64,000 nucleotides of DNA from an uncultured bacterium. GTDB lineage: Bacteria > Hydrothermota > UBA3072 > B12-G15. Every line of letters begins with the position of its first letter. Positions within the stretch are counted from its first letter, which is position 1. A model generated the notes under the pieces. That model worked only from the letters and a program-made list of their open reading frames with translations. It was not told the origin of the DNA and searched no databases. The stretch covers positions 866-64,865 of the forward strand of contig CBFDSV010000005.1 of the NCBI GenBank assembly GCA_965612735.1, written 5' to 3'. The position numbers and the translations under genes are program-made. Of the stretch, positions 1 to 64,000 are shown one piece after another.

Positions 1-2673
1 GTGACCGGTGAAGTTCTTGATGGCTGGCCAACAATGAGGACGACCTCCGGGTATGTGAAGGGGATGGTCTTCCCATCTGTTGGAAGCGACCCGCTTTCTG
101 AAGTCCCAATGGCGAATGAGTATATCTGGGTTGGTGGATATGCCACAACAACAAACTCCAGTGGGTATTATACTTCTTCCTATACAGGCACTGTTGAATC
201 CTATTTACGAGGACCCTATGTGAATGCACAGAATGAGGACTATTCAGAGGCATACTATTCAACAAGTTCCTCAAGCATGGATTATTCCCTCTCACAGGTG
301 AGTTACTCCTGGATAAACACCAGCACATCTACGGGTATAACAGGGGATGACCAGAGCAAGGTATTCACTCTCCCATTCTCATTCAACTTCTATGGAACCA
401 CATACAACAGTGTCTATGTATGCAGCAATGGTTTCTTGAGTTTCACTTCCAATTCAACATCATACAGACCAGCAGACATACCGAACACAGGCACACCCAA
501 TGCACTGATTGCACCATTCTGGAGAGACCTGACCCCTGATGCAAGTGGAACAATCACCTATACAAGCACAAGCAGTTATTTTGTTGTCACATGGAACAAT
601 GTTAAGAACTACTCCAATTCAAGCAGGCAGACATTCCAGGTTATACTCTATTCAAATGGTGAGATTGTGTTCCAGTACAAAACAGTATCCAATGATGTAA
701 CTACCTCCATTGGTATTGAAAACCAGGATGGAAGTGGTGGAAAGACTGCAAGTTTTCCATCAAACTATACTGCCTACAAGTTTACACCTGTTGGTGGCTC
801 CTCAGGGAACACCTCCTGGACATGGGCATACTCAACAACCAACACCCATGTGGATGAGGTGAATGTATTCTACCATGTGAACTACATCCATGACTATTAC
901 AAGAATACCAGAGGATACAGTGGAATGGATTATCAGATGAAGGCAACTGTCCACTATGGAACAAACTATGCAAATGCCTTTTATTCACAGAGTGACAAGA
1001 ATATATACTTTGGAGATGGTGATGGTTCAAACCTTTTACAGACCTCAAGGGCATGCGATGTTATCTATCATGAATACACGCATGGTGTAACAGACCATGT
1101 TTACAGGGTTGACACTGGCAACAGCAGTGCCCTTCCTTATACCGGTCAGAGCGGTGCAATTGATGAGGCACTCTCTGATTACTTCCCTGCAAGTGTAACC
1201 AATGACCCCAACATGGGTGAATGGGTTATGGCACAGCAATATCAGAGGAATCTTGAAGACCTCTATGTTTATCCAGACGACTGGGCAGGAGAGGTACATG
1301 ACGATTCAAGGATTATATCTGGTGCATTCTGGGATATAAGGAAGGCAGTTGGACAATCAATAGCAGATAAACTCATCTTTGAGGCAGAATTCTATTATCC
1401 TGAGGACTTCCTTGAATTCAGGAATGCAGTAATACAGGTTGACCAGAATCTTTACAATGGCTCCCATGTGGATGCAATAAAGAGCGCCTTTGCAAGGCAC
1501 GGTATAGGTGATACAGGAGGAGGTGGGACAACATCTGCCTATGAGATGACCAGTACCACATACTCCTGGATAAACACCAGCACATCCACGGGCATAACAG
1601 GGGATGACCAGAGCAAGGCATTCACACTCCCATTCTCATTCAACTTCTATGGAACCACATACAACAGTGTCTATGTATGCAGCAATGGTTTCTTGAGTTT
1701 CACTTCCAATTCAACATCATACAGACCAGCAGACATACCGAACACAGGCACACCCAATGCACTGATTGCACCATTCTGGAGAGACCTGACCCCTGATGCA
1801 AGTGGAACAATCACCTATACAAGCACAAGCAGTTATTTTGTTGTCACATGGAACAATGTTAAGAACTACTCCAATTCAAGCAGGCAGACATTCCAGGTTA
1901 TACTCTATTCAAATGGTGAGATTGTGTTCCAGTACAAAACAGTATCCAATGATGTAACAACCTCCATTGGTATTGAAAACCAGGATGGAAGTGATGGTGT
2001 GAAGTATGCATACTCATCCTCTGCCCCATCTGATTACAGTGCCATTAAGTTTACACCTGTTGACAGCACAGGTGGTGGTGGTTCTTATGTATGGACAGAG
2101 GTAACATACAACATATCCTCTCCTCACTATTACGAGAATAACTACGACAACACCTGGACAATCACCCATAATGGAGCATTAAAGATGGCAGTACACTTCT
2201 CCCAGTTTGACACAGAATCGGGTTATGACTTTGTTTACATATACGACGCAGACTACAACCAGGCTGCAAGGTATGATGGGAACAGGGGCGCATTCTGGTC
2301 AACTGATGTTGACGGAGATGTAATACGGGTAAGGCTTCAAACAGATTACAGTGTAACAAGGTATGGTTTTGATATTGACAAGTATGCATGGTATGGGAGT
2401 GGAAAGGCGGGGATTGTTGACCTCACAGGAAGACAATCTTTTGAGGTTGCCACAACACTTATAAAATCTGAAATCCCTTACTCATACAGGTTGAAATCAA
2501 ATGCTGAAATAACTGTTTTCAACATTGCGGGAAGGCTCATGCTTCATACAACCCTCACCCCTGGTGAAGGTAGTGGTTTGCTCAGGATACCACATGCCAG
2601 ACCTGGTGTTTACTTTGTTAAGGTGAAGGGTAAAGGACTGGATAAATCCTTCAAGATTGTTAAAATAAAATGA
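1..2673 (+). CDS. Secreted M4 (thermolysin-like) zinc metallopeptidase with a duplicated N-terminal/propeptide-like domain, a CUB-like domain and a T9SS C-terminal sorting domain. Probably 5' partial: the ORF begins at the window edge with a GTG and has no signal peptide.
   Basis: Thermolysin-like blocks are readable directly: YDYYKN, FGDGDG, HEYTHGVTD (HExxH) and GAIDEALSD about 20 aa later (third zinc ligand Glu). The C-terminal roughly 70 aa (ITVFNIAGRLM...PGVYFVKVKG...KIVKIK) resembles a type-A T9SS CTD. A 144-aa segment is repeated on both sides of the protease domain. Confidence 0.75.
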   Translation: MTGEVLDGWPTMRTTSGYVKGMVFPSVGSDPLSEVPMANEYIWVGGYATTTNSSGYYTSSYTGTVESYLRGPYVNAQNEDYSEAYYSTSSSSMDYSLSQVSYSWINTSTSTGITGDDQSKVFTLPFSFNFYGTTYNSVYVCSNGFLSFTSNSTSYRPADIPNTGTPNALIAPFWRDLTPDASGTITYTSTSSYFVVTWNNVKNYSNSSRQTFQVILYSNGEIVFQYKTVSNDVTTSIGIENQDGSGGKTASFPSNYTAYKFTPVGGSSGNTSWTWAYSTTNTHVDEVNVFYHVNYIHDYYKNTRGYSGMDYQMKATVHYGTNYANAFYSQSDKNIYFGDGDGSNLLQTSRACDVIYHEYTHGVTDHVYRVDTGNSSALPYTGQSGAIDEALSDYFPASVTNDPNMGEWVMAQQYQRNLEDLYVYPDDWAGEVHDDSRIISGAFWDIRKAVGQSIADKLIFEAEFYYPEDFLEFRNAVIQVDQNLYNGSHVDAIKSAFARHGIGDTGGGGTTSAYEMTSTTYSWINTSTSTGITGDDQSKAFTLPFSFNFYGTTYNSVYVCSNGFLSFTSNSTSYRPADIPNTGTPNALIAPFWRDLTPDASGTITYTSTSSYFVVTWNNVKNYSNSSRQTFQVILYSNGEIVFQYKTVSNDVTTSIGIENQDGSDGVKYAYSSSAPSDYSAIKFTPVDSTGGGGSYVWTEVTYNISSPHYYENNYDNTWTITHNGALKMAVHFSQFDTESGYDFVYIYDADYNQAARYDGNRGAFWSTDVDGDVIRVRLQTDYSVTRYGFDIDKYAWYGSGKAGIVDLTGRQSFEVATTLIKSEIPYSYRLKSNAEITVFNIAGRLMLHTTLTPGEGSGLLRIPHARPGVYFVKVKGKGLDKSFKIVKIK
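304..736 (+). repeat. Copy A of a near-identical 433-bp intragenic direct repeat. Copy B is at 1561..1993, offset 1257 nt (419 codons).
   Basis: Nucleotide alignment of 304..736 against 1561..1993 shows only about 6 mismatches. The encoded 144-aa segments differ at 1-2 residues (K/A at one position). Confidence 0.9.
1561..1993 (+). repeat. Copy B of the intragenic direct repeat.
   Basis: See copy A. About 99% nucleotide identity, which is unusual for an old domain duplication. Confidence 0.9.
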
Positions 2674-5591
2674 ACCTCCTTCTCATATCATTACTTTTGC
2701 TCTCCCCTTTTAACCCTTCAGGCAGGGGAAAGAAGTCATCTTTTTCCCCTGTTCTGATTCAAAGGAAGCCAAACAATTTCAGTGAGGATAAAACCTTCCT
2801 GAACAAGGTTAAAAGATATGGTACGAAGGAAAAATATAGGAAGGAAAATCAGGGTGAGGAAACTTATACAGAGGGTGTGAACTTTACACGAAACCACGGT
2901 ATCTGTGTGGAGACCTACGACCAGACCTATCCCTCCATGGCTGTGAATTCCAAGGGAACAATCTATGCTGCTGTTGATTACTACAATGGAAGCACATACG
3001 AGGTTGATGTATTCGTATCAAGGGACAATGGAGACAACTGGGATTATGCATTCTACCTTTACAGTTCCACCTTTAACTACAGACATCCACACATTGTAAT
3101 AAATCAGGGTGATACCATATACATTTTCTACGAGACGGATGATACACTGGGTTTCCAGTACCTTGAATCACCTGACGGTGAAAAATGGTACAGGAGTTAT
3201 ATATCTTCATGGACTTTTTACCCTGATAGATGCCTTTATCCCAGGGCTGCTGTGAAGGATTCATTCATCTATGTGGCTTTCATGTATGACTATTATGGTG
3301 ATGGGAGTGATTATGATGTGGGTTACCTTTACTCAAAAGACCATGGCAATTCCTGGTATGATTATCATGATAACCTTGCAAACACATCCAGCCATGAACT
3401 CTATCCAGTTGTGGCAATATCTGATTCTGTGGTTGGTATTGCATACCAGTATGAGACTGCCTCTGCTGATTCAGACTGGTATGACATAATGTATGATTAC
3501 GATAAATTTTCAGATTCCTGGACTGAGATTTATGGGATTGCCTCTTATCATGATGATTACTATCCTGACCTTTATGCAGATGGGAATTATATGGTGATTG
3601 CCTGCATGAGGAACTATAACTACCCTGCATCAGACTGGGATATCTGGATGAGAAGGTCTTCCAATGGTGGAACATCATGGGATGGGTTTTCATTCAGACC
3701 AGCCCATTCAGGTTACGACGAGAAGTATCCATCAATCTTCTGCATTGCTGATACAATGTACCTTGTTTATACATTTGATAACAGGAGAATCTGTTATGCA
3801 GATTCCTTTCTGGCAGTTGACACATGGGCTGCTGATACCTGTTCTGAGAAGGATAAGGTTTACCCTGCATTCAGAAATTCAGATATTATCGTGAATTCCA
3901 CACAGAAAATGGTCTCATGGGTGGACACACGGAATGAAGGAAACATCACAAACATAGGTAAGGATATCTACTTCGCCACAGATTATCCCATCACCAAAAG
4001 TTGTGATATAAAATGCTACAAACCACAGGACTGGACAGATTTTCTCATCCCATCCAATGTCAAAGGGACAACAACACCCTCAAACACACTACCAGGTTCA
4101 CCTCCAACAGGTGGAGATTCAACGTACATTGATTTTGCCCTCATTGATGCCTCTCCTGTTGATGCTGAGGATACGATTTACTCCTGTTTATATGTTGATG
4201 ACGCAGAAAAACAATTTTTCTATTCACCACCACTGCCCGCAGGATGGTATGCATATGCCCTTGATTACAGCATCCTTATTATGGGTGGACGGCATACCCT
4301 GAAGGTTGTCCATGATTATACTGATAGGAATACAGAACTTGACGAGGCAAACAACTCATATGGGAAGCAATGGGTTTTCTCTCCCCTTCTTCTCTCTGAT
4401 GACTCTCCAGGTATTTACAAGGCACCACCGTATCCCCAGACAGAGTTCAGTCCACCTGACACATTCAACTGTGATGGATTCTCTGTGATACCAACATTCT
4501 ACTGGGGTTGTGTGGGAATAAGGCCACCAGAGGCTTCAGATTATGACATGAGGATTTATACAGATTATTCAAATTCCACCTCAGGATTCTCAAACTACAT
4601 CACCACATCCAGTGCTGACCAGGGTGGTGTTGATTTTATCATGATTAATGGAAACTACCTGAGTGATTCAACCTTTTACCCTGGTGTTTACAGACTTTCT
4701 GGTGTTGGGGATTACCTGATTGAATGGGATAGAACCGACGGAACTCTGGGTTCATCAGGATGGAATTCTTATGACACACTATATTCAGGACATGTGCTTA
4801 ATGTTTATGATGTTTATCTCTCTTCTGGACAGGTTTACTATGTTGCACTTGAACAGACAGGGAGCAATGAGACCCTTGGATTTGCAGTTTATTCCTCATG
4901 GGATGGAAAGTATATTAAGGCAAGGGGAGACTGGGAATGCTTCAGGGATACAATCACTGGTGGGATAACAAAGGATACTTTATTCACCACTTCAACATCA
5001 GGATGGCATGGAATAGTGGTATGGAACAGTTCTAACTCCTCAAAGGGCGATGGAATATACAGAATCTACATTTCATCCAGTCCTCTATCCATAGCACTGA
5101 GCGATTTCTCAATAATACTTAAAAATGGCTATCCCTATATAGCATGGGGGTCTGACCTCAAGGTGGACGCATGGATAATCACGAAGAAATCAGGAAGGGA
5201 TGAGGAACGCTATGAACTTCCACCTGATGTAAGGCATTTCTATGACCGGATGGTTCAGCCAGGAAACTATACTTATTCACTTTACTATAAGAAAAATGGG
5301 ATGGAGACACTTCTAAAATCAACAAACATCCATGTACCAGCCCCTGAATTCTCTGTAAATCTCATGAACACAATTGTCACAGACCAACTGCTCTTGAGGA
5401 TTGGTGGTCATGGAAAGGCAGACGTGAAAATCTTCGGGATAGATGGCAGGATTTTCTACAGGGGCAGAATTACTGAATCATCACCTGAATTCAAAAAAAT
5501 AAGGTTGAATCTACCCTCTGGTGTATATCTTATCAAGGTATGTTCAGATAAAGGGATTCTGGTAAATAAGAAAATTTTACTTCTGGAGTGA
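2670..5591 (+). CDS. Secreted BNR/sialidase-like repeat protein with a CARDB-like segment and a T9SS C-terminal sorting domain.
   Basis: Signal peptide MNLLLISLLLLSPF. BNR-type SxDxGxxW motifs (SRDNGDNWDY, SKDHGNSWYD, SSNGGTSWDG). A DEANNSY CARDB-like motif. The C-terminus VKIFGIDGRIFYRGRI...SGVYLIKVCSDKG matches a T9SS CTD. The start ATG overlaps the upstream stop (ATGA). Confidence 0.6.
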   Translation: MNLLLISLLLLSPFNPSGRGKKSSFSPVLIQRKPNNFSEDKTFLNKVKRYGTKEKYRKENQGEETYTEGVNFTRNHGICVETYDQTYPSMAVNSKGTIYAAVDYYNGSTYEVDVFVSRDNGDNWDYAFYLYSSTFNYRHPHIVINQGDTIYIFYETDDTLGFQYLESPDGEKWYRSYISSWTFYPDRCLYPRAAVKDSFIYVAFMYDYYGDGSDYDVGYLYSKDHGNSWYDYHDNLANTSSHELYPVVAISDSVVGIAYQYETASADSDWYDIMYDYDKFSDSWTEIYGIASYHDDYYPDLYADGNYMVIACMRNYNYPASDWDIWMRRSSNGGTSWDGFSFRPAHSGYDEKYPSIFCIADTMYLVYTFDNRRICYADSFLAVDTWAADTCSEKDKVYPAFRNSDIIVNSTQKMVSWVDTRNEGNITNIGKDIYFATDYPITKSCDIKCYKPQDWTDFLIPSNVKGTTTPSNTLPGSPPTGGDSTYIDFALIDASPVDAEDTIYSCLYVDDAEKQFFYSPPLPAGWYAYALDYSILIMGGRHTLKVVHDYTDRNTELDEANNSYGKQWVFSPLLLSDDSPGIYKAPPYPQTEFSPPDTFNCDGFSVIPTFYWGCVGIRPPEASDYDMRIYTDYSNSTSGFSNYITTSSADQGGVDFIMINGNYLSDSTFYPGVYRLSGVGDYLIEWDRTDGTLGSSGWNSYDTLYSGHVLNVYDVYLSSGQVYYVALEQTGSNETLGFAVYSSWDGKYIKARGDWECFRDTITGGITKDTLFTTSTSGWHGIVVWNSSNSSKGDGIYRIYISSSPLSIALSDFSIILKNGYPYIAWGSDLKVDAWIITKKSGRDEERYELPPDVRHFYDRMVQPGNYTYSLYYKKNGMETLLKSTNIHVPAPEFSVNLMNTIVTDQLLLRIGGHGKADVKIFGIDGRIFYRGRITESSPEFKKIRLNLPSGVYLIKVCSDKGILVNKKILLLE

Positions 5592-5648
5592 TGAGTTCTT
5601 CTCATATTAACTTAACAATCACTACAAAATGCAAAAAGGGAGGGTAGA

Positions 5649-7313
5649 ATGAAAACGGACATAGAGATTGCACATTCTGTGGAAATAAAATCCATTAAAA
5701 CCATAGCAAAAAACATTGGGCTCTCTGAAGATGACCTTGAGAGGTATGGTGAATACAAGGGCAAGATAAAACTTGAGGCAATTGAGAAATTCAAAAAACA
5801 AAGAGGAGAACTGGTCCTTGTTTCGGCAATAACCCCAACACCTGCTGGTGAGGGTAAAACAACAACTTCAATAGGTTTATCCATGGCACTGAACAGGATG
5901 GGTAAAAAATCCATTGTTACATTAAGGGAACCCTCACTGGGCCCATTATTCGGTATGAAGGGAGGAGCAACAGGCGGAGGATACGCTCAGGTTTTACCAA
6001 TGGAGGACATCAACCTCCATTTTACAGGGGATATGCATGCAGTAACCACCGCACACAACCTTATTTCAGCAGTGGTTGATAACCACATCTTCAGGAGAAA
6101 AGAGCCCCTGATAGACCCGAGGAGAATCATGTGGAACAGGGTTATGGATATGAATGACAGGGCATTGAGGAATATGGTGATAGGTCTTGGTGGCAGAAAG
6201 AATGGTGTTCCCAGAGAAACATCATTTCAGATTACTGCTTCATCCGAGATTATGGCAATCCTCTGTCTTGCTGAATCTTATCCAGAACTTAAAGATATGA
6301 TTTCCAACATTCTAATAGGGCTTACATACAGTGGTGAGCCTGTTTATGTGAAGGATTTGAAGATTGAAGGTGCTGTAACTGCACTCCTCAAGGATGCAAT
6401 AAAACCCAACCTTGTCCAGACAACAGAGAATACACCTGCCTTTGTTCATGGAGGACCATTTGCAAACATCGCACAGGGAACCTGTTCAGTACTCTCCATG
6501 AAACTGGCACTGGCACTATCAGATTTTGTGGTCACAGAGGCTGGTTTTGGTTTTGACCTTGGTGCTGAAAAATTCTTTGACATTGTTGCAAGAAAATCTG
6601 GATTAAAACCAAGGGTGGTTGTACTTGTTGCCACAGTAAGGGCTCTGAAGATGCATGGGGGGAAAGATATAAAGGAGATAACAGAACCAGACCCTGATGC
6701 AGTTGAGAAAGGGCTTCCCAACCTTGAGAAACATATTGAGAATATAAAGAAATTTGGACTACCACCCGTTGTTGCAATAAACAGATTTCCTTCTGATACA
6801 AGGGAAGAACTCAATGTAATCAAGGCCTTTTGCTCATCAAAGGGTGTGGATGTTTCTATCAGTGAGGTTCATTCAAAAGGCGGTGAGGGTGCAATTGAAC
6901 TTGCTGAAATGGTATCTGAGGAGGTGAAGAAACAAAGGGAATATACCCCACTCTATTCCCTTGAACTTCCAGTCAAGGAGAAGATTGAGGTCGTTTCAAG
7001 GGAAATCTATGGTTCAAAGGCAGTTGACTTCACCAGAGATGGAAAAACAGACCTGAAACTCATAAAAAAACTTGGCCTTGAAAACCTGCCTGTCTGCATA
7101 GCAAAGACACAGAAATCCCTTTCAGACAATCCAAAACTCCTTGGAAGACCAAAGGACTTCCTTGTAACAGTGAGAAGGATAACCATATCCTCTGGTGCTG
7201 GATTCCTTGTCCCTATCACAGGGGACATCCTCCTCATGCCAGGACTTCCACATAAACCAGTAGCAGAAACTGTTGACATTGATAATCAAGGGAATATAAA
7301 GGGTCTTTTCTAA
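5649..7313 (+). CDS. fhs: Formate--tetrahydrofolate ligase.
   Basis: 554 aa. Diagnostic PTPAGEGKTTTSIGL nucleotide-binding loop and overall FTHFS collinearity. RBS AAAGGGAGGG lies upstream. Confidence 0.95.
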   Translation: MKTDIEIAHSVEIKSIKTIAKNIGLSEDDLERYGEYKGKIKLEAIEKFKKQRGELVLVSAITPTPAGEGKTTTSIGLSMALNRMGKKSIVTLREPSLGPLFGMKGGATGGGYAQVLPMEDINLHFTGDMHAVTTAHNLISAVVDNHIFRRKEPLIDPRRIMWNRVMDMNDRALRNMVIGLGGRKNGVPRETSFQITASSEIMAILCLAESYPELKDMISNILIGLTYSGEPVYVKDLKIEGAVTALLKDAIKPNLVQTTENTPAFVHGGPFANIAQGTCSVLSMKLALALSDFVVTEAGFGFDLGAEKFFDIVARKSGLKPRVVVLVATVRALKMHGGKDIKEITEPDPDAVEKGLPNLEKHIENIKKFGLPPVVAINRFPSDTREELNVIKAFCSSKGVDVSISEVHSKGGEGAIELAEMVSEEVKKQREYTPLYSLELPVKEKIEVVSREIYGSKAVDFTRDGKTDLKLIKKLGLENLPVCIAKTQKSLSDNPKLLGRPKDFLVTVRRITISSGAGFLVPITGDILLMPGLPHKPVAETVDIDNQGNIKGLF

Positions 7314-7443
7314 CATTGATAAAAGTTTCACATAAAATGTAAATCTGAACCAAAATATACTTTTTTCCGGAAAAACTCCACATGAATTTACTGGAAAATC
7401 GGGGTAAAAAGTGGTAATGCTGTTAAAAATATCACATGGGGTA

Positions 7444-7471
7444 TTGACAAAACCCATTATGTTTGTAAATT
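7444..7471 (+). promoter_or_regulatory. Sigma70-like promoter for the hydrogenase operon: TTGACA, 16 nt spacer, TAAATT.
   Basis: TTGACA at 7444..7449 and TAAATT at 7466..7471. RBS AAAGGAGG sits 4 nt before the ATG at 7499. Confidence 0.5.
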
Positions 7472-7498
7472 TGTGAAAAATTTATCAAAGGAGGTTAT

Positions 7499-8545
7499 AT
7501 GAGGGTGGTGAAACTGAAGAAGAAAAACCTTGTGCCTTTTCTGAGGAAACTTGAGGAGTTTGGAGAGGTCTGGGGACCTGTTAAAAAGGGTGACAAGTAT
7601 GTGTATGCCCACACTGACCCTGAAAACTTTGACCTGAAGGCATTAAGAACCATCATACCCCCAAAAAAGTTTTTTGTTCCTCCAAAGTTCAGGATGTTCA
7701 CATTTAAGGAGGATGAGTGGAACGAGGAGATAGACACAAAGAAAAGGATACTCTTTGGTCTGCATCCCTGTGATATTCACGGAATACTGATTCTTGACAA
7801 ACTCTTCCTCTCCAATTATCCAGACCCATACTATAAAACAAGGCGGGAAAACACAGCAATCATCGGGCTATCATGCGAACCAGACGATAAGTGCTTCTGC
7901 AAATCAACAAACACACATTCAGTTGAGGAAGGCTTTGACCTTGCCCTATCCGACATAGGGAATGAATACCTTGTCTGGATAGGTTCTTCACTTGGTGACG
8001 ACCTTCAGAAGATGGGTGAAGACCTGATTGATGAGGATGTTACAGAGGCAGATATAAAGAAATACATTGAGTGGAGAAAGAAGAGGGATGGAATGTTCAA
8101 AACAGATATAGACCTCACTGCGATGCCTGACATCTTTGAGATAAGTTACAACTCTCCAATATGGGAGAAACTGGGTGAATACTGCCTCTCCTGTGGTCAA
8201 TGTTCAATGGTCTGCCCCACCTGCAATTGCTATGATGTTGAGGATAACTACAGGGTTGGAAGTGAGATAGAGAGGAATAGACACTGGGATAGTTGTATGT
8301 TCAGGGAGTATTCACTGGTGGCAGGAGGACACAACTTCAGGGAGGCCAGGTCTGAGAGGCTAAAACTTTTCTATACACATAAACTTGCAGGTTATATGAG
8401 TATATTTGGTAAGCCAGCCTGCGTTGGATGTGGAAGATGTGCAGACACATGCCCTGTGGACATAAATGTACCAAATGTTGCAAGGGCACTCAAAGGCGAA
8501 AAGGTGGATGCAATATGGGCAAAGGAGGTGAAGGATGCAGGCTAA
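7499..8545 (+). CDS. hydB: Group 3b [NiFe]-hydrogenase (sulfhydrogenase-like) beta subunit, iron-sulfur protein.
   Basis: Cys-rich ferredoxin-like clusters (CLSCGQCSMVCPTCNC, CVGCGRCADTCP). It is the first gene of a hydB-hydG-hydD-hydA order identical to Pyrococcus sulfhydrogenase. It overlaps the next gene by 11 nt. Confidence 0.75.
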   Translation: MRVVKLKKKNLVPFLRKLEEFGEVWGPVKKGDKYVYAHTDPENFDLKALRTIIPPKKFFVPPKFRMFTFKEDEWNEEIDTKKRILFGLHPCDIHGILILDKLFLSNYPDPYYKTRRENTAIIGLSCEPDDKCFCKSTNTHSVEEGFDLALSDIGNEYLVWIGSSLGDDLQKMGEDLIDEDVTEADIKKYIEWRKKRDGMFKTDIDLTAMPDIFEISYNSPIWEKLGEYCLSCGQCSMVCPTCNCYDVEDNYRVGSEIERNRHWDSCMFREYSLVAGGHNFREARSERLKLFYTHKLAGYMSIFGKPACVGCGRCADTCPVDINVPNVARALKGEKVDAIWAKEVKDAG

Positions 8546-9392
8546 TCAGGTGAAGCCCACATACAACATATTCACAATGGATAAGGCAAGGATTGTGAGG
8601 TTTTATGACCTGACAAAGGATGTGAGATTCTTCCAGGTGAGACCCTATACATTTGATATGGCTTGCATGATGGACTATAGACCAGGCCAGTTCATGATGG
8701 TCTCCATACCAGGTGTTGGGGAGGCCCCATTTTCTATCTCATCAACACCATCAAGGCCAGGTCTCTTTGAATTTGGTATCAGGAAGATGGGTGTTCTGAC
8801 AGAGAAACTCTTTGAATTGAAAGAAAACTCCTTCATCTGGATAAGGGGCCCATACGGGAATGGTTTCCCCATAGAAAAAATGAAGGGACACAATCTGATT
8901 ATTGTGATGGGTGGACTTGGTGCAGTACCGCTCCGTTCCCTACTCCTGTATGCACTTGATAACAGAGAGGACTTTGGTGATATATACCTACTCTATGGAG
9001 CAAGAACACCTGATGATATGCTTTTCAGGGATGAGTATCTTTCCATGAAGCACAGGGATGATGTAAAGGTTCTGCTCACAGTTGACTCAGACCCAACAGG
9101 TGTGTGGAGTGAAGATATAGGGGTTGTTACAAATCTCTTTTCACGCATAAAGGGAATAGACCCTGAAATGACATATGTTGCAGTGTGCGGTCCACCAGTC
9201 ATGTACAAGTATGTTATAAAAGAACTAATAAAGATGGAGATACCCAAACACCAGATACTCATGTCCCTTGAAAGAAGAATGAAGTGTGGTGTCGGAAAGT
9301 GTGGACACTGCGCAATAGGATACATCTACACATGTATTGATGGACCCGTATTCACCTACTGGGATGTTATACACATGAAGGAACTTATATAG
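8535..9392 (+). CDS. hydG: Group 3b hydrogenase gamma subunit: FAD/NAD(P)-binding oxidoreductase with a C-terminal [2Fe-2S] cluster.
   Basis: FNR-like fold length (285 aa). C-terminal CGVGKCGHCAIGYIYTCIDGP motif typical of the HydG/AsrB family. Sits between hydB and hydD. Confidence 0.75.
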   Translation: MQANQVKPTYNIFTMDKARIVRFYDLTKDVRFFQVRPYTFDMACMMDYRPGQFMMVSIPGVGEAPFSISSTPSRPGLFEFGIRKMGVLTEKLFELKENSFIWIRGPYGNGFPIEKMKGHNLIIVMGGLGAVPLRSLLLYALDNREDFGDIYLLYGARTPDDMLFRDEYLSMKHRDDVKVLLTVDSDPTGVWSEDIGVVTNLFSRIKGIDPEMTYVAVCGPPVMYKYVIKELIKMEIPKHQILMSLERRMKCGVGKCGHCAIGYIYTCIDGPVFTYWDVIHMKELI

Positions 9393-9400
9393 GAGGTAGC

Positions 9401-10186
9401 ATGGGGAAGAAACCAAAGGTTGGATTTTACGGACTAACAGGGTGTGCAGGAGACCTTCTGAACATAATCAATTGTGAGGATGAACTGGTTGAACTCTTTG
9501 ATATCTTTGAGATAAAATCATTTGTCATGGCCTCAAGTGTAAAGGACGAATCTGTCCATCTTGATATAGCGTTCGTTGAAGGCTCTGTATCCACTGAAAA
9601 AGACCTTGAAGACCTTAAAGAGATAAGGAAGAAATCAAATATGCTTGTTGCCATTGGTCACTGTGCAGCATTCGGGGGTGTTCAGGCCATGCACCTTGGC
9701 GATGGGAAGTGGAAGGAGAGATATAAAAAGGTATATGGTGGAGAAAAGGCAGTAACCCTTACAAAGCCAATGGAACCAAAGCCTCTATCCGCCTATGTGA
9801 AAGTGGACTATGTCATCCCGGGCTGCCCCATCTCAAAGGAGCAGTTCCTCCACGCAGCAGGAAGGCTCCTGCTCGGGACAGTGCCAAACCTCTACACCTT
9901 TGCTGTATGTGCTGAATGCAAATGGAAGGAAAATGAATGTCTTCTTATGAAAGGATTGCCTTGTCTTGGTCCCCTGACAAGAGGGGGATGTGGTGCAATC
10001 TGCCCGAGTTTTGGTGTCCCATGTATTGGATGCTGGGGGCCTGTTGACGAAGAAAACATAAGCAGTGAATTCAAACTACTTCTTGAAAAGGGTTACGACA
10101 AAGAGGAGATCATAAGGAGATTCAGAATATTTGGTGGGAGTGAAAGGGCTAAAAAACTGAAGAAACTCCTGGGGGTGAAGAAATGA
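9401..10186 (+). CDS. hydD: [NiFe]-hydrogenase small (delta) subunit, cytoplasmic type with no Tat signal.
   Basis: 261 aa with conserved Cys ligand pattern (GCAGD, GHCAAFGG, GCPIS, CAECKWKENECLLMKGLPCLGPLTRGGCGAICP). Overlaps hydA by 4 nt. Confidence 0.8.
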   Translation: MGKKPKVGFYGLTGCAGDLLNIINCEDELVELFDIFEIKSFVMASSVKDESVHLDIAFVEGSVSTEKDLEDLKEIRKKSNMLVAIGHCAAFGGVQAMHLGDGKWKERYKKVYGGEKAVTLTKPMEPKPLSAYVKVDYVIPGCPISKEQFLHAAGRLLLGTVPNLYTFAVCAECKWKENECLLMKGLPCLGPLTRGGCGAICPSFGVPCIGCWGPVDEENISSEFKLLLEKGYDKEEIIRRFRIFGGSERAKKLKKLLGVKK

Positions 10187-11469
10187 AGAAGGTGAATATT
10201 GAACCAATAGCAAGGGTAGAAGGGCATGGAGGCATAAGGGTTGAGGTTGAGAAGAACAAGATTAAGAAGATCACGGTTGATATATATGAGGGTCCAAGGC
10301 TGATTGAACAGATGGTGGTGGGGAAAACCCCTGAAGAGGATGTATCCATCACCTCAAGGATATGTGCAATCTGTTTTGCATCCCACAGGCTTGCCGCTAT
10401 CACAGGGCTTGAAAAGGCACTGGGTATAAAGGTCTCAAAAAAGACGGAACTCCTCAGAGAACTTGCCCACTTTGGAGAGATGATAGAAAGCCACTCACTC
10501 CACTATTACCTGCTTGCGCTCCCTGACCTGGTTGGATATCCTGATGCAATTTCCATGGTGAACAAGTATCCCGATGATGTTGTTGGTGGTCTTGAATTAA
10601 AAAAGTTCGGGAACAGGGTGATGGAGATAATTGCAGGGAGAAGGATACATGGGGAAAACATGCGGATTGGTGGATTTGGTAAAATACCCTCAGATGAAGA
10701 ACTCAACTGGATAAAGAGAAGGGCATCAGAACTCATTCCCATTATTGAGAGTGGGCTTGAACTATGGGGAAAACTGGAGATACCCGACTACATGGAAGAA
10801 GAGACAAACTTTGTCTGTATGGAACCAGGTAATAATCAGTTTGGATTCTCTGGAACTGAGATAATGGTTTCAGATGGTACAAAGGTTGATGTTGAGGAAT
10901 ATAAGAAAATCACCAATGAGAGGGTTGTTGAACACTCCTTTGCAAAAAGGTGCAGATATAAGGGAAAACCCTACACTGTTGGTGCAATTGCAAGGATAAT
11001 AAATCTTGGGGACAGGATAAAGACACCCATAGCAAGGGACTATCTTGACAGATACTACGATGAGAAAAAGTGGAAGAGAAATCCCATATACAACAATGTG
11101 GCACAGGCAATAGAACTCTTGTGGTGTCTTGAAAAAATCCCTGGATTGGTTGATGAGATAAAAAAGGCAGAATACAAACCTGTGAAAGCAAAGAGGGAAG
11201 ATGGAACAGGAACAGGTGGTGTTGAAGCTCCAAGGGGAACCCTTTTTCACAGTTACAAAATCAAAAATGGGCTTGTTGCAGAGGCAAACTTCATAGCACC
11301 AACCACCCAGAACCTTGATGAGATGGAGAAATACATGATGAATGCTGCAAAAAATCTCCTCAACCAGGGCAGGGAAGATATTGAACTACCGCTTGAGATC
11401 ATAGTCAGGGCGTTTGACCCATGCATAAGTTGTAGTGCCCACCTTGTAAGGGTGGTTAAAAAAGGCTGA
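10183..11469 (+). CDS. hydA: [NiFe]-hydrogenase large (alpha) catalytic subunit, group 3-type.
   Basis: N-terminal RVEGHGG and RICAICFASH (L1 Ni-binding Cys pair). C-terminal DPCISCSAH (DPCxxCxxH) Ni-Fe ligand motif. Confidence 0.9.
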   Translation: MKKVNIEPIARVEGHGGIRVEVEKNKIKKITVDIYEGPRLIEQMVVGKTPEEDVSITSRICAICFASHRLAAITGLEKALGIKVSKKTELLRELAHFGEMIESHSLHYYLLALPDLVGYPDAISMVNKYPDDVVGGLELKKFGNRVMEIIAGRRIHGENMRIGGFGKIPSDEELNWIKRRASELIPIIESGLELWGKLEIPDYMEEETNFVCMEPGNNQFGFSGTEIMVSDGTKVDVEEYKKITNERVVEHSFAKRCRYKGKPYTVGAIARIINLGDRIKTPIARDYLDRYYDEKKWKRNPIYNNVAQAIELLWCLEKIPGLVDEIKKAEYKPVKAKREDGTGTGGVEAPRGTLFHSYKIKNGLVAEANFIAPTTQNLDEMEKYMMNAAKNLLNQGREDIELPLEIIVRAFDPCISCSAHLVRVVKKG

Positions 11470-11473
11470 CACT

Positions 11474-11506
11474 AAAGGGGGTTCAACACCCCCTTTTTGT
11501 TTTTAT
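11474..11506 (+). terminator. Rho-independent terminator after hydA.
   Basis: AAGGGGGT-tcaac-ACCCCCTT hairpin followed by TTTTGTTTTTATT. Confidence 0.7.
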
Positions 11507-11576
11507 TCTGACACCTTGCAATGGTTAATATTAAGAGTAAATTATATTCCTGAACAACCTTAAAAAGGAGGTAAGA

Positions 11577-12920
11577 ATGAAGGAATATGATGTTGTTATA
11601 GTGGGTGGTGGTCCAGCAGGGCTCACCACTGGAATTTCGGCAAGGAACACCTATCCTGACAAAAAAATAGCACTCATCAGGAAGGAAGAGATTGCCATGA
11701 TTCCATGCGGAATTCCCTACACAATCCACACACTTGAAAAGGTTGAAGATGACATACTTCCAGATGCACCAATCAACAAAAACAACATTGACCTGATTAT
11801 TGACAGGGTTGTGAATGCCAGTGACCACAGTCTTGAACTCGCTTCCGGTGAAAAGATAACATTCAGAAAACTTGTTATTGCCACAGGTTCAGTCCCCTTT
11901 ACCCCTCCCATACCAGGCATTGATAAGAAGAATGTATGGTTTGTTAAGAAGGAGAAAAACTACCTTGAGAAGATGAAAAAGGGGCTGAATGAGGCAGGAA
12001 CTGTTATCATTATAGGTGGTGGATTTATCGGGATTGAGGTGGCAGATGAACTTCTCAAAGCAGGAAAAAAGGTTTATGTGATTGAAAAACTTCCATCCCT
12101 CCTTCCACTTGCAATGGACAGAGAATTCGGTGATATGGCAAAAGAGGTTCTCACTTCTCTGGGTGCAGAAGTCCTTACAGGGGTTACTGTTAAGGAGATA
12201 ACAGGTGCAGAATCTGTTGATGGTGTCCTGCTTGACAATGATAAAAAAATCGCCGGAGATGCAATTGTTATTGCTGCTGGCTACAGACCAAACCTTGAAC
12301 TTGCAAAAGATTTAGAACTGAAGATAGAAGAAAGATATGGAATAGTTGTGGATGAATATCTGAGAACAAGCAGGGAGGATATTTTTGCAGTTGGTGATTG
12401 TGCAGTAAAGAGATGCTGCTTCACAGGAGAATATTCTAAAATCATGCTTGCTTCAACTGCAATGGCTCAGGGAAGGCTTGCAGGCTCAAATCTCTTTGAA
12501 ATAAAGGTAATAAAGGGATTCCTTGGAACACTTGGAACATTCTCCACAAAGATTGGAAACACTGCATTTGGTGTTTCAGGCCTTACAGAGGAACAGGTAA
12601 AGAGAATTGGCATTGATTATGTGGTGGGAATCAACGAAACCGTTGACAGACATCCCGGGAAACTACCGGGTGCCTCAAAGATTTACACAAAACTCATATA
12701 CTCAAAATACTCTCACATCCTGCTGGGAGCACAGGTAAAGGGTGGAGACTCTGTTGGTGAACTTGTGAACATGTATTCAGTCATAATCCAGAACAGGATG
12801 ACGGATATGGAAATTGATACACTCCAGATAGGAACACATCCCCTCCTCACATCCTCACCAATAGCATACCCGGTTATAAATGCAACTGTAAATGCCATCC
12901 TGAAATGGTATAAAGGGTAA
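11577..12920 (+). CDS. FAD-dependent pyridine nucleotide-disulfide oxidoreductase of the NADH oxidase / CoA-disulfide reductase (possibly NSR-like) family.
   Basis: N-terminal VVIVGGGPAGLT dinucleotide fold. Single redox Cys in AMIPCGIPY (the CoADR/Nox SxxxCGxPY active-site context). A second GGGFIGIE NAD fold. 447 aa. Confidence 0.75.
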   Translation: MKEYDVVIVGGGPAGLTTGISARNTYPDKKIALIRKEEIAMIPCGIPYTIHTLEKVEDDILPDAPINKNNIDLIIDRVVNASDHSLELASGEKITFRKLVIATGSVPFTPPIPGIDKKNVWFVKKEKNYLEKMKKGLNEAGTVIIIGGGFIGIEVADELLKAGKKVYVIEKLPSLLPLAMDREFGDMAKEVLTSLGAEVLTGVTVKEITGAESVDGVLLDNDKKIAGDAIVIAAGYRPNLELAKDLELKIEERYGIVVDEYLRTSREDIFAVGDCAVKRCCFTGEYSKIMLASTAMAQGRLAGSNLFEIKVIKGFLGTLGTFSTKIGNTAFGVSGLTEEQVKRIGIDYVVGINETVDRHPGKLPGASKIYTKLIYSKYSHILLGAQVKGGDSVGELVNMYSVIIQNRMTDMEIDTLQIGTHPLLTSSPIAYPVINATVNAILKWYKG

Positions 12921-12922
12921 AT

Positions 12923-12950
12923 AAAGGGGGGCTCCGCCCCCCTTATTTCG
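12923..12950 (+). terminator. Rho-independent terminator.
   Basis: GGGGGGC-tcc-GCCCCCC hairpin followed by TTATTT. Confidence 0.7.
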
Positions 12951-13177
12951 CCAATTCCTCCTGAAACAAGAAGTAAAGAAGCGGAAAAGTTATGGATATT
13001 GTTGTACAAAATTAAGAAGCGGGGAAGAATTGTATTAGTTCTTACAATAGAGCCACCAACAACTAAAAAAGAGGGAAATTGCAACTTTGCATAGGAACAT
13101 AGGTCCAATTCATCAATTTACATTATGGAACAAAGACGGACATATAATTCTCAAATTATCCTGTTCCTGAATAATAC

Positions 13178-13206
13178 TTGACAAAATTTGAACAAGAAAT
13201 TATGAT
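13178..13206 (+). promoter_or_regulatory. Sigma70-like promoter: TTGACA, 17 nt spacer, TATGAT.
   Basis: Consensus -35 and near-consensus -10 in a 370-bp AT-rich intergenic region, about 80 nt upstream of the ATG at 13290. Confidence 0.55.
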
Positions 13207-13289
13207 TAAATTAATATACAAGGTTCGTTCACTTCAGGAGTAGAGTATGTATATAAAATTAAATTATTAACCACTACACAGGAGGGGTT

Positions 13290-15098
13290 ATGAGAAGGTT
13301 TTCAGTGATTTTGGTCTTTTGTTCATTCCTTGTTTTTGGTGCTGTGGATTATCCAGAACAGTTGATGGCTGAAAATCATTATGAAGACTCTGGCAGTGTC
13401 AAGGGTGACTCCCTCAATGTGAGATTTGTTGGCAACTGGCCGTTTGGCCTTTCCTATGCAGTAGCATACGATTCTTTAAGAAGCCTTGCATTTTGTGGTT
13501 CTGGTGGAGGTGTATATATCCTGAATGTATCAGACCCTTCATCTCCTGTTAAGGTATCAGAGGGAATCCACACCAGAAGTCTTGTGTATGGTTTATTTTA
13601 TGATGCTTCTTCAGAGAGGGTCTATATTGCGGATGGTGATGCTGGGCTTGAGATATGGGATGTATCCACACCTTCATCACCTGTAAAACTGGGCTTTTAT
13701 GATACACCTGATCAGGCTCATGGTGTTGCAGTTTCAGGCACGTATGTATATGTCGCGGATGGAGGTTCTGGGCTCCGTGTGATAGATATATCCGACCCTT
13801 CAAATCCTATTGAAGTGGGCTATTATGATACACCTGGTTATGCACGGGGTGTTGCAGTTTCAGGCTCTTATGTATATGTTGCGGATGGCAGTTCTGGGCT
13901 CCGTGTGATAGATATATCCACACCATCAAATCCTTCTGAGGTGGGGTATTATGATACACCTGATTATGCTTATTGTGTTGCATTATCAGGTTCTTATGCA
14001 TATGTTGCAGATGATGATTCAGGACTTTGTGTGATAGATATATCAGACCCATTAAATCCTTCTTTGAAAGGCTCTTATGATACACCTGATCAGGCTCATG
14101 GTGTTGCAGTTTCAGGCACGTATGTATATGTCGCGGATGGAGGTTCTGGGTTCCGTGTGATAGATATATCAGACCCTTCAAACCCTGTTGAAGTGGGCTA
14201 TTATAATACACCTGATGATGCTCATGGTGTTGCAGTTTCAGACTCTTATGCATATGTTGTAGATGGTTGGGATGGTCTTCGTGTTATAGATATATCCGAC
14301 CCATCAAATCCTACAGGAGTGGGCTATTATGTTCCACCTGGTTATGCTTGGGGTGTTGCAGTTTCAGGCTCTTATGTATATGTCGCGGATGGAGGCTCTG
14401 GGCTCCGTGTGATAGATATATCCGACCCTTCAAACCCTGTTGAAGTAGGCTATTATGATACACCTGGTTATGCTTATGATGTTGCATTATCAGGTTCTTA
14501 TGCATATGTTGCAGATGATAATGCTGGGCTCAGTGTTATAGATATATCCGACCCATCAAATCCTAGACGAGTGGGCTATTATTTTACACCTGGTTATGCT
14601 AGGGGTGTTGCAGTTTCGGACTCTTATGCATATGTCGCGGATGGCAGTTCTGGGCTCCGTGTGATAGATATATCCGACCCTTCAAATCCTTTTGAAGTGG
14701 GCTATTATGATACACCTTATTCGGGTAATAATGTTGCAGTTTCAGGCGCTTATGCATATGTTGCAGATGGCCGTAGCGGGCTCCAGATTTATGAAAATCT
14801 CCTTTTTGGTATTGGTGATTCTCAGGATGAGATTTCTCTTCCTGTTTTCCGACTCTCACAGAATCCAGTTGTTTGTGATTATATAGAAATTGAATTGAGT
14901 GTTGAACAAAAGGATGGGTATGATTTAAACCTCTATAATCTTCTCGGGCAGAAGGTAAAAACCTTTACCATAAGTGGCCTATCTGCTGGCAAGCATAAGA
15001 TAAGACTGGAAACAAAAGGTCTAACAGGTGGTGTGTATTTTCTGAGAATGGGAGATAAAGAGAGTCAACAGTGTGTTAAGGTTACAATTATGAAATGA
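13290..15098 (+). CDS. Secreted LVIVD-repeat protein (about 11 tandem 40-aa repeats) with a T9SS C-terminal sorting domain.
   Basis: Signal peptide. Repeats of the form [42 protein letters not shown] (LVIVD/PF08309-like). C-terminal [21 protein letters not shown]. Nucleotide repeat units of about 120 bp, several nearly identical. Confidence 0.7.
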   Translation: [602 protein letters not shown]

Positions 15099-15237
15099 GC
15101 GGTTAAAAGACTTGCTCAATTTTATAAAAGGTGTCATTCTTACCCTGATATCTGCTGGGAGTTTATACAGGGCTGGAGAAAATGCCCCTGACTTTAGCAA
15201 CATTTGCCTTCTTATTTAATAGTTTACTGTAAAACTA

Positions 15238-15265
15238 TTGACTTAAACGGGAATTGTGGTAAATA
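15238..15265 (+). promoter_or_regulatory. Sigma70-like promoter for proS: TTGACT, 16 nt spacer, TAAATA.
   Basis: Located 11-38 nt upstream of the proS ATG. The leader is short. Confidence 0.45.
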
Positions 15266-15275
15266 TTAAATCACT

Positions 15276-16994
15276 ATGAACTGGAGCAAGGCACTGATAC
15301 CCACCCTGAAGGAAGTTCCCAGGGAGGCGGTGAATAAAAGTCACATACTCCTTTTGAGGGGAGGATTCATAAGGGCCCTGACAAGTGGAGTGTATTCCTA
15401 TCTCCCACTTGGGTGGCGTGTTCTCAAAAAAATAATGAATATTGTGCGTGAAGAAATGGACAGGATTGGTGCACAGGAAGTCCTCCTTCCTGCACTCACA
15501 CCTTCCTCTATATGGGAAGAGACTGGAAGGTGGGATGAGTTTGGGGGAGAGATGTTCAGGCTCAAGGACAGAAAGGGAAGGGATTACGCACTCGCTCCAA
15601 CACATGAGGAGATTATGACTGAACTTGCAAGGAAACATATAAAATCCTACAGAGACCTCCCACAGATATGGTATCAGATACAGATTAAATACAGGGATGA
15701 GATAAGACCCCGTGGGGCAGTACTGAGGGCAAGGACATTCATAATGAAGGACTCCTACTCCTTTGATATAGACGAAGATGGGCTTGAAAAAAGTTATGCT
15801 CTTCACTACGATGCATACACAAGGATATTTGAAAGGGCATGGCTTAAGACCACGGTTGTCTCTGCATCAAGTGGACTTATGGGTGGGTCTGAATCCCATG
15901 AATTTATGGTTCTGTCTGATGCTGGAGAGGACGTGATAGTAAAGTGCCCGAAATGTGGATACTCTGCCAATTTAGAAGTGGCAAACCTCATTCCTTCACC
16001 GGTTGACTTTCCTTCAGGTGAACTGAAAAAGGTTCATACACCTGTTGGTGGAAGTGTCCGTGAAATATCAGAATTCCTCTCTGTGCCAGAACATCTTCTC
16101 ATGAAAAGCCTTTTATACATGGATGAGAACGGTTCTCCCTTCTTTGTGGTGATCAGGGGAGACTATGATGTTAATGAGGAACTCCTCTTCAAAAAATTCG
16201 GGAATGTCAGGCAGGCTGAACCTGATGAGATAAAAAACCTTACAGGTGCCTCTGCTGGATACATAAGCCCCATTGGCCTTGACATCCCTGTTTATGCAGA
16301 CAGAAGCCTTGAAAAGGGAAAAGGGCTTGTGAGTGGTGCAAATGAGGACTTCTACCACTATACAGGGATTGATATTGAGAGAGACCTGAAGATAAAAGAG
16401 TTTGTTGACATAAGAACACCACATGAAGGAGACCTCTGTCCCGAATGCAGAAGCAAGGTTGAAATCAAGAATGCAATTGAACTTGGTCATATATTCAAAC
16501 TTGGAACAAAGTATTCAAAGGCAATGGGTGCAACATTCACAGATGCGAATGGAAAATCAAAACCCATTGTTATGGGAAGTTACGGTATTGGTATTGAAAG
16601 GATTATGGCAACAGCAATTGAACTCTACAATGATGAAAATGGTATAATCTGGCCAGACCCAATCGCCCCATTTGATGTGCTTGTAATACCTCTTGACATT
16701 CGGGATTCAAAAGCCCTTGAAATATCCAGAAAAATGGTTAATATACTTGAGGAAACTCACGACGTCCTCTTTGATGACAGAGATGTAGGACCAGGGTTTA
16801 AGTTTAAGGACGCTGACCTTATTGGTATTCCAGTAAGGGTGGTTGTTGGTCCAAGGGGTCTCAAGGAAGGAAAGGTGGAGGTATCAAGAAGGGATGGGAG
16901 TGAAAAAATCATGATTGAACCTGATAGGGTTCAGGAGGTTGTTGAAAAACTATGGAAGAATGGGAAAGAATTAAGGAAGAAGTCAGGAGAATAG
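15276..16994 (+). CDS. proS: Proline--tRNA ligase (bacterial type with an inserted editing domain).
   Basis: 572 aa. Class II aaRS motifs, a YSFD motif region, and a C-terminal anticodon-binding domain collinear with ProS. Confidence 0.92.
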
Positions 16995-17236
16995 TCCTTG
17001 AGACACTCAGGGTTTTTGAAGCAGATGAGATTCAACTCTTTGACCTTGAACTCAAAGGGCCTGGTAGAACCATATTAAGGGTTTTCATTGATAAACCCGG
17101 TGGTGTGACCATTGACGATTGTGTGAAGGTATCAAAGGAACTCTCAACAAGGCTTGATGTAGAGGACCCGATACCTGGACGTTACACACTTGAGGTTTCT
17201 TCACCTGGAATAGACAGGAAGAGGAGGGAGACGTGA
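16952..17236 (+). CDS. rimP: Ribosome maturation factor RimP, N-terminal domain only (94 aa).
   Basis: DUF150/RimP N-domain pattern ([36 protein letters not shown]). Lies directly upstream of nusA with a 4-nt overlap. Lacks the usual C-terminal Sm-like domain. Confidence 0.6.
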
Positions 17237-18510
17237 TAAATAAACAGGTCGTTGAAATGCTTACAGAACTTGCAAAGGAGAGGGGGCTTGAAAAGAGTGT
17301 GGTGATTGAGACACTCAAAGAATCCATCATTGCAGCAGCAAAAAAGAAAATGAATATACCAGAAGGGTGGGTGTGTGAAGTTTCAGAGGCCTCTGGTGAA
17401 ATCAGACTGTTCCTTGAAAAAGAGGTTGTTAAGAAGGTTGAGAATCCAGATGTCCAGATTTCACTTGAAGAGGCAAAGGAATTGAGACCCGGTGTAAAAC
17501 CAGGGGAAAAAATCTATGTTGAGATACCCATTCTGGAAACATTTGGAAGAAATGCAATAAACCTTGTGAGAAACAGCCTCATCCAGAAGATGAAGGAGAA
17601 TGAAAAACAGTTAATCTATAAGAAGTATGTTGCAAAGATTGGGGAACTCGTCTCTGGAACTGTGGCAACTGCATATTCTGCTGGTGCTTACATTAAACTT
17701 GCTGAGATTGAGGCATTCATTGATAAAGAGGACCAGATACCTGGTGAGGTGTTGAGAAGAGGCCAGACATTGAAGGCAGTGGTGAAGGAGGTTGAGGAAA
17801 AACCCAAAGATAAGACAAAGGTAAGGCTCAAAGGACCTGTTATATACCTGACAAGGGTCACCGAGACATTCATAAGGAAACTCTTTGAGTTTGAGATACC
17901 TGAAATACTGAAAGGTGAGGTTGAGATAAAAAAGATTGCAAGGAGACCAGGTGTAAGGTGCAAGATAGCGGTGTTCTCCTCCAATGAAAAGATTGACCCT
18001 GTTGGTGCATGTGTTGGTCCAAGGGGTGCAAGGATTCAGGGTATTGTGAAGGAGATGAGCGGAGAAAAAATTGATATCATTGCCTGGTCTTCAGACCCAA
18101 AAATCCTTGTGGGAAGGGCATTATCACCAGCAAAGGTAACAAAGGTGGTGATGAAGAAGTCAGGCGATAAGGCAACGTGCGTTGTTCCAGATGACCAGGT
18201 AACCCTTGCCATTGGGAAGGACAGCATAAATGTTGAACTTGCAAAGGAACTTGTTGGTATAGATATAGAGATAAAAGGCCAGACAGAATACCATAAAGAG
18301 GAAGAGGAAAAGAGAAGGGTAAAAATCAAGGTGGAAAACCTTGACCTTCCAAAGAGGATAAAGGAAATACTGAAAAAACACGGATATAAGAATGCAAAGG
18401 ATATAATGACTGCCACAGCAGAGGACCTTCTTAAATTACCAGGCATTGGTAAAAAGGCAGTTGATAAAATCTATACTGCGGTGCACAAGGCACTCAATCT
18501 GGGAGAGTAA
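17233..18510 (+). CDS. nusA: Transcription termination/antitermination factor NusA.
   Basis: N-terminal NusA domain, S1 and tandem KH regions, and a C-terminal HhH ([15 protein letters not shown]). In the conserved rimP-nusA-infB-rbfA context. Confidence 0.9.
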
Positions 18511-20660
18511 TGGGAAAGAAAAGGGTTTATGCAGTCGCAAAGGAGTTGAATAAAGATAGTAAAGAGGTTCTTGATGCCCTCAAGGAACTGGGGGTCAAGG
18601 TGAAGTCTAACCTCTCCTCTATTGATGACGATGCAATAGCAAAACTTAAAAAATACTTCACAGAGAAAAAAATAGAAGAAAAAATGGAAGAACCCATTCC
18701 ACCAGTTGAGGAAGAACTGGAAGAGGAAGAGGTTCTTGAAATATATGTTGAGCCTGAACCAAAGGTTGCACCACCAAAGAAGAAGAAAAAGAAGAAGAAA
18801 GAGAGGAAGGTGGATGCAGCACTGGTTGAAAAGAGAATAAAGGAGACACGCTCCATCCTTGAAACAGGAAAGCGGAAGAAATATAAGAAAAAGAAGAAGG
18901 CCGGGGATGTTGAAGTTGAGGAAGAGGTACTCAAGGTGCCACCATTCATGACCGTGTCAGAACTTGCTGAAATTCTTGATGTTGGTCCAAATGATATTTT
19001 GATGAAGTGCCTTGAACTCGGTCTCAGGGCAACAATAAACCAGAGGCTTGACTTTGACACAATCTCATTGATTGCTGAAGAATTTGGGCAGAAGGTTGAG
19101 ATGCATGAAGAGTTTGAGGCAGAGATTGAGGAGGGTGAATACTCTGACATCCGTGAAAAACCCCCTGTGGTCACCATAATGGGCCACGTTGACCATGGTA
19201 AAACAACACTGATTGATAAAATAAGGCTCTCTGACCTTGTTTCAAAGGAAAAGGGAAGGATAACACAGAAAATAGGTGCGTACCATGTTAACTACAATGG
19301 AAAGACAATCACATTCATTGATACACCAGGGCATGAGGCATTCACTGCAATGAGAGCAAGGGGTGCAAAGGTTACGGATATTGTTGTTCTTGTTGTTGCT
19401 GCCAATGACGGTGTGAAACCACAGACAATTGAGGCAATAGACCATGCAAAGGCAGCGGGTGTACCCATTATTGTGGCAATAAACAAGATAGACCTGCCTG
19501 ATGCAAATCCAGAAAAGGTGAAGATGCAACTTGCTGATGTAGGTGTGATAGTCCAGGAATACGGTGGCGATGTGATGAGTGTGAATATATCTGCATTGAA
19601 GGGGATTGGGATTGATGAATTGCTTGATACCATAATACTTCTGGCAGAGGACATGGATTTGAAGGCACCATTTGAAGGACCTGGTGAGGGCTACATACTT
19701 GAGGCAAAAAAGAGCAAAGGGTTTGGCAATGTTGCAACAGTTATTGTTGAAAAGGGGAGGATAAAGAAGGGTGACCCATTCATTGCAGGTTCAACATACG
19801 GAAAAGTGAGGGTAATGATAGACGAGGATAAAAAGATATGGAGTGAGGTAACCCCTGGAATTGCTGTTCAGATATCAAGTTTTAACGACCTTCCTGTTGT
19901 TGGTGATAAGTTAAAGGTTGTTAAGGATGAGAAGACAGCAAAGGAGATTGCAGAAAAGAGAAAGGCAGCCCAGCGAATACAGGAAATGAGCAGGAAGAAG
20001 CAGGTTTCACTTGAGGCCATACAGGAGAAACTCGTTAAGGGTGAATATGTAGAACTTAAAATTGTGCTGAAAGGCGACGATTCTGGTGCAGTTGAGGCAC
20101 TTTCAGACACACTTGTCAGGCTATCCACCGATGAGGTTCATGTGAACATTATCCACAGGGGTGTGGGTGATATTACAGAAAACGATGTACTGCTTGCATC
20201 TGCATCCGATGCTATTATTGTTGGATTCAGGACAAGGCCCACAGGAAAGGCAAGGGATATTGCAAAGAACGAAGGGGTTGAAATCAGAACATATGACATA
20301 ATCTATGATGTTGTTGATGACATCAAAAAGGCAATGAGCGGCCTCCTTGCACCTGAATACGAGGAACATGAAATAGGAAGGGCTGAGGTGAGGATGGTGA
20401 TAAGAGTCCCAAAGGTGGGCAACATTGCAGGTTCTTATGTTATTCAGGGTAAAGTCCTCAGGGGAGCAAAGTGCAATGTTTTAAGGGGCGAGGAGGTGAT
20501 TGCCGAAACAAAGATAAACTCCCTGAAGAGATTCAAGGAGGATGTAAAGGAAGTGGTTGAGGGGTTTGAGTGTGGTATCGGGCTTGAAGACTTTGATTCC
20601 TTCCAGGAAGGAGACATCATCGTTGTCTATGAGACCATAGAAAAGGAAAGGACAATTTGA
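18510..20660 (+). CDS. infB: Translation initiation factor IF-2.
   Basis: G-domain GHVDHGKTTL and DTPGHEAF. 716 aa. A Lys/Glu-rich N-terminal region includes a PPKKKKKKKKERK run. Confidence 0.95.
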   Translation: MGKKRVYAVAKELNKDSKEVLDALKELGVKVKSNLSSIDDDAIAKLKKYFTEKKIEEKMEEPIPPVEEELEEEEVLEIYVEPEPKVAPPKKKKKKKKERKVDAALVEKRIKETRSILETGKRKKYKKKKKAGDVEVEEEVLKVPPFMTVSELAEILDVGPNDILMKCLELGLRATINQRLDFDTISLIAEEFGQKVEMHEEFEAEIEEGEYSDIREKPPVVTIMGHVDHGKTTLIDKIRLSDLVSKEKGRITQKIGAYHVNYNGKTITFIDTPGHEAFTAMRARGAKVTDIVVLVVAANDGVKPQTIEAIDHAKAAGVPIIVAINKIDLPDANPEKVKMQLADVGVIVQEYGGDVMSVNISALKGIGIDELLDTIILLAEDMDLKAPFEGPGEGYILEAKKSKGFGNVATVIVEKGRIKKGDPFIAGSTYGKVRVMIDEDKKIWSEVTPGIAVQISSFNDLPVVGDKLKVVKDEKTAKEIAEKRKAAQRIQEMSRKKQVSLEAIQEKLVKGEYVELKIVLKGDDSGAVEALSDTLVRLSTDEVHVNIIHRGVGDITENDVLLASASDAIIVGFRTRPTGKARDIAKNEGVEIRTYDIIYDVVDDIKKAMSGLLAPEYEEHEIGRAEVRMVIRVPKVGNIAGSYVIQGKVLRGAKCNVLRGEEVIAETKINSLKRFKEDVKEVVEGFECGIGLEDFDSFQEGDIIVVYETIEKERTI

Positions 20661-20941
20661 TTGTTGGTGTTTCCACCATTGAAATATACATACCCCAATC
20701 AACATCTCTGAAAGAGAAAAGAAAGATTCTCAACGGAATAAAATCCCGTGTTAAAAATAAATTCAATGTATCCATAAGTGAGGTGGGATACCTTGATAAA
20801 TGGCAGAGGGCACTCATAGGTATTTCAACTGTGTCCAACAGCACAAAAATGGTTGATTCTGTACTTTCAGGTGTTTTGAGAGAGATAAGTTCAGACCTCA
20901 GGATAGAAATCATTGACTACAAAATGGAGATAAGGGTATGA
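20657..20941 (+). CDS. DUF503 (YlxP-like) protein commonly found between infB and rbfA.
   Basis: 94 aa. TTG start overlapping the infB stop. Conserved position in the operon. Confidence 0.55.
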   Translation: MIVGVSTIEIYIPQSTSLKEKRKILNGIKSRVKNKFNVSISEVGYLDKWQRALIGISTVSNSTKMVDSVLSGVLREISSDLRIEIIDYKMEIRV

Positions 20942-21273
20942 GCAGGAGGATTGAAAGGGTTAACTCTCTATTGAAAAAAGAAATCTCTTTTATTGTTGAA
21001 AGGGAGATGAAGGACCCAAGATTGGGTTTTATTACAATCACCCATGTTGAATGTTCAAAAGACCTGAGACATGCAAAGGTTTACTTCAACTTTCATACCT
21101 CTGAAGAGACCTCTGTTGTTGAGATTATTCTCAACAGAGCAAGTGGATACATACAGGGAAAACTTGGAGAAAGAATCAGGCTGAGATACACTCCTAAACT
21201 TGAATTTATATATGATGACACACTTGAGAGAATGGAGAGGATTGACAGGCTCCTGAAGGAGGAAGATGAATAA
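20938..21273 (+). CDS. rbfA: Ribosome-binding factor A.
   Basis: RRIERVNSLLKKEIS...DPRLGFITITHVECSKDLRHAKVY matches the RbfA KH-like fold signature. Confidence 0.85.
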   Translation: MSRRIERVNSLLKKEISFIVEREMKDPRLGFITITHVECSKDLRHAKVYFNFHTSEETSVVEIILNRASGYIQGKLGERIRLRYTPKLEFIYDDTLERMERIDRLLKEEDE

Positions 21274-22204
21274 AACAAGAGACTTTCTAAAAAAATACGA
21301 GAGTTTCCTCATCACATCCCATAAAAATCCCGACGGAGATGCAATTGGTTCTCAGATAGGGCTTGCCCTTGCCCTGAAAAAAATGGGAAAGGACGTGATT
21401 ATAGTAGATACAGACCCTGTTCCAAAGAGGTTCAGATACTTTGACCAGATTGACCTTGTCCAGAATGAAATAGGGGATTTTGACTATCAGGCCGTGATTG
21501 TGCTTGACAGTTCAAGCCCTGACAGGCTTGGTAGCATATCAGAAAAGATAGACTTCACAAAACCTGTTGCAAACATAGACCACCATATAAGCAATAAGTA
21601 CTTTGGGACAGTAAACCTTGTCCAGCCAGAACGCTCATCCACCTGTGAAATCGTCTATCTTCTATTAAAGGATTTTGTGGAACTTGATAAAGAGATTGCA
21701 ACATACCTCTATCTTGGACTTTTGACTGATACTGGTTCATTCAGATATGCCAATACCCGGGCAGAATCATTGAGGCATGCCTCTGAACTTTTAAGTTACG
21801 GGGTTGATGCAAGTTCTGTTGCTGAAAGGATATGGTTCAGGGATACGCCAGGAAGACTGAAACTTCTCGGGTCTGTGCTTGAAACCATTGAGATATTTGA
21901 TGGTTTCAGCCTGATGTATGTAACAAGGGAGATGATGGAAAGGTACAACACAACAGAGGAAGACACTGAGGAGTTTGCCTCATATGGGCTCACCATAGAC
22001 GGTGTCAGGGCAACTGCATTTGTCAAAGAGAGGGATGGAGAGATAAAGGTATCACTCAGGTCAAAGAAGGGAACAGATGTTGACAGAATTGCTGCAATCT
22101 ATGGTGGTGGTGGTCATAAGAGTGCTGCTGGATTCACTGTTAAGGGGAAAAACTTCTTCTCATTCATTGAGGAATTGAAAAGGGTCATGGAGGAGAATAT
22201 ATGA
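21266..22204 (+). CDS. nrnA: DHH-family phosphoesterase, NrnA-like bifunctional oligoribonuclease / pAp phosphatase.
   Basis: DHH N-domain motifs (HKNPDGDA, DHH) and a DHHA1 C-domain GGGGHKSAAG. Confidence 0.75.
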   Translation: MNKTRDFLKKYESFLITSHKNPDGDAIGSQIGLALALKKMGKDVIIVDTDPVPKRFRYFDQIDLVQNEIGDFDYQAVIVLDSSSPDRLGSISEKIDFTKPVANIDHHISNKYFGTVNLVQPERSSTCEIVYLLLKDFVELDKEIATYLYLGLLTDTGSFRYANTRAESLRHASELLSYGVDASSVAERIWFRDTPGRLKLLGSVLETIEIFDGFSLMYVTREMMERYNTTEEDTEEFASYGLTIDGVRATAFVKERDGEIKVSLRSKKGTDVDRIAAIYGGGGHKSAAGFTVKGKNFFSFIEELKRVMEENI

Positions 22205-23556
22205 GAATTGGAATAATAGGTGGAGGCCCTGCAGGGTACTCATCTGCACTCCTTGCAGGAATTCTGGGGAATCAGGTTGTCCTGTTTGAAGAAGATACAG
22301 TGGGTGGTGTATGCCTGAACAGGGGATGTATCCCTGTAAAGGCACTTATAAAGGTGGCACACGGTTTGAATACAGTAAAAAAGATTGAAACCTCTGGTAT
22401 AAAGGCTGAGGTAACAGGCATAGACTGGGAGAAGGTAAAGAAGACATCCCAGCTTGCTTCACGAAGGCTTGTTGCAGGTGTTCAGAACCTTTTAAAGAAA
22501 AGGAAGGTTGAAGTTATAAATGCCCATGCTGAACTGAAGGATAGTGGAGTTGTCGTGGCAAATGGAAAGGAATACACCTTTGATAAAGTCCTTGTCTCAA
22601 CTGGTTCAAGACCAAGAATACCTCCCTTCAGGGTGGCAAAGAACGTCTGGACAAGTGATGACGCACTCAATGCAAAAGAGATACCTGAATCAATCGGGAT
22701 TATTGGCGGTGGTGTGATTGGTATTGAATTTGCTTATATATTCAGGTCATTTGGCTCTCAGGTTACAATCTATGAGATAATGGACGAGATTCTTCCGGGA
22801 GAAGATAAAGAGATGGCCTCTTCTTTGAGGAAAGAGATGGAGAAGATAGGTGTGAAATTCAAGTTGGGTGTAATGGTTAATGAAATCACAGAAAGAAAAG
22901 GGACATTCACAATAAAATACACAGATGGTGGTAAGGAGTCAGCGGACAAATACAGCAGGGTGCTTGTGGCAATAGGAAGAGAGGTTGTGGCAGATGGTCT
23001 GTCCGATTTAATAGAAATGGAAAATGGATTTATAAAGGTGAATAGAATGATGGAGACCACTATGAAAAACGTCTACGCAGCAGGTGACTGCACGGGTGGT
23101 CAACTCCTTGCACACACAGCCTATCATGAGGGAGAGATTGCTGTATTCAACATGAATGGCAGGAATGAGAAGGTTAATGAAACCTATGTACCCAGGGTTA
23201 TTTATACAAAACCTGAGTTTGCAGCATGTGGAGAAACAGAGGAAAGGCTTAAAGAAAAGGGTGTTGATTATCAGAAGGAGTTCTTCCCATTCACAGGTAA
23301 TGGTAGAGCCATTGCTGAGTCTGAGACCAGGGGTGGTATAAAGATGCTTTTTGACACAAATGGGAAGATACTTGGTGGAGCAATCCTTGGTGGGTATGCT
23401 TCTGAAATGATACATATCATCTGTGTCTCAATGAAAAACGGGGTAACGGCAAGGGAACTCTTCCATACAATATTTGCCCATCCCACCTACTCCGAGACAA
23501 TAAAAGAGGCAGCAGCCCAATTCCTCCACCTCCCCCTCCATGGGGACGGAGGATGA
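22201..23556 (+). CDS. Dihydrolipoyl dehydrogenase-family (class I) pyridine nucleotide-disulfide oxidoreductase.
   Basis: IGGGPAGYSSA FAD fold. Redox disulfide GGVCLNRGCIPVK. C-terminal HAHPTYSE His-Glu dyad. The last 5 codons and the stop lie inside a REP element. Confidence 0.75.
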   Translation: MRIGIIGGGPAGYSSALLAGILGNQVVLFEEDTVGGVCLNRGCIPVKALIKVAHGLNTVKKIETSGIKAEVTGIDWEKVKKTSQLASRRLVAGVQNLLKKRKVEVINAHAELKDSGVVVANGKEYTFDKVLVSTGSRPRIPPFRVAKNVWTSDDALNAKEIPESIGIIGGGVIGIEFAYIFRSFGSQVTIYEIMDEILPGEDKEMASSLRKEMEKIGVKFKLGVMVNEITERKGTFTIKYTDGGKESADKYSRVLVAIGREVVADGLSDLIEMENGFIKVNRMMETTMKNVYAAGDCTGGQLLAHTAYHEGEIAVFNMNGRNEKVNETYVPRVIYTKPEFAACGETEERLKEKGVDYQKEFFPFTGNGRAIAESETRGGIKMLFDTNGKILGGAILGGYASEMIHIICVSMKNGVTARELFHTIFAHPTYSETIKEAAAQFLHLPLHGDGG

Positions 23557-23572
23557 CAATTTGACATTTTTT
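23542..23572 (+). repeat. REP-like element, copy 1 (+ orientation): GGGGACGGAGGATGACAATTTGACATTTTTT.
   Basis: Shares the GGGGACGGAGG-TTGAC-n3-TTTGACA core with copies at 43489, 44462, 53297 and 58832. Preceded by C-rich sequence that can pair with the G-rich half (imperfect hairpin). Confidence 0.7.
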
Positions 23573-23581
23573 CATTCAGGC

Positions 23582-25210
23582 ATGGGGGTATCACTCTTTT
23601 TTCTGATGATCAGCGCTAAATTAAGTGCACAGGAGCAAGGGCGGAAAAGCTCTATCTGTGTAATAACAGATGTTGTGAAAGGAAGCATTGCTGACAGGCT
23701 GGGCCTTAAAACGGGGGATATAATTTTGAGCATAAATGATAAAGAGATACACAGTGATGCTTCCTTTATTAAGGGAATGAAATCTGCTAAGGGTTCAGTG
23801 ATTAAGATTAAAATTTTGAGAAAGGGTAAAGAGATAGTTTTTAAAACTCCTTTTTACGCAGATAAATTGGGCATTTACTTTACTTTTTGTGAAAGAGACA
23901 GACTCCTTTCTCCTGAGGAAATGAAAGAAGACCTTGATACGCTTTTTTCAGCAATTGTAGAGATACATCCCAATCCATATGCCAGTATTTCAAAAGAGGA
24001 ATTTGATAGTTTAAAAAGTAATGTATATAAGTCAATAAATAAATCTATGTCTATCTCTGATTTCTGGAAGATTACAGCACCTGTGGTAGCAAGTATAGGA
24101 GATGGGCATACTTATCTCAACATGCCTGATGGGGAGTGGTTCTATCAATTAACTTCTGATAATAGATTTATATTTCCTATTTTACTACATATTATCCAAG
24201 ATAGTGTACGGGTAAAAAAGAACTTCTCCAGTGCCCCCATAAGAAGTGGTGACTATATAATTTCTATAAACGATGTTCCAATAAGAAAAATTATCAATGA
24301 GTGTATTCCATACATAAGTGGTGAACTTTACCATTTTAAAATAAGCCTTTTAGAAAGAAATTTTCCCCAGTTGCTTTTTTTTATATATGGGTTCAAAAGT
24401 TCCTTTAAGGTAAAAATCAAAAACGTAGATGGAGAAATAAGAGAGTACAACCTGGAGGGTATTGATAAAAAAGAATATGACAAAAAAATCTCGGATGCCT
24501 GCGATACCAATTTCTATTTTGAAGAAATTCCTGAATTAAAAACTGGTATTATCAGATTTAACTTCTTTACAAGGAGAGAGGAGTTTTCTAAATTTTTGAA
24601 AAAGACATTCACAGAAATCAAAAGGGAAAACTATAAATATTTGATAATTGATTTACGTAAAAATGGGGGTGGGAGTTCAGAAATTGCTGAAGATTTGTTA
24701 GATTATTTAACAGCCAAACCTTATCGTTTTTTCGGAGGAGGAAAGGTAAAGATATCAAAATATACCTTAAAATTTGTAAAGGAGCATCTATCCATTAAAA
24801 AACCAGTTGTGGATACTTTTTACACTTTTCAATCAGATTTAAAAATGCCACCTCCAAATCCACTAAGGTTCACTGGTAAGTTATTTGTGCTTGTATCAAA
24901 TTATACATTTTCCACCGCGTCTGGTTTTGCTGCTGTAATAAAAGATTTTCAAATAGGTACCTTGATAGGAGAGGAAACAGGCGGACTTCCAACCTGTTTC
25001 GGTGATAGTTGGTCTGTAATTTTACCGAATTCGCACCTTTCCCTTTATGTATCCTGGAAATACTTTATCCGTCCCAATGGAGATTCACGGTATATTCGCA
25101 AAGGGGTTATTCCTGACATTATTGTTAAAACAACAGAAAAAGATTTGGAGGAAGGAGTAGACCCTGTGATGGAAAAGACAAAAGAAATCATCTTGGAGAG
25201 CCTCAGGTAA
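23582..25210 (+). CDS. PDZ-domain S41 family peptidase (C-terminal processing protease-like), secreted.
   Basis: Signal peptide MGVSLFFLMISAKLSAQ at the in-frame Met 23582 (ORF track starts at 23540 inside the REP). PDZ-like GSIADRLGLKTGDIILSIN. S41 signature LIIDLRKNGGGS. The gene is markedly more AT-rich than its neighbours. Confidence 0.7.
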   Translation: MGVSLFFLMISAKLSAQEQGRKSSICVITDVVKGSIADRLGLKTGDIILSINDKEIHSDASFIKGMKSAKGSVIKIKILRKGKEIVFKTPFYADKLGIYFTFCERDRLLSPEEMKEDLDTLFSAIVEIHPNPYASISKEEFDSLKSNVYKSINKSMSISDFWKITAPVVASIGDGHTYLNMPDGEWFYQLTSDNRFIFPILLHIIQDSVRVKKNFSSAPIRSGDYIISINDVPIRKIINECIPYISGELYHFKISLLERNFPQLLFFIYGFKSSFKVKIKNVDGEIREYNLEGIDKKEYDKKISDACDTNFYFEEIPELKTGIIRFNFFTRREEFSKFLKKTFTEIKRENYKYLIIDLRKNGGGSSEIAEDLLDYLTAKPYRFFGGGKVKISKYTLKFVKEHLSIKKPVVDTFYTFQSDLKMPPPNPLRFTGKLFVLVSNYTFSTASGFAAVIKDFQIGTLIGEETGGLPTCFGDSWSVILPNSHLSLYVSWKYFIRPNGDSRYIRKGVIPDIIVKTTEKDLEEGVDPVMEKTKEIILESLR

Positions 25211-25216
25211 CTGAGC

Positions 25217-25234
25217 TTGACTTTTTGACACTTT
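25217..25234 (+). repeat. Partial REP-like element (TTGACTTTTTGACACTTT tail only).
   Basis: Matches the TTGAC-direct-repeat half of the REP family but lacks the GC-rich hairpin half. Lies between convergent genes. Confidence 0.4.
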
Positions 25235-25252
25235 GCTCACCTCTTCTCGCTA

Positions 25253-26182
25253 TCAGGGATAGAGGTTCAATTCGTCAAGATTTCTGTCTGACCTTGCAGC
25301 ATATGGTATAAATCCATTTTCCCTTGCCTTTTGAATATAATCTTCTATTCTTTGCTTATTTACACCTGAAAAACCTGAACCATCATCAACATAGTCCACT
25401 GAAAGCACTATCTTATCATTCTGGCAAACTCTCTCCAGAAGGTCTATCCTGAAGTTTGTCTCATCCCCGGAAACAGGATTTATCCCACTGTAAAACAGCT
25501 CCTCCACTCCCCATCCAGAAACACTCTCCAGTATCTTCCCATTGCTCAACTGGATGAGACCTTCACCATTCTGTGGAATCAATATAAAATCTTCCTTTTT
25601 ATCTGTGCAGTATTCCTTTATCTCCTGGATAAATTCAACCATACTGTCTGCAGCCTCTTCTTCATTCAGAAGCAGTGCTTCATTGTTGGAAGAGTCACTC
25701 CAGTATTCATATTCATCCACCTTATCAAGATACAGACCTGAAAACCCCTGTTCAATAATCCTATCTATGTAAGAAAACACTATCTCCTTCCAATCATCAC
25801 TCCAGAATTTAACCGCATAGTTCCCTGACCACTGACTGTTTTCTTTCCCGAGCCAATCTGGTGGATTCTCCTCCCATGTCTCTTCCCAATAAAATCTGTA
25901 GTTCTCTGCCTCACCAATGTTTATGTATGCAATGGGCAGGATTCCCGATTCCTTTATCATGATTATATCTTCCTGTGAATACTCCCCTGCTTCTGTCCCA
26001 TCACGGGAATAATCCATTACAATAAGGTCAACATTGGATTCTACGATTTCCTCTGGATTGGCATTCTGAAGTTGATATGCCCAGGAATCTACTCTGGATA
26101 ACCCTGCTTCTCCTTTATGACACCCTGATATAACCACAATCAGGATAAGAAATATTTTAAAACGCATAGGATGCCTGGACAA
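25253..26182 (-). CDS. Lipoprotein, glycoside hydrolase family 114-like (endo-alpha-1,4-polygalactosaminidase / PelA-hydrolase-like TIM barrel).
   Basis: Lipobox (VISGC). Motif run WAYQLQ ... DLIVMDYS ... AYINIGEAENYRFYW ... LYLDKVDEYEYW is typical of GH114. Confidence 0.5.
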   Translation of the reverse strand: MSRHPMRFKIFLILIVVISGCHKGEAGLSRVDSWAYQLQNANPEEIVESNVDLIVMDYSRDGTEAGEYSQEDIIMIKESGILPIAYINIGEAENYRFYWEETWEENPPDWLGKENSQWSGNYAVKFWSDDWKEIVFSYIDRIIEQGFSGLYLDKVDEYEYWSDSSNNEALLLNEEEAADSMVEFIQEIKEYCTDKKEDFILIPQNGEGLIQLSNGKILESVSGWGVEELFYSGINPVSGDETNFRIDLLERVCQNDKIVLSVDYVDDGSGFSGVNKQRIEDYIQKARENGFIPYAARSDRNLDELNLYP

Positions 26183-27290
26183 AGGTGTGATTGTGAAGAC
26201 GATTGATGCCTTCCTTCACATCTGCAATGTCATCAATCTCTATACCTTCAATAATGGAGAAGTGGGTTCTCTCATTGAAATCAAAACCCAGTTCAACAAT
26301 ACCCCTTGCCTCTGTGTTTCTTGAAACAATAGAATTCTCTTCAATTCTCCTTGATGAGAACTGAAAACCCAGTGTTATAAAGGGAATGCCCAAACTTCTT
26401 TTCCAGAAAATGTTAAACAGAAGATACCGCCTCCAGTAGTTTAATGTATCAGAAAAATACCTGTGCATCTCAATTGAAGGACCAACCTGAATATAGTTTC
26501 CTCTGTCATGATTGTTTCTTAAGTAAAACATGCCAAGTAATGAGTTCTCGTAATAGTTTTCCACATCAGGCAGTATCACTGAGACACTGTTATCAGAAAC
26601 CCATGAATTGAATTCACGAAACTTCAGGTAAATATCTGTTCCCAGTCTTTTATTTATACTGAAATAATTCCTGAATTCAATAAAGGATTCTCCCTGGAAT
26701 ATTGACCCAATATGAACACCATTATGCACCACCAATTTTTCACCTGTGAATACCTTTCTTATATCCAGTTTGGTATATCCGCGTTGTTTGAGAAACAGTT
26801 TAACTGACGCAGTTATGGGATATCTGACAAATGGTGTCTCTGTTGTAAGTTCAACCTTTGAAAGGTAATAATTATTGTCAAACTGATAAACTCCCATATC
26901 TGCTTCAATCCAGAGGTTATTCAGTTTTATCCCATAACCAATCCCTGCCTCATCATCCTTTTTTGAAAATGAAGGGATAACATAGATGTTCAGGTAGTGG
27001 ATTCCATTGATTAATCTCAGGGAAAATCTGTGTTTTTCAATATTTAACCTGTAATCATTCAACTTTTGATACTCATAGAAAAACTTCATATTCCTGTATA
27101 TCTCGGTAGTGAAACCCGCCTGATATTCCTGATACCAGTTTTCAAGGTCAAGACAACCCTGCACAGTCCTGAACCCATTGTAGGGCAACATAAATGAGGA
27201 ATCCCATTCAACAGGGAAAATCCCTGCTGTCATATCCATTGCATACAGTGTGTTGGAATCCCCTGTGAAAAGAAGTAATAGAATAATCAT
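26157..27290 (-). CDS. Hypothetical outer-membrane beta-barrel-like protein.
   Basis: N-terminal hydrophobic signal. Alternating amphipathic beta-strand-like composition. C-terminal aromatic residue (…VQASYAF), as in OMP barrels. Confidence 0.35.
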   Translation of the reverse strand: MIILLLLFTGDSNTLYAMDMTAGIFPVEWDSSFMLPYNGFRTVQGCLDLENWYQEYQAGFTTEIYRNMKFFYEYQKLNDYRLNIEKHRFSLRLINGIHYLNIYVIPSFSKKDDEAGIGYGIKLNNLWIEADMGVYQFDNNYYLSKVELTTETPFVRYPITASVKLFLKQRGYTKLDIRKVFTGEKLVVHNGVHIGSIFQGESFIEFRNYFSINKRLGTDIYLKFREFNSWVSDNSVSVILPDVENYYENSLLGMFYLRNNHDRGNYIQVGPSIEMHRYFSDTLNYWRRYLLFNIFWKRSLGIPFITLGFQFSSRRIEENSIVSRNTEARGIVELGFDFNERTHFSIIEGIEIDDIADVKEGINRLHNHTFVQASYAF

Positions 27291-29485
27291 CTGACCTTTA
27301 TCACCTTTCCCCTTTTAATTTTGCTGCCTGCTGAGAAGACATAGAAATATATACCTGCCGGGTGGTCATCACCAAAACGTAGAAACAACTTTCTGGAACC
27401 TTCAACACGCACAACCCTTCTTCCAGTGGCGTCAAACATCTTGAAAGTAAACTTGCCCTTTGTATTTGCATAAAACGTGATGTATGCAGTAAATACATTT
27501 CTGGAAACCCTAAAAATAAATCTCCCCTCAGGTACAATCACAGTATCCCTGTTTATATATAACGGTGAGGGGATAACAACAACACCTATATTTATATTCT
27601 CTCCAAAGAGATTGCCTCTACGTGAAAAATTAAACGTCTCACTGAAGTATGTTGTATCACTAACAACGGGAGCCCTGCATATAAAGTTCCTGTAAAACGT
27701 CTGGCCAGGAAGACCATCATATCCTCCTGTTGGAACAGACGTTGAATCTATCCAGGTTAGTGAGTCAAAAAATGGGGATGGAGAACCTGTTACACAAAGA
27801 ACAAGTGAGTCAAAAGGTCCATAGCCTGCATTGTATGTATGGATGGAAACAGTAAATGTATCACCAGAATAAACCGTGTCCCGGTAATAAACACCATTCA
27901 CAAATCCATTGTAGAGATTATAATCCTCCGGATTTTCATGCATGTTAGCATAACTTGCTGTGTAACACCATCCATGAGTATTACCATCTATGTTTGGGAG
28001 ATAAACCCTTGACCAGCCTCCATCAATAGAATCAACCACAAAACACTGACCAAAGGCAAACTGGGTTATAACATTGTAGGAGGTAGAAGGACCTTCCCTT
28101 ACATTAAGAAGGGATGCAGTTATTCTCGCAATGGTATCACCTGTTGAACCCTTCAGATACTGGACACTTGTTCCATCCCCTCCATACATCCATCCATAGT
28201 AAGGGCCAGAAGCAGAGGGGAAATAAACCTTATACCAGTTCCCCTGCCTCATAAAGGCAACAAACTTCTGTCCCTGTGAGCCATAGGATAGAACTGGATA
28301 AGATGTTGATGGTCCGTCTCTTATATTCAGCCCACCTGCAACAACTTCAACAACATAGTGATGTTCAGGAGGTTCATACCATAGTTTTGACTCAATTGTG
28401 TTCCAGAGGTCATCATAACCATCATCATAACCCAGTGCCCAGCAACCAGCACCCTGGAGCATGCTGTCATTCACAATGTCTATCTTAAGGCCTATTGAAA
28501 CAGAGTCATCATACCAGCACTGATGCCAGCCATCTTCAGAAACATAGTAATTGTACCAGGGGGTCAGGGAATACGTATCCCATAGTCTTCCATAACTTGA
28601 GGCATTGGAAACAGCATACTTAAAAATCACTGCATTTCCACTTCCCCTTGTTGTAGACCCAATTTCACTGGTTTCAGTTGGCCAATCTATTCCATAGTAG
28701 GGCATTCCAAGAATCATCTTCTCCCTGTCAGCACCATAATCAATGTAATCACCAATTGTTGTGTTTATTGCATAGTATCCCCAGAAGGAAGAATTTACAG
28801 TGGGGGCAACAGGACCTGCTGTTGAAGAACCACTGTAGTGATAATCGTATCCCATTATAAACAATCCATCTGAATTATCAGAGAGATAGGCATAGTCATA
28901 TCCTGGATACCATGAAGGCACAGCAGGCATGGCAATATATAGTTCTTTCCTTCCATCAGGATGATGGATTAGCGCCTGGTAAAGGTCACTGATAAATTGT
29001 GAAAAACTATCTTTAACAGAGGATGTGACAAATTCAAAATCAATATTCGCTCCATCAATACCATATGCGGATATCAGACTTACAATACTATCAATGGCAG
29101 TTTGCCTTGCAGATGCATTGTTAAGAAACGTTGAAACACTCGTGCTTCCAAAGATGGTGAATGTCATGTCCACCTTCACTCCCCTTGGATGTGCATAATT
29201 CACAATACTTGTGAAATTGGAAGGATTGGGTATTGCGCCTGTCACTCCTGTACTGGGGTCAATACTGACAGAGAAATAGGCAATATGCGTAAGAAGATGG
29301 TACCTGAAATTTCCATAGGTTGATGTACTTACCCAGTATGGCAGATAACCGTAGTATGTTTTTTGAAGCCCTTTTCTTTGTTCTAAAGGTACATAAAAGG
29401 GCAAAGGCCTTCCAGATTCTGCAAATGGCCTGTATATAGAATCTTGATACTGGTGTATACTCAGCGATAAGAGGAGTAAAACCAT
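27287..29485 (-). CDS. Secreted GH18-like glycoside hydrolase with two bacterial SH3 domains and a T9SS C-terminal sorting domain.
   Basis: GH18-like catalytic block GIDGANIDFEF (a DxxNxDxE variant). Two SH3b-like segments (LNIRDGPSTSYPVL...WYKV; LNVREGPSTSYNVI...WSRV). C-terminal GIYFYVFSAGSKIKRGKVIKVR. Confidence 0.6.
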   Translation of the reverse strand: MVLLLLSLSIHQYQDSIYRPFAESGRPLPFYVPLEQRKGLQKTYYGYLPYWVSTSTYGNFRYHLLTHIAYFSVSIDPSTGVTGAIPNPSNFTSIVNYAHPRGVKVDMTFTIFGSTSVSTFLNNASARQTAIDSIVSLISAYGIDGANIDFEFVTSSVKDSFSQFISDLYQALIHHPDGRKELYIAMPAVPSWYPGYDYAYLSDNSDGLFIMGYDYHYSGSSTAGPVAPTVNSSFWGYYAINTTIGDYIDYGADREKMILGMPYYGIDWPTETSEIGSTTRGSGNAVIFKYAVSNASSYGRLWDTYSLTPWYNYYVSEDGWHQCWYDDSVSIGLKIDIVNDSMLQGAGCWALGYDDGYDDLWNTIESKLWYEPPEHHYVVEVVAGGLNIRDGPSTSYPVLSYGSQGQKFVAFMRQGNWYKVYFPSASGPYYGWMYGGDGTSVQYLKGSTGDTIARITASLLNVREGPSTSYNVITQFAFGQCFVVDSIDGGWSRVYLPNIDGNTHGWCYTASYANMHENPEDYNLYNGFVNGVYYRDTVYSGDTFTVSIHTYNAGYGPFDSLVLCVTGSPSPFFDSLTWIDSTSVPTGGYDGLPGQTFYRNFICRAPVVSDTTYFSETFNFSRRGNLFGENINIGVVVIPSPLYINRDTVIVPEGRFIFRVSRNVFTAYITFYANTKGKFTFKMFDATGRRVVRVEGSRKLFLRFGDDHPAGIYFYVFSAGSKIKRGKVIKVR

Positions 29486-29733
29486 CTTCTAAGCCAGATA
29501 AGCGCAACAATCATTAAAAAGAGTATGAATCCGACAAGGATGGTTCCAAAGGTCAACCTGAATCTGTCAATCTCTTTTGCCTTTGACTCCTGTTCTTTTT
29601 TTAATCCTGATAGGGTGTCAACAGTGCCTGATTTTAAGGTCTCTGCATGCTGTTCATACTGAAGCCTATGAATGGATTTAAAGCCCTCTGGTTTTTCTGC
29701 TGGCATTTGAAAAAGGAGTATAAAAACAAACAT
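29461..29733 (-). CDS. Small hypothetical membrane protein (90 aa) with a C-terminal TM helix.
   Basis: Single strongly hydrophobic segment (ILVGFILFLMIVALIWL). Same strand as the downstream GH18 gene, 25-nt overlap. No homology recognised. Confidence 0.3.
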   Translation of the reverse strand: MFVFILLFQMPAEKPEGFKSIHRLQYEQHAETLKSGTVDTLSGLKKEQESKAKEIDRFRLTFGTILVGFILFLMIVALIWLRRWFYSSYR

Positions 29734-29839
29734 ATAAAATTATACCAATGAGTAAGTCCATGTCAATTGGGGAACATATTTATGAATGTTTTAGATATCT
29801 GATGCCATATTTCCATTCCACAAGAGCATTCTTTCTCCA

Positions 29840-29867
29840 TTGACTTATATAGATACTTCTATATATT
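29840..29867 (+). promoter_or_regulatory. Sigma70-like promoter: TTGACT, 16 nt spacer, TATATT, upstream of the acyl-CoA dehydrogenase gene.
   Basis: The predicted TSS implies the real start codon is the ATG near 29894/29897 (behind RBS AAAGGAGGTG), not 29840. Confidence 0.45.
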
Positions 29868-31060
29868 ATTCAAAAGCAATGCCAAAGGAGGTGATGATGC
29901 ATCAGTATTATTCCTTCACTGAAGAAGAATTAATGATAAAAGAGGTAGCAAGGAAATTTGCTGAAGAAAGGGTTAAGCCTGTCAGGCAGGAACTTGATGA
30001 AAAGGGAGAGTTTCCTCACGACCTGATGAAAGAAATTGCAGAACTTGACCTCTTAAGGGTCTTTATACCTGAGGAATACGAAGGGCTTGGAATGGGAATT
30101 ATGGGGATGAGCATAGCAACGGAAGAGATAGCAAGGATTGATGGTGCTGTGGCCATATGCTATGCTGCTAATGGACTTGGTGCAACCCCTATTATTCTCT
30201 ATGGTAATGAGGAACAGAAAAAGAAGTATCTACCCAAAGTAGCATCAGGTGAAATGACAGCGGCCTTTGCATTAACAGAACCAGAGGCAGGCTCTGATGC
30301 CTCAAATGTGAAAACACGTGCTGTAAAGGATGGAGACCATTACATATTGAATGGTAACAAGATATTTATAACCAATGGTGGTGAGGCTGATGTCTATGTT
30401 GTTATTGCGTCAACCAGCCCTGAAAGGGGAGCAAGAGGGCTCTCTGCATTTATTGTAGAGAAGGGAACACCTGGATTTTCCTTCGGAAAAAAAGAGAACA
30501 AGATGGGGATAAGGGCATCTACAACAAGGGAACTCGTTTTTGAGGACTGTAAGGTACCAGCAGAAAATCTTCTTGGTAAAGAAGGTTTTGGTTTTATCAT
30601 AACAATGAAAACCTTTGATAAAACAAGGGTTGGGGTAGCAGCCCAGGCAGTTGGGATTGCACAGGGTGCATTTGAAGAGGCTGCAAATTACGCAAAGACA
30701 AGGGTTCAGTTCGGGAAAAAGATTATTGAGTTCCAGGGCATCCAGTTTATGCTTGCTGACATGGCAACACAGATTGAGGCAGCAAGGGCATTAACATACA
30801 CTGCTGCTCGTTATGTTGATAGTGGTGCAAAGGATGTTGCGAAGATTTCTGCCATGGCAAAGATGTATGCGAGTGATGTTGCAATGAAGGTAACAATTGA
30901 TGCAGTTCAGATTTTCGGTGGCTATGGGTATATGAAAGAGTATCCTGTTGAGAAGATGATGAGGGATGCAAAGATAACCCAGATTTACGAGGGAACAAAC
31001 CAGATTCAAAGGCTTGTCATCGCCTCACATATAATAAAAGAAGCAATAGGAACAGAGTAA
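29840..31060 (+). CDS. Acyl-CoA dehydrogenase (short/branched-chain, butyryl-CoA dehydrogenase-like). Probable true start at about 29897.
   Basis: ACAD N, middle and C domains. Catalytic-base region YEGTNQIQRLVIA near the C-terminus. Good RBS before MMHQYYSF. Confidence 0.9.
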   Translation: MTYIDTSIYYSKAMPKEVMMHQYYSFTEEELMIKEVARKFAEERVKPVRQELDEKGEFPHDLMKEIAELDLLRVFIPEEYEGLGMGIMGMSIATEEIARIDGAVAICYAANGLGATPIILYGNEEQKKKYLPKVASGEMTAAFALTEPEAGSDASNVKTRAVKDGDHYILNGNKIFITNGGEADVYVVIASTSPERGARGLSAFIVEKGTPGFSFGKKENKMGIRASTTRELVFEDCKVPAENLLGKEGFGFIITMKTFDKTRVGVAAQAVGIAQGAFEEAANYAKTRVQFGKKIIEFQGIQFMLADMATQIEAARALTYTAARYVDSGAKDVAKISAMAKMYASDVAMKVTIDAVQIFGGYGYMKEYPVEKMMRDAKITQIYEGTNQIQRLVIASHIIKEAIGTE

Positions 31061-31082
31061 AACCAGAGAAAAGGAGGGAAAA

Positions 31083-31712
31083 ATGAAGAAACTGTTCCTA
31101 TCCGCTGTACTCTTTGTCATCATGTATGGATGTGGTGGAGGCTCCCAGACATTCCTTGTAGAAATCTCTACTGGAACAGACGATGGTCATGTTTCTGCCC
31201 TTACCAAATTTTTACCCGATACTGCTTATGGTATGATACTCAACAACTTCGAAGACATGGGAGTAGGTGTCGCTACAAGTGGGGGTGGAGATACCCTTAC
31301 AAGCCGGGTGCTATACCGTTTCAATCTTTTGGATTGGGAAAATAGCGATGTTGTTCTTTACGTCTATTGTACCAGTATTATAGGGCAACCGGGCAGTGTT
31401 GAGGTTCTTGTTTTGAATGATTTTGGGAGCATTCCAAACTCATCGGGAACGCAACCTGAAGATGTTTCTCAATGGTGGTTCCTTGTTGATAGTGCAGAAG
31501 TTGCAGGTGAATTTACACCTGAGCAGGGAGAATGGAGTAGTGTGTCAATCTCCTCTTCCCTGATTGAAACCTACATAAGTGACAATAATTATGTTGGCAT
31601 TATTTTAAAATTAAAAAACGAAGATGTGGGACCAAATAATTTATATCAATTTGCAAGTTATGAATATGCAGAGAGTCACAACTCAGAAAAACCCAATATA
31701 GATTGGGAATAA
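31083..31712 (+). CDS. Hypothetical lipoprotein.
   Basis: Lipobox MKKLFLSAVLFVIMYGC. No recognisable domain. Confidence 0.5.
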   Translation: MKKLFLSAVLFVIMYGCGGGSQTFLVEISTGTDDGHVSALTKFLPDTAYGMILNNFEDMGVGVATSGGGDTLTSRVLYRFNLLDWENSDVVLYVYCTSIIGQPGSVEVLVLNDFGSIPNSSGTQPEDVSQWWFLVDSAEVAGEFTPEQGEWSSVSISSSLIETYISDNNYVGIILKLKNEDVGPNNLYQFASYEYAESHNSEKPNIDWE

Positions 31713-31716
31713 CAAC

Positions 31717-31749
31717 AAGGGGGCCTGAGCCCCCCTTTATTTTTTTATC
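31717..31749. terminator. Bidirectional rho-independent terminator between convergent genes.
   Basis: AAGGGGGC-ctga-GCCCCCTT hairpin flanked by A-run and T-run (TTTATTTTTTTA). Confidence 0.7.
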
Positions 31750-32441
31750 ATATAAATTCCATATAGCGCCATAAGCAAAGCGACAAGACCATATAAGGCC
31801 ATACCTGCTTCCATTGAGAAAACACACATGAGTGGAATTCCAAATGCTGCAATAAGCCCCATGATGAAAAATCCAGGTGCAATTATACCTGATATAAACA
31901 TTGCTATTCCAAGGGCATATCCCCACATTCCATAAATCAGGTCTCCACCTGCATATCCTGTTTTTACATAAACAAGGTTTGAAAGCACTATCATTGAGGC
32001 CATTACAACACCCCAGAATATTCCTATCTTTGGTGCAACAGAGGTTTTAGGAAGAGGCTTCAGCCTTCCCTTCATAATTCCATACCTGTAAAGGAAGGCA
32101 TAGTTAAAAATTGCACCTGCAACTATAATGGCAATCAGGATTCCACTGTTCACATGGGCAAAGTACCCAAGACCGAAGACCAGAGCAGAAAGTATGCCCC
32201 AGCAAAGGGTTGACATTCCCCAGCCAGCCACAGGTACAGTGGTGAGCCAGAGTGCGGGAAGTGTCAGCGGACCCCAGAGGAGTTTCCCAAAGAACATTGC
32301 AAGGATAATATTGATGAACCCATAAAAACCCCATACAACCATATACCATGCAAAACCCTTTCTTTCATTCCTCCCTCTGTCAATAAGAAGTTTAAGCACA
32401 TCAATTGTACTCAATAGTTCCTGGACTTTTTTTTCTTCCAC
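31737..32441 (-). CDS. Hypothetical polytopic membrane protein (about 7 TM helices).
   Basis: Highly hydrophobic throughout. Co-directional with, and 1 nt downstream of, a winged-helix regulator. Confidence 0.5.
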   Translation of the reverse strand: MEEKKVQELLSTIDVLKLLIDRGRNERKGFAWYMVVWGFYGFINIILAMFFGKLLWGPLTLPALWLTTVPVAGWGMSTLCWGILSALVFGLGYFAHVNSGILIAIIVAGAIFNYAFLYRYGIMKGRLKPLPKTSVAPKIGIFWGVVMASMIVLSNLVYVKTGYAGGDLIYGMWGYALGIAMFISGIIAPGFFIMGLIAAFGIPLMCVFSMEAGMALYGLVALLMALYGIYMIKK

Positions 32442-32777
32442 TTATTCCTCCTTCTCTGTCACGGATTTCAATATACTTTCAAGCACCTGAAGGTATCGTT
32501 GAAACCTTTCTTTCCCTTTTTCCGTAAGTTTGTAGTATGTTCTCGGTCTTCTCTTAACAAAGGTCTTTTTTACATTTATTATGCCTTCTTCCTCAAGAAC
32601 CCTCAGGTGTCTTGACAGGTTACCATCAGTAACATCAAGGGCTTTTTTCAAAGTTCCAAAGTCCGTTTCTCCATTACGGGCAAGAAATGTCAATATACCA
32701 AGCCTCACCCTTTCATGGATCACATTATCAAGTTCCTCATATTCTTCAGACATTTCACTCTTCGTCACTACTGCCAA
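32442..32777 (-). CDS. Winged-helix transcriptional regulator (PadR/ArsR-like).
   Basis: 111 aa. LTFLARNGETDFGTLKKAL...LSRHLRVLEEEGII...RRPRTYYKLTEKG is typical of a wHTH repressor. Confidence 0.6.
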   Translation of the reverse strand: MAVVTKSEMSEEYEELDNVIHERVRLGILTFLARNGETDFGTLKKALDVTDGNLSRHLRVLEEEGIINVKKTFVKRRPRTYYKLTEKGKERFQRYLQVLESILKSVTEKEE

Positions 32778-33444
32778 AATAAAAGTTTATAGAGGCATAA
32801 GGGGCTGAAAGTTTTACCTCTGGACCACCAAGAACCTGATGCCCATCATCCAGTTTCCAGTCAGGATGCTGTGGTGAATAAAGATAACCAACCTTCACAC
32901 CAAGCATAAAGAACTTACTCAACTTAAAAAGCACACCCGCACCTGCAGTGAAACACATTCCTCCAGCTGCAAGAGTTGCCCTTCTTCCAGGGTCAGTGAG
33001 GAGTGAATCAAAGGAAACATCTGAAAGAACCCTGTTCAGTTTCATGGTCATTCCAACACTGCCCGAGCCAACAGTGAGAAAACCATAAGAAAACTTAAAC
33101 AGAGGTTTTATGTATCCCACCTCAAAGAATCCGCCACTGTAGGAGAGTTCTCCGTGCATTGTACCGGATTCTGAAGTGAGTGTTCCACCAAAACCTCCTC
33201 CTCCAATAAGAAAACCATTTATAATACCATAACCGCTCCCGCCATTCACATAAACGGTGTTCTCAAAACCCGGAAGTTCAGAGGCAACAGCAGTATTGAT
33301 AGACGAGACACCTGGACGAACACCACCATAAAAAAATCCACCAAATCCACCAACAAGGGAAAACACAATCAAAACCATAACACCTCCTTTGTTTAATAGT
33401 TTACTTTGCGATACAAAGTATAATACAAAACAAAGTTTTGTCAA
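32755..33444 (-). CDS. Hypothetical glycine-rich secreted or outer-membrane protein. Probable start at the internal Met around 33378.
   Basis: Signal-like MVLIVFSLVGGFGGFF. Gly/aromatic-rich beta-strand-like composition. Confidence 0.35.
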   Translation of the reverse strand: MTKLCFVLYFVSQSKLLNKGGVMVLIVFSLVGGFGGFFYGGVRPGVSSINTAVASELPGFENTVYVNGGSGYGIINGFLIGGGGFGGTLTSESGTMHGELSYSGGFFEVGYIKPLFKFSYGFLTVGSGSVGMTMKLNRVLSDVSFDSLLTDPGRRATLAAGGMCFTAGAGVLFKLSKFFMLGVKVGYLYSPQHPDWKLDDGHQVLGGPEVKLSAPYASINFYFGSSDEE

Positions 33445-33478
33445 GGGGTTGGGGATGATTTTTTTCTAAGTTATTAAA

Positions 33479-33525
33479 ACACAATATATAGTGGTAATTT
33501 TAAAAAAAACCACAATATATAGTTG
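33479..33525 (+). promoter_or_regulatory. Tandem NrdR boxes (ACACAATATATAGTGG at 33479..33494 and CCACAATATATAGTTG at 33510..33525), spaced 31 bp apart. Box 2 overlaps the -35.
   Basis: Each matches the NrdR consensus acaCwAtATaTwGtgt at 13-15 of 16 positions. Phasing of about 3 helical turns. Located immediately upstream of nrdD. Confidence 0.65.
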
Positions 33526-33551
33526 ACAATCCCTTGCTTTCCCTTTATACT
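33523..33551 (+). promoter_or_regulatory. Strong sigma70-like promoter of nrdD: TTGACA, 17 nt spacer, TATACT.
   Basis: Consensus -35, 5/6 at -10, optimal spacing. RBS AAAGGAGG lies 4 nt before the ATG at 33574. Confidence 0.6.
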
Positions 33552-33573
33552 GGTTTTGAGAAAAGGAGGTTTG

Positions 33574-36500
33574 ATGGAGCGCTTTATCAGGAAAAGGGAT
33601 GGTTCTATAGTTCCCTATGACAGGGCAAGGATTATAAGGGCTGTGTCTAATGCAATGAATGCTGTTGGATGTAAGGGGGAGGCGGACGAAATTGCAAAGT
33701 ATGTGGAGATTCTCCTTCATAGATGGTTTTTCAGAAAAGGCAGTATTCCACATGTTGAAGAGATACAGGATATTGTTGAGAGAACCCTTATGGAAAAAGG
33801 CTACCCTGAGGTTGCAAAGGCCTATATTCTGTACAGGCAGAAAAGAAAAGAAGCACGGGATATCAAATCCACTGTTGAGGAAGCAGAAAACCTGATAGAG
33901 CAATATATAGCCCGTTCTGATTGGAGGGTAAAGGAAAATTCAAACATGAACTTCTCTCTTCAGGGTATGAACTTTTATATCTCATCCTCCATTACTGCAA
34001 GATACTGGCTTAATAGGATATACACAGAGGATATTAAAAGGGCCCACGATGATGGAGACTTCCATATCCACGACCTCGGGCTTCTTTCAGTTTACACTTA
34101 TTATGGCAAGGAAGTGGTGATTGTTAAAGACAGTGAGGGTATAAAACTTATCTCTTTTGAAGACCTTTACAACTCCTGCAATACTCAGGAGAAGCTGCTT
34201 AATGAAAGGGACGGCGCATATGCCAAGTATCCTGTTGATATTTATGTTTTGGATAAGGACGGCTGGACAAAGGTGAAGAGGATAGTGAAGAAGAAGAAAG
34301 ATAGATACATGCGATTTCTGAAAAACAGGGGTGGCAGGAGTGTGATTGTTACAGACAACCATCCCATAATCACCAGAAACGGTGAAAGGATGGCAAAAGA
34401 CGTTCAAATCCAGAAAGATGAAACATTTACAGTAGATATCCCTGCCCTTTTGAAGGATGAAAATCTTTTTGAAGAAAAGGAAATTGACCTTCTTCAGGAG
34501 ATAAAAAAATACAACTTTGAAGAGGAAATCCGGGAAAAAATCTATTTCAATGGTTTTCATATAAGTGAGATTGAAAATACCAGTGAAGACGGTTACATTC
34601 ATACACTTACTCAGTCTTTTCCAGGAAAAATTCCCTTGACTGAAGAACTTGGATACCTGATAGGGTTTATTCTGGCTGAAGGTTACCTTTCATACGATGA
34701 GAAGGCTCCGAGGACCGTCACAGTATCCCAGAAAGAAAGGGATATCCTTGCAAAGATAAACAAAACACTGGTTAAACTTGGCATCCCTGGTTGTATTAAT
34801 CGGAGAGAAGACCATAACGTTTATGAACTTGTTGTGAAAAATGTATTCTTCAGGTTTCTATTAGAAAAGGTCTTCGGGATAAGACCTGGAGCCAGGCATA
34901 AAACCCTACCGGTAAGAATTCTTCACTACGGTAAAGAATTTATTAAAGGTTTAATCGCGGGATTTATTGATGGTGACGGTTCTATAAGTTCTTCAAAAAC
35001 CACCATTGACGTAAGGATTTCCTCCAGAGCACTCCTTGAACAGATGGCATATCTTATGACTTTTCTTGGTATTACACCACGAGACAGAAATCTTGAAGGT
35101 GCTGGCAGCGTCAGATTTTATAAAGGGAGGGAGATACACCAAAACTTTCCCTTATATGGGCTCTCCTTTAGAAAAACAGATGTAGAACTCCCCTCTCAGA
35201 TCTTTCAAAAGGCTGAAAGGTCATCCAAGGCATGGCACGATGAGGATAGAAATGCCTGGCACATTGTTCTCAATAACGAAAAAACAGAAATTCCTGATGA
35301 TGTGATTTATGATATTACAACAGAGTCATCTACATTGATTGTTAATGGCATGTGGAATCATAATTGTGTGGGGTGGGACTTGGAGGCACTTCTCAGAAGG
35401 GGATTTGGTGGAGTTGCAGGAAAGATTGAATCAAGACCTCCAAGACACCTTAGAACTGCACTTGGACAGATGGTGAATTTCTTCTACACCCTACAGGGAG
35501 AGGCAGCAGGTGCACAGGCATTCTCCAATTTCACAACCTATCTTGCTCCTTTTATTCGGTACGACGGGCTTGATAGAAAGGGTGTGAAACAGGCACTCCA
35601 GGAATTTCTCTTCAATGTTAATGTGGCTACAAGGTCTGGATTCCAGACACCATTCACCAATATCACCATGGACCTTGAACCACCAGAAAATCTCAAGAAC
35701 AAAAATGTCATAATTGGTGGTGAAGAAAAGGGTGAAACCTATGGTGAGTTCCATGAAGAGATGGACCTCCTGAATGATGTATTTGCTGAGGTAATGATGG
35801 AGGGTGATGCCAAACAGAGGATATTTACATTCCCCATACCTACATACAATATCACTAAGGACTTTGACTGGAAGAATGAGAAACTGAAGAGTCTCTGGGA
35901 GATGACTGCAAAATTTGGTATCCCCTATTTTGCCAACTTTGTCCATTCTGATATGAAACCAGAGGATGCAAGGAGTATGTGCCCAATTCACGGAGACGAG
36001 ATGGTGCTTATCCGTTCAAAAAGGGGAAGGGGGCTTGAATACTCCTGCATCAGGAACATTGTGGAAGGTCATGCAAAAGAGAACACGTATGAAATATTCA
36101 GTCACGGGAAATTCGTCAGGGGAAGATTCAATAGGTTCCCTAATCAGGAGATGATACAAGTGGAACTTGCTAATGGACACACCTTAGTTATCTCAAAAAC
36201 ACATATAAACTTTGTAATGAGGAGCAGGGATTCAGAAATTGAAGAACTTACAGGTGCTGAACTAAAACCTGGCATGTTTCTTCCTTATTCCTTGAAAGCC
36301 TACAATGGTAAAGGGGGAAATAGAGACCTGGGATTTTTTGTTGGGGCATATGCTGGAGACGGCTCTTTTGATAACGACAAAACAGTGGTCTTTTCGTTGA
36401 ATAAAGACGACCGTGTACTGAGAGAGGAACTTATAAGAATAAGTGAAAAATACTTTGGGGCACACTATTCTATTATCGAACCTGAGGGGAAAGGGCTTCT

Positions 36501-37938
36501 CTCTCTCAGGATTCATTCAAAGGCAGCGGTTGGCCTTTGCAAAGACTTCGTGGAGGCCAAAGGAAGAGATAAGCACTACACAGCCAGAGTCTTCGGGATG
36601 AGTAAAGAATTTAGATGGGGGGTGATTGAAGGACATTTAGCTACTGACGGCGGGACAAGAAACCGTATTTATACTTCTTCTCTAAAAATGGTTCAGACCC
36701 TGAACATGCTTTCTGCTTCTCTTGGAACCACTACATCAGTTAGAGTAGATGAAAGAGACAACAGATTAAGTGATAAGCCTGTTTACAGTGTTCTGATTTA
36801 TAGATTAAACAGGGAAAATTATGGGGACTTCTGGTTTAAAAAAGGAGATAAACTCTGGGTACGAATAAAAAGTATTACACCAAAAGGAATTTCTACAGGT
36901 TATTGCTTTGAGGTTGAAAATGATGAACCTATGTTTACTGTTGGAACCACAGGTATTCTGACCCATAACTGTAGACTCAGGTTGGACAACAGGGAGTTGA
37001 GAAAGAGGGGAGGAGGTCTCTTCGGGGCAAGCCCCATGACAGGCTCAATCGGTGTTGTTACAATAAATATGCCAAGAACAGGTTATCTATCACGGTCTGA
37101 AGAGGAATTTCTATCAAGGCTTGAACGATTGATGATACTGGCAAAGAACTCCCTGGAGATGAAGAGGAAGGTGCTTGAGGACCTGACAGAGAAGGGTCTC
37201 TATCCATACTCTCGGGTCTATCTATCAGAAGTAAAGAAGGCAACAGGTTCTTACTGGACAAACCACTTCTCAACCATAGGTCTTGTTGGAATGAATGAGG
37301 CATGCATGAACTTCCTTGGTGTTCCCATAACTGCAAAAGAGGGAAAGGAATGGGCAATAAAGATTCTCAATTTCATGAGGGAAAAACTTGCAGATTTTCA
37401 GGAGGAAACTGGAAACCTCTACAATCTTGAGGCAACACCTGCTGAGGGAACCTCATACCGTCTTGCAAAGAAGGACAAGGAGAGGTTTGCCTCCATCTTC
37501 ACACAGGGTGATTCTGATACACCATATTACACAAACTCAGTCCATCCACCTGTGTATGAGTTTGATGATATATATTCATTACTTGAACATCAGGATGACC
37601 TTCAGGTTTTATTCACAGGTGGAACAGTTGTACATCTTTTCCTTGGTGAACCTGTCCATGATTGGAAAATTGTCAGGGAACTTGTGAGAAGAATTGTTGA
37701 AAGATTCAGACTTCCCTACTTCAGCATTACGCCCACATTCTCCATATGCCCTGTTCATGGATACATACCTGGTGAACATCACATATGCCCGTATCCACAC
37801 ACAAAAGAAGAATTGGAAAGATTCGGGGTCATCACTGAACTAACAGAGGAAGAACTTTCAAGGTTACCAGAAAATGCCTACATTAAACCAGAGGACCCTG
37901 GAGGGACTTCCCTATTCCTTGACCTTGGGAATAAATAG
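33574..37938 (+). CDS. nrdD: Anaerobic ribonucleoside-triphosphate reductase catalytic subunit (class III RNR), with ATP-cone and two LAGLIDADG inteins. The glycyl-radical domain is absent (encoded separately downstream).
   Basis: ATP-cone at the N-terminus. HIHDL active-site finger. The two extein junctions, sequence-SM|CRLRL and NCVGWDL, align with the two catalytic Cys regions of E. coli NrdD. C-terminal YYTNS and a Zn-ribbon-like CPVHGY...HHICPY. The ORF track starts at 33523, but the Met with RBS is at 33574. Confidence 0.85.
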   Translation: MERFIRKRDGSIVPYDRARIIRAVSNAMNAVGCKGEADEIAKYVEILLHRWFFRKGSIPHVEEIQDIVERTLMEKGYPEVAKAYILYRQKRKEARDIKSTVEEAENLIEQYIARSDWRVKENSNMNFSLQGMNFYISSSITARYWLNRIYTEDIKRAHDDGDFHIHDLGLLSVYTYYGKEVVIVKDSEGIKLISFEDLYNSCNTQEKLLNERDGAYAKYPVDIYVLDKDGWTKVKRIVKKKKDRYMRFLKNRGGRSVIVTDNHPIITRNGERMAKDVQIQKDETFTVDIPALLKDENLFEEKEIDLLQEIKKYNFEEEIREKIYFNGFHISEIENTSEDGYIHTLTQSFPGKIPLTEELGYLIGFILAEGYLSYDEKAPRTVTVSQKERDILAKINKTLVKLGIPGCINRREDHNVYELVVKNVFFRFLLEKVFGIRPGARHKTLPVRILHYGKEFIKGLIAGFIDGDGSISSSKTTIDVRISSRALLEQMAYLMTFLGITPRDRNLEGAGSVRFYKGREIHQNFPLYGLSFRKTDVELPSQIFQKAERSSKAWHDEDRNAWHIVLNNEKTEIPDDVIYDITTESSTLIVNGMWNHNCVGWDLEALLRRGFGGVAGKIESRPPRHLRTALGQMVNFFYTLQGEAAGAQAFSNFTTYLAPFIRYDGLDRKGVKQALQEFLFNVNVATRSGFQTPFTNITMDLEPPENLKNKNVIIGGEEKGETYGEFHEEMDLLNDVFAEVMMEGDAKQRIFTFPIPTYNITKDFDWKNEKLKSLWEMTAKFGIPYFANFVHSDMKPEDARSMCPIHGDEMVLIRSKRGRGLEYSCIRNIVEGHAKENTYEIFSHGKFVRGRFNRFPNQEMIQVELANGHTLVISKTHINFVMRSRDSEIEELTGAELKPGMFLPYSLKAYNGKGGNRDLGFFVGAYAGDGSFDNDKTVVFSLNKDDRVLREELIRISEKYFGAHYSIIEPEGKGLLSLRIHSKAAVGLCKDFVEAKGRDKHYTARVFGMSKEFRWGVIEGHLATDGGTRNRIYTSSLKMVQTLNMLSASLGTTTSVRVDERDNRLSDKPVYSVLIYRLNRENYGDFWFKKGDKLWVRIKSITPKGISTGYCFEVENDEPMFTVGTTGILTHNCRLRLDNRELRKRGGGLFGASPMTGSIGVVTINMPRTGYLSRSEEEFLSRLERLMILAKNSLEMKRKVLEDLTEKGLYPYSRVYLSEVKKATGSYWTNHFSTIGLVGMNEACMNFLGVPITAKEGKEWAIKILNFMREKLADFQEETGNLYNLEATPAEGTSYRLAKKDKERFASIFTQGDSDTPYYTNSVHPPVYEFDDIYSLLEHQDDLQVLFTGGTVVHLFLGEPVHDWKIVRELVRRIVERFRLPYFSITPTFSICPVHGYIPGEHHICPYPHTKEELERFGVITELTEEELSRLPENAYIKPEDPGGTSLFLDLGNK
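34087..35364 (+). mobile_element. Intein 1 in nrdD (about 420 aa) with a LAGLIDADG homing endonuclease. N-terminal boundary is approximate (34087-34105).
   Basis: Intein block B (SVIVTDNHPIITRNG). LAGLIDADG blocks C and E (LIGFILAEGYL; LIAGFIDGDGSI). C-terminal block G ending ...LIVNGMWNHN followed by extein Cys (C|VGWDL). Confidence 0.7.
35980..36969 (+). mobile_element. Intein 2 in nrdD (330 aa) with a LAGLIDADG homing endonuclease.
   Basis: Begins CPIHGDEMVLI (block A, Cys1). Block B GHTLVISKTHINFV. LAGLIDADG motifs FFVGAYAGDGSF and RWGVIEGHLATDGG. Ends GILTHN followed by extein Cys (C|RLRLD). Confidence 0.8.
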
Positions 37939-37949
37939 CAGGAGGATTT

Positions 37950-38129
37950 ATGAAGGAGATAAAAAAACAAAATGAAAAAGCCGCATCAAAAAAAATCAGG
38001 GTTAAAGTTATAATGCCAGAGATTTATTCAAGGGTTGTTGGGTATTTCAGACCTGTCCAGAACTGGAACAGGGGAAAACAGAAGGAATTTCAGGAGAGGA
38101 GATACCTTAAGATTGATAAGGGGGTTTAG
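37950..38129 (+). CDS. Stand-alone glycyl-radical domain protein (59 aa) corresponding to the C-terminus of NrdD. Not in the supplied ORF track (below its 60-aa cutoff).
   Basis: Translation is MKEIKKQNEKAASKKIRVKVIMPEIYSRVVGYFRPVQNWNRGKQKEFQERRYLKIDKGV. It contains RVVGY (the RVxGY glycyl-radical motif) and a following NxGKxxE...R segment matching the NrdD C-terminus. GGAGG RBS 4 nt upstream. Its stop overlaps the probable nrdG start. Confidence 0.7.
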   Translation: MKEIKKQNEKAASKKIRVKVIMPEIYSRVVGYFRPVQNWNRGKQKEFQERRYLKIDKGV

Positions 38130-38802
38130 CGGAACCACCCTTATAGATTTTCCTGGAAGGATTGCATCCATTGTCTTTATTGGAGGATGCAATTTCAGGT
38201 GTCCCTTCTGCCACAATCCTGAACTCGTCCTTCCCGACCTAATTCAAAAACTCCCAATTCTTACTTCAGAAGAAGTGTTTGAAGAACTGCAAAACCGCAG
38301 GGGTTTTATTCAGGGTGTCACCATCACTGGTGGAGAGCCCCTTGTATGGGACAGCCTGATTGATTTTGTTAGGGGAATAAAATCACTCGGACTGGAAGTC
38401 AAAATAGATACAAATGGCTCCTTCCCTGAGAGGCTGAAGAAGTTAAAAATTCTGGTTGACTATGTTGCAATGGACATAAAATCCTCTCCTTCAAAGTACC
38501 ATCTTGCAACAGGCACTGATATAGACCTGGATAAACTCAAAGAATCCATAGCAATAGTCAAAACCTTCAGGGATTATGAATTCAGAACAACGGTTGTTCC
38601 AGGATTTGTTGACCAAGAGGACATTCATGAAATTGGAGAAATCATAAAAGGAGCAAAAAGGTATGTTCTCCAGCAGTTTAAACCAACAAAGGCAATAGAC
38701 CCGGATACATTGAGTATAATTCCATATACACTTGAAAGGCTTGAGGACTTCAGGGAAACAATCAAAGACTACGTTGATGAGGTCATTATAAGGTCATACT
38801 AA
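38113..38802 (+). CDS. nrdG: Anaerobic RNR activating protein (radical SAM). The ORF track extends it to a TTG at 38035; the TTG at 38113 fits homologues better.
   Basis: GGCNFRCPFCHN (CxxxCxxC radical SAM cluster) about 25 aa from the proposed start. GGEPL SAM-binding motif. Immediately downstream of nrdD and the glycyl-radical ORF. Confidence 0.8.
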   Translation: MIRGFSGTTLIDFPGRIASIVFIGGCNFRCPFCHNPELVLPDLIQKLPILTSEEVFEELQNRRGFIQGVTITGGEPLVWDSLIDFVRGIKSLGLEVKIDTNGSFPERLKKLKILVDYVAMDIKSSPSKYHLATGTDIDLDKLKESIAIVKTFRDYEFRTTVVPGFVDQEDIHEIGEIIKGAKRYVLQQFKPTKAIDPDTLSIIPYTLERLEDFRETIKDYVDEVIIRSY

Positions 38803-39378
38803 GTATCTGAGCAAAAGTTCCATTATAATGGCCGTTCCCACACCAACAGTAAAGTTGTCATCAAGTCTGATGGTTACCGCCTCTATCACTGTTGCACTGA
38901 ATGCACCTATAAGCATCACAACAAATGGAACATTGAGGGGTTTAAAAAATATAAAACCTATTACAAGGCATGTTATAAGGAAGGCAAGGCTACCTTCAAC
39001 ACTTTTACCTTTCAGAAATCTCAGCCTACCCCACCTAATACCAATGATTGTGGATGCAGTATCCCCGAAGAGAAGGTAGAGGAGTGAGAGGATTGCTACA
39101 CCCTTTGTGAACACTGCAATAATAAAGAATGTTGCAAGAAGATATGCAGTTGTACCCATTATAAATCCTGGCTCTTCTTTAAGGATACCCCTTGAATGGT
39201 CGTGGAGTGTTTTGTAAAAACCAGGGGCAACTTTTCTTATTACCTCAATAGGTGTCATGATTCCAAGAAGATAGGCAATTAGCATTTCAGCAGGTATCTT
39301 TGAGGGGGTGAAGGCATAAATCAGTGGGAATATTATCCCAACACCGATTCTATATGTCTTTCTTGCCCATATTTTCAT
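38794..39378 (-). CDS. Integral membrane CTP-transferase-family protein (CdsA / dolichol-kinase-like).
   Basis: LLFGDTASTIIGIRWGR...KGKSVEGSLAF resembles the PF01148 C-terminal signature. 194 aa, multi-TM. Confidence 0.5.
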   Translation of the reverse strand: MKIWARKTYRIGVGIIFPLIYAFTPSKIPAEMLIAYLLGIMTPIEVIRKVAPGFYKTLHDHSRGILKEEPGFIMGTTAYLLATFFIIAVFTKGVAILSLLYLLFGDTASTIIGIRWGRLRFLKGKSVEGSLAFLITCLVIGFIFFKPLNVPFVVMLIGAFSATVIEAVTIRLDDNFTVGVGTAIIMELLLRYLV

Positions 39379-39958
39379 GTCTCATCTCCCTTAATGCTTC
39401 CCTATTTGCAATTATTCCAACAATCAAAAAGATTATGAAGAAGGGCAATGCCCAGTGGATAAATCTTCTGTATATAAAGAGTGCAAGCCCCAGTGCAAAG
39501 ACAAAACCACTAATAACAACCACAGGATTCCTGGGTGCCCTCTGGATGGCAAAGTATGTTACTACAGCAATTGGGAAGAACCATGGAAAGAGGTATAAAA
39601 ACACCCCACCAGAGGTTGCCACACCCTTTCCACCTTTGAATCTTAAAAAGATGGACCAGCAGTGTCCAGCAACTGCAGCAATACCTGTAAGACCCACAAA
39701 GAAAGGATGGAGATTTAGGAAATCCCTTGCAATCCACATGGGTATAATTCCCTTCAGCATGTCAAGTGCCCATACAAGGAGACCATAGGGCTTCCCAACC
39801 TCCCTGAAAACATTTGCAGCACCAGGATTTCCAGAACCCACCTTCCTTATATCAATACCCTTTATCCGGGAAACAATTATGGCAAAGGGTATTGAACCAA
39901 ACAGGTAGCCCATAACAAGTGCCAGACCAATCTTCATATTAAAATTATACAGGAACAT
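39350..39958 (-). CDS. plsY: Glycerol-3-phosphate acyltransferase PlsY.
   Basis: GYLFGSIPFAIIVSR...GSGNPGAANVFR signature. 202 aa, 5 TM helices. Confidence 0.85.
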   Translation of the reverse strand: MFLYNFNMKIGLALVMGYLFGSIPFAIIVSRIKGIDIRKVGSGNPGAANVFREVGKPYGLLVWALDMLKGIIPMWIARDFLNLHPFFVGLTGIAAVAGHCWSIFLRFKGGKGVATSGGVFLYLFPWFFPIAVVTYFAIQRAPRNPVVVISGFVFALGLALFIYRRFIHWALPFFIIFLIVGIIANREALREMRHENMGKKDI

Positions 39959-40039
39959 GGCACAGGGTCAAGGAATTACCAGTCATCTTGACAAAGCATT
40001 CCTTAAAGGTTAACCTGATAAATAAAAAAAGGAGGCGAT

Positions 40040-41440
40040 ATGGACCCTGTTTTGATAGGATTCATTATTTACCTTCTTATTATTCTTGGTGTTGGTCTGT
40101 GGACATACAAACTTACAAAGACACAGGAAGACTTTATTATTGCAGGAAGAAGATTAAACCCCTGGGTTGTTGCCTTTTCAGAGAGGGCATCAGGAGAATC
40201 TGCATGGCTTCTTCTGGGTCTTCCAGGTGCTGTGTTTATGGCAGGATTGATTGAGATATGGACTGCCATTGGTTGTATCCTTGGAATTGCCTTTGCATGG
40301 TTTGTGATTGCAAGGGATTTAAGGGTAAAGTCAGAAGAGCACGGAGCATTGACCATCCCGGAATTCTTTTCAAGCAATTTTGGAGTGAATGATAATAGAA
40401 TAAGGCTTGTTGCCACCTTTATCATTATTTTCTTTTACACATTCTATGTATCTGCACAGTTCAATGGTGCAGGGAAGACCCTGAATGTAACATTTGGTAT
40501 CCCCCATATATATGGAATACTCATAGGTGCTATCGTGATTGTGTTCTATACGCTTATGGGAGGCTTTTTTGCAGTTGCATGGACAGACTTTGTACAGGCA
40601 ATTATAATGATTCTCACCCTTGTTGTACTTCCAATAGTCGGGTTTATTGCTCTGAAGGCAATTGATGTGCCCTTGAATATTTCCTTCTCCTCCCTGTTTG
40701 GAGAAAAGGCTGGATGGGCAGCATTTGCAGGTGTAATAGGTGGTTTGAGCTGGGGGCTTGGATACGCAGGACAACCCCACCTTGTGATAAGATACATGTC
40801 CATCAAAGACCCTGAAAAGGTCAGAATAAGCAGAAACATTGCAATTGCGTGGAGCATACCAGCATTCTTTGGTGCATTCTTCATTGGCGTAATTGGAAGG
40901 GCGCTTATCAGTCCAGGAAACCTTGCTGATGCAGAGAAACTCATGCCCCTGCTTGCAACAACATTCTTCCCAAAGTGGTTCGCAGGAATTCTTATCTCTG
41001 GAGCAATTGCTGCAATGATGTCAACTGCTGATTCACAACTGCTTGTTACAACCTCTGCCATATCTGAGGACATTTACCACAGGGCATTCAGAAGGAAACT
41101 TTCCCAGAAGACACTTGTTGCAGTATCAAGGCTGGTAACATTCCTTGTTGGTGTCTTTGCATTTATTCTTGCCATAGTATCAAAGAAACTGATATTCACC
41201 ATGGTATCCTATGCCTGGTCAGGGCTCGGTGCATCATTTGGGCCTGCAATACTCCTTTCCTTGAAGTGGCCAAAAACCACACCAAACGGAGTACTTGCTG
41301 GCATGATAACAGGTGCTGTCTCCACCATTGTATGGGCAAACATACCTGTGCTTAATAACTTCCTGACCGTAAGGCTTGTTTCATTTATCTTTGCAACTGT
41401 CGCAGTGATTGTGTTCAGCTTACTTGACAGGAAGAAGTAA
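40040..41440 (+). CDS. Sodium:solute symporter family transporter (PutP/PanF-like).
   Basis: 466 aa, about 13 TM helices. SSS-family conserved regions (GRRLNPW, WTDFVQAIIM, SGAIAAMMSTADSQLL). Confidence 0.8.
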   Translation: MDPVLIGFIIYLLIILGVGLWTYKLTKTQEDFIIAGRRLNPWVVAFSERASGESAWLLLGLPGAVFMAGLIEIWTAIGCILGIAFAWFVIARDLRVKSEEHGALTIPEFFSSNFGVNDNRIRLVATFIIIFFYTFYVSAQFNGAGKTLNVTFGIPHIYGILIGAIVIVFYTLMGGFFAVAWTDFVQAIIMILTLVVLPIVGFIALKAIDVPLNISFSSLFGEKAGWAAFAGVIGGLSWGLGYAGQPHLVIRYMSIKDPEKVRISRNIAIAWSIPAFFGAFFIGVIGRALISPGNLADAEKLMPLLATTFFPKWFAGILISGAIAAMMSTADSQLLVTTSAISEDIYHRAFRRKLSQKTLVAVSRLVTFLVGVFAFILAIVSKKLIFTMVSYAWSGLGASFGPAILLSLKWPKTTPNGVLAGMITGAVSTIVWANIPVLNNFLTVRLVSFIFATVAVIVFSLLDRKK

Positions 41441-41668
41441 ACATCCTGGCTGTACAGGGCATTTTACTCATCAAACCCGGACCCCTCAGGTTACTGGAAG
41501 TCTCCTGACCTGGATTTTGAAAGTACTCTCACGATGAACCCTTTCAACTTTCTGCAGATAATGTTCCATACAAGGTTCATTTACGAAAGGGAAGAAAGCC
41601 CTAATCTTCAGATAAAAGAGGTTCTATCCCTTGGGATAAACCTTCCCCTTTAAAAAGAATATTTACTC

Positions 41669-42928
41669 TTATAAAAATTCTCTCGGGTCTGTGATTCTAC
41701 CTGTTACTGCACTTGCAGCAACAGTATAAGGGGAGGCAAGGTATATAAATCCCTCTGGTGAGCCCATTCTGCCCTTAAAGTTCCTGTTGGCAGTGGAAAT
41801 GGCATTCTCTCCAGGCGCAAGCACACCCTCGTGGGCACCAAGGCATGGACCACATCCAGGGTTCAAAACCACTCCACCTGCATCAATCAGAACCTGCAAT
41901 ACCCCATCCTGAAGTGCCTCACTGTAAACCTCCCAGGATGCGGGAAGAATCAAAAGCCTTACACCCTTTGCAACCTTTCTCCCCTTTAATATCTCAGCGG
42001 CTGCCTTCAGGTCTTCAAGCCTTCCATTTGTGCATGTGCCAATAAGTGCCTCATGTACCTCTATACCATCTGCCTCTGACACCGGTTTTACGTTGTCAAC
42101 CGTGTGAGGAAAGGCAACCTGGGGCTCAATATTGGTTATGTCAAACTCCTTCACCTCTATGTAATCTGCATTATCATCTGGATAAACAGGGGAGTAGTCC
42201 TCCTTCTTCACCCTGTCAACAAAATCAAATGTCTTTTTGTCTGGAAGGCAAACACCATTCTTTGCACCCATCTCTGCTGCCATATTTGAGAGTACCATCC
42301 TTCCAGAAATGCTCATATTTTCAACAACACTTCCTGTAAACTCCACTGACCTGTAAAGTGCACCATCTGCACCAATAGACCCAATGATGTAAAGAACAAT
42401 GTCCTTGGGGGTGATACCCTTTCCTGGATTACCTTCAATCACAATCTTCATGCTGTCAGGTATCTTTATCCAGATTTCACCTGTTGCCCAGATGGAGGCA
42501 ACCTCGCTCCTTCCAATACCAGCAGAGAATGCACCGAATGCACCATAGGTTGTGGTATGTGAATCTGCACCGAATATAATCTTCCCAGGCAGGGCAAACC
42601 CCTTTTCAGAGAGCACCTGGTGGCAGATACCGCCTTCAGTATTGATGTCAAAAAAGAATTTTATACCCTGTTCATCAACAAATCTTCTTATTATCTGGTG
42701 ATTCTTTGCATATTTTTCTGATGCAGGTGGCACAACATGGTCTAAGACAATCACAATCCTTTCAGGGTCAAAGACCTTTTCACCACACATATCCTTGAAT
42801 GTCTTAATGATTGCATAGGAGTTATCATGGGACATTACAAAATCAGGCCTGACCATCACAATGTCACCTGGCTTCAAATCCTCACCCAGTCTCTCTGAAA
42901 AGAGTTTCTCAACAAAGGTCTTCCCCAT
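41669..42928 (-). CDS. leuC: Aconitase-family large subunit, 3-isopropylmalate dehydratase / homoaconitase LeuC-like (archaeal-type, 419 aa). No small subunit adjacent.
   Basis: N-terminal TFVEKL...PGDIVMVRPDFVMSHD. Fe-S ligand motifs GTCTNGR and NPGCGPCLG. Confidence 0.75.
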   Translation of the reverse strand: MGKTFVEKLFSERLGEDLKPGDIVMVRPDFVMSHDNSYAIIKTFKDMCGEKVFDPERIVIVLDHVVPPASEKYAKNHQIIRRFVDEQGIKFFFDINTEGGICHQVLSEKGFALPGKIIFGADSHTTTYGAFGAFSAGIGRSEVASIWATGEIWIKIPDSMKIVIEGNPGKGITPKDIVLYIIGSIGADGALYRSVEFTGSVVENMSISGRMVLSNMAAEMGAKNGVCLPDKKTFDFVDRVKKEDYSPVYPDDNADYIEVKEFDITNIEPQVAFPHTVDNVKPVSEADGIEVHEALIGTCTNGRLEDLKAAAEILKGRKVAKGVRLLILPASWEVYSEALQDGVLQVLIDAGGVVLNPGCGPCLGAHEGVLAPGENAISTANRNFKGRMGSPEGFIYLASPYTVAASAVTGRITDPREFL

Positions 42929-43474
42929 TTACTCCTCCTTGAATGGATGGAAGTTCACAAAGTCTGCAAAGTGAACAATCCAGCCCTCGGGAATCCTCTT
43001 GACAAAATCACCCTCCTTTGAGTGTGCAGCAATTATGTGGACAACCTGGTATGGAAGACCATTCTTGTATGCAAGTGCAGCACCTGAAACAGGATGCCTT
43101 ATTCTCTTTCCGAATTCACCAACGTGGATTGTATCCTCTTTTACATACTCAAGGAACTTCCCTACATCATGCAGGATTGCACCAGAAACAAGTATATCCC
43201 TCTCCATGGGTAGAGCATCCCCATATTCCTCTTTTAATGTATCAAAGATGGCAATAGCAGTCCTTGTTACTGCCCTTGTATGTTTGATAAGGGAGATTTT
43301 TGTTCCCTTGATGAGCATGGTGAACGGTATCTCCTCAAGGTCCTCCTCCTTCCAACCCCCAATCTGGATGGCCTCCTCAATGGTCTTAATGGTCTTTTCC
43401 TTCAGTTCACTATCCTTAATCTCCTCAACCTCAGGAAAGATTTTTCTTATATCCATTTCCCCTCCTTCTTTCAC
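42929..43474 (-). CDS. HD-domain phosphohydrolase.
   Basis: H...HD motif (GAILHDVGK) and a downstream His cluster (HIIAAHSKEGD). 181 aa. Confidence 0.6.
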   Translation of the reverse strand: MKEGGEMDIRKIFPEVEEIKDSELKEKTIKTIEEAIQIGGWKEEDLEEIPFTMLIKGTKISLIKHTRAVTRTAIAIFDTLKEEYGDALPMERDILVSGAILHDVGKFLEYVKEDTIHVGEFGKRIRHPVSGAALAYKNGLPYQVVHIIAAHSKEGDFVKRIPEGWIVHFADFVNFHPFKEE

Positions 43475-44457
43475 CCCCTCCCCTTTCTGGGGACGGAGGT
43501 TGACTTTTTGACATTTTTATCTCCTCGTTCCTTCTCCTTTTTAATACGTTCCTTTGCCCTTTTATAAATCTTTCCAAGTGATGAATATCTTAGATTTTTA
43601 AAGATGGGCATCCTGATAATATCACTATACTTCAATCCTGCTTCATCCCTCAACCTCACCAGCAATTCACCACGAAGCCTTTTTCCATTTCTTTTTGAGG
43701 TATCAATCTTTTCAACCTTTACACCAGACTCTTTTTCAAAATCCCTGATAACTTCGGAAGGTTCAACAAATGGATAATCCTTCTTTCTTCTCCGAAGATT
43801 TTCCCCGGTAGATTTTCTCCTGTTAAAACGTCTTTCAATCTCCCCAACAAACTCAGTATTCCCAATCACGTCTCCAAACCGTGTCCTCTTCACATCTGGA
43901 GATTTGTCCCTTGAAATCCAATCCATGAAAAGTGCGTCAAGTTTATCCTTCCCTCCAATGATACTTTCAACAAATTCATGGTCCACAAGGCCAGATGTTT
44001 TTTCAGAAAAGTAATCTGATATACTTGACCATATGTATTCGTATGGATTCTTAACAATTCCTGCACGAACAGGATTCAGTAAAACATATGTGAGTACCAT
44101 AATCATGTAGGGCTCATCCTGAATCAAAGTGGATTTGTACCTATCTTGAAAAACATACCCTTTCCCACCCTCAAGATATCTATAATATTTTCCAAAAGTA
44201 CCATTCAGATACCTCATAAAATCACCAAGCCTTCCTGAGGAATTCTGCAAAACAAGATGATAATGATTATCCATAAGGCAATATGCAAATATTTTTATAC
44301 GGTATTTATTCTTTGCCTCTGCCAACAGGTTGAGGAAATAGTTTTTGAGTTCTGTAGACAGAAAAACAGGTTCTCCCCTTAATCCACGGGAGACAATATG
44401 ATGATATGCACCTTCATAAGTTACACGGGCATGCCTCATAGAGAGGATTATAAACAA
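43471..44457 (-). CDS. REP-associated tyrosine transposase (RAYT; IS200/IS605-like Y1 HUH transposase) with a long basic C-terminal extension. Probable true start is the ATG at 44439.
   Basis: HHIVSRG and the HUH motif (MDNHYHLVL). Catalytic-Tyr region (FQDRYKS). Flanked by inverted REP copies. The C-terminal roughly 150 aa is K/R-rich with a possible DnaA-domain-IV-like HTH. Confidence 0.75.
   Translation of the reverse strand: MFIILSMRHARVTYEGAYHHIVSRGLRGEPVFLSTELKNYFLNLLAEAKNKYRIKIFAYCLMDNHYHLVLQNSSGRLGDFMRYLNGTFGKYYRYLEGGKGYVFQDRYKSTLIQDEPYMIMVLTYVLLNPVRAGIVKNPYEYIWSSISDYFSEKTSGLVDHEFVESIIGGKDKLDALFMDWISRDKSPDVKRTRFGDVIGNTEFVGEIERRFNRRKSTGENLRRRKKDYPFVEPSEVIRDFEKESGVKVEKIDTSKRNGKRLRGELLVRLRDEAGLKYSDIIRMPIFKNLRYSSLGKIYKRAKERIKKEKERGDKNVKKSTSVPRKGRG
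43489..43518 (+). repeat. REP-like element, copy 3 (+): GGGGACGGAGGTTGACTTTTTGACATTTTT. It forms the left inverted repeat flanking the RAYT gene.
   Basis: Same core as copy 1. Preceded by CCTCCCC, which can pair with GGGG(AC)GGAGG. The annotated 3' end of the RAYT ORF reads through it (…PRKGRG*). Confidence 0.7.
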
Positions 44458-44461
44458 ATTT

Positions 44462-44495
44462 GAGAAACTGTCAAATTGTCCACCTCCGTCCCCGG
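44462..44495 (-). repeat. REP-like element, copy 4 (- orientation), 5 nt upstream of the RAYT start. It is the right inverted repeat.
   Basis: Reverse complement reads CCGGGGACGGAGGTGGACAATTTGACAGTTTCTC. Preceded (on that strand) by CCCCCCC ATTT, giving a hairpin. Confidence 0.7.
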
Positions 44496-44506
44496 AAATG
44501 GGGGGG

Positions 44507-44534
44507 TTGATTTATTTTTGGGGTGGTGTAATAT
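44507..44534 (+). promoter_or_regulatory. Sigma70-like promoter (TTGATT, 16 nt spacer, TAATAT) that would produce a leaderless or near-leaderless mRNA for the EutN-like gene.
   Basis: The -10 ends 6 nt before the ATG at 44541. No Shine-Dalgarno is present. Confidence 0.4.
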
Positions 44535-44540
44535 ATTTCC

Positions 44541-44897
44541 ATGTTTATAGGTAAGGTCATAGGCACTGTATGGGCCACCAGAAAGGTGGAATCGTTGAGT
44601 AATTTGCGTTTCCTCCTGATTCAGCCTGTTGATATAGAGAGGGAGGCAACAAAAAGTGTGGTTGTTGCTGCAGACCCAATTGGTGCAGGGCCAGGTGAAA
44701 TGGTTCTTGTCTCCTTTGGCAGGGCTGCAAGGCTTGCATGTGGAAATGAAGACCTGACTATAGAAGCAGCAGTAATTGGCATTGTTGATTCTATTGACAT
44801 AAATGAAGTCTCAATAAAGAAGGGTGTTGAGGCCTTTGACCTCCTTCAAAGGGAACTTGAGAAAGCAGGGCTGAGAGTGAAGAAGAAAGATGAATGA
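44541..44897 (+). CDS. Bacterial microcompartment vertex (pentamer) protein of the EutN/PduN/CcmL family, with about 25 aa C-terminal extension.
   Basis: GKVIGTVWATRKVESLSNLRFLLIQP ... AADPIGAGPGEMVLVSFGRAARLA ... AAVIGIVDSI is collinear with EutN/PduN (PF03319). Confidence 0.7.
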   Translation: MFIGKVIGTVWATRKVESLSNLRFLLIQPVDIEREATKSVVVAADPIGAGPGEMVLVSFGRAARLACGNEDLTIEAAVIGIVDSIDINEVSIKKGVEAFDLLQRELEKAGLRVKKKDE

Positions 44898-46197
44898 GAT
44901 AGATGCAATAAAACAGGCTGGTGTGGTTGGAGCAGGGGGAGCAGGCTTCCCCACATATGTCAAAATGCAGTCCACTGTAAAAACATTTATCCTGAATGCT
45001 GCAGAGTGTGAACCCCTTCTCCATAAAGACAAAGAAATCCTCAGGCATTTTGCAGGGGATGTTATCTCAGGGATGAAGATTGCAATGAATTTAACAGGTG
45101 CAGAAATAGGGTTCGTTGCTGTCAAAGAGAAATATCCTGATGTGATTGCTGCAATTGATAAGGTACTGGACACAGACAAAATTAAAATATTTCCCCTTGG
45201 TGATTTTTATCCTGCTGGTGATGAGTTTGAACTGGTGTATGAGATTACAGGTAAAGTAATCCCCGCTGGAGGAATTCCCCTTGATGTTGGATGCGTTGTT
45301 AACAATGTGGAAACCATTTACAACCTGAACAATGCGATTTCAGGCATACCCGTAACTGAAAAATTTATCACTGTTGCAGGGGCTGTTGAAAATCCATACA
45401 CTGCCAGGGTTAAAATTGGCTCACCATTTTTGCCTTTGATTGAGATGGCAAAGCCAGTAACAAAGTACTACAGGGTGATTGAAGGTGGCCCAATGACTGG
45501 AACTGTTGTTGACCATGAAAATGCCTTAGTTACAAAGACAACATCAGGAATTATAATCCTTCCTGAAGACCATTATCTCATCAAAAGAAAAACCATCCCA
45601 TCAAAATCTATCCTGAAGATAACACAGTACTGTACCCAGTGTACTCGTTGCACCGACCTGTGCCCAAGGCATCTCCTCGGTCATACAATCAGGCCTCACA
45701 GGGTAATGAGGAATATTGGTTACAAATTGACTGATACAGATGTTGTAATGGATGTATTCAATTGTTGCCAGTGTGGATTGTGTGAGTACTTCTCCTGTCC
45801 TGTTATGCTCTCTCCCATGAGCACAATAATGGAGATGAAGCAATTCCTGATTTCACAGGGTGTGAAACCAGAAAAGGGTAAAAATCCAGAACCGGATATA
45901 GAAAAAAAATCCCGCAGAGTTCCTGTGAAGAGACTTATCCAGAGGATAGGCATAATCAAATATCTAACTGATGCACCCCTTACTGAGATAAAGACAGAGC
46001 CCCGTGAATTCACCTTATTGCTCAAACAGCACATTGGAACACCTGCTTCACCCATAAAAAAGCCTGGTGAAACCGTTAAAAAGGGTGAAAAGATTGCTGA
46101 TATAGAAGATGGTAAACTTGGAACACCAGTCCATTCCCCTGTGAATGGAAGGATTGTAGCAATTACAGGGGAATACATACGAATAAGAAAAGCATGA
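44890..46197 (+). CDS. PduS / RnfC-family flavo-iron-sulfur oxidoreductase.
   Basis: N-terminal QAGVVGAGGAGFPTYVK ... NAAECEPLL (the RnfC/Nqo1-type NADH/FMN site as in PduS). Two 4Fe-4S ferredoxin motifs (CTQCTRCTDLCP; CCQCGLCEYFSCP). 8-nt overlap with the EutN-like gene. Confidence 0.7.
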   Translation: MNEIDAIKQAGVVGAGGAGFPTYVKMQSTVKTFILNAAECEPLLHKDKEILRHFAGDVISGMKIAMNLTGAEIGFVAVKEKYPDVIAAIDKVLDTDKIKIFPLGDFYPAGDEFELVYEITGKVIPAGGIPLDVGCVVNNVETIYNLNNAISGIPVTEKFITVAGAVENPYTARVKIGSPFLPLIEMAKPVTKYYRVIEGGPMTGTVVDHENALVTKTTSGIIILPEDHYLIKRKTIPSKSILKITQYCTQCTRCTDLCPRHLLGHTIRPHRVMRNIGYKLTDTDVVMDVFNCCQCGLCEYFSCPVMLSPMSTIMEMKQFLISQGVKPEKGKNPEPDIEKKSRRVPVKRLIQRIGIIKYLTDAPLTEIKTEPREFTLLLKQHIGTPASPIKKPGETVKKGEKIADIEDGKLGTPVHSPVNGRIVAITGEYIRIRKA

Positions 46198-46874
46198 AAA
46201 AGGCAATCCTTCTGATACACGGTTTTGGAGGAACCCCTTATGAGATGCAACCAGTAGGAAGGCTCGCTGAAAAACTGGGTATAAAACCTATATATGCAAA
46301 ACTTCCAGGCCATGGTGGTAATCCCTTTGAACTGGAAGGAATAAAAGCAGAGGACTGGATAGAATACCTTGTTGGGCTCTACAGTTTGATTGAGGCGGAT
46401 TTTGACTGGATTTCAGTATGTGGCCTCTCCCTTGGTGCACTCCTCGCTGGCATTCTTGCAAAGGAAAAACGGCCTGAAAAACTTATTCTCCTTGCACCAG
46501 GTGTATATCCCAAGAGGTCAGCATTCCTCCTTGCGCCCTTTGCAGGATTCATCAGGGGAAAACTTGTCAAGATAGCAGATGAAAGTTTGAATCCAGAATC
46601 AAATATTTATGTGCCATTGAGTTCTGTTAAGGAACTATGGAGGGTCGTCAGGATTTTTGCAAGGTCAATTGAAGGAATAGTTTCCCCAACACTTGTTATT
46701 CAAGGGCTTTCAGACGAGATGGTGAAGATAGAATCAGCATATTTTGTAAAGAAGAGGCTTGGAGAGAGGGCAAGACTCGTTCTGATTCCAGGTGTGGCTC
46801 ATGTTGTTACCCTTGATAAAAATGTTGATAAAACACTGGGTATAGTAAAGGAGTTTCTCTCTTGGCCTCGGTAA
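46194..46874 (+). CDS. Alpha/beta hydrolase (carboxylesterase-like).
   Basis: ILLIHGFGGTP. Nucleophile elbow GLSLG (GxSxG). 226 aa. Confidence 0.6.
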   Translation: MKKAILLIHGFGGTPYEMQPVGRLAEKLGIKPIYAKLPGHGGNPFELEGIKAEDWIEYLVGLYSLIEADFDWISVCGLSLGALLAGILAKEKRPEKLILLAPGVYPKRSAFLLAPFAGFIRGKLVKIADESLNPESNIYVPLSSVKELWRVVRIFARSIEGIVSPTLVIQGLSDEMVKIESAYFVKKRLGERARLVLIPGVAHVVTLDKNVDKTLGIVKEFLSWPR

Positions 46875-47899
46875 GAACAAGTGTTAAAAGAGGAATAAGG
46901 CTTTTTTTGATACTCCTTGTGATTACAATTGTCCTGCTCCTATCCCTCACGGTTACAGGAGAAACATGGCATGCATTAAAGCGTCTGCCCATCTATTATT
47001 TTCTTATCGCCCTCCTCTTCTGGGGCATATACATTCTCTTTGACGCATTGAGACTGCTGGTCATCATACATGGAATAACAGGGAGATGGCTAAAACTCTC
47101 TGTATCATTTGATGTAATACTCACAGGCTCATTCATGGCAGCAGTAACACCCTTCCAGACAGGTGGTTTACCTGTTCAACTCTACATCCTGCATAAGAAT
47201 AAACTATCCATTGGAAAGGGCACACTTGCACTCCTTTTAAGGGGCATATTTTATGCCCTTTTTATATTCACCCTGATTCCATTTTTACTCCCTCTCTATC
47301 GTTCCATGGAAGGTTCAAAACTTTCAACAATTCTTAACTACTCCAAGTTTGTATATATCTTTGTTATCATTGCCTTCATACTTGTGATTACAATACCTGA
47401 AAAAATAAAAAACGGACTTCTAAAGCTCACAGGCCATCGTGAAAATAAATTAAAAAGGGTGATACGAAAAACCTTTGATGAAATAATTGATATGAAACAA
47501 GAATTCTGGGCATTCACAAAGAAAAAATGGTGGCATACACTTGGAGCATACATCCTCAGTTTTCTTTCATATATTCCATACTACTCAATCGCCCCTTTGA
47601 TATTGAAAGGGCTTGGTATTGATGTTAATTACTACCACGTGTTTTTCCTCCAGGTTTTTCTTATACTCTTCACCTTCTTCTTTCCAACACCCGGTGGTAC
47701 AGGTGCTGTTGAAGGAGGTTTTGCAGTCCTGTTCACAACAATCGCACCGAGACACATACTGGGTGTTTATACATTGATATGGAGATTTTTCACATCCTAT
47801 ATCACTGCAATTGTGGGTGGATTTTTAACCCTGAAGGTGTTAAAATTAGGTGATGTGGAGATTGAAGAAAATGTAGAATCTGAAGTTGATGAACCTTAA
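46862..47899 (+). CDS. UPF0104-family (lysylphosphatidylglycerol-synthase-TM-like, flippase-like) membrane protein.
   Basis: About 8 TM helices. Conserved PTPGGTGAVEGGF motif near the C-terminus. Confidence 0.55.
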   Translation: MASVRTSVKRGIRLFLILLVITIVLLLSLTVTGETWHALKRLPIYYFLIALLFWGIYILFDALRLLVIIHGITGRWLKLSVSFDVILTGSFMAAVTPFQTGGLPVQLYILHKNKLSIGKGTLALLLRGIFYALFIFTLIPFLLPLYRSMEGSKLSTILNYSKFVYIFVIIAFILVITIPEKIKNGLLKLTGHRENKLKRVIRKTFDEIIDMKQEFWAFTKKKWWHTLGAYILSFLSYIPYYSIAPLILKGLGIDVNYYHVFFLQVFLILFTFFFPTPGGTGAVEGGFAVLFTTIAPRHILGVYTLIWRFFTSYITAIVGGFLTLKVLKLGDVEIEENVESEVDEP

Positions 47900-48695
47900 A
47901 AAATTTCCAGTAATTTACTGGAAAAGGAGGTGTAATATGAGAAGGTTCTTTATAATCACAATTCTGGTGGGGCTAATTTTCACACCCATGTTTATTGAGG
48001 GCGCTTCCTGGAAAGGAATTCTTGGGAAGATGAAAACCAATTATTCAACCCTTCAGACAAAGGTGCAGGATATGAAATTTCAGGGAGTAATGCTGATGAA
48101 GACCCCTGAAGGCAAGGATATGGAAACAAACTTTACCTATTACAGAAAGGATAAAAAGTTCAGGCAGGAAATTGAGATAAAAGTTCCTGGGATGGAAGGA
48201 GGAATGAAGCAGATTGTTGTTTATGATGGCAAAAAGGGATATGTATTTTCTCCAATGGGAGAAAAAAGAGAACTCAAGGACTATGAAACTAACCAATACG
48301 AACCACCTGTTGACTGGTGGACAGACCTGCCCAAAGATGCAGTTATAAAGGGAACAGAAAAGGTTGATGGAAAGACATGCTATGTGGTTCAGGCACAGGA
48401 AGAGAATACAGTCACAAAAATATGGATTGACAAAAACAACTATGTTCCTGTTAAGGTTGAAAACATTGAGGGTGAACATAAATCAGTAATTAAATTTCTG
48501 GAATTCAAAACCACCCCTCAGGGTGGAAAGGTGCCTTACAAAATTGAGTTCTATGACAATGGTAAACTTGCCGCAACCTATATGGTTAAATCAATCCAAT
48601 ACAATGTTGGATTATCTGATGACCTCTTCAATCCTGCGAATGTAAAAACAGGAAGTATGGAAGACTTAATGAAGAAGATGATGCAAGGGAGATAA
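47886..48695 (+). CDS. LolA-like / outer-membrane lipoprotein-sorting-like periplasmic protein. Likely start at the in-frame Met about 47937.
   Basis: Signal peptide MRRFFIITILVGLIFTPMFIEGAS. All-beta composition of the LolA/DUF4292 type. Confidence 0.45.
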   Translation: MMNLKKFPVIYWKRRCNMRRFFIITILVGLIFTPMFIEGASWKGILGKMKTNYSTLQTKVQDMKFQGVMLMKTPEGKDMETNFTYYRKDKKFRQEIEIKVPGMEGGMKQIVVYDGKKGYVFSPMGEKRELKDYETNQYEPPVDWWTDLPKDAVIKGTEKVDGKTCYVVQAQEENTVTKIWIDKNNYVPVKVENIEGEHKSVIKFLEFKTTPQGGKVPYKIEFYDNGKLAATYMVKSIQYNVGLSDDLFNPANVKTGSMEDLMKKMMQGR

Positions 48696-48717
48696 GACTC
48701 GCAGTTTTATGTGAGCA

Positions 48718-50004
48718 TCAGTATTCCCTTATAGCATCTATTATCTTCATGCCAGCTGCCCTTAATGCGGGGATTATTGCACCCCCGGTGGTAGCAACTA
48801 TTGCAAGAACAAGAGACTTTACAAGCACCAATCCTGAAAAAATGCCATATATTCTTGTTTGAATCGGGAAATCTATCCCTTCTAATACTTCTGATGGCAT
48901 AGGTATCCCGTATCTCTGCATGAGGTAAGCAACAATTCCACTTACCAGAATGCCTATCAAACCTCCAATAAACCCTATGCCAGATGCCTCTGCAAGGAAT
49001 ATTCCTATAACATCAAGTTTTGAATACCCAATTGCACGGAGTGTCCCAATCTCTTTCTTTCTCTCCCAAACAGAGATGAGCATAACATTAACAATACCAA
49101 ACACAGTGATGAGTAAAAGGATGAACCAGAAAAGACCAAGAAAGCCTGTCTGGAGTGCACGAATATCCTTCAACTGGGGGATGTAGTCCATGATTGACTG
49201 AACTTTGTAATCATCCCCTATTTTTTGCTTAAGCATGTTAACCATTTCAGATGGCTCAATATCTCTTCTCAATGAAAGCGATATTTCACTCACCCCCTCC
49301 ACACCCAGGAACTCCTTCAACACATCAATGGGTATATAAACAGTTCTCTTTTCAAAAGTTGCAAGAGGGGCTTTGAAAAATCCGCTAACTTCAAGGTCAA
49401 TCAGATTAAATGTTCCAAAGGCTGTCATTCCATACAGGAAGATAATGTCCCCCCTTTTTATACCTATTTCCTCTGCAAGTCTTCTTCCTATCAGGATTTT
49501 GTACTCATACCTGTCGGGCAGAGGCAAACCTGCTGAATTAATTATAGGATTTTTTTCTCTTGTAAAATCCACACCCTGAACAAGAACAGGGAGTTGTTTA
49601 CCCTTGAAAGAAAAAAGACACCCCGTTTTCAGATAGATAGAAACCTTCCTTATTCCTCTAATTGTTTCTATTCTTTTTATAACATTTTCAGGTTCTTCAA
49701 TCAATTTATTCAACTGGTTTGCTTCTCCTTCATTGTATCCTTTTCTGGTTATAATCACCTGACCTATACCCATACTTGAATAATTCTCCACAATATCAAT
49801 CCATTCACCAAGCATCAGGCTTTCAAAAACCACCATGCAAAAAATGGCAATAGCAACCGTTGAAATGTTTATCAGGCTTCTTCTAATATTTCTTCTTATA
49901 TTCTTGATTCCCATTTGAAATCTCATATCTCCTCCCTCAGCGCCTTTACAGGTGGCATCCTTGCAATCAGAACTGCTGGGTATATGCTCCATATAATTGC
50001 CCAA
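48718..50004 (-). CDS. ABC transporter permease, FtsX-like (LolE/MacB-type).
   Basis: N-terminal TM, large periplasmic domain, C-terminal 3 TM helices with an FtsX motif region. Confidence 0.7.
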   Translation of the reverse strand: MGNYMEHIPSSSDCKDATCKGAEGGDMRFQMGIKNIRRNIRRSLINISTVAIAIFCMVVFESLMLGEWIDIVENYSSMGIGQVIITRKGYNEGEANQLNKLIEEPENVIKRIETIRGIRKVSIYLKTGCLFSFKGKQLPVLVQGVDFTREKNPIINSAGLPLPDRYEYKILIGRRLAEEIGIKRGDIIFLYGMTAFGTFNLIDLEVSGFFKAPLATFEKRTVYIPIDVLKEFLGVEGVSEISLSLRRDIEPSEMVNMLKQKIGDDYKVQSIMDYIPQLKDIRALQTGFLGLFWFILLLITVFGIVNVMLISVWERKKEIGTLRAIGYSKLDVIGIFLAEASGIGFIGGLIGILVSGIVAYLMQRYGIPMPSEVLEGIDFPIQTRIYGIFSGLVLVKSLVLAIVATTGGAIIPALRAAGMKIIDAIREY

Positions 50005-51074
50005 ACAAAAAGGAATATAACATCAACAATCCACCTTAGTGGGTTTATGGCTGGATACAATACAGGCGGGATATACTGAGTCATCTCTGCAACAGATTCA
50101 TAGTGAAACCCAACCTGCATCAATTTTCTGGTGATAATATAAGAAAAGAAAGTTCCTGCCAGACACGAAAAGAATGTGATAATAACAACCTCTGTAAGGA
50201 TGAGAAAAATAATGAATCTCCTTGAGGAACCAATTGCCCTTATTGTACCCAGGTCTTTCTTCCTCTCCATTACACTTGATAGGACTGAATTCATAATAAT
50301 ACCTGATGTCAAAAGCAGTACAATGAAGGAGAACAGATACATTTTTATATCACTTATCCTGAAAAGGGACTCAAGATTCTTCAGTCTCTCATTCCAGGGA
50401 GTTATGTTTAAATCAGGGAACATGCCTGAAAGAAGTTTTGAAAGGCTATCCGCCTTTTCATATTGATTAAAATTTACCCGTATCTGTTTCACCTCTCCAG
50501 TATCCCATAGAAGGAACTCCTCCATCTTATCGATTGGAATGCATAGATCAACCCCACCAGTAAACAATCCATTGGTCAATACACTTTCTATTTTAACCTC
50601 CTTTATACTTAAACCACCTGCCCTGTTGGTACTGAGTATTACAATGGTATCCCCAGCATCTGCTTTGAGTTTTTTTGCAAGTTTAGTGGAAATTAAACTT
50701 TCCCTCCTTGTTCCAATAACAAGGGTGTTCACAGAGAAGGTGTCATTCACAACAATGGCAGGAGCAACTATTTCAGGAATCACACGGGCATCAGGAATCA
50801 CACTTTTTATTCTCCTCTCAACTTCGTCAAAATTCTTTATTCCCTCCTGGATAAGGTCAAATGGATCATTCCCCTTTCTTTCTATAAGAATCATACCCGC
50901 ACTTTCAAGCATCAAGATTTTTGATTGTCTCTTGAATCCTTCACTTATGGAATCACTCACCTGGAGCGCAACAATGGAAACTATCAGGCAGATAAATATC
51001 ACAAGACTTCTTCTTAAATATTTAAAAATATTACGAATTGCTGTTTTGAACAACATCACTCCCCACCTTTCCAT
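49923..51074 (-). CDS. ABC transporter permease, FtsX-like (LolC-type).
   Basis: Same architecture as the downstream paralogue. Overlaps it by about 80 nt. Confidence 0.7.
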   Translation of the reverse strand: MERWGVMLFKTAIRNIFKYLRRSLVIFICLIVSIVALQVSDSISEGFKRQSKILMLESAGMILIERKGNDPFDLIQEGIKNFDEVERRIKSVIPDARVIPEIVAPAIVVNDTFSVNTLVIGTRRESLISTKLAKKLKADAGDTIVILSTNRAGGLSIKEVKIESVLTNGLFTGGVDLCIPIDKMEEFLLWDTGEVKQIRVNFNQYEKADSLSKLLSGMFPDLNITPWNERLKNLESLFRISDIKMYLFSFIVLLLTSGIIMNSVLSSVMERKKDLGTIRAIGSSRRFIIFLILTEVVIITFFSCLAGTFFSYIITRKLMQVGFHYESVAEMTQYIPPVLYPAINPLRWIVDVIFLFVWAIIWSIYPAVLIARMPPVKALREEI

Positions 51075-51723
51075 CCAGGAGTTCTATCTTTCTTCTCGCT
51101 ACTTCAATAATTCTCGCGTCGTGTGTTGAGAATACGAATGTTACACCCTGTTCCCTGTTCATTTCCTTCATGAGTTTTATAATTGAAAGACCTGTTTCTG
51201 AATCAAGATTTGCTGTGGGCTCATCTGCAAGGATTATGTCAGGCATTCCCGCAATGGCCCTTGCAATGGCAACCCTCTGCCTTTCTCCACCCGAAAGTTC
51301 ATCAGGTTTATGATACAACTTATCCCCGAGCCCAACAGCAGCAAGTGCCTCTTCTGCCCTTTTTCTCCTCTCTTTTCCCTTCATTCTCTTCAAGAGAAGG
51401 GGGAGTTCTACATTCTCAATTGCCGTGAGTACTGGAATTAGATTAAAGGTCTGGAATATAAACCCTATCCTGCTCCTCCTGATAAATGTTGCATCCCTGT
51501 CACTTATCCTTGAGACATCCCTTCCTTCAAAAAAGAGTTTGCCTTCTGTGGGATGGTCAAGAAGCCCCATAAGATTCAGGAGAGTGGTTTTACCACTCCC
51601 TGATGGCCCAGCAATCACTGTGAAATCTCCCTCTGAAATCTCAAGGTCAACCCCTCTTATTGCATGAACAACAGTCCTGCCAAGTGGATAGTCCTTTTTC
51701 ACTCCCTTAAGTTCAATAAGCAT
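51031..51723 (-). CDS. ABC transporter ATP-binding protein (LolD/MacB-type).
   Basis: Walker A GPSGSGKTTLLN, signature LSGGERQRVAIARA, Walker B ILADEPT. Confidence 0.9.
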   Translation of the reverse strand: MLIELKGVKKDYPLGRTVVHAIRGVDLEISEGDFTVIAGPSGSGKTTLLNLMGLLDHPTEGKLFFEGRDVSRISDRDATFIRRSRIGFIFQTFNLIPVLTAIENVELPLLLKRMKGKERRKRAEEALAAVGLGDKLYHKPDELSGGERQRVAIARAIAGMPDIILADEPTANLDSETGLSIIKLMKEMNREQGVTFVFSTHDARIIEVARRKIELLDGKVGSDVVQNSNS

Positions 51724-51759
51724 ATCACCCCCTTAAATTTCAAAGTTTGAAAAGGACAA

Positions 51760-52434
51760 TCACTCAAGCCTCCATGGTCTGAATGTTCCTTCAGGAAATG
51801 TGGTGATTGGTTGAAACTTTTCTACCCACACCTCTGTGTATTTTTCAGGGGTTATCTGGTTCTTAACAACCATATAGGTTGCAATATGATATCCATCAAA
51901 CACCCTTATATCCTTCATCTCCATTCTTCTCAACAGCCTTCCAGAGAGGGCATACAAATTCATAGAAACAGGAACAAGTATATCCTTTCTCACATCCATC
52001 TCTATCCTGCTGTAGGGTGCCTTTTTGTCTTTTGCCAGTAGAACAAGATGATAGAATATGCCCGTAGAATCAAGGGACACAGCCCTGTAATTATCCCTGT
52101 ACTGTGAGGCAAGCAGGTCTCCATTGGTGAATTCACTTCCAAAGAATCTGTCCCTCAGGGAAAGCCTGATTGTGCGGTTTATCTCCGGTGCATATAGCCA
52201 TATATTTCTTTCAATTAGAAGCATCTTCCTTCCTGCCTCGCTTGCTGGTGAAAGCACTTCTATAATGGTGCCTCTGTCCTTCTGAGATTTTATTAAAAAC
52301 TTATAGTCCAATGTATTCCTTTCAGATAGATGGTTTTTCATAATGATAACAGCAGAATAAGCAGGTGGTTTCAGGGACTGGTCAATCTTCTCAAGCAGTG
52401 CTTCTGGTGTTAAACTCAAAAGCAAGAGTATCAT
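51760..52434 (-). CDS. LolA-like outer-membrane lipoprotein-sorting protein (DUF4292-like).
   Basis: Signal peptide. Beta-rich. Sits between the TetR gene and the ABC ATPase. Confidence 0.45.
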   Translation of the reverse strand: MILLLLSLTPEALLEKIDQSLKPPAYSAVIIMKNHLSERNTLDYKFLIKSQKDRGTIIEVLSPASEAGRKMLLIERNIWLYAPEINRTIRLSLRDRFFGSEFTNGDLLASQYRDNYRAVSLDSTGIFYHLVLLAKDKKAPYSRIEMDVRKDILVPVSMNLYALSGRLLRRMEMKDIRVFDGYHIATYMVVKNQITPEKYTEVWVEKFQPITTFPEGTFRPWRLE

Positions 52435-53177
52435 TTATCCTCCTTTTTTAGAAGTTTTAGAAATTCATCAATAGCCTCAATTGATTCACTGAGGTTATTC
52501 CATAATGAGAATTTATTCCTATCAGCACCAAGAACCCTTTCAATGGCATCAAAGTACAGTCTGTAAATATCCTTTATTCTATCAATATAAACAGCACCAT
52601 TCTCTCTGAGTTCCTTCAGCCTTTCCATAATCTCATCACTTGCCTGGATTAGAAGGGCAGAAACAATCCTTGCGGCTCCGTATGGTGAGTACACATGAAA
52701 AATACCTTCATCAACACCCTGTTTAATTATCTCTGCAAGAACAGATGCAAAATGCTCCATTGATTTTTTATTGAGTATGTACTGAAACTGTGCGTTTTTG
52801 GGATCAATCAGGAAGTCAATTATCACATAGATTCCCTCACCAAACCTCCTTATCTTTTCAATGGCAATCTTATTAAAAACCTGATAGAACTTTTCACTGG
52901 CGTTAAGTGCCCTGTCACCCACAATCCCCCAGGCTATATCCATAAGTTTTTCCCTCATATCCTCTGCCAGGGCATCAATAAGTTCGTCTTTTGACCTGAA
53001 ATACCAGTAAAATGTTCCCTTGGCTATTCCCGCTGTATCAACAATATCCTGTACTGTGGTCTGTGTATAGCCCTTTGAATACAGAACCTTCAAACCCGCT
53101 TCAATTATCTCTTTTTTCCTTACCTCAGGCTTCTTAACTATTCTCATAATCACCTCTACTGACCGACCGTCAGTCAA
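52431..53177 (-). CDS. TetR/AcrR family transcriptional regulator. Probable true start is the ATG at 53147.
   Basis: HTH TVQDIVDTAGIAKGTFYWYFRSKDEL. The ORF-track start is a TTG. The ATG 10 codons in has a GAGGTG RBS. Confidence 0.8.
   Translation of the reverse strand: MTDGRSVEVIMRIVKKPEVRKKEIIEAGLKVLYSKGYTQTTVQDIVDTAGIAKGTFYWYFRSKDELIDALAEDMREKLMDIAWGIVGDRALNASEKFYQVFNKIAIEKIRRFGEGIYVIIDFLIDPKNAQFQYILNKKSMEHFASVLAEIIKQGVDEGIFHVYSPYGAARIVSALLIQASDEIMERLKELRENGAVYIDRIKDIYRLYFDAIERVLGADRNKFSLWNNLSESIEAIDEFLKLLKKEDK
53158..53174. promoter_or_regulatory. Candidate TetR operator: inverted repeat ACTGAC-cgacc-GTCAGT, 11 nt upstream of the tetR start codon.
   Basis: Perfect 6-bp arms. Position overlaps the RBS region of the autoregulated repressor gene. 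Confidence 0.35.
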
Positions 53178-53296
53178 TTATAAGGGATTTTTTTATTCTG
53201 TCAATATAGGGGACTAAACATCCAATCTATCCATTTTATTGGGGATCAGCCATAAACCTTCACCAGTTATCCAACTGAAAATAAAAATGTTAAAGA

Positions 53297-53326
53297 AAAT
53301 GTCAAATTGTCAACCTCCGTCCCTGG
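53297..53326 (-). repeat. REP-like element, copy 5 (-). The reverse complement is CCAGGGACGGAGGTTGACAATTTGACATTTT.
   Basis: Supplies the last 4 codons and stop (RDGG*) of the 53310..53729 ORF. Points toward the tetR-lol operon. Confidence 0.7.
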
Positions 53327-53729
53327 AGAGGTGTTCCTGGTATTCGGGGAGATTGACAACCGCAGAATTTAATTCCTGGTCATCAAGGTTTGCATATTTA
53401 TCAATAACATAATCGGCAACAGAAAGAATATCATCAGGAAGTTCAACATTCCTATCCTTAACCAGCCTGAAGAACCCTCTTACAGGATTACCCTCTTCAT
53501 CCTTTATTTCTATCTTTTCAACACCATCAATTGACATCAGGAATGGTGGAAACCCTTCTATATAGAACCCATAAGGGGTTATCACATAATCAAAATCCGT
53601 GCAGGGCTTCCCGTGCCTTCTCCTGCATTCTGTATCAATCAGGAAAAGTAGCCTGCTCAACCTGAAAGGATGCTGGTCAGGCACCTTTTTCAATAAATAT
53701 AAAACAAGCATTTCATTAATCCTTTTCAT
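53310..53729 (-). CDS. Hypothetical protein (139 aa), possibly Panacea/DUF4065 (SocA-antitoxin-like) domain.
   Basis: No confident motif. Weak resemblance to DUF4065 (LSRLLFLID...G.P.T...YV....GFY). Its C-terminal residues are encoded by the REP element. Confidence 0.4.
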   Translation of the reverse strand: MKRINEMLVLYLLKKVPDQHPFRLSRLLFLIDTECRRRHGKPCTDFDYVITPYGFYIEGFPPFLMSIDGVEKIEIKDEEGNPVRGFFRLVKDRNVELPDDILSVADYVIDKYANLDDQELNSAVVNLPEYQEHLSRDGG

Positions 53730-53789
53730 AAAAATATAATAATAATTTTATATTCTCTGTCAACATTGCAACATGTGATTCCAGAGTTC

Positions 53790-55163
53790 TTAAAGGTTGT
53801 GTTTTCTTAATTCCTTCTCCACCCTGCCAAAAATCTCATCAACACTGGAATGGATTTTATCCATATCAAACAAAGACCTGAGTTCCTCCTCTTTGCACAA
53901 CCTTTTAATATCTTCATCCTGAAGCAGGTAATCAAGGAATGAGTTTTCTCCTTCCCAAGCCTTCATACCGTTCCTCTGGACAATTTTGTATGCCTCATCC
54001 CTGGTCAGACCCTTCTTTACAAGGAAAAGAAGAACTGAACCTGAAAATATGAGCCCCTTTGTCAGGTTAAGGTTTCTTTCCATATTCTCTCTATACACAG
54101 TCAGGTTCTCAATAACAAACGTTGCCTTCTTAATCATGTATGCAAGGAGTTCTGATGCATCAGGAAGAACAATCCTCTCCACAGATGAGTGGCTTATATC
54201 CCTTTCATTCCATAGTGCATTGTTCTCAAGCACAGAGACAAGATATCCTCTGAGAAGCCTTGCCATACCTGTTAATCTTTCACAGACTATTGGGTTCCTC
54301 TTGTGGGGCATTGCAGATGAGCCTCTCTGACCTTTTGTGAATGGCTCTTCAAGCTCCCTTATCTCCGTCCTCTGGAGATGCCTTATCTCCATTGCCATCC
54401 TCTCAATTGCCTCACCAACCATCACAAGGGAATATATAAACTCAATGTATCTGTCCCTTGGAACAATCTGGGTTGATACAGGTTCAGGCTTTAAACCTAA
54501 TTTTTCAAGTGCAATCTTCTCTACCTTTGAGGGAAGGTGGGAGTATGTCCCAACAGGTCCTGAAATTTTTCCATATGTAACAAATCCCAAGGTCTGGTTC
54601 AACCTCTTTTTAGCCCTGTTCAGTTCACTCACCCACGAGAGGATTTTAAGCCCAAGTGTTGTTGGTTCTGCATGGATACCATGGGTTCTTCCCACAATGG
54701 GTGTATATTTTTCTTCAACCGCCCTTTCCCAGGAAGCCTTTATCAACCCGTCAAGCATCCCAATGATTGTTTCAATGGTTCTCTTCATTAAAATGGCAAT
54801 GGCAGTATCAATAACATCGGAGGAGGTAAGTCCATAGTGGACAAACCTGCCTGCATCACCTGTCTGCTTTTCAATTGAAGACACAAACGCAATAATGTCA
54901 TGCCTTGTAACCTCTTCAATCTCTTTTATGCCCCGGATGTCAATCCTGGCACTCTCCTTCACCTTTTTAGACATACCCTTGGGGATTATACCAAGCCTTT
55001 CCTGAGCCTCCATAACCGCAATCTCAACATCAAGGTATGTTCTAAACCTGCTCTCCTCATCCCATATCTGTTTTATCTCATCAACCCTGTATCTATCAAT
55101 CATCCTTCCTCCATATTTTGAAGAAGTATTCCTCAAGTTCCCCTGCAATATCCCTGTTTTCAA
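53790..55163 (-). CDS. purB: Adenylosuccinate lyase.
   Basis: Fumarate-lyase signature GSSAMPHKRNP. Length and collinearity with PurB. True start probably the Met in MIDRYRVDEIKQIW. Confidence 0.9.
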   Translation of the reverse strand: MKTGILQGNLRNTSSKYGGRMIDRYRVDEIKQIWDEESRFRTYLDVEIAVMEAQERLGIIPKGMSKKVKESARIDIRGIKEIEEVTRHDIIAFVSSIEKQTGDAGRFVHYGLTSSDVIDTAIAILMKRTIETIIGMLDGLIKASWERAVEEKYTPIVGRTHGIHAEPTTLGLKILSWVSELNRAKKRLNQTLGFVTYGKISGPVGTYSHLPSKVEKIALEKLGLKPEPVSTQIVPRDRYIEFIYSLVMVGEAIERMAMEIRHLQRTEIRELEEPFTKGQRGSSAMPHKRNPIVCERLTGMARLLRGYLVSVLENNALWNERDISHSSVERIVLPDASELLAYMIKKATFVIENLTVYRENMERNLNLTKGLIFSGSVLLFLVKKGLTRDEAYKIVQRNGMKAWEGENSFLDYLLQDEDIKRLCKEEELRSLFDMDKIHSSVDEIFGRVEKELRKHNL

Positions 55164-55620
55164 TCACAACATTCACCTCATTGTTCTTCTCCAGGGCACT
55201 TTCTGTCCAGTTTGTTGACCCTATCAGGACTGTTGCATGGTCAAAAATGCCGAATTTAGCATGGGTGGTAGGATAGGGTGTGTCAAAACAGACCTTAACC
55301 CCAACCTTCATCAAACTCTCTGCAAAGGCTGTATTTTCAGCATTCAATGAGGAATCATAATAACTTGAATCCAGAAGCACACGCACATCAACCCCTCTGG
55401 ACACTGCACTGGCAAGGTCTTCGTAAATGTATTCAACAAGACTTCCCTTCTTGAAATTGGCAACAAACATGCACATATATATGGATTGATTTGCACCTTC
55501 AACCAGTTTATGGAACTCAGTGTAATAATCCTGGTTGTTTACAAGCCTTTCAACAAGAGGCTGTGTATCACTCCTGTAACAGGATATAAAAAGAACTCCT
55601 AATATAAGAAACCTTCTCAA
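55096..55620 (-). CDS. Secreted phospholipase D-family (Nuc-like) HKD protein.
   Basis: Signal/lipobox-like N-terminus. Single HKD motif HAKFGIFDHATVLIGSTNWT. 174 aa (homodimeric Nuc-type size). Confidence 0.65.
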   Translation of the reverse strand: MRRFLILGVLFISCYRSDTQPLVERLVNNQDYYTEFHKLVEGANQSIYMCMFVANFKKGSLVEYIYEDLASAVSRGVDVRVLLDSSYYDSSLNAENTAFAESLMKVGVKVCFDTPYPTTHAKFGIFDHATVLIGSTNWTESALEKNNEVNVVIENRDIAGELEEYFFKIWRKDD

Positions 55621-55838
55621 TCCTTTTTCTCTTCACTCCCCATCTTTATGGGCATGAAAACACCTATCAGATACCCGAGTATTCCTGAAATAAGTATCAC
55701 AACAATGGTCCTTGGCTGGAACTTCCAGAAGAATAACCACAGGGTTGACTGGACAATCGCATTCTGAATAATGAGAATCAAAAAGAGAATCACCACGACA
55801 ATCCATGTTATGAGTTTTGCTTTTACTGTTCCTTTCAT
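55617..55838 (-). CDS. Small membrane protein (73 aa, 2 TM), LapA/DUF1049-like.
   Basis: Two hydrophobic helices. Stop overlaps the start of the PLD gene. Confidence 0.4.
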   Translation of the reverse strand: MKGTVKAKLITWIVVVILFLILIIQNAIVQSTLWLFFWKFQPRTIVVILISGILGYLIGVFMPIKMGSEEKKD

Positions 55839-55846
55839 CTTCCCTC

Positions 55847-56944
55847 CTATTTTAAGATTATAATCTTCTTACCATTCCTGAACACAATCCTGCCATGCCT
55901 TCCCTTTCTACCAAGAATATCAAAAACCCCTGTCTTTTTTACAGACTCTGGTGGCAACTCACTGATACCCAATTGAGGAAAGACCATCACCCTCAATCCA
56001 TTTACCGGGTTTCCCCTGAAGTAACTCACATACCCATCTTCACCCATCAATGTGATTGATGTGCCATTAGAACCTGCAACCGTATCCACTGCGGGATAGT
56101 AATTCCACACACCAGTGAACCTTGCTATGAAGAGATAAGCAGGGAAAGTGCCCTGAACATAGGAAATTATTGGCTGTCCATACCTGTCAAGTATTATATC
56201 TGTCCAGTATCCCGCCTCTGTGTTGTTATCAACTGTATCAATGGTAAAATCAGGGGGTATGCCATATGCATGAAGCAGGTCACCATAATAACCCATGTAT
56301 GAAATGTGCACTGTCCCATTATCTGCAACTGCAACAGAGGAGTACTTACCCCCATTATCCACAGTATAAATGTTCACAGATCCGTCAATCACTGCCAGAT
56401 GGAGATTTGTGTATGTCTGTGAATAATACGTGGCGTATATCTTCCCATCAGAACCAAGGAATGCAGATGTCCACAATCCAGAGTCCCCCCTGTTATCTAT
56501 AACCTCTCTTGTCCAGCCACCTGACTTGTATGCATGCTTAAAATCACCATTGGTTGCATCATAGTAGAATATGTGAGGAACGCCGTTCTTCACAACAATG
56601 GAAGTATATAGACCCACATTTCCCGTTGCATCCACTGTTTCAACATTAAAATCAGTTCCACTTCCACTTGCGCACTTCAAATCCCCATTTGTGTTGTCAT
56701 AATAGGATATCCAGACTGTTCCCCTGTAAACATATATTGATGTGAATTGCCCAACATCTCCTGATGCGTCAATGGTATAGTAGTGCCAGGTATCCCCGAT
56801 CTTCCATGCATACTTCAAATCACCATCATCCACATCATAATAGGAGACATAGAGTGTATCACCTGAGTATGTGATGGATGAGTAGGTTCCACAATTCCCT
56901 GTATCAACATTCTCCCAGTAATAGGCAAAGATTATCCAGAACAT
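55847..56944 (-). CDS. Hypothetical repeat protein (about 45-aa repeats with ...GTxHISYYDxxNGDLKYAWK... units), possibly secreted.
   Basis: At least 6 tandem degenerate repeats sharing YYD..NGD(L/F)K(Y/H/C)A. No homology recognised. Confidence 0.4.
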   Translation of the reverse strand: MFWIIFAYYWENVDTGNCGTYSSITYSGDTLYVSYYDVDDGDLKYAWKIGDTWHYYTIDASGDVGQFTSIYVYRGTVWISYYDNTNGDLKCASGSGTDFNVETVDATGNVGLYTSIVVKNGVPHIFYYDATNGDFKHAYKSGGWTREVIDNRGDSGLWTSAFLGSDGKIYATYYSQTYTNLHLAVIDGSVNIYTVDNGGKYSSVAVADNGTVHISYMGYYGDLLHAYGIPPDFTIDTVDNNTEAGYWTDIILDRYGQPIISYVQGTFPAYLFIARFTGVWNYYPAVDTVAGSNGTSITLMGEDGYVSYFRGNPVNGLRVMVFPQLGISELPPESVKKTGVFDILGRKGRHGRIVFRNGKKIIILK

Positions 56945-56945
56945 A

Positions 56946-58757
56946 TCAATCCACCGTTATTGTTTTGGATATGTTCTTGGGGAAATCAGGGTCAATCCCC
57001 CTGTTCACCCCAAGGTGGTATGCAAGCAACTGGAAGAATATGGTTGCTGATATGGGCACAAGGTAAGGATTGTCTGTGGGCAGAGGGATGAATATATCAC
57101 TCACCTCTTCAAGTTCCGGGTCTTCTGGAGCAACTGTGATAACCTTTCCCAGTCTGGTTTTCACCTCCTGGATGTGGGACAGGACAAAGAACTTGTCCTC
57201 TATGGTGGATACAAAGAACACAGGGTAATCCTGATGCACAATAGAGAGAGGACCATGTTTAAACTCACCAGAGTACATACCCTCTGCATGTACATATACA
57301 ACCTCTTTCACCTTCAAAGCACCTTCCAGTGCAGCAGGATAGGTGAGACCATAACCAAGTATATAAAACTCATTGAACCTATCCACTGCCTGTATAACCT
57401 TATCAACATACTCCTCTGATATTTCAATACTCTTCTCAAGTATCCATGGTATCTTTTCAAAGGGGATGGTTGGAACATTCAGCATCTTCTTCTTTGCACT
57501 CAATACTGCCATATTCAGGAAGAGTATTGCCTGATTTACAAAGGTCTTTGTTGCAGGAACAGAGATCTCAATATCAGATGCAATGGGAAGCACAAGGTCG
57601 CTCAAAAGTGCAATTGTGGAGCCAAGATTATTCACAACAGAAATTATCTTCCCTTCGGTCTTCTCCCTGAATACATCGCATACGTTTTTCACATCCTTTG
57701 TCTCTCCGCTCTGGGAAACAGCAATAAGAAGATCATCGTCCTCAAGAACAGGAGCATAGAATTCCCTGAAATCAGAGGCAAAAGAGATATTGAGGAGTTT
57801 ACCTGAGATTCTTGAAAAATAATAAGTACCAAGAAGCGCTGAATGATAAGAAGTTCCAGCACCTGTTATAAATACACGCGGAGAGGCATTAATTAAATCT
57901 ACACCTTCGTCATAAACCACATTCCCGCTCATAAGCCCAATAAGACTATGAGCCTTCTGGGGCGATTCGTATATCTCCTTCAACATAAAATGGGGGAATG
58001 AACCCTTCTCTACAGTACCTATATCCAGGTCTATCTCCTCAAGGTTCTTTTCAATAATCTCACCTGTATCAAGGTCTCTTACAATAAAATAATCAGTGCC
58101 AAATTCTACAAACTCTCCATCTGAAAGCGTGAGTATCTGTTTTGTATGGTCAAGGATTGAGGCAAGGTCACTTGAAGCACAGTAATACCCATCTCCCTTT
58201 CCAAGAAAGAGAGAAGAACCCTTCTTCACCACAAACATCCTGTCCTCATCTCTCTTTGTTATAATGCATGCAAAATCACCCTCAAGGTCCTTTGTTCCCT
58301 GAACAATAGCCTGAACCATATCACCGGTAATCTTATAGTAATCCTCTATTACATGGAGGATAACCTCTCCATCATTCTCACCCATAAGTTTATGACCTGA
58401 ACTCTCCAGCCTCATTCTCAGGGCAGGTGTATTTATGATATTCCCATTATGTGCGCCAAGGAATTCACCAGTGCAGTCCTTATGGGGTTGTGCATTCCTC
58501 ACAGATGGAACACCAAAAGTAGCCCACCTCAACTGGATAATTCCCTTTTTACCTGAAAGTTCTGCGAACCTGTGTTTTTCTGCAACCTCTTCTATCTTGC
58601 CAACATCCTTCCTTATCTCCACATTACCTGACCCATCAACAACACCTACACCTGAGGTGTCATAACCCCTGTAGGAGAGCCTCTTACCTGCCTTAAAAAG
58701 GACCTCTCCCATCTCCCTTCTCTCATCGCTGTAGATAATGCCGAAAAATCCACACAT
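56946..58757 (-). CDS. glmS: Glutamine--fructose-6-phosphate aminotransferase (isomerizing).
   Basis: N-terminal MCGFFGI (Cys1 amidotransferase). Two SIS domains. C-terminal ...TVD. 603 aa. Confidence 0.95.
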   Translation of the reverse strand: MCGFFGIIYSDERREMGEVLFKAGKRLSYRGYDTSGVGVVDGSGNVEIRKDVGKIEEVAEKHRFAELSGKKGIIQLRWATFGVPSVRNAQPHKDCTGEFLGAHNGNIINTPALRMRLESSGHKLMGENDGEVILHVIEDYYKITGDMVQAIVQGTKDLEGDFACIITKRDEDRMFVVKKGSSLFLGKGDGYYCASSDLASILDHTKQILTLSDGEFVEFGTDYFIVRDLDTGEIIEKNLEEIDLDIGTVEKGSFPHFMLKEIYESPQKAHSLIGLMSGNVVYDEGVDLINASPRVFITGAGTSYHSALLGTYYFSRISGKLLNISFASDFREFYAPVLEDDDLLIAVSQSGETKDVKNVCDVFREKTEGKIISVVNNLGSTIALLSDLVLPIASDIEISVPATKTFVNQAILFLNMAVLSAKKKMLNVPTIPFEKIPWILEKSIEISEEYVDKVIQAVDRFNEFYILGYGLTYPAALEGALKVKEVVYVHAEGMYSGEFKHGPLSIVHQDYPVFFVSTIEDKFFVLSHIQEVKTRLGKVITVAPEDPELEEVSDIFIPLPTDNPYLVPISATIFFQLLAYHLGVNRGIDPDFPKNISKTITVD

Positions 58758-58831
58758 GCGCTCTCTCCTTTTCTGTAATTCTATCTTTACACCGAGATAA
58801 TGTCAAGCCCAGCATAAAACAAAGATTTACC

Positions 58832-58863
58832 AAAAGTGTCAAAAAGTCAACCTCCGACCCCGG
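58832..58863 (-). repeat. REP-like element, copy 6 (-). The reverse complement is CCGGGGGTCGGAGGTTGACTTTTTGACACTTTT.
   Basis: Same family. Lies about 75 nt upstream of glmS in the same orientation. Confidence 0.65.
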
Positions 58864-58923
58864 ATATGATTAAAGGTTGACATAACAAGAAAAAAAGAGT
58901 AGAATAATACAGTGACCTAAACT

Positions 58924-59511
58924 ATGAAGAAATTGATATTTATACTTTTTTTTATCTATCCTATTAGCGTCAGTTCCGGGTATAAAGGAACCGGGGGATG
59001 GCATCATTTTGCTGTATTAGATGGTACATTTTCTTTGTCCTGCGGAAGGATTTCAATTGGAAAAATAGCCGTTGGATGGGGTGGAAGCTATTTTTTAAAT
59101 CCCGGTATTGGTGCAGGAATGATCCTGCTTGAGGGAGTTGGCGCCGATGCTCAGGGTGATTGGGGAGCTTCTGGATACGGTTCTGCTTTTATTGAAATGA
59201 TGGTACCTCTTTATCATCTTGTGGTAATCAAAAAACCTAAAATAGGATTTTATCCTATTGTCTTTTATTCCATTTTTACTCTGAATTCATGGGGAGACTG
59301 GTTAGACGCCTTTGAAGGCTATGACCATCAACAACACTTTTATTGGGCTGTGGGTATTGACTTCACACTTTTCATAGTCACTGTGGGAATTGAAGCAGGT
59401 GGGCTGGAAATTACAAACGTGCAAAATGAAACAAAAAGCTTCCCATACATAGGTCTACATTTAGGTTTGTTGAGCAGCTGGATAGTTGATAAAGTTATTC
59501 ACGAAAAATAA
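58924..59511 (+). CDS. Hypothetical secreted protein.
   Basis: Signal peptide MKKLIFILFFIYPISVSSG. Gly/aromatic rich. No recognised domain. Confidence 0.4.
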   Translation: MKKLIFILFFIYPISVSSGYKGTGGWHHFAVLDGTFSLSCGRISIGKIAVGWGGSYFLNPGIGAGMILLEGVGADAQGDWGASGYGSAFIEMMVPLYHLVVIKKPKIGFYPIVFYSIFTLNSWGDWLDAFEGYDHQQHFYWAVGIDFTLFIVTVGIEAGGLEITNVQNETKSFPYIGLHLGLLSSWIVDKVIHEK

Positions 59512-59680
59512 TGTTTTATTCCTCTCTGGCTCAAATTAATCTCTTCCCTTACAGTATCTCTTTAATCAAATTTATCAAAGAACTGACTTTGCATAATAGA
59601 TAAACGCTCATTTAGACAACCCAAATGGGGGGATTGAATTTTTCTGATTATTGCGTATCCTTTCATAAAAAGGAGGTCAT

Positions 59681-60742
59681 ATGGGTTCAGGGTTTCTTAA
59701 CAGGGTCTATTTTGGTAATACCCTTTTGAATTATCTGATAAGTGCAGGAATCATCATTGCAGGACTTATCATACTGAAGATTATTGAAAAGGTATCCATA
59801 CACAGGATAAAGGCCTTCACCTCAAAAACAAAACTCACCATAGACGACCTGATTGTGGAGATTATAGAGCGGTCAGTCTTTCCTGGCCTCTACTTTGGTA
59901 TTATTTATATAGCCCTGAAACGCCTTACACTCACTCCAATACTTACAAAAATCCTTGATATTGCTGGAACATTTGTTTTAAGTTTCCTCCTGATAAGGGC
60001 AGTAGTTATCCTTGCTGGTTACGGTCTTGAGAGATTCTGGCTCAGGCGTGAGCAGGACGAGAACAAGGTTAGAAGTATCACAGGAATAATCACTGTTATA
60101 AAGGGAATTATCTGGGCAGGTGGTATTATATTCATGCTTGATAACCTTGGTTTCAATGTTTCCACTGTTATCACAGGTCTGGGCATTGGTGGTGTGGCAG
60201 TGGCACTTGCTGCTCAGGCGGTGCTTGGTGACCTTTTTGCATACTTCACCATCTTCTTTGATAAGCCATTTGAGATTGGCGACTTCATTGTTGTTGGAGA
60301 CCTCATGGGAACTGTGGAGCATATCGGGATAAAGAGCACAAGGCTCAGAAGCATAAGTGGTGAGGAACTTGTCTTTTCAAACAAGGACCTTACAAACTCA
60401 AGGATAAAAAACTTCAGGAGAATGAACAGGAGAAGGGTTGCATTCTCCATTGGCGTAACCTATGATACCCCACTTGAGAAGGTTAAAAAATTACCTGGGG
60501 TGATAAAAGGGGTGATTGACAGAATAGATAAAGCCACCTTTGACAGGGCACACTTTGCCTCCTTTGACGATTCATGGCTCAGGTTTGAGATAGTTTACTA
60601 TGTGGAGTCCAGTGATTACTATGTGTACATGGACATACAACAGGAGATAAATCTTAAATTGAAGGAAAAGTTTGAAAAAATGGGAATTGATTTTGCATTC
60701 CCAAGCCAGACCATATACCTTGTGAATCAGGGAAATGGGTAA
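59681..60742 (+). CDS. Small-conductance mechanosensitive channel (MscS family).
   Basis: 3 TM helices then the conserved MscS beta-domain (GDFIVVGDLMGTVEHIGIKSTRLRSISGEELVFSN). Confidence 0.85.
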   Translation: MGSGFLNRVYFGNTLLNYLISAGIIIAGLIILKIIEKVSIHRIKAFTSKTKLTIDDLIVEIIERSVFPGLYFGIIYIALKRLTLTPILTKILDIAGTFVLSFLLIRAVVILAGYGLERFWLRREQDENKVRSITGIITVIKGIIWAGGIIFMLDNLGFNVSTVITGLGIGGVAVALAAQAVLGDLFAYFTIFFDKPFEIGDFIVVGDLMGTVEHIGIKSTRLRSISGEELVFSNKDLTNSRIKNFRRMNRRRVAFSIGVTYDTPLEKVKKLPGVIKGVIDRIDKATFDRAHFASFDDSWLRFEIVYYVESSDYYVYMDIQQEINLKLKEKFEKMGIDFAFPSQTIYLVNQGNG

Positions 60743-61604
60743 GTTTTTCGTATTCAGTGGTAGGAACCATACAATAGAGTACTTCCCCTCAATAGTCTGG
60801 GCAAGCCCTGTGCTTATAAGGGGAAATAGAAATATACTGATTGACCCGGGTGGCATTCTTCCATCAAACCTCCCTGAAATTCACGAAATCTGGATTACAC
60901 ATGCACATCCAGACCATATCTCCATGATAGACAGGTTTGGGAACATCCCTATTTTTGCTCATCCTGAAGCAGTAAACATCCTTCTTTCAAAAAATCCAGG
61001 TGGAGCATCCAACAAAAGGGAACTTGATACCTGCCTTGAAAAATTGAAAGGTGCAGTTGGCTGGAGAAGGATACTCCTGATGGCCATAGCGCATGTTCTG
61101 GTGAGGGGATTTGGCCTCTTTTTTATAAGGGGGGGCAGGGGGGTGAGCAATGTTCATGCATTCAAAGATGGAGAGGAGAGATATGGCATAAAAATAATCT
61201 TCACCCCGGGCCATTCCCCTGATGGTGTGAGTTTTATACTGAAAGACATGGGAATCGCCATATCAGGTGACCTGATAACAGGCAGGAGGAATGCACCAGC
61301 AAACCTCTTTACACCATCAAGCAATCCAATCCATGCATTAAAATCTATTGAAAGACTTATTGATGAAAGGATTGATATAATACTTCCAGGCCATGGAAGA
61401 CCCATATTCAATGCCAGAGAAAGATTAAAAACAGCACTGGAACTGACAATAGAGGAAATTGAATGCGTGAAAAGAAGCCATCCATGGAAGGGTTACTGGT
61501 CAGGTATCCTGAATATACTGAAGTGCATTCACGGTTCAAGGAAAATCATCGCAAGACTCTCTGCACTTGTTTTCTATTCAGGAAAAGCAGAGGACCTACT
61601 TTAA
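60735..61604 (+). CDS. MBL-fold metallo-hydrolase.
   Basis: ITHAHPDH motif. Downstream His/Asp ligands (TPGHSPDG, GHG). Confidence 0.7.
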   Translation: MGKFFVFSGRNHTIEYFPSIVWASPVLIRGNRNILIDPGGILPSNLPEIHEIWITHAHPDHISMIDRFGNIPIFAHPEAVNILLSKNPGGASNKRELDTCLEKLKGAVGWRRILLMAIAHVLVRGFGLFFIRGGRGVSNVHAFKDGEERYGIKIIFTPGHSPDGVSFILKDMGIAISGDLITGRRNAPANLFTPSSNPIHALKSIERLIDERIDIILPGHGRPIFNARERLKTALELTIEEIECVKRSHPWKGYWSGILNILKCIHGSRKIIARLSALVFYSGKAEDLL

Positions 61605-63998
61605 CTTCTTCTTCATCCACCACACAAGCCTCTTTTCCAGAGAAAATGATAGTGGGTTTAAAGGACGTAATGAAGGCTTTTCACCCTTAATAACCCTTGC
61701 AAGAAAATCTGCATACTTTCTGTAAATATGTGCTCCCCCCTGTTCTGCACCCTCCATGAGCATGCTGTTCCACCTCTCTGCCTCCCCAACTTTACCATCA
61801 AGAATATACGCCATCACTATAAGGAAAAGAATCCTCATGGGTGGAAGGACAATCCCTGTGGTTACTATCATGGGGAAACCTGATTTCTTCTCCCTGTTCC
61901 ATACAGAAACAAGGATGTTGACAGCCTGTTCAAACTTTTCTTCCTGTATTAACGAAACACCCCTGTAAACATCTATGAAATTAAGTATTGTTTCATTCCT
62001 GAAGTCCTCTGATATATATCCTGAAGTTCCTTCCTGGAGCAACCGATTGACCACCATTGAAGCCCTTGCAATATCAAGTTCAGTTAAAACCTGACACATG
62101 CCTGCATATTCAATTGCCTTCTCAAGGAGCATACTGGACTGGACATATTCCTCTCTCTCCCTTTCCACTATTGCCATGTTCATCATGTAACTGGAGAGAA
62201 GCCACAGGTTGCCCATATCCTCATGGGCTTCAAGGGTCTTGCTCAACCACTTCTCTGCTTCTTTGTAATTCCCAGAGGCCATTAAAACCTCTGCATGGTC
62301 ATTCCATATCCATGAAGGAACACCACCTTCTGTCTTCCCATATATCTCCATTGCCTTCTTACTGTATTTTAATGATTCCTTAATCCTCTGCTTGGCAACA
62401 TATCCTATTGAGATCAAATGGCAGGAAAAGGCATAATTGTATAATGATTCAGTTTTATCCTTGAAAAATTCCAGTCCTGCCTTTCCTATCTCTATGGTTC
62501 TATCAGCATCTTTATCATTATTCACTGCACTCGCAACAAGGAATCTGATTGTCCAGTAATAACCTGAAGACTGATCCATTTCTTCAAGCACCTTTTCGCT
62601 GAATCTCAGAAGTTCGTCATGTTTCCCTGCCCTGTAATATGAATAAGCAAGGTTGTACAAGAGTCCATCAATCTTCTCCTTCTCACCCCTCTTTCTCACA
62701 TCCCGCAGAACCTTCATTATACCCTGAACGGCCTCCTCTCCCATTCCACTCTCGGTGAGGGCATTAACCAGTCTCTCACCAAGAATCTTTCTCTCCTCAT
62801 CATTAACATCAAAAAGGTCTATTGCAGCACCATAGAGATTGGATGCCTCAAAGTAACCTTTGACCCTCTCTGCCATATCCCCTGCCCTGATTGTATATTC
62901 ATATGCATTTTTCTTATCCCCTGCTGAAATAAAATGATGGGCAATGGAAAACACTGAATTTATTGTATTGGGAGACTTTTTTACCATCTCCTGGGCAATT
63001 CTCCTATGAAGTTCCCTCCTCTCAGGCACTGGAATCCTGTTGTGTATCGCCCACTTCACAATTCCATGGGTGAACTCATATGTTTTCGTATCCTTCTTTA
63101 TGCGCAACAGTCCAATCTTTGAAAGGTTGTCCACAATATCCTCAATCTGGAACTTATCAATCCCCGAAACCCTTGAGAGGAAATCCGAATCAGGGCTTTC
63201 TTCAAGGAGAGATACTATCTTCAGAACAAGAACAGAGTTCTCATCAAGCCTTTTTATCTTTGCCTCAATAATCCCTGTTAATTCAGGGGTTTCTTTAAAA
63301 TAATCAACACCCCTGAAAAGAATCTCTGGTGCACTTATAAGTTGCTCCATAAAAAGAGGATTTCCACCAGAAAGTTTATGTATCCTTTTGAGTTGATTCT
63401 TCCCCATCCTTTTGAAGAGTGGCGCCAGTTTTTCCATATCCCCTTCTTTTAATGGACCAAGTTGTATTCTTGTAAAATTGGGGTATCTGTGGAAAAGTTT
63501 CAATATGTATTCAAGCCTTTTGTTGTAAATCGGAGTTCTCACTATGTAACAGAGGAGCATCTTAAACCTGCTTATACCAGAAGAAAGAATGTTCATAAGG
63601 TCAATACTCCTTGTATCAGCCCACTGGACATCATCAAGTATCAGCATTACAGGATTAAGAACAGAAAGAACCCTGAAGAAGTTCAAAATAGAGTCCTGAA
63701 AAATACCCGGTTCCTTTTCAATATCCAGTTTATTCTCAACCACAAACTCTATCCTTCTCCTGTATTCACCAGACAGGTTTTCCAGAACCCTTAAAAATAA
63801 ATCCCTGTTCCTTATGTACATGTCTTTCAGGATGGTTGTAAAGAGATAAAATGGTGGAAGCGTAGAAAAACTCACACCACCAGCAGAAATTACAAGCCCT
63901 CCCCAGTTGGAAAACAGTTCAGCAGACTCCTGTACAAGACGGGTCTTACCAATCCCTGCCTCACCATTCACCTCAACTATGCACCCTTCACCCTTCAT
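61596..63998 (-). CDS. AAA/NACHT-like ATPase fused to a TPR-repeat domain (signal-transduction regulator-like). The N-terminus is at the window edge, so it may be partial.
   Basis: P-loop GEAGIGKTRLV near the N-terminus. Long alpha-helical TPR-like C-terminal region. 800 aa within the window. Confidence 0.6.
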   Translation of the reverse strand: MKGEGCIVEVNGEAGIGKTRLVQESAELFSNWGGLVISAGGVSFSTLPPFYLFTTILKDMYIRNRDLFLRVLENLSGEYRRRIEFVVENKLDIEKEPGIFQDSILNFFRVLSVLNPVMLILDDVQWADTRSIDLMNILSSGISRFKMLLCYIVRTPIYNKRLEYILKLFHRYPNFTRIQLGPLKEGDMEKLAPLFKRMGKNQLKRIHKLSGGNPLFMEQLISAPEILFRGVDYFKETPELTGIIEAKIKRLDENSVLVLKIVSLLEESPDSDFLSRVSGIDKFQIEDIVDNLSKIGLLRIKKDTKTYEFTHGIVKWAIHNRIPVPERRELHRRIAQEMVKKSPNTINSVFSIAHHFISAGDKKNAYEYTIRAGDMAERVKGYFEASNLYGAAIDLFDVNDEERKILGERLVNALTESGMGEEAVQGIMKVLRDVRKRGEKEKIDGLLYNLAYSYYRAGKHDELLRFSEKVLEEMDQSSGYYWTIRFLVASAVNNDKDADRTIEIGKAGLEFFKDKTESLYNYAFSCHLISIGYVAKQRIKESLKYSKKAMEIYGKTEGGVPSWIWNDHAEVLMASGNYKEAEKWLSKTLEAHEDMGNLWLLSSYMMNMAIVEREREEYVQSSMLLEKAIEYAGMCQVLTELDIARASMVVNRLLQEGTSGYISEDFRNETILNFIDVYRGVSLIQEEKFEQAVNILVSVWNREKKSGFPMIVTTGIVLPPMRILFLIVMAYILDGKVGEAERWNSMLMEGAEQGGAHIYRKYADFLARVIKGEKPSLRPLNPLSFSLEKRLVWWMKKKLK

Positions 63999-64000
63999 AA

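Follow-up and report, generated by a model that had tools for sequence, protein, structure and literature searches.

The closest structural matches of the two inteins described here are class 1 LAGLIDADG inteins from archaeal genes for VMA, RNR and polymerases. TliVMA, PhoVMA, PI-PfuI, PI-TkoII and PI-SceI, the best Foldseek matches of both, share with them a HINT domain plus double LAGLIDADG, insertion at catalytic residues and a terminal His-Asn followed by Cys, but start with Cys or Ser, whereas Thr is the first residue of our intein 1 and Pro that of intein 2. The S1T mutant of the Tli pol-2 intein splices, showing that an engineered Thr1 supports splicing, whereas in the family of intein 1 Thr1 is natural and invariant. 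Class 2 inteins (KlbA) resemble both inteins in lacking a Cys1/Ser1 nucleophile and in having Cys+1, but they carry Ala1, a required Asp at F:4 and Ser at G:6, and occur as orthologues in a single host gene; neither intein here fits this pattern.

Among the class 3 inteins (the MP-Be DnaB prototype, Msm and Mle DnaB, MchDnaB1), the prototype starts with Pro, as does intein 2, and requires its Cys at F:4 (PMC2807308). Intein 2 is also class 3-like in its invariant Cys at F:4, its Thr at G:5 followed by His-Asn, its Ser at B:7 and its His at B:10. It differs in that B:12 is Asn or Gln and not the Trp whose mutation stops splicing of classical class 3 inteins, in that +1 is Cys and not Ser or Thr, and in that the host is NrdD and not a P-loop helicase or terminase. 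Its close same-site relatives have Cys1, and profile searches revealed no specific sequence similarity: in the PDB, its splicing-domain profile picked up none of the classical class 3 DnaB inteins, but only TFIIB mini-inteins and engineered gp41-1_WCT, all of them weakly. The Bvi IcmO intein, alone among reported class 3 inteins in having Cys+1, combines this residue with a block-F Cys nucleophile as intein 2 would, and both branched intermediates would therefore be thioesters; however, this mini-intein of 142 aa has a complete WCT triplet, whereas intein 2 has 329 aa, a LAGLIDADG endonuclease and no Trp.

The locus lies in a window of 64 kb, by which we mean the whole stretch of DNA analysed. 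With a probability of roughly 0.7, we read it as an nrdD-nrdG operon under NrdR control in a bacterium of candidate division WOR-3; its catalytic-subunit gene was, in this reading, invaded independently by two homing-endonuclease inteins of the LAGLIDADG type. Its features are as follows.

33479..33494, plus strand: NrdR-box-like palindrome 1, ACACAATATATAGTGG, one mismatch to ACACWATATATWGTGT
33510..33525, plus strand: NrdR-box-like palindrome 2, three mismatches, overlapping the -35 hexamer, 31 bp from box 1
33523..33551, plus strand: sigma-70-like promoter TTGACA-17-TATACT, 11/12 consensus positions, a consensus match only
33574..37938 including stop, plus strand: large nrdD ORF, 1454-aa precursor, from translation and profile matches
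33574..34095, plus strand: extein 1, aa 1-174, ATP-cone (PF03477 on aa 4-93) and N-terminal NrdD, ending HIHDLGLLSVY
34096..35364, plus strand: intein 1, aa 175-597, 423 aa, absent from alleles P0126 and L045
34648-34686 and 34951-34983, plus strand: LAGLIDADG motifs of intein 1
35365..35982, plus strand: extein 2, aa 598-803, from catalytic Cys598 (CVGWDL) to ARSMC803
35983..36969, plus strand: intein 2, aa 804-1132, 329 aa, absent from P0001/L001, P0126 and L045
36328-36366 and 36616-36654, plus strand: LAGLIDADG motifs of intein 2
36970..37938, plus strand: extein 3, aa 1133-1454 and stop, from Cys1133 (CRLRLD), the thiyl-radical cysteine
37950..38129, plus strand: 59-aa glycyl-radical-loop ORF, EIYSRVVGYFRPVQNWNRGK, with its own AGGAGG ribosome-binding site
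38113..38802, plus strand: nrdG-like activase (radical SAM; Radical_SAM E=2e-22, Fer4_12 E=8e-11)

The nrdD frame starts at the ATG at 33574, behind a GGAGG ribosome-binding site, and runs through 1454 codons without interruption to the stop at 37936-37938; the preliminary description had placed the ORF correctly but counted 1453 aa. It scores far over the curated cut-offs of NrdD profiles (NF006126, 964 bits; TIGR02487, 462 bits; PF13597, 549 bits), with matches that fall into three separated stretches. The predicted promoter ends 22 nt upstream of the ATG. Only two ACACWATATATWGTGT-type matches are present in the window, both directly upstream of nrdD, and by the published consensus we presume them to be NrdR sites. 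Their number is by itself not significant, as 31 of 100 shuffles gave at least two matches; the case for box 2 is suggestive and is carried by position and spacing. Downstream, the nrdG-like gene, the counterpart of a 229-aa gene in L001, has a probable TTG start that overlaps the 3' end of the 59-aa ORF.

Set against near-identical empty alleles, both inserts are exact and in frame. Removal of the inteins restores colinearity with the intein-free allele P0126 (707 aa, 97% identical to the product here), of which residues 1-174, 175-380 and 381-702 correspond to 1-174, 598-803 and 1133-1454; this alignment delimits insert 1 as residues 175-597 (423 aa) and insert 2 as residues 804-1132 (329 aa). 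Site a lies between Tyr174 and Cys598 and site b splits the paired cysteines of the finger-loop motif SMC/CRL, giving the extein junctions HIHDLGLLSVY/CVGWDL and ARSMC/CRLRLD. The empty sites conform to H[IVL]HDLxxxxxYC.GW in 50/50 homologues and to SMCCRL in 49/50. P0001/L001 carries intein 1 and reads ARSMCCRLRLD uninterrupted at site b, and empty alleles of site b are short by exactly 987 nt, that is 329 codons and not 330. Whether related genomes hold empty sites had been raised in the preliminary description; they do, including P0126 and, for site b, P0001/L001, and the inteins are therefore useful as markers of spread. The C-terminal ends given there, His-Asn followed by Cys (N597/C598 and N1132/C1133), are exact, but its N-terminal junctions at about 172 and 803 are off by 3 and 1 residue from the 175 and 804 of the P0126 alignment, and its junctions HIHDLGLL/CVGWDL and ARSM/CRLRLD would drop Ser-Val-Tyr and one Cys relative to the empty sites. 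That description had therefore taken the inteins as canonical Ser1 and Cys1 inteins.

Its proposal that both inserts directly precede catalytic cysteines holds, since the +1 residues match E. coli C175 and C384, and these are indeed located in the E. coli strings that it quoted (C175 inside FNCMLIDL, C384 inside PMGCRSF). Cys598, the +1 residue of intein 1, is the reductive-half-reaction cysteine, equivalent to C125 in T. maritima, C79 in T4 and C175 in E. coli. Cys1133, the second Cys of SCCR, has its equivalents in T4 C290 and E. coli C384, T. maritima 328-SCCR-331 being aligned with T4 288-MGCR-291; as intein 2 splits the two cysteines of SMC/CRL, its +1 residue is the thiyl-radical cysteine. 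Tyr124-Cys125 and SCCR (T. maritima numbering) are conserved active-site elements, and an active NrdD would need splicing of both inteins.

Both inserts are predicted to fold as HINT plus LAGLIDADG inteins, and the two are alike at the LAGLIDADG motif only. That they are two independent inteins with two LAGLIDADG motifs each, as first proposed, agrees with HMM matches for splicing and endonuclease domains and with predicted folds like those of solved endonuclease-bearing inteins. Both keep His B:10, the C-terminal His-Asn and Cys+1. Intein 1 (LAGLIDADG_3, E=1e-18; AF2 model pLDDT 90; TliVMA intein by Foldseek, E=1e-22) has Thr175 at position 1, T260..H263 in block B, Asp580 in block F and His596-Asn597. 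Profile positions 6-83 of TIGR01445 align to its residues 6-93, a register that places Thr at position 1, as does block A (TYYGKEVV versus canonical CLxGDTxV). Thr is the first residue in 69/70 site-a inserts, each after an invariant Tyr, and is still present in divergent NrdD subfamilies at identities as low as 25%, while T(B:7), H(B:10), D(F:4) and H-N are kept in 70/70 members; P0078 has a canonical Cys1 intein in the same Y/C site. Judging from these alignments, Thr1 is the natural, fixed state of a large intein family and not a private mutation. Purifying selection on intein 1 is visible: its codons differ between the window and L001 by 16 synonymous changes against 4 non-synonymous ones.

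Intein 2 (PF14890, E=2e-5; LAGLIDADG_3, 22.8 bits; AF2 model pLDDT 90.6; TliVMA intein by Foldseek, E=1.5e-19, TM 0.74) has Pro804 as residue 1, Ser874 at B:7, His877 at B:10, Asn879 at B:12, Cys1111 at F:4 and Thr1130-His1131-Asn1132 at its end; block A (PLAGDEKV versus CLAGDTxV) puts Pro in the position-1 register. All 61 family members share P1, H(B:10), C(F:4) and T(G:5)-H-N, and B:12 is Asn in 59, Gln in 2 and the class 3 Trp in none. Pro1 is fixed family-wide and not a private mutation. Among 50%-identity representatives, F:4 is Cys in 45/45 Pro1 members, and in Cys1 members it is Cys in 58 and Asp or Ser in 7 (Fisher p=0.04; 0.0009 with the family added). Cys1 relatives at intein 2's own site have Cys or Asp at F:4, and the neighbouring M/CC site holds canonical Cys1 inteins. 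Many Cys1 relatives also have Cys at F:4, which makes it a trait of the family and not of Pro1 members specifically.

The Thr and Pro first residues point to unusual splicing chemistry, as the textbook Cys1/Ser1 first step would be closed to both inteins. For intein 1, with its set of Thr1, Thr B:7, His B:10 and Asp F:4, a class 1 pathway with an N-O acyl shift by Thr1 seems most likely. A less probable, still serious alternative is that Thr175 is no nucleophile and Cys598 directly attacks the Tyr174-Thr175 bond in a class 2-like manner: InBase recorded no natural Thr1 intein as of 2009, and Cys+1, Asp F:4, Thr B:7 and His B:10, which class 2 needs, are all there. However, Thr can perform the shift, as the S1T mutant attests, G:6 is His versus Ser in KlbA, and a position kept strictly as Thr, and not as Ala or just any small residue, across 25-99% identity speaks for use of the hydroxyl. 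For intein 2, a class 3-type pathway seems most likely. Pro1 is unable to serve as a nucleophile. Attack of Cys1111 on the peptide bond between Cys803 and Pro804 would give a branched thioester, the N-extein would be transferred to Cys1133, Asn1132 would cyclise, and an S-N shift would restore the native Cys-Cys. That the direct attack on Cys803-Pro804 comes instead from Cys1133, in class 2 fashion, with the block-F Cys only assisting, we consider unlikely; the Cys+1 shared with KlbA inteins, the missing Trp B:12 and the Cys1 relatives, in which Cys F:4 need not be the first nucleophile, speak for it, but F:4 is Cys and not Asp, G:6 is His and not Ser, and Pro1 members without Cys F:4 number 0/106.

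Two further readings have far less to commend them. Splicing death of one or both inteins, with a decaying nrdD and the function supplied by another genomic ribonucleotide reductase, would suit the non-canonical first residues and the splicing-domain HMM scores, which lie under the Pfam gathering cut-off. It is very improbable in view of the unbroken frame, the catalytic block residues invariant over 61-70 members from bacteria and archaea, the fixation of Thr1 and Pro1, the selection on intein 1, and the intact promoter, NrdR-like boxes, glycyl-radical ORF and nrdG. Marginally less credible still are ordinary class 1 inteins starting at Ser172 and Cys803, with the products HIHDLGLL-CVGWDL and ARSM-CRLRLD, even though both residues are chemically competent nucleophiles just upstream and Cys803 is invariant in the family. 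Such products would lack Ser-Val-Tyr and one Cys present in 97%-identical intein-free alleles and lose parts of the active-site elements Tyr124-Cys125 and SCCR; the 50/50 and 49/50 empty sites, the 329-codon length of insert 2, the block A register and the TIGR01445 alignment, which put Thr and Pro at position 1, all conflict with them.

Two inteins in one gene, initially regarded as an uncommon load, are not so here: 52 of the best 120 full-length matches carry two to four (one in 68, two in 32, three in 15, four in 5), over at least 11 insertion sites, and nine other proteins have the same pair. Inteins occur in about 14% of the 116 closest exteins, and the near-identical WOR-3 alleles (93-97% DNA identity) include some without inteins, some with one and some with two. 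Occupied and empty alleles differ by 7 synonymous changes in a 16-nt stretch at site b (Poisson P=7e-7), and at site a, a 24-nt stretch holds 9 differences (P=4e-5). These site-centred clusters fit homing with co-conversion of flanks, and we infer from such comparisons that both inteins were probably recently mobile in this lineage; alternatively, the clustered synonymous changes could stem from selection of flanks that resist the endonuclease, or from precise loss of inteins instead of recent gain.

Extein 3 ends past the first half of the Zn site; the large ORF has no glycyl-radical motif, and its NF006126 match ends at profile position 653 of 684. The 59-aa ORF resumes where the large ORF stops, covering positions 652-682 of 684 in NF006126 and 534-560 of 562 in PF13597 (E=4e-8). 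As the large NrdD ORF is without any glycyl-radical loop, the 59-aa product would have to serve as an obligate subunit. The spare-part protein GrcA/YfiD likewise bears the loop on its own polypeptide, but it backs up an intact PFL, whereas here the large NrdD itself is without it; the split NrdA of Aeromonas phage Aeh1 is a precedent for a split yet functional RNR gene. The same division into a large ORF and a small glycyl-radical ORF is also found in relatives.

The nrdD reading frame is unbroken from an ATG at 33574, with GGAGG ahead of it, to a stop codon at 37936-37938 and encodes 1454 aa, one more than the 1453 of the preliminary description. Its identity is given by the NrdD profiles NF006126 (964 bits, cut-off 548), TIGR02487 (462 bits, cut-off 326) and PF13597 (549 bits), and the NrdD profile matches on the protein are split into three separated stretches, next to an N-terminal ATP-cone, LAGLIDADG_3 matches and intein splicing-domain matches. 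When the 1454-aa protein was used as query, all of the 120 best matches were intein-bearing NrdD homologues of 1004-2404 aa, and the spliced extein as query returned mostly intein-free proteins. One or both inserts are missing, at exact codon boundaries, from three otherwise colinear orthologues, namely a 707-aa allele without insert (P0126, 97% identical) that aligns to window residues 1-174, 598-803 and 1133-1454; a 1130-aa relative (P0001) that keeps intein 1 at 99% identity and reads ARSMCCRLRLD at the intein 2 position, and on whose contig (L001), at 95-96% DNA identity to the window, exactly 987 nt are missing; and the closest match in the genome collection, L045 (97% amino-acid identity), which is free of inteins and comes from a MAG of candidate division WOR-3, the group to which the window is assigned on this basis. 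In other homologues, the empty sites read H[IVL]HDLxxxxxYC.GW (50/50) and SMCCRL (49/50). Because the intein-free alleles and empty sites align in this way, the inteins are placed as follows (a slash marks an insertion point throughout):

Intein 1, site a (Y/C): residues T175-N597, nt 34096..35364, from intein-free alleles and the empty-site consensus
Intein 2, site b (C/C): residues P804-N1132, nt 35983..36969, from intein-free alleles and the empty-site consensus

In the register of block A, TYYGKEVV of intein 1 and PLAGDEKV of intein 2 stand against the canonical CLxGDTxV, so that the usual Cys1 position is occupied by Thr and Pro, respectively. Both inserts had been described as ending in His-Asn followed by Cys, and this is what we find (N597/C598 and N1132/C1133). 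The starts proposed at about residues 172 and 803 proved wrong by three residues and one residue, as junctions at S172 and C803 would drop Ser-Val-Tyr and one Cys from the extein and are ruled out by the intein-free alleles. Empty sites in related genomes, which had been suggested as a check, are present in P0126, in L045 and, for site b, in P0001/L001.

The central claim of the preliminary description, that each intein has one of the two catalytic cysteines as its +1 nucleophile, is borne out. The conserved bottom-face Cys and the finger-loop Cys, both hallmarks of NrdD, are present and could be mapped: Cys598 aligns with the Tyr124-Cys125 pair of T. maritima NrdD, the structure paper of which equates Cys125 with Cys79 of T4 and Cys175 of E. 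coli, and 328-SCCR-331 with 288-MGCR-291 of T4, where Cys290 is the radical cysteine. The E. coli K-12 sequence itself reads FNCMLIDL (C175) and PMGCRSF (C384). Since the T. maritima alignment, the published equivalences and the E. coli sequence agree, the two +1 residues are assigned to the two catalytic cysteines.

That the inserts are inteins rather than ordinary insertion domains is supported by profiles, structure models and the colinear extein that their removal restores. Intein 1 matches LAGLIDADG_3 (E=1e-18, in two stretches), Hom_end and, under the gathering score, Intein_splicing (E=5e-5); positions 6-83 of the TIGR01445 profile align with its residues 6-93, and further matches are to the intein segments of the intein-containing archaeal RpoA'', IF-2, PolII and Tes models. 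Intein 2 matches Intein_splicing (E=2e-5) and, at the gathering score, LAGLIDADG_3. PF14528 matches both, as does PF14890 under the gathering score. Each intein has two LAGLIDADG motifs with acidic residues, LAEG/DGDG in intein 1 and AGDG/ATDG in intein 2. AlphaFold2 models built with the family alignments show a HINT fold (pLDDT 90.0 and 90.6, respectively; pTM 0.90), and their best Foldseek matches in the PDB are TliVMA (E=1e-22 and 1.5e-19), PhoVMA, PI-TkoII, PI-PfuI and PI-SceI, all of them complete endonuclease-bearing inteins. His B:10, the C-terminal His-Asn and the +1 nucleophile are invariant in the alignments of both families (70/70 for intein 1, 61/61 for intein 2). The GC content is 0.39 in intein 1, 0.41 in intein 2 and 0.43 in the exteins. 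As the two inteins resemble each other at a LAGLIDADG motif alone, they are independent acquisitions, and duplication of one into the other is ruled out.

The double-intein observation is thus real and its core reading right, with two details wrong. Inteins in ribonucleotide reductases, also several per gene, are well known, and two of them in nrdD are therefore ordinary. Among the 120 best matches, 68 proteins carry one intein, 32 two, 15 three and 5 four, and nine other proteins have the same pair of Thr1 and Pro1 inteins. The earlier description of this load as uncommon is therefore not supported, 52 of the 120 having two or more. Sixteen of the 116 closest exteins (14%) carry inteins. At least 11 insertion sites are found in this NrdD subfamily (P0002-P0120), after spliced-extein residues 174, 220, 227, 268, 322/328, 363, 379, 380, 405, 540, 568 and 598; several of them hold two unrelated intein types, and single proteins reach four inteins, e.g. 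P0035 (2404 aa) and P0020 (2154 aa). A 2015 intein census treated ribonucleotide reductases as one combined group and did not mention NrdD.

With the junctions corrected, it is the first residues that stand out: judged from the sequences, what appears to be new is a natural family of Thr1 inteins and a family with Pro1 and Cys F:4 that lies apart from the class 3 lineage in its classical form. At site a, 69 of the 70 inserts among the 120 best matches begin with Thr-Tyr-[Tyr/Phe] and end with His-Asn, the exception being the canonical Cys1...Gly-Asn intein of P0078, and the 70-member alignment of the intein 1 family shows no variation at Thr B:7, His B:10, Asp F:4 or His-Asn. A word-indexed search with intein 1 returned just 25 NrdD proteins, mostly partial. 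Thr1 after Tyr(-1) is kept even in relatives of 25-32% identity within divergent NrdD subfamilies, and the Thr1 intein was found in 41 of 80 species-representative loci, a scan biased by its intein-derived search pattern, from Thermoplasmatota, Chloroflexota, Bipolaricaulota, Desulfobacterota, Bacillota, Saccharibacteria, Woesearchaeota and others. Thr1 was seen in no natural intein in InBase up to 2009 (PMC2807308), and our literature search found no report of a natural Thr1 intein after that year. Here, a first residue explicitly stated to be missing from natural inteins is fixed throughout a large family that spans phyla of bacteria and archaea.

Thr1 is an allowed first residue for class 1 in chemical terms, yet was absent from InBase to 2009, and an S1T mutant intein splices (PMC2807308). 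The most economical reading is that intein 1 would follow class 1 chemistry, with Thr1 performing an N-O acyl shift. Alternatively, intein 1 might take a class-2-like route; the class 2 intein KlbA likewise has Asp F:4, but starts with Ala1 and has Ser at G:6, whereas intein 1 has Thr1 and His G:6 and its host is NrdD.

Site b consists of two adjoining insertion points, M/CC with canonical Cys1 inteins and C/C with inteins of the window type, which among the 120 best matches begin with Pro in 60/60 cases and end with Thr-His-Asn in 60/60. Pro1 (Pro804 in the window), His B:10, Cys F:4 (Cys1111), Thr G:5 (Thr1130), His and Asn are invariant in the 61 members of the intein 2 family, and B:12 (Asn879) is Asn in 59 and Gln in 2. 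An exhaustive HMMER search with the full intein 2 sequence against 1.84 billion cluster representatives gave 298 relatives; the junctions could be resolved in 118 of the best 150, on which the following residue counts rest.

Residue 1 and block F position 4 in intein 2 relatives at the C/C site (among the best 150 of 298)
Pro1 with Cys F:4: 45
Cys1 with Cys F:4: about 58
Cys1 with Asp F:4: 5
Cys1 with Ser F:4: 1

A few more relatives among these 118 lie at M/CC or in other hosts and are all Cys1. No Pro1 member among the best 150 of the 298 lacks Cys F:4 (45/45 Cys), and Trp never occurs at B:12 in the 118 resolvable relatives, which have Asn, Gln or His instead. When intein 2 and its kin were placed in a neighbour-joining tree (119 relatives), one too crude to decide whether Pro1 arose in a single clade, the Pro1 members formed two blocks with Cys1 members between them.

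The combination of Pro1 with a block-F Cys has so far defined class 3 inteins, the signature of which is a non-nucleophilic residue 1, Trp B:12, Cys F:4 and Thr G:5, and the class 3 prototype, the DnaB intein of mycobacteriophage Bethlehem, also starts with Pro1 (PMC2807308). Intein 2 lacks the first-residue feature of class 1, because its residue 1 is Pro instead of Cys or Ser. It shares Pro1, Cys F:4 and Thr G:5 with class 3, but differs from it in Asn879 at B:12, where class 3 has Trp, and in its +1 Cys and its host NrdD, where class 3 has Ser or Thr at +1 (Cys at +1 being found in Bvi IcmO only) and a helicase or ATPase host. Class 3 inteins have been described as monophyletic, as residing in helicase-like hosts and as difficult to trace back to class 1 (PMC4031507, PMC7664689). 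A phmmer search of intein 2 against the PDB gave no match, and its splicing-domain profile found no classical class 3 DnaB intein at E<=10, a distance at which divergence could hide common descent; the sole matches of this profile were weak ones to TFIIB mini-inteins and the engineered gp41-1_WCT. Since three signature features are shared, Trp, the +1 residue and the host differ, and these searches found no specific kinship in sequence, we propose, with a probability of about 0.6, that intein 2 works like a class 3 intein without being filed as a member of that class. Splicing would then proceed through the block-F Cys and a branched thioester. The main rival is a direct attack by Cys+1 in the style of class 2, in which residue 1 would likewise be no nucleophile; compared with KlbA (Ala1, Ser G:6, Asp F:4), however, intein 2 has Pro1, His G:6 and Cys F:4, and it sits in NrdD.

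More tentatively, and with the doubts prevailing, the C/C-site NrdD inteins might represent a second, independent origin of block-F-Cys splicing, with a surviving series from Cys1 and Asp F:4 through Cys1 and Cys F:4 to Pro1 and Cys F:4, all without Trp, and with the Y/C-site family naturally using Thr1 as its first nucleophile. Because the NrdD family with Pro1, Cys F:4 and Thr G:5 but no Trp shares its site with Cys1 relatives, the question of how the class 3 mechanism arose can be put to the test on natural sequences. For protein engineering, the two families could widen the usable splice-junction contexts, notably a Cys-Pro N-junction, Cys at +1 and Tyr-Thr.

The alleles with none, one or two inteins in near-identical WOR-3 genomes make a clear-cut case, found in nature, of what is probably intein homing. 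The 60-nt bin with site a has 13 differences between the occupied alleles (window and L001) and the empty L045, against a mean of about 4 per bin over the spliced extein DNA, and 9 of the differences at this site fall within 24 nt, all synonymous but one (P=4e-5). For site b, 7 synonymous changes in 16 nt separate the window from both empty alleles (P=7e-7), the window codons reading TGC/TGT AGA CTC AGG TTG where the empty alleles read TGT/TGC CGA CTT CGC CTG. Such clustered synonymous changes at both sites are the pattern expected of endonuclease homing with co-conversion and, together with the alleles of different intein number, back the earlier suggestion that these inteins are markers of spread. 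Of the codon changes between window and L001 within intein 1, 16 are synonymous and 4 non-synonymous, as would be expected of purifying selection on the intein. Divergence between the two is mosaic, with 1 difference in the 522 nt of extein 1 and 45 in the 969 nt of extein 3. In the comparison of window 33574..37938 with L001 8001..11393, only 3 differences fall in the ~1500 nt made up of extein 1 and the initial ~970 nt of intein 1, and divergence is 3-5% in the remaining 3' part of the intein and in the exteins that follow, which suggests a recombination breakpoint within intein 1.

The large nrdD ORF, ending at 37938, includes no more than the first half of the Zn site and is without the glycyl-radical motif RVxGY, which lies in a small separate ORF. 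The features around the gene are:

33479..33494 and 33510..33525: NrdR-box-like palindromes, 31 bp apart, upstream of nrdD, the sole matches in the window
33523..33551: predicted promoter TTGACA-17-TATACT just upstream of nrdD, its -35 hexamer overlapped by the second palindrome
37950..38129, + strand: 59-aa ORF with glycyl-radical motif and its own AGGAGG ribosome-binding site, encoding EIYSRVVGYFRPV
38113..38802, + strand: nrdG, radical-SAM activase (Radical_SAM E=2e-22)

The 59-aa ORF, with EIYSRVVGYFRPVQNWNRGK as its glycyl-radical motif, matches NrdD profiles from exactly the point where the large ORF ends. The same split recurs in L001 and in 115 of the 116 closest homologues. Another instance adjoins a large subunit of 690 aa that is identical to the one of Thermodesulfatator indicus, which is in culture, and across bacteria and archaea about 22 of 83 loci show the split. 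A split intein at the break was rejected, as the 40-aa tail and 23-aa head have no Cys/Ser start and no His-Asn end and are not of HINT-like length. A 2026 review on glycyl radical enzymes gives formate lyases as the sole ones with known small spare-part proteins, and an obligate two-piece class III ribonucleotide reductase may thus be undescribed so far.

Directly downstream of nrdG, ~1 kb of the window (~38883..39874) is missing from the 95%-identical L001 (12322..12333); this stretch covers minus-strand ORFs at 38794..39378 and 39350..39958. Elsewhere the two are rearranged, L001 1-4768 corresponding to window 58063-53296 in inverted orientation. The contig L001 also has a gene call for a Y1 transposase (IS200/IS605-type, PF01797) at 15851..16825, equivalent to about 43450..44440 of the window, within a block colinear with window 41570..44603.

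Follow-up and report, generated by a model that had tools for sequence, protein, structure and literature searches.

A conserved two-gene arrangement predicts a class III ribonucleotide reductase with its glycyl radical on a separate small subunit

[quoted passage not shown] To our knowledge, the radical glycine is located on the catalytic chain in all class III RNRs that have been characterised and, PFL and its spare part excepted, in all glycyl radical enzymes. In the full-text literature, as covered mostly outside subscription journals, we came across no account of a class III RNR in which the glycine resides on a subunit of its own, and an earlier report is possible. A similar design logic is realised in class I RNR (NrdA/NrdB), in which a second subunit stores a stable radical and passes it to the catalytic one. 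In the NrdD protein of P. copri, the glycyl-radical domain comprises, in this order, a structural Zn site, the buried Gly loop, and a C-terminal tail (PMC11226230). Spare-part proteins are known for formate lyases only, according to a review of June 2026 (PMC13450708); the cognate radical-SAM activase activates GrcA/YfiD, which functions by insertion into its large catalytic partner (PMC8683613). The distribution of an RNR catalytic chain over two consecutive ORFs is known from the split class II enzyme NrdJa/NrdJb of Pseudomonas aeruginosa and Thermus phage YS40, in which the C-terminal piece is a zinc-finger/redox module and an extra C-terminal domain of the first piece is thought to mediate the interaction of the two (PMC9669993; PMC3653736).

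We analysed a 64,000-nt stretch of DNA from an uncultured bacterium (hereafter, the window), in which nrdD is divided over two ORFs. The gene for the large subunit (33574..37938, + strand) encodes a protein of 1454 aa that contains two inteins and would measure ~702 aa after splicing; the earliest possible start of its ORF is at 33523, and public gene calls use the ATG at 33574. A TAG codon at 37936-37938 terminates this ORF behind the C-terminus ...LFLDLGNK (...PEDPGGTSLFLDLGNK). An intergenic gap of 11 nt (c AGGAGGA ttt) contains a Shine-Dalgarno (SD) sequence, AGGAGGA (37940..37946, + strand), and is followed, in a different frame, by a small gene (37950..38129, + strand) that begins with the ATG at 37950 and encodes the 59-aa protein MKEIKKQNEKAASKKIRVKVIMPEIYSRVVGYFRPVQNWNRGKQKEFQERRYLKIDKGV. 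The TTG start codon of the next gene, nrdG (38113..38802, + strand), precedes the stop codon of the small ORF, and the two genes overlap by 17 nt. The nrdG product (229 aa) is a radical-SAM activase with the Pfam domains Radical_SAM and Fer4_12; it matches the NrdG2 equivalog model TIGR02495 (NCBIfam) with 195.7 bits at a cutoff of 131, and its gene is called identically in six public contigs. A preliminary description of this DNA had reported a large nrdD ORF without the RVxGY motif, a separate 59-aa ORF with its own ribosome-binding site in another frame, and an overlap between the stop of the latter and the nrdG start; all three are borne out, and the motif is found on the 59-aa ORF. Public annotations leave most of the small genes without a name or call them hypothetical, and they label the large genes as complete NrdD; for these lineages, one therefore cannot rely on genomes to infer that a functional anaerobic RNR is present.

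The small protein carries the motif YSRVVGYFRPVQNWNxGKxxEFxxR, and G31 (codon 38040-38042) is its predicted radical glycine. Residues E24, Y26, S27, R28, V29, V30, G31, Y32, R34, P35, V36, and W39 are invariant in 34 diverse small homologues, as are N40, G42, K43, E46, F47, and R50. Common to the small proteins is a basic alternating strand, (K/R)V(K/R)V..(P), followed by E.YSRVVGY.RPV..WN.GK..EF..R. No Pfam family besides NRDD was found on the small ORF (E <= 0.01), the PFL-type Gly_radical family included, and in NCBIfam it matches NrdD models alone, a dedicated family for the small protein being absent from that collection. The two gene products complement each other in their matches to NrdD profiles: the large ORF covers the Pfam NRDD model up to position 534 of 562 and the small ORF positions 534-560 (E 4e-8), and in the NCBIfam model NF006126 (684 positions) an intein-free orthologue of the large subunit (P0125) spans positions 4-652 (1050 bits) and the small ORF positions 652-682. 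When aligned to the chain of P. copri NrdD, the break falls between the final zinc ligand and the R-[VI]-x-G-Y loop. The glycyl-radical domain, which had initially been placed on the small ORF as a whole, is thus divided; of its parts, the small ORF carries the Gly loop and the C-terminal helix, and the zinc-binding half stays on the large one. About 65 residues that flank the break are absent from fused NrdD, namely a 45-aa tail on the large subunit and an N-terminal extension of the small ORF that measures 22 aa here and 13-25 aa across orthologous loci.

The large subunit consists of an ATP-cone, the catalytic barrel, the finger loop SMCC, a zinc motif, and the 45-aa tail; the Pfam matches of its ORF are ATP-cone, NRDD (E 2e-164), LAGLIDADG, and Intein_splicing. 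Judged by its sequence, the zinc-knuckle motif CPVHGYIPGEHHICPYPH (37747..37800, + strand; C-x2-H ... C-x3-H) is the half of the glycyl-radical domain that was kept on the large subunit. The C-x2-H...C-x3-H arrangement occurs in 120/120 of the closest relatives of the spliced large subunit, all of which conform to the pattern C-x2-H-G-Y...C-P-[YFL]-x-H. Fused relatives possess C-x2-[HC]-G-Y...C-P-x-C-G, then 3-4 further residues, and then EVYSRVVGY. The putative zinc ligands of the large subunit (Cys640, His643, Cys653, and His657 in spliced numbering) therefore correspond neither to the four-Cys structural site of T4 nor to a C-x2-H...C-x2-C site. The initial assessment of this zinc site as non-canonical holds in part: since fused relatives share C-x2-H, the His of the first knuckle is ordinary, and the signature of the clade is the C-x3-H second knuckle, in which the CPxC of canonical NrdD is changed to CP[YFL][P/x]H in all 120 relatives. 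Behind the knuckle lies the clade-specific tail TKEELERFGVITELTEEELSRLPENAY...SLFLDLGNK (37801..37935, + strand; 45 aa). Among 119 relatives the tail measures 16-56 aa and has the pattern [TS][ED]E[ED]Lx[RK][FY]G, then xE[VIML]E[LVI]...L..[LM]...[AS], with a Gly that is invariant (119/119). We propose that this tail serves as a docking module for the small subunit.

Comparison with the canonical NrdD/NrdG systems of phage T4, T. maritima, and P. copri (PDB 1H79, 4COI, 8P23) shows that the ATP-cone, the barrel, the finger-loop Cys residues, the RVVGY...WN.GK..EF Gly loop, and NrdG are all shared; the radical, however, is carried by the same chain in canonical NrdD and is predicted to reside on a separate ~7 kDa protein here, with ~65 extra residues at the break. 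Like NrdJa/NrdJb, the locus presents an RNR catalytic chain on two consecutive ORFs with a short gap (PMC9669993; PMC3653736), but NrdJa/NrdJb belongs to class II and depends on a B12 cofactor, and its detached piece is a large re-reduction domain and not the radical site. The resemblance to class I RNR is likewise limited, since NrdB is an unrelated ferritin-like metalloprotein from which the radical moves by long-range proton-coupled electron transfer and not by loop insertion.

To trace the distribution of the two-gene layout, we searched public sequence collections with the small protein. A word-index search with the 59-aa protein yielded 218 proteins, every one of them (218/218) 39-93 aa in length, with matches in Thermodesulfobacterium sp. 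TA1, Thermosulfurimonas marina, and Thermodesulfatator. An exhaustive HMMER search with a profile built from 34 small proteins against 1.84 billion cluster representatives produced 4969 matches; the best 150 represent separate 50%-identity clusters, and all of these are complete proteins of 49-109 aa. Among the newly retrieved HMMER proteins, 140/140 start with a start-codon residue. In a scan of one genome per species, inspection of the best 80 loci revealed a stand-alone small ORF in 21, of which 18 belong to the clade of the window; the latter derive from WOR-3-like bacteria, Thermodesulfobacteriota, Fermentibacteria/Sabulitectum, an Aquificales MAG, and an Anaerolineales MAG. The layout is present in the genomes of the cultured bacteria Thermodesulfatator indicus DSM 15286, Thermodesulfobacterium sp. 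TA1, and Thermosulfurimonas marina; in the first of these, the large subunit measures 690 aa and contains no intein. The search for the same arrangement in relatives, suggested by the preliminary description, was thus successful in ~20 species-level genomes. The proposed coupling to nrdG, seen as the 17-nt overlap in the window, also extends to relatives: of the 20 split loci with a neighbouring NrdD large ORF, 13 have nrdG as the next gene downstream, and no nrdG was found within 6 kb of the Thermodesulfobacterium and Caldimicrobium loci. The C-terminal barrel of the split loci is 62-82% identical to that of the window and that of fused loci 46-61%, and in a neighbour-joining tree the split loci cluster together save for one interleaved fused locus (L081). 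Taken together, the split is real, conserved, and under selection, and many thermophilic as well as uncultured bacteria share the two-piece layout.

A Gly loop is missing from 119/120 of the closest large-subunit relatives. The sole fusion among these 120 is P0219 (712 aa, from a JGI metagenome), a single chain of the type ...CPYEHSEENYSKYGIEVNSRKQIPCEVYSRVVGY..., which represents a re-fusion or else a form close to the ancestral state of the split clade. P0219 demonstrates that the tail and the N-terminus of the small protein are topologically contiguous. In this protein, CPYEH is followed by a 17-aa tail remnant and then by IPCEVYSRVVGY.

The gene anatomy, the complementary profile matches, the conservation of and selection on both pieces, the coupled change of the zinc motif, and the one natural fusion together argue for an obligate two-polypeptide class III RNR, in which a large subunit performs catalysis, a small one carries the radical, and NrdG acts as the activase; we consider this reading very probable. 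The three genes would be translated from one operon. The large subunit would supply the ATP-cone, the ten-stranded barrel with its Cys-Cys finger loop, the Cys2His2-type knuckle, and the tail of 16-56 aa, and the small subunit would supply a beta-hairpin with the radical glycine G31 plus the helix after it. NrdG, together with S-adenosylmethionine, should first take a hydrogen off G31 of the small subunit, either as a free or as a docked peptide. The N-terminal basic beta-strand (RVKVIM) of the small subunit would then dock non-covalently on the zinc knuckle and tail of the large subunit, and its Gly hairpin would enter the barrel beside the finger-loop cysteines, where the chemistry is expected to proceed as in other class III RNRs. 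Damage by oxygen cuts the protein chain of a glycyl radical enzyme at the glycyl radical. A possible benefit of the split is that such a cleavage would cost the cell a 59-aa peptide and not a protein of ~700 aa (1454 aa prior to splicing here); another might be that the glycine is easier to reach for the activase.

Structural modelling was performed with AlphaFold2 (AF2) on an artificial single chain in which the spliced large subunit was joined to the small ORF. With alignment depth on the large part only, the barrel was modelled confidently, and the small part remained below pLDDT 50 and unplaced. A second alignment was composed of 58 fused homologues, P0219, and nine close small proteins, with the zinc site and the Gly loop aligned; the resulting model has a mean pLDDT of 80.8 and a pTM of 0.80. 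Three strands (718-722, 726-731, and 734-737) and a helix (743-751) are modelled in the small part at pLDDT 75-89, and the Gly occupies the tip of the hairpin (726-737). A helix-strand-helix unit is predicted for the conserved stretch of the tail (residues 659-677, pLDDT 77-85); the finger loop is of low confidence (pLDDT 34-45), and so are the linkers. Solved NrdD structures are the best structural matches of the model, with a target-normalised TM of up to 0.76. A PDB sequence search with the 171-aa junction region alone gave no match; the full concatenated sequence matched NrdD. The model is supportive of a two-piece enzyme, though not as independent evidence, since the alignment columns of the Gly loop came from fused homologues and the hairpin is therefore partly homology-modelled.

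If it exists as predicted, a radical site on a natural and widespread ~7 kDa peptide would represent a new quaternary architecture for an essential enzyme. The split would allow one to ask how the buried Gly loop exits the barrel to meet the activase, and the radical-bearing piece could be labelled, mutated, or swapped without altering the barrel. It also suggests a cheap way of repair after O2 damage for organisms living at oxic-anoxic interfaces.

A different function of the small protein is conceivable as well: it might be a true spare part of the GrcA type or serve another enzyme, with the large protein obtaining its radical from elsewhere or being inactive. Precedents for spare parts exist in the PFL system with GrcA and T4 Y06I (PMC13450708; PMC8683613), which are likewise small, stand-alone proteins with a glycyl-radical loop (PMC8683613). 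Moreover, small ORFs occur as orphans away from any NrdD, for instance at locus L041 in a bacterial MAG. Among the best 80 IMG/VR loci (L167-L246), 40 contain stand-alone small ORFs, and for 35 of these 40 we found neither an NrdD core nor NrdG within up to 10 kb; for ten of the orphans, the available sequence extends 8 kb or more in each direction. Since the HMM used for the NrdD core detects 36 of 37 fused viral NrdDs, it is sensitive enough for such calls. What speaks against a spare part in the window and its relatives is that 119/120 large subunits lack a glycine loop which could be replaced, that the small ORF is located between nrdD and nrdG, and that it matches C-terminal profiles of NrdD only. 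GrcA is a copy of the C-terminus of a PFL that is itself intact, and it comes into play only once O2 has cleaved the latter, whereas the partner protein considered here never has the loop. The likeness to GrcA/YfiD that had been noted for this DNA therefore holds as a functional analogy but not as family membership, the small ORF matching only NRDD profiles and filling in a missing loop. Because its partner lacks the loop and nothing is duplicated, we regard the small protein as an obligate subunit, and a role as a spare part or in another enzyme as improbable.

A single fused NrdD could also be produced from the two ORFs by recoding, that is, by programmed frameshifting or stop codon readthrough. 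The gap in the window is indeed as short as 11 nt, and at four loci both ORFs are in one frame with a single stop codon between them. At orthologous junctions, however, all three stop codons (TAA, TAG, or TGA) and all three relative frames occur, and the distance between the ORFs ranges from an overlap of 8 nt to a gap of 43 nt. Since stops, frames, and gaps vary in this way, a conserved slippery site, frameshift signal, or readthrough signal is not possible, and the variation fits independent, often coupled, translation of the two ORFs. Each orthologous small ORF has its own ATG, preceded at a distance of 5-10 nt by an SD site of the type GGAGG/AGGAGGT/GGGGG. These data also uphold the early view that the arrangement is not a simple frameshift. 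An Rfam scan of 33000..39500 (E <= 1) was negative for introns and all other RNA families. In view of these findings, recoding is very unlikely, and independent translation of two subunits is the preferred reading.

The two pieces might alternatively be joined after their synthesis, either by a split intein in protein trans-splicing or through the removal of a small intron from the RNA. Phage RNR genes are known to be interrupted by introns, inteins, or homing endonucleases, and group I introns in particular occur in phage nrdD genes (PMC3653736). The large-subunit gene itself already contains two inteins, whose borders we derived from an alignment with intein-free orthologues. Intein 1 (34096..35364, + strand; 423 aa) comprises a LAGLIDADG homing endonuclease and is inserted past ...HIHDLGLLSVY; intein 2 (35983..36969, + strand; 329 aa) is positioned between the finger-loop Cys pair (RSMC|CRLRLD). 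Removal of intein 2 restores RSMCCRLRLD, the form present in intein-free orthologues and invariant in the alignments. Yet neither the 45-aa tail nor the ~22-aa extension contains intein blocks or a terminal HN followed by C, S, or T, the Pfam intein domains are confined to the two internal sites, and the tail varies in length between 16 and 56 aa. The 11-nt intergenic gap and the negative Rfam scan speak against an intron. Joining of the pieces by either route is thus scarcely credible, and we retain the reading in which they remain separate polypeptides.

Several features of the inteins are recorded here in their own right. According to the alignment-implied borders, neither intein starts with Cys or Ser (intein 1, TYYGKEVV; intein 2, PIHGDEMV). 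Intein 2 has a Cys in a block-F-like GYCFEVE and a Thr ahead of its terminal HN, and by these motifs it looks like a class 3 intein. The intein content varies among near-identical strains: P0121 (97% identical) has none and P0122 has one, and the contig of locus L004, which is otherwise 98-99.6% identical, is without intein 1.

Seven public contigs encode the exact 59-aa protein, and six of these, assembled independently (ENA, JGI, Logan), were compared; all six agree over the 401 nt of the junction (37800..38200; 100% identity), and no indel separates them. Although the adjacent ORFs lie in differing frames and broken nrdD genes do exist (e.g., at locus L086, where the break is elsewhere in the gene), there is next to no chance that an assembly or sequencing error or a recent pseudogene, arising from one indel in an ordinary nrdD, accounts for a junction that is the same in six independent assemblies, that is flanked by ~65 residues unmatched in fused NrdD with both unique flanks conserved as protein, and that recurs as a layout in ~20 species-level genomes and >150 protein clusters.

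A broader role of such peptides can be put forward only tentatively. NrdD-type glycyl-radical peptides might, in general, be an exchangeable trans-acting radical cofactor of class III RNR, a GrcA for RNR; the basis for this suggestion is the occurrence of orphan copies in phage-like contigs, and we regard it as possible but rather doubtful. Breaks at other positions, of independent origin, occur outside the clade of the window in an Elusimicrobium MAG, in a Hippea MAG, and in phage-like contigs. By analogy, phage-borne radical peptides may supply or replace the radical subunit of a host NrdD, a role that has been suggested for T4 Y06I with PFL (PMC13450708; PMC8683613).

A second type of split, independent of the clade of the window, is present in an Elusimicrobium MAG (L075:5650-6120) and a Hippea MAG (L040:150-640), both of which have kept the C-x2-[HC]...C-x2-C ribbon. 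Their large ORFs end in a heptad-like helix (KIENIETQIALLEEEL in L075 and KLEEIESEIQRLKRQLELE in L040), and after a spacer of 116-124 nt the small ORF opens with a helix (ERKNIENKITELKAAKE and RDEILKRIEELEKAKKE, respectively) that is followed by CEVYSRVVGY. The helices on the two sides of this break may pair with each other. The spacer of L040 contains G-rich TGGGTGAAT-like repeats.

The stand-alone ORFs in IMG/VR contigs (e.g., loci L208, L177, L178, L209, and L242) differ in their starting points; some begin inside the second zinc knuckle (MKCG..TEVYSR), and others comprise the entire CxxC...CxxC ribbon plus the Gly loop. Some of the orphans adjoin genes of phage-like appearance, for a ResIII/DEAD helicase and a DUF5131 protein, or for an endolysin-type Amidase_2. 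The orphan Gly-loop ORF of the uncultured bacterium MAG mentioned above (L041:5983-6165) is situated between rhodanese-like and MBL-fold genes, and no match to NrdD or NrdG was found across this 12-kb locus.

The length of the chain past the Gly loop varies among fused proteins. The fused NrdD of Clostridia and relatives (L024, L026, L032, L036, L037, and ~35 others) extends for ~120-150 residues beyond the loop; in the clade of the window and in most other fused forms, just 22-50 residues follow. In an uncultured Clostridiales (L086:5611-6381), nrdD is broken ~130 codons 5' of the Gly loop, which leaves the zinc ribbon on the C-terminal piece, and the extension past the Gly loop holds a CPNC motif; this break is probably a frameshift or a pseudogene. 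In the window itself, a gene for an IS200/IS605-type Y1 transposase (Y1_Tnp; ~43471..44129, - strand) is found ~4.7 kb downstream of nrdG, and the genes preceding it match the Pfam families G3P_acyltransf, SSF, Aconitase, and HD.

Follow-up and report, generated by a model that had tools for sequence, protein, structure and literature searches.

Genes and signals at the locus

The window (the whole stretch of DNA that was analysed, 64 kb) carries on its plus strand five overlapping genes in the order eutN-like, pduS-like, alpha/beta-hydrolase, flippase-like LPG_synthase_TM and LolA-like. The first two had been picked out by a sequence-only reading as a pair overlapping by 8 nt; they are ORFs of 118 and 435 aa, and the overlap (ATGAATGA) is confirmed on the plus strand; the pduS-like gene is predicted to be translationally coupled to eutN. 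The genes and associated features are as follows:

43471–44457, minus strand: RAYT-type Y1 transposase, a divergent neighbour outside the unit (likely start ATG 44439)
44483–44504, plus strand: REP-like G+C hairpin (CCTCCGTCCCCGGAAATGGGGG), abutting the −35 element (two copies in the window versus 0 expected; scanned as terminator-like)
44507–44534, plus strand: putative sigma-70-type promoter TTGATT-16 nt-TAATAT (read from the sequence)
44541–44897, plus strand: eutN-like gene for a BMC-P vertex protein, 118 aa (PF03319 match, PDB sequence matches, AF2/Foldseek), with the BMC-P core at residues 1–88, GAGPGE at residues 48–53 and IVD at residues 81–83
44805–44894, plus strand: clade-specific C-terminal tail of the BMC-P, residues 89–118 (alignment, AF2)
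44890–46197, plus strand: pduS-like gene, 435 aa, with NAD(H)/FMN and two [4Fe-4S] motifs and a C-terminal RnfC_N barrel-sandwich domain (Pfam, TIGRFAM)
44929–44955, plus strand: GAGGAGFPT nucleotide/FMN-binding motif, residues 14–22 (from the sequence; invariant in two homologue alignments)
45631–45666, plus strand: first 4Fe-4S motif, C248-x2-C-x2-C-x3-CP (from the sequence; cysteines invariant among BMC-linked homologues)
45763–45801, plus strand: second 4Fe-4S motif, C292-x2-C-x2-C-x4-CP (from the sequence; cysteines invariant among BMC-linked homologues)
46194–46874, plus strand: alpha/beta-hydrolase, 226 aa, GLSLG nucleophile elbow, third cistron (Abhydrolase_6 and Hydrolase_4)
46862–47899, plus strand: LPG_synthase_TM/flippase-like integral membrane protein, 345 aa, fourth cistron (PF03706 122 bits, TIGR00374 105 bits)
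47886–48695, plus strand: LolA-like/DUF4412 protein, 269 aa, last cistron, 14-nt overlap (LolA_like 46.9 bits)

The promoter-like element consists of TTGATT (44507–44512), a 16-nt spacer and TAATAT (44529–44534), followed after 6 nt by the eutN ATG at 44541. It agrees with the consensus at 8 of 12 positions, which is below the threshold of the scanner, and such matches are no commoner than in shuffled sequence. The element is identical in five close strains with differing upstream flanks, and lineage B, whose EutN is 67% identical, has TTGTAA-16-TATAAT-6-ATG, that is, an equal geometry. No SD precedes eutN, while most window genes carry AAGGAGG, and an upstream start is ruled out by an in-frame TAA within the −10 hexamer. 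A −10 element ending 6 nt before the ATG would most likely give a leaderless transcript. The leaderless-type promoter proposed earlier holds in its exact positions, in the lack of an SD and in a geometry conserved across lineages, yet the consensus match is only partial.

The same earlier reading placed the pair directly downstream of a REP-RAYT module. The hairpin does abut the −35 element, but the RAYT gene is divergent, not upstream in the same direction, and strain-specific. It has a perfect promoter of its own (TTGACA-16-TATAAT, 44474–44447) and scores 38.9 bits with Y1_Tnp and 70.6 bits with REP_Tyr_transpos, the latter below the cutoff of 80. Strain-specific upstream DNA starts at the hairpin, which is kept upstream of eutN in strains L007 and L008, where the RAYT is absent; in L011 and AUK059 (WOR-3 MAG JAGGTX01, whose truncated 4.2-kb contig was the one match of the PduS-like protein in a scan of genome contigs) the hairpin has diverged, which leaves just the GGGGTTGATTT junction in place. 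Its proximity to the pair is incidental: in strains that are otherwise nearly identical an IS3 element (L007) or a different gene (L011) takes its position, and L003 has the upstream flank of the window.

The vertex protein and the PduS-like protein

The assignment of the 118-aa protein to the EutN/PduN family, for which an HMM search had been proposed as a check, is upheld by an end-to-end match to PF03319 (EutN_CcmL; 100.3 bits versus a cutoff of 25, residues 1–83 on profile positions 1–83 of 83) and by sequence matches to the solved BMC-P structures GrpN, CcmL and HO BMC-P. The AF2 model has a core pLDDT above 90, and Foldseek with this core returned CcmL and GrpN with a TM of ~0.8–0.9 on target length and a probability of 1.0; the top 47 PDB matches were all BMC-P (CcmL, GrpN, EutN, CsoS4, HO BMC-P), with an rmsd of ~1.6–2.9 Å over ~88 residues for the top 46. 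Scores with the CcmL, EutN and CsoS4 equivalog models all fell under cutoff, so that the protein lies outside those named subfamilies. Profile and model agree in predicting that the 118-aa ORF encodes an intact BMC vertex pentamer protein. GAGPGE and IVD, the latter an instance of I(V/I)D, which we take to be a pentamer-hexamer interface motif of BMC-P, are present in every shell-less lineage. Of 32 columns with a conservation of 90% or more across a related BMC-P set, eutN retains 30, among them GAGPGE with E53 and IVD. The GAGxGE motif has been described as making a pentamer-hexamer salt bridge (PMC13370225).

Beyond the Pfam domain the protein continues for 35 aa and is thereby ~20–25 aa longer than a typical BMC-P, close to the extra tail of roughly 25 aa noted earlier. 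Shell-linked BMC-P relatives have short charged tails, unlike the ~30-aa tail of the three shell-less lineages, which have the motif VE(A/T)FD-x-(L/I)-x3-L-x3-G in common, and close strains differ in the tail by synonymous changes only. AF2 places a helix at residues 89–108 with a moderate pLDDT of 63–76, and its amphipathicity or hydrophobic moment is not above that of shuffled controls (fractions 0.10, 0.17 and 0.57). With a helix of moderate confidence and such a hydrophobic moment, the tail as an encapsulation peptide was kept as a lead only.

The 435-aa protein displays, in this order, Complex1_51K (155.7 bits), SLBB (a weak match, E = 2e-4), Fer4_17 and a C-terminal RnfC_N domain (residues 368–427). 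It aligns colinearly with BMC-linked PduS homologues, and none of the cofactor motifs, the eight cluster cysteines included, varies among them; identity to homologues at BMC loci is 39–48%, and all those listed have an identical domain order, which characterises PduS proteins of ~435–450 aa. A look-up for an exact copy of the sequence brought up no record. The PduS-type assignment of the earlier reading is thus borne out in its glycine-rich motif, its two 4Fe-4S motifs and the PduS domain order, and the ORF is predicted to encode an intact PduS-family NAD(H)/FMN/2×[4Fe-4S] oxidoreductase.

Shell genes, homologous loci and the operon

With seven BMC-H and BMC-T queries, tblastn gave no match in the 64 kb with an E-value under 0.2, queries for PTAC, AldDH, RpiB and DeoC found none in the same DNA, and a Pfam scan of 45 of the 49 window ORFs of at least 110 aa revealed no BMC gene beyond eutN and no Rnf gene. 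The absence of shell and signature genes, previously claimed for the vicinity of the pair, therefore extends over the whole window. Nor does PF00936 occur in ~31 kb from related contigs, made up of an extra 10 kb of strain L007 and 21 kb of lineage D.

Metagenome contigs were scanned with the clade alignment; the matches were BMC-linked PduS homologues with 39–47% identity, no further clade members were found among them, and they were used as a background set. A BMC-domain gene is present in the flank at 76 of these 80 homologous loci, usually PduT-like and directly after PduS, versus none of the six clade loci in which this position is visible. Ten non-clade loci have a BMC-P at most 1.5 kb upstream of PduS together with a BMC-domain gene directly after it, the BMC-P being directly adjacent in five, and at least seven metagenome loci of 21 kb hold just a PduS and BMC-T pair. 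The closest shell-linked BMC-P relatives (50–57% identity) are located in BMC-H/BMC-P/PduS/PduT-like/ACT clusters or beside an aldehyde dehydrogenase or PTAC. These gene orders point to a recurrent microcompartment sub-module, BMC-P followed by PduS and a PduT-like BMC-T, often with a BMC-H before. Since the nearest shell-linked relatives lie in such modules, the pair described here corresponds to that module minus its shell-wall genes.

The same context bears on the suggestion that the 435-aa protein is nothing more than RnfC, a subunit of the cellular Rnf complex, with eutN as an unrelated neighbour. The protein does score above cutoff with TIGR01945 rnfC (260 versus 246 bits), its best solved relatives are RnfC chains of Rnf cryo-EM entries, and Rnf is common in WOR-3 (PMC12542636). 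However, its RnfC_N domain is C-terminal and not N-terminal, a permuted order common to all BMC-linked PduS homologues, and it is the core (residues 7–324) that aligns to RnfC 131–439; moreover, RnfC and RsxC equivalog models score far under their cutoffs, no rnfD, G, E, A or B occurs among the scanned window ORFs, and BMC genes flank the homologues at nearly all of the loci counted above. Domain order and gene context led us to reject the RnfC identity, to which we attach only the slightest probability. PduS-like proteins are auto-annotated as RnfC, and metabolic reconstructions of uncultured phyla can overcount Rnf in this way.

Downstream, the hydrolase gene overlaps the pduS-like gene by 4 nt (ATGA), and the LPG_synthase_TM gene overlaps the hydrolase by 13 nt and has its own AAGGAG SD. 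The hydrolase is found at an equal position in L003, L007 and L092, while L001 retains a 56-aa relic of its C-terminus; in L001 and L092, PduS is succeeded by an LPG_synthase_TM orthologue with 66% and 42% identity, respectively. In lineages B (contig ERZ27227314:k141_627673) and D (contig ERZ27247988:k141_199192) a second LPG_synthase_TM paralogue lies where the window has the LolA-like gene. The core eutN-pduS-hydrolase-LPG_synthase_TM recurs in a relative whose PduS is only ~50% identical and whose flanking genes are different. The sister lineage D has kept PduS and the membrane genes, with eutN gone and the hydrolase mostly gone; thus, PduS does not need EutN. As judged from gene order, the eutN/pduS-like pair is not a free-standing two-gene unit: within a small clade of WOR-3 it stands at the head of a conserved operon, as its first and second cistrons. 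The clade is recovered in an NJ tree, but its stem is very short (0.01) and the tree carries no support values, and the grouping was therefore rested on shared synteny. Besides, a defence-system reading of the operon was discarded, as PADLOC gave no match for any of its five proteins.

The EutN protein is under strong purifying selection, with a dN/dS of 0–0.03 against close strains, and the corresponding value for the pduS-like gene is 0.12–0.15. Between shell-less lineages the EutN core is 81% identical with PduS at 51.5%, compared to 86% and 71% in one shell-linked pair; these identities suggest that, relative to PduS, EutN is at least as constrained as at shell-linked loci. It could be argued that the pair is a decaying, non-functional remnant of a lost BMC locus, transcribed only as the front of useful genes, since shell genes are locally missing and the sister lineage is already without eutN and most of the hydrolase. 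In contrast, no strain has a disrupted copy of either ORF, none of the cofactor ligands varies and the EutN core is conserved to a degree that PduS is not. The pseudogene or relic reading was rejected on the dN/dS values, and we hold it to be highly improbable.

Possible roles of the pair and comparison with known systems

To our knowledge, the only role described for BMC-P proteins is to cap the twelve vertices of a microcompartment shell, and PduS-type proteins are known only as compartment-associated redox partners, paired with PduT. PduT is an FeS-containing shell trimer. A BMC-P and a PduS without PduT, joined to lipid and membrane genes, imply either that the shell is encoded elsewhere or that the vertex protein has a job outside a shell, the two options that the earlier reading had rightly posed. 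With confidence just short of even, we favour the former: the pair would belong to a fragmented BMC, in which the BMC-P still caps a shell and the genes for the hexamers and trimers of that shell are located at other sites of the genome, like those of the FRAG types and the PduS/PduT satellites. As it keeps the conserved residues of its shell-linked relatives and the hexamer-docking motif, under a constraint that, relative to PduS, is at least equal to theirs, the BMC-P is most likely still a shell cap. The PduS-like protein would then serve as the NADH-linked electron relay of that compartment, and co-transcription with lipid and membrane genes would reflect operon history and not shared biochemistry.

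Scattered microcompartments have precedents. According to Supplementary Data 2 of Sutter 2021 (PMC8217296), satellite PduS/PduT pairs occur, and in FRAG types shell genes lie in up to six places, remote from the enzymes. Satellite BMC loci, in the sense of Axen 2014 (PMC4207490) and Sutter 2021 (PMC8217296), have one shell-gene class only, with a main BMC-H/BMC-P locus elsewhere; in the 64 kb searched, the window locus has one class only, BMC-P. These precedents, together with the PduS and BMC-T pairs counted above, speak for a shell encoded elsewhere, as do the origin of the pair in a shell module, functional and non-decaying genes and the lack of relaxed constraint.

The alternative is that the clade has no PF00936 gene at all and that the BMC-P, via its C-terminal helix, was co-opted as a small scaffold or partner of the PduS-like oxidoreductase, acting with the hydrolase and flippase-like proteins; we consider this shell-independent co-option a tentative possibility. 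Translational coupling would provide EutN and the PduS-like protein in a fixed ratio, and the redox pair might, for instance, supply NAD(P)H-linked electrons at the membrane to a modification of lipids or of the envelope. Several observations argue for co-option and, in part, against a shell encoded elsewhere: PF00936 is absent from 64, 10 and 21 kb of clade DNA, and the near-universal PduT-like neighbour is missing from all six clade loci, compared to its presence at most non-clade loci. The four-gene operon with its overlapping junctions is kept at ~50% PduS identity among different flanking genes, and PduS and LPG_synthase_TM stay linked across differing flanks, also after the loss of eutN and the hydrolase, which is usually a sign of functional coupling to membrane genes. 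The loss of eutN with retention of PduS in one lineage also counts against the shell-elsewhere reading, and the tail motif is exclusive to shell-less lineages and under purifying selection.

The literature adds weak negatives to the same side. The BMC catalogue of Sutter 2021 (PMC8217296) has no WOR-3 entry within the text and supplements covered, and microcompartments go unmentioned in a 181-MAG survey of WOR-3, where BMC genes are not among the features tabulated. Our literature search returned no paper linking WOR-3 and microcompartments, and a phrase search returned nothing on BMC-P-only genomes; within these sources there is no record of BMCs in WOR-3.

Co-option has, however, several points against it. 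We know of no BMC-P that works outside a shell. The eutN sequence shows no burst of change, with the hexamer-docking motif and 30 of the 32 conserved positions intact, and its constraint equals that at shell-linked loci; the amphipathicity of the tail does not exceed that of shuffled controls, PduS can do without EutN as in lineage D, and the DNA inspected amounts to only ~5% of a genome. That the clade lacks hexameric and trimeric shell genes and keeps its vertex pentamer under strong selection as a shell-independent PduS partner, working with the hydrolase and flippase-like proteins, is a claim we regard as possible, though less likely than not.

If the shell is indeed encoded elsewhere, the known range of fragmented microcompartments would extend to WOR-3, a phylum without reported microcompartments. 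If instead the shell-independent reading were true, the BMC-P fold would for the first time be seen to function apart from a microcompartment, and PduS-type enzymes would gain a further role in the cell. Beyond the earlier reading, the analysis adds the operon with membrane genes, its conservation across lineages, the sister lineage without eutN, the missing PduT neighbour, the incidental nature of the RAYT and the conserved promoter geometry.

With EutN, CcmL, PduN and GrpN the vertex protein has in common the full-length Pfam match, the fold, the GAGxGE and I(V/I)D motifs and the core size. It differs from known BMC-P in that its gene has no PF00936 gene in the surrounding 64 kb, is apparently coupled to a pduS-like gene and is presumably co-transcribed with hydrolase and membrane genes. 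The PduS-like protein has its domain order and motifs in common with PduS, the Pdu cobalamin reductase, and with PduS/PduT pairs (PMC8217296, PMC4207490); the shell-gene partner is in this case a BMC-P, the PduT-like BMC-T is missing, and no B12-related or other BMC cargo gene lies nearby. Compared to RnfC, it has a homologous FMN/NADH and 2×[4Fe-4S] core, a permuted RnfC_N position and no other rnf genes alongside. The FRAG1–8 types are defined (PMC8217296) by BMC-P triplets with a BMC-H somewhere in the genome, in contrast to the single BMC-P found here, known from 64 kb. A parallel in gene order is a compact, uncharacterised BMC-H(ext)/BMC-P/PduS/PduT-like/ACT locus behind a sigma-54 activator (L010, L096, L097), which holds the closest shell-linked BMC-P relatives having long contigs (50–57% identity) and recalls the ACT-domain protein noted for FRAG4. 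There, as in the window, BMC-P is followed by PduS; unlike the window, that locus has a BMC-H before, a PduT-like BMC-T after and a small ORF between BMC-P and PduS, and it is without hydrolase or LPG_synthase_TM genes.

Operon organisation and the first two proteins

The eutN-like gene, which encodes a vertex pentamer protein (BMC-P), and the pduS-like gene are the first two cistrons of an operon in which each gene overlaps the next:

44541-44897, + strand: eutN-like BMC-P, 118 aa (PF03319)
44890-46197, + strand: pduS-like, 435 aa (Complex1_51K, SLBB, Fer4_17, RnfC_N)
46194-46874, + strand: alpha/beta-hydrolase, 4-nt overlap with the pduS-like gene
46862-47899, + strand: LPG_synthase_TM/flippase-like membrane protein, 13-nt overlap with the hydrolase gene
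47886-48695, + strand: LolA-like protein, 14-nt overlap with the LPG_synthase_TM gene

The 8 nt shared by the first two ORFs (ATGAATGA, both on the + strand), already claimed in the sequence-only reading, can be read directly. The assignment of the 118-aa protein to the EutN family likewise passes the HMM test, since PF03319 (EutN_CcmL) covers it end to end (100.3 bits; cutoff 25); the CcmL, EutN and CsoS4A/B equivalog models all score below their own cutoffs. Its closest solved relatives by sequence are GrpN, CcmL and a Haliangium BMC-P. The fold agrees: an AlphaFold2 model (63 homologues in the alignment) has a core pLDDT above 90, and its top 47 PDB matches in Foldseek are all BMC-P structures.

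The 435-aa protein displays Complex1_51K, a weak SLBB, Fer4_17 and a C-terminal RnfC_N domain (Pfam), together with GAGGAGFPT and two cysteine motifs, the PduS-type nucleotide and 4Fe-4S motifs that had been predicted. Residues 7-324 align with RnfC 131-439 of solved Rnf complexes, which places the barrel-sandwich domain at the C terminus, whereas in RnfC it is at the N terminus. This order is found in every close homologue, and the HMM table of the BMC catalogue lists it as PduS architecture (Sutter 2021, PMC8217296). Pfam scans of 45 of the 49 window ORFs of at least 110 aa revealed no Rnf membrane subunit, and that the protein is a plain RnfC is disfavoured and extremely improbable. Automatic annotation would name it RnfC (K03615), since it scores above the NCBIfam rnfC subfamily cutoff. 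Table S4 of a WOR-3 survey scores some MAGs as rnfC-present and rnfD-absent (PMC12542636), and these may include PduS-like miscalls.

Both genes are under purifying selection, with dN/dS values against three close strains of 0, 0.03 and 0.03 for eutN and 0.12-0.15 for the pduS-like gene; a decaying relic is disfavoured and highly improbable.

Conservation of the operon and its upstream region

A 97%-identical fragment (protein match P0003) is named candidate division WOR-3, and among GTDB species representatives the WOR-3 isolate AUK059 is the sole match (94% identity, 4.2-kb contig). Two close strains (L003, L007) have the same gene arrangement as the window. In lineage B (L092, L009), where BMC-P is 67% and PduS 51.5% identical to those of the window, the order is eutN, pduS, hydrolase and two LPG_synthase_TM genes, with overlapping junctions and different flanks. 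In lineage D (L001, L002), whose PduS is 52% identical, eutN was not found at the locus, and PduS is followed by a 56-aa ORF (L001 11311-11481; L002 1799-1969) and two LPG_synthase_TM genes, the first 66% identical to that of the window. The 56-aa ORF is a relic of the hydrolase C terminus (37% identity over 41 aa) and, as judged from this alignment, records gene decay inside the operon. BMC-P and the hydrolase thus occur in two of the three lineages with visible context, and PduS with the flippase-like gene is the most persistent linkage within this WOR-3 clade. A neighbour-joining tree places the five clade PduS sequences in one group on a very short stem, so that the grouping rests on shared synteny instead.

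The pduS-like and hydrolase genes have no SD and are probably translated by coupling at the overlaps of stop and start codon. In some bacteria, alpha/beta-hydrolases beside MprF-type flippase domains act on aminoacyl-phosphatidylglycerol; by this parallel, cistrons 3 and 4 may plausibly serve in lipid modification. The LolA-like gene abuts a convergent cluster (48718-53177, - strand: TetR, LolA_like, ABC ATPase, MacB/FtsX permease), with which it forms an envelope/lipoprotein-trafficking neighbourhood.

The proposed eutN promoter is present as described: TTGATT-16-TAATAT, with 6 nt between its end and the ATG. Its agreement with the consensus is in itself weak (8/12), and according to a scanner promoter-like sites are not enriched in the region. 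Five strains nevertheless have an identical element although their upstream DNA is otherwise unrelated, and lineage B has TTGTAA-16-TATAAT-6-ATG. As also claimed, eutN has no SD, whereas most window genes have a strong AAGGAGG; an in-frame TAA in the -10 hexamer means that the ORF cannot extend further upstream. Taken together, these observations make a leaderless eutN transcript the best reading. A SocA/Panacea antitoxin-domain gene (53310-53729, - strand), with TTGACA, a TANNNT hexamer 6 nt before its ATG and no SD amid strong AAGGAGG sites elsewhere, is another candidate leaderless gene.

The pair had been placed beside a REP-RAYT module. The adjacency holds; the RAYT transposase gene is divergent, strain-specific and outside the eutN-pduS unit, and is a strain-level accident. 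Its own promoter, within 44437-44474 (- strand), matches TTGACA-16-TATAAT perfectly. The -10 hexamer is separated by 7 nt from the likely ATG (44439), so that RAYT also looks leaderless. It lies between inverted REP-like hairpins (43478-43499, - strand; 44483-44504, + strand; two copies against none expected), the second abutting the eutN -35 element. This hairpin is kept in L007/L008, where an IS3 element takes the place of RAYT, and has diverged in AUK059. Upstream of it near-identical strains differ, and the comparison indicates a strain-level rearrangement hot spot:

window 44400-44500 (as in L003): RAYT
L007 8668-9855: IS3-family element
L011 (AUK059 contig) 1145-2605: T9SS-tail surface protein

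Shell genes and the function of the pair

The reported absence of BMC-H, BMC-T, aldehyde dehydrogenase and PTAC genes was borne out over the 64 kb by Pfam and tblastn. Seven shell queries (four BMC-H/BMC-T from related loci, and PduA, EutM and CcmK2) gave nothing better than E = 0.2, and no match came from queries with PTAC, aldehyde dehydrogenase, RpiB and DeoC. The scanned ORFs are housekeeping and envelope genes, including NrdD/NrdG, PlsY, an aconitase-family protein, the MacB/FtsX-ABC-LolA cluster, GlmS, NiFe hydrogenase, FTHFS and IF2/NusA. NrdD (anaerobic ribonucleotide reductase; 33523-37938, + strand, 1471 aa) carries LAGLIDADG homing-endonuclease and intein-splicing domains and hence contains one intein or more. 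A radical-SAM activase is encoded after it (38035-38802). The four-gene hydrogenase cluster (7499-11469, + strand: Fer4_22, FAD/NAD-binding, small and large subunits) resembles a cytoplasmic group 3 enzyme.

As background we used 80 metagenome loci matching the clade alignment, with PduS 39-47% identical to that of the window. A BMC-domain gene is in the flank of 76 of them, while none has the hydrolase or LPG_synthase_TM genes. Directly 3' of PduS, such a gene, typically of about 183 aa, occurs in 76 of the 94 PduS-bearing loci fetched and in none of the six clade loci where this position is visible. In L096 its best-scoring model is PduT; the TICSGK cysteine is retained in L004 and L010.

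This missing PduT neighbour, the conserved operon with membrane genes, and the loss of eutN in one lineage that kept PduS all speak for a shell-independent use of the pair, as does the BMC-P tail, a helix in the AlphaFold2 model whose motif VE(A/T)FD-x-(L/I)-x3-L-x3-G is common only to the three shell-less lineages. Codons 89-118 of this tail show 2-4 synonymous and no non-synonymous changes among close strains; since the amphipathicity of the predicted helix is not above shuffled controls, a role like that of an encapsulation peptide is no more than a lead. That microcompartments in WOR-3 have no record in the portions of the literature covered also points to shell-independent use. Shell-independent use is a serious candidate, albeit on balance a rather doubtful one.

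Alternatively, BMC-P would still cap a shell whose hexamer and trimer are encoded at other loci of the genome. The docking motif is unchanged: of 32 columns with 90% or higher conservation across 59 other related BMC-P sequences, 30 are kept. GAGPGE is among them; its acidic residue is reported to form a salt bridge with the arginine of the hexamer (A/P)RPH (PMC13370225). Constraint is not relaxed either, since lineages A (window and close strains) and B are 81% identical in the BMC-P core and 51.5% in PduS, against 86% and 71% for the shell-linked pair L096 and L010. Because, in addition, FRAG-type and satellite architectures of this sort are known and BMC-P genes have a strong prior of accompanying BMC-H, we hold this fragmented-BMC reading at just short of an even chance. 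The probability left by these four readings belongs to alternatives not conceived here.

Comparison with shell-linked loci and satellites

Where BMC-P relatives with 50-57% identity are on long contigs, they belong to a compact cluster located behind a sigma-54 activator (L010 9434-14349; L096/L097 6419-13051), in the order extended BMC-H, BMC-P, small ORF, PduS, PduT-like BMC-T and ACT-domain protein. Neither aldehyde dehydrogenase nor PTAC is encoded within 10 kb of it, and this combination of shell and redox genes appears to be uncharacterised. Other relatives adjoin PTAC or a C-terminally extended aldehyde dehydrogenase. In ten non-clade loci BMC-P is at most 1.5 kb upstream of PduS (directly adjacent in five) with BMC-T after it; the window pair matches this BMC-P/PduS/PduT sub-module minus its PF00936 genes, and would have originated by their loss.

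Categorical novelty is not yet demonstrable for the satellite-like BMC-P/PduS module. Altogether, the pair is a real, correctly identified feature and a previously undescribed form of such a module. Isolated PduS/PduT pairs are common: at least seven background 21-kb loci (L014, L023, L041, L054, L056, L072, L086) hold PduS/BMC-T alone, the 10 kb to each side being free of further BMC genes, in agreement with the catalogue's statement on satellites, which counts pairs of PduS and PduT homologues as frequent ones (Sutter 2021, PMC8217296).
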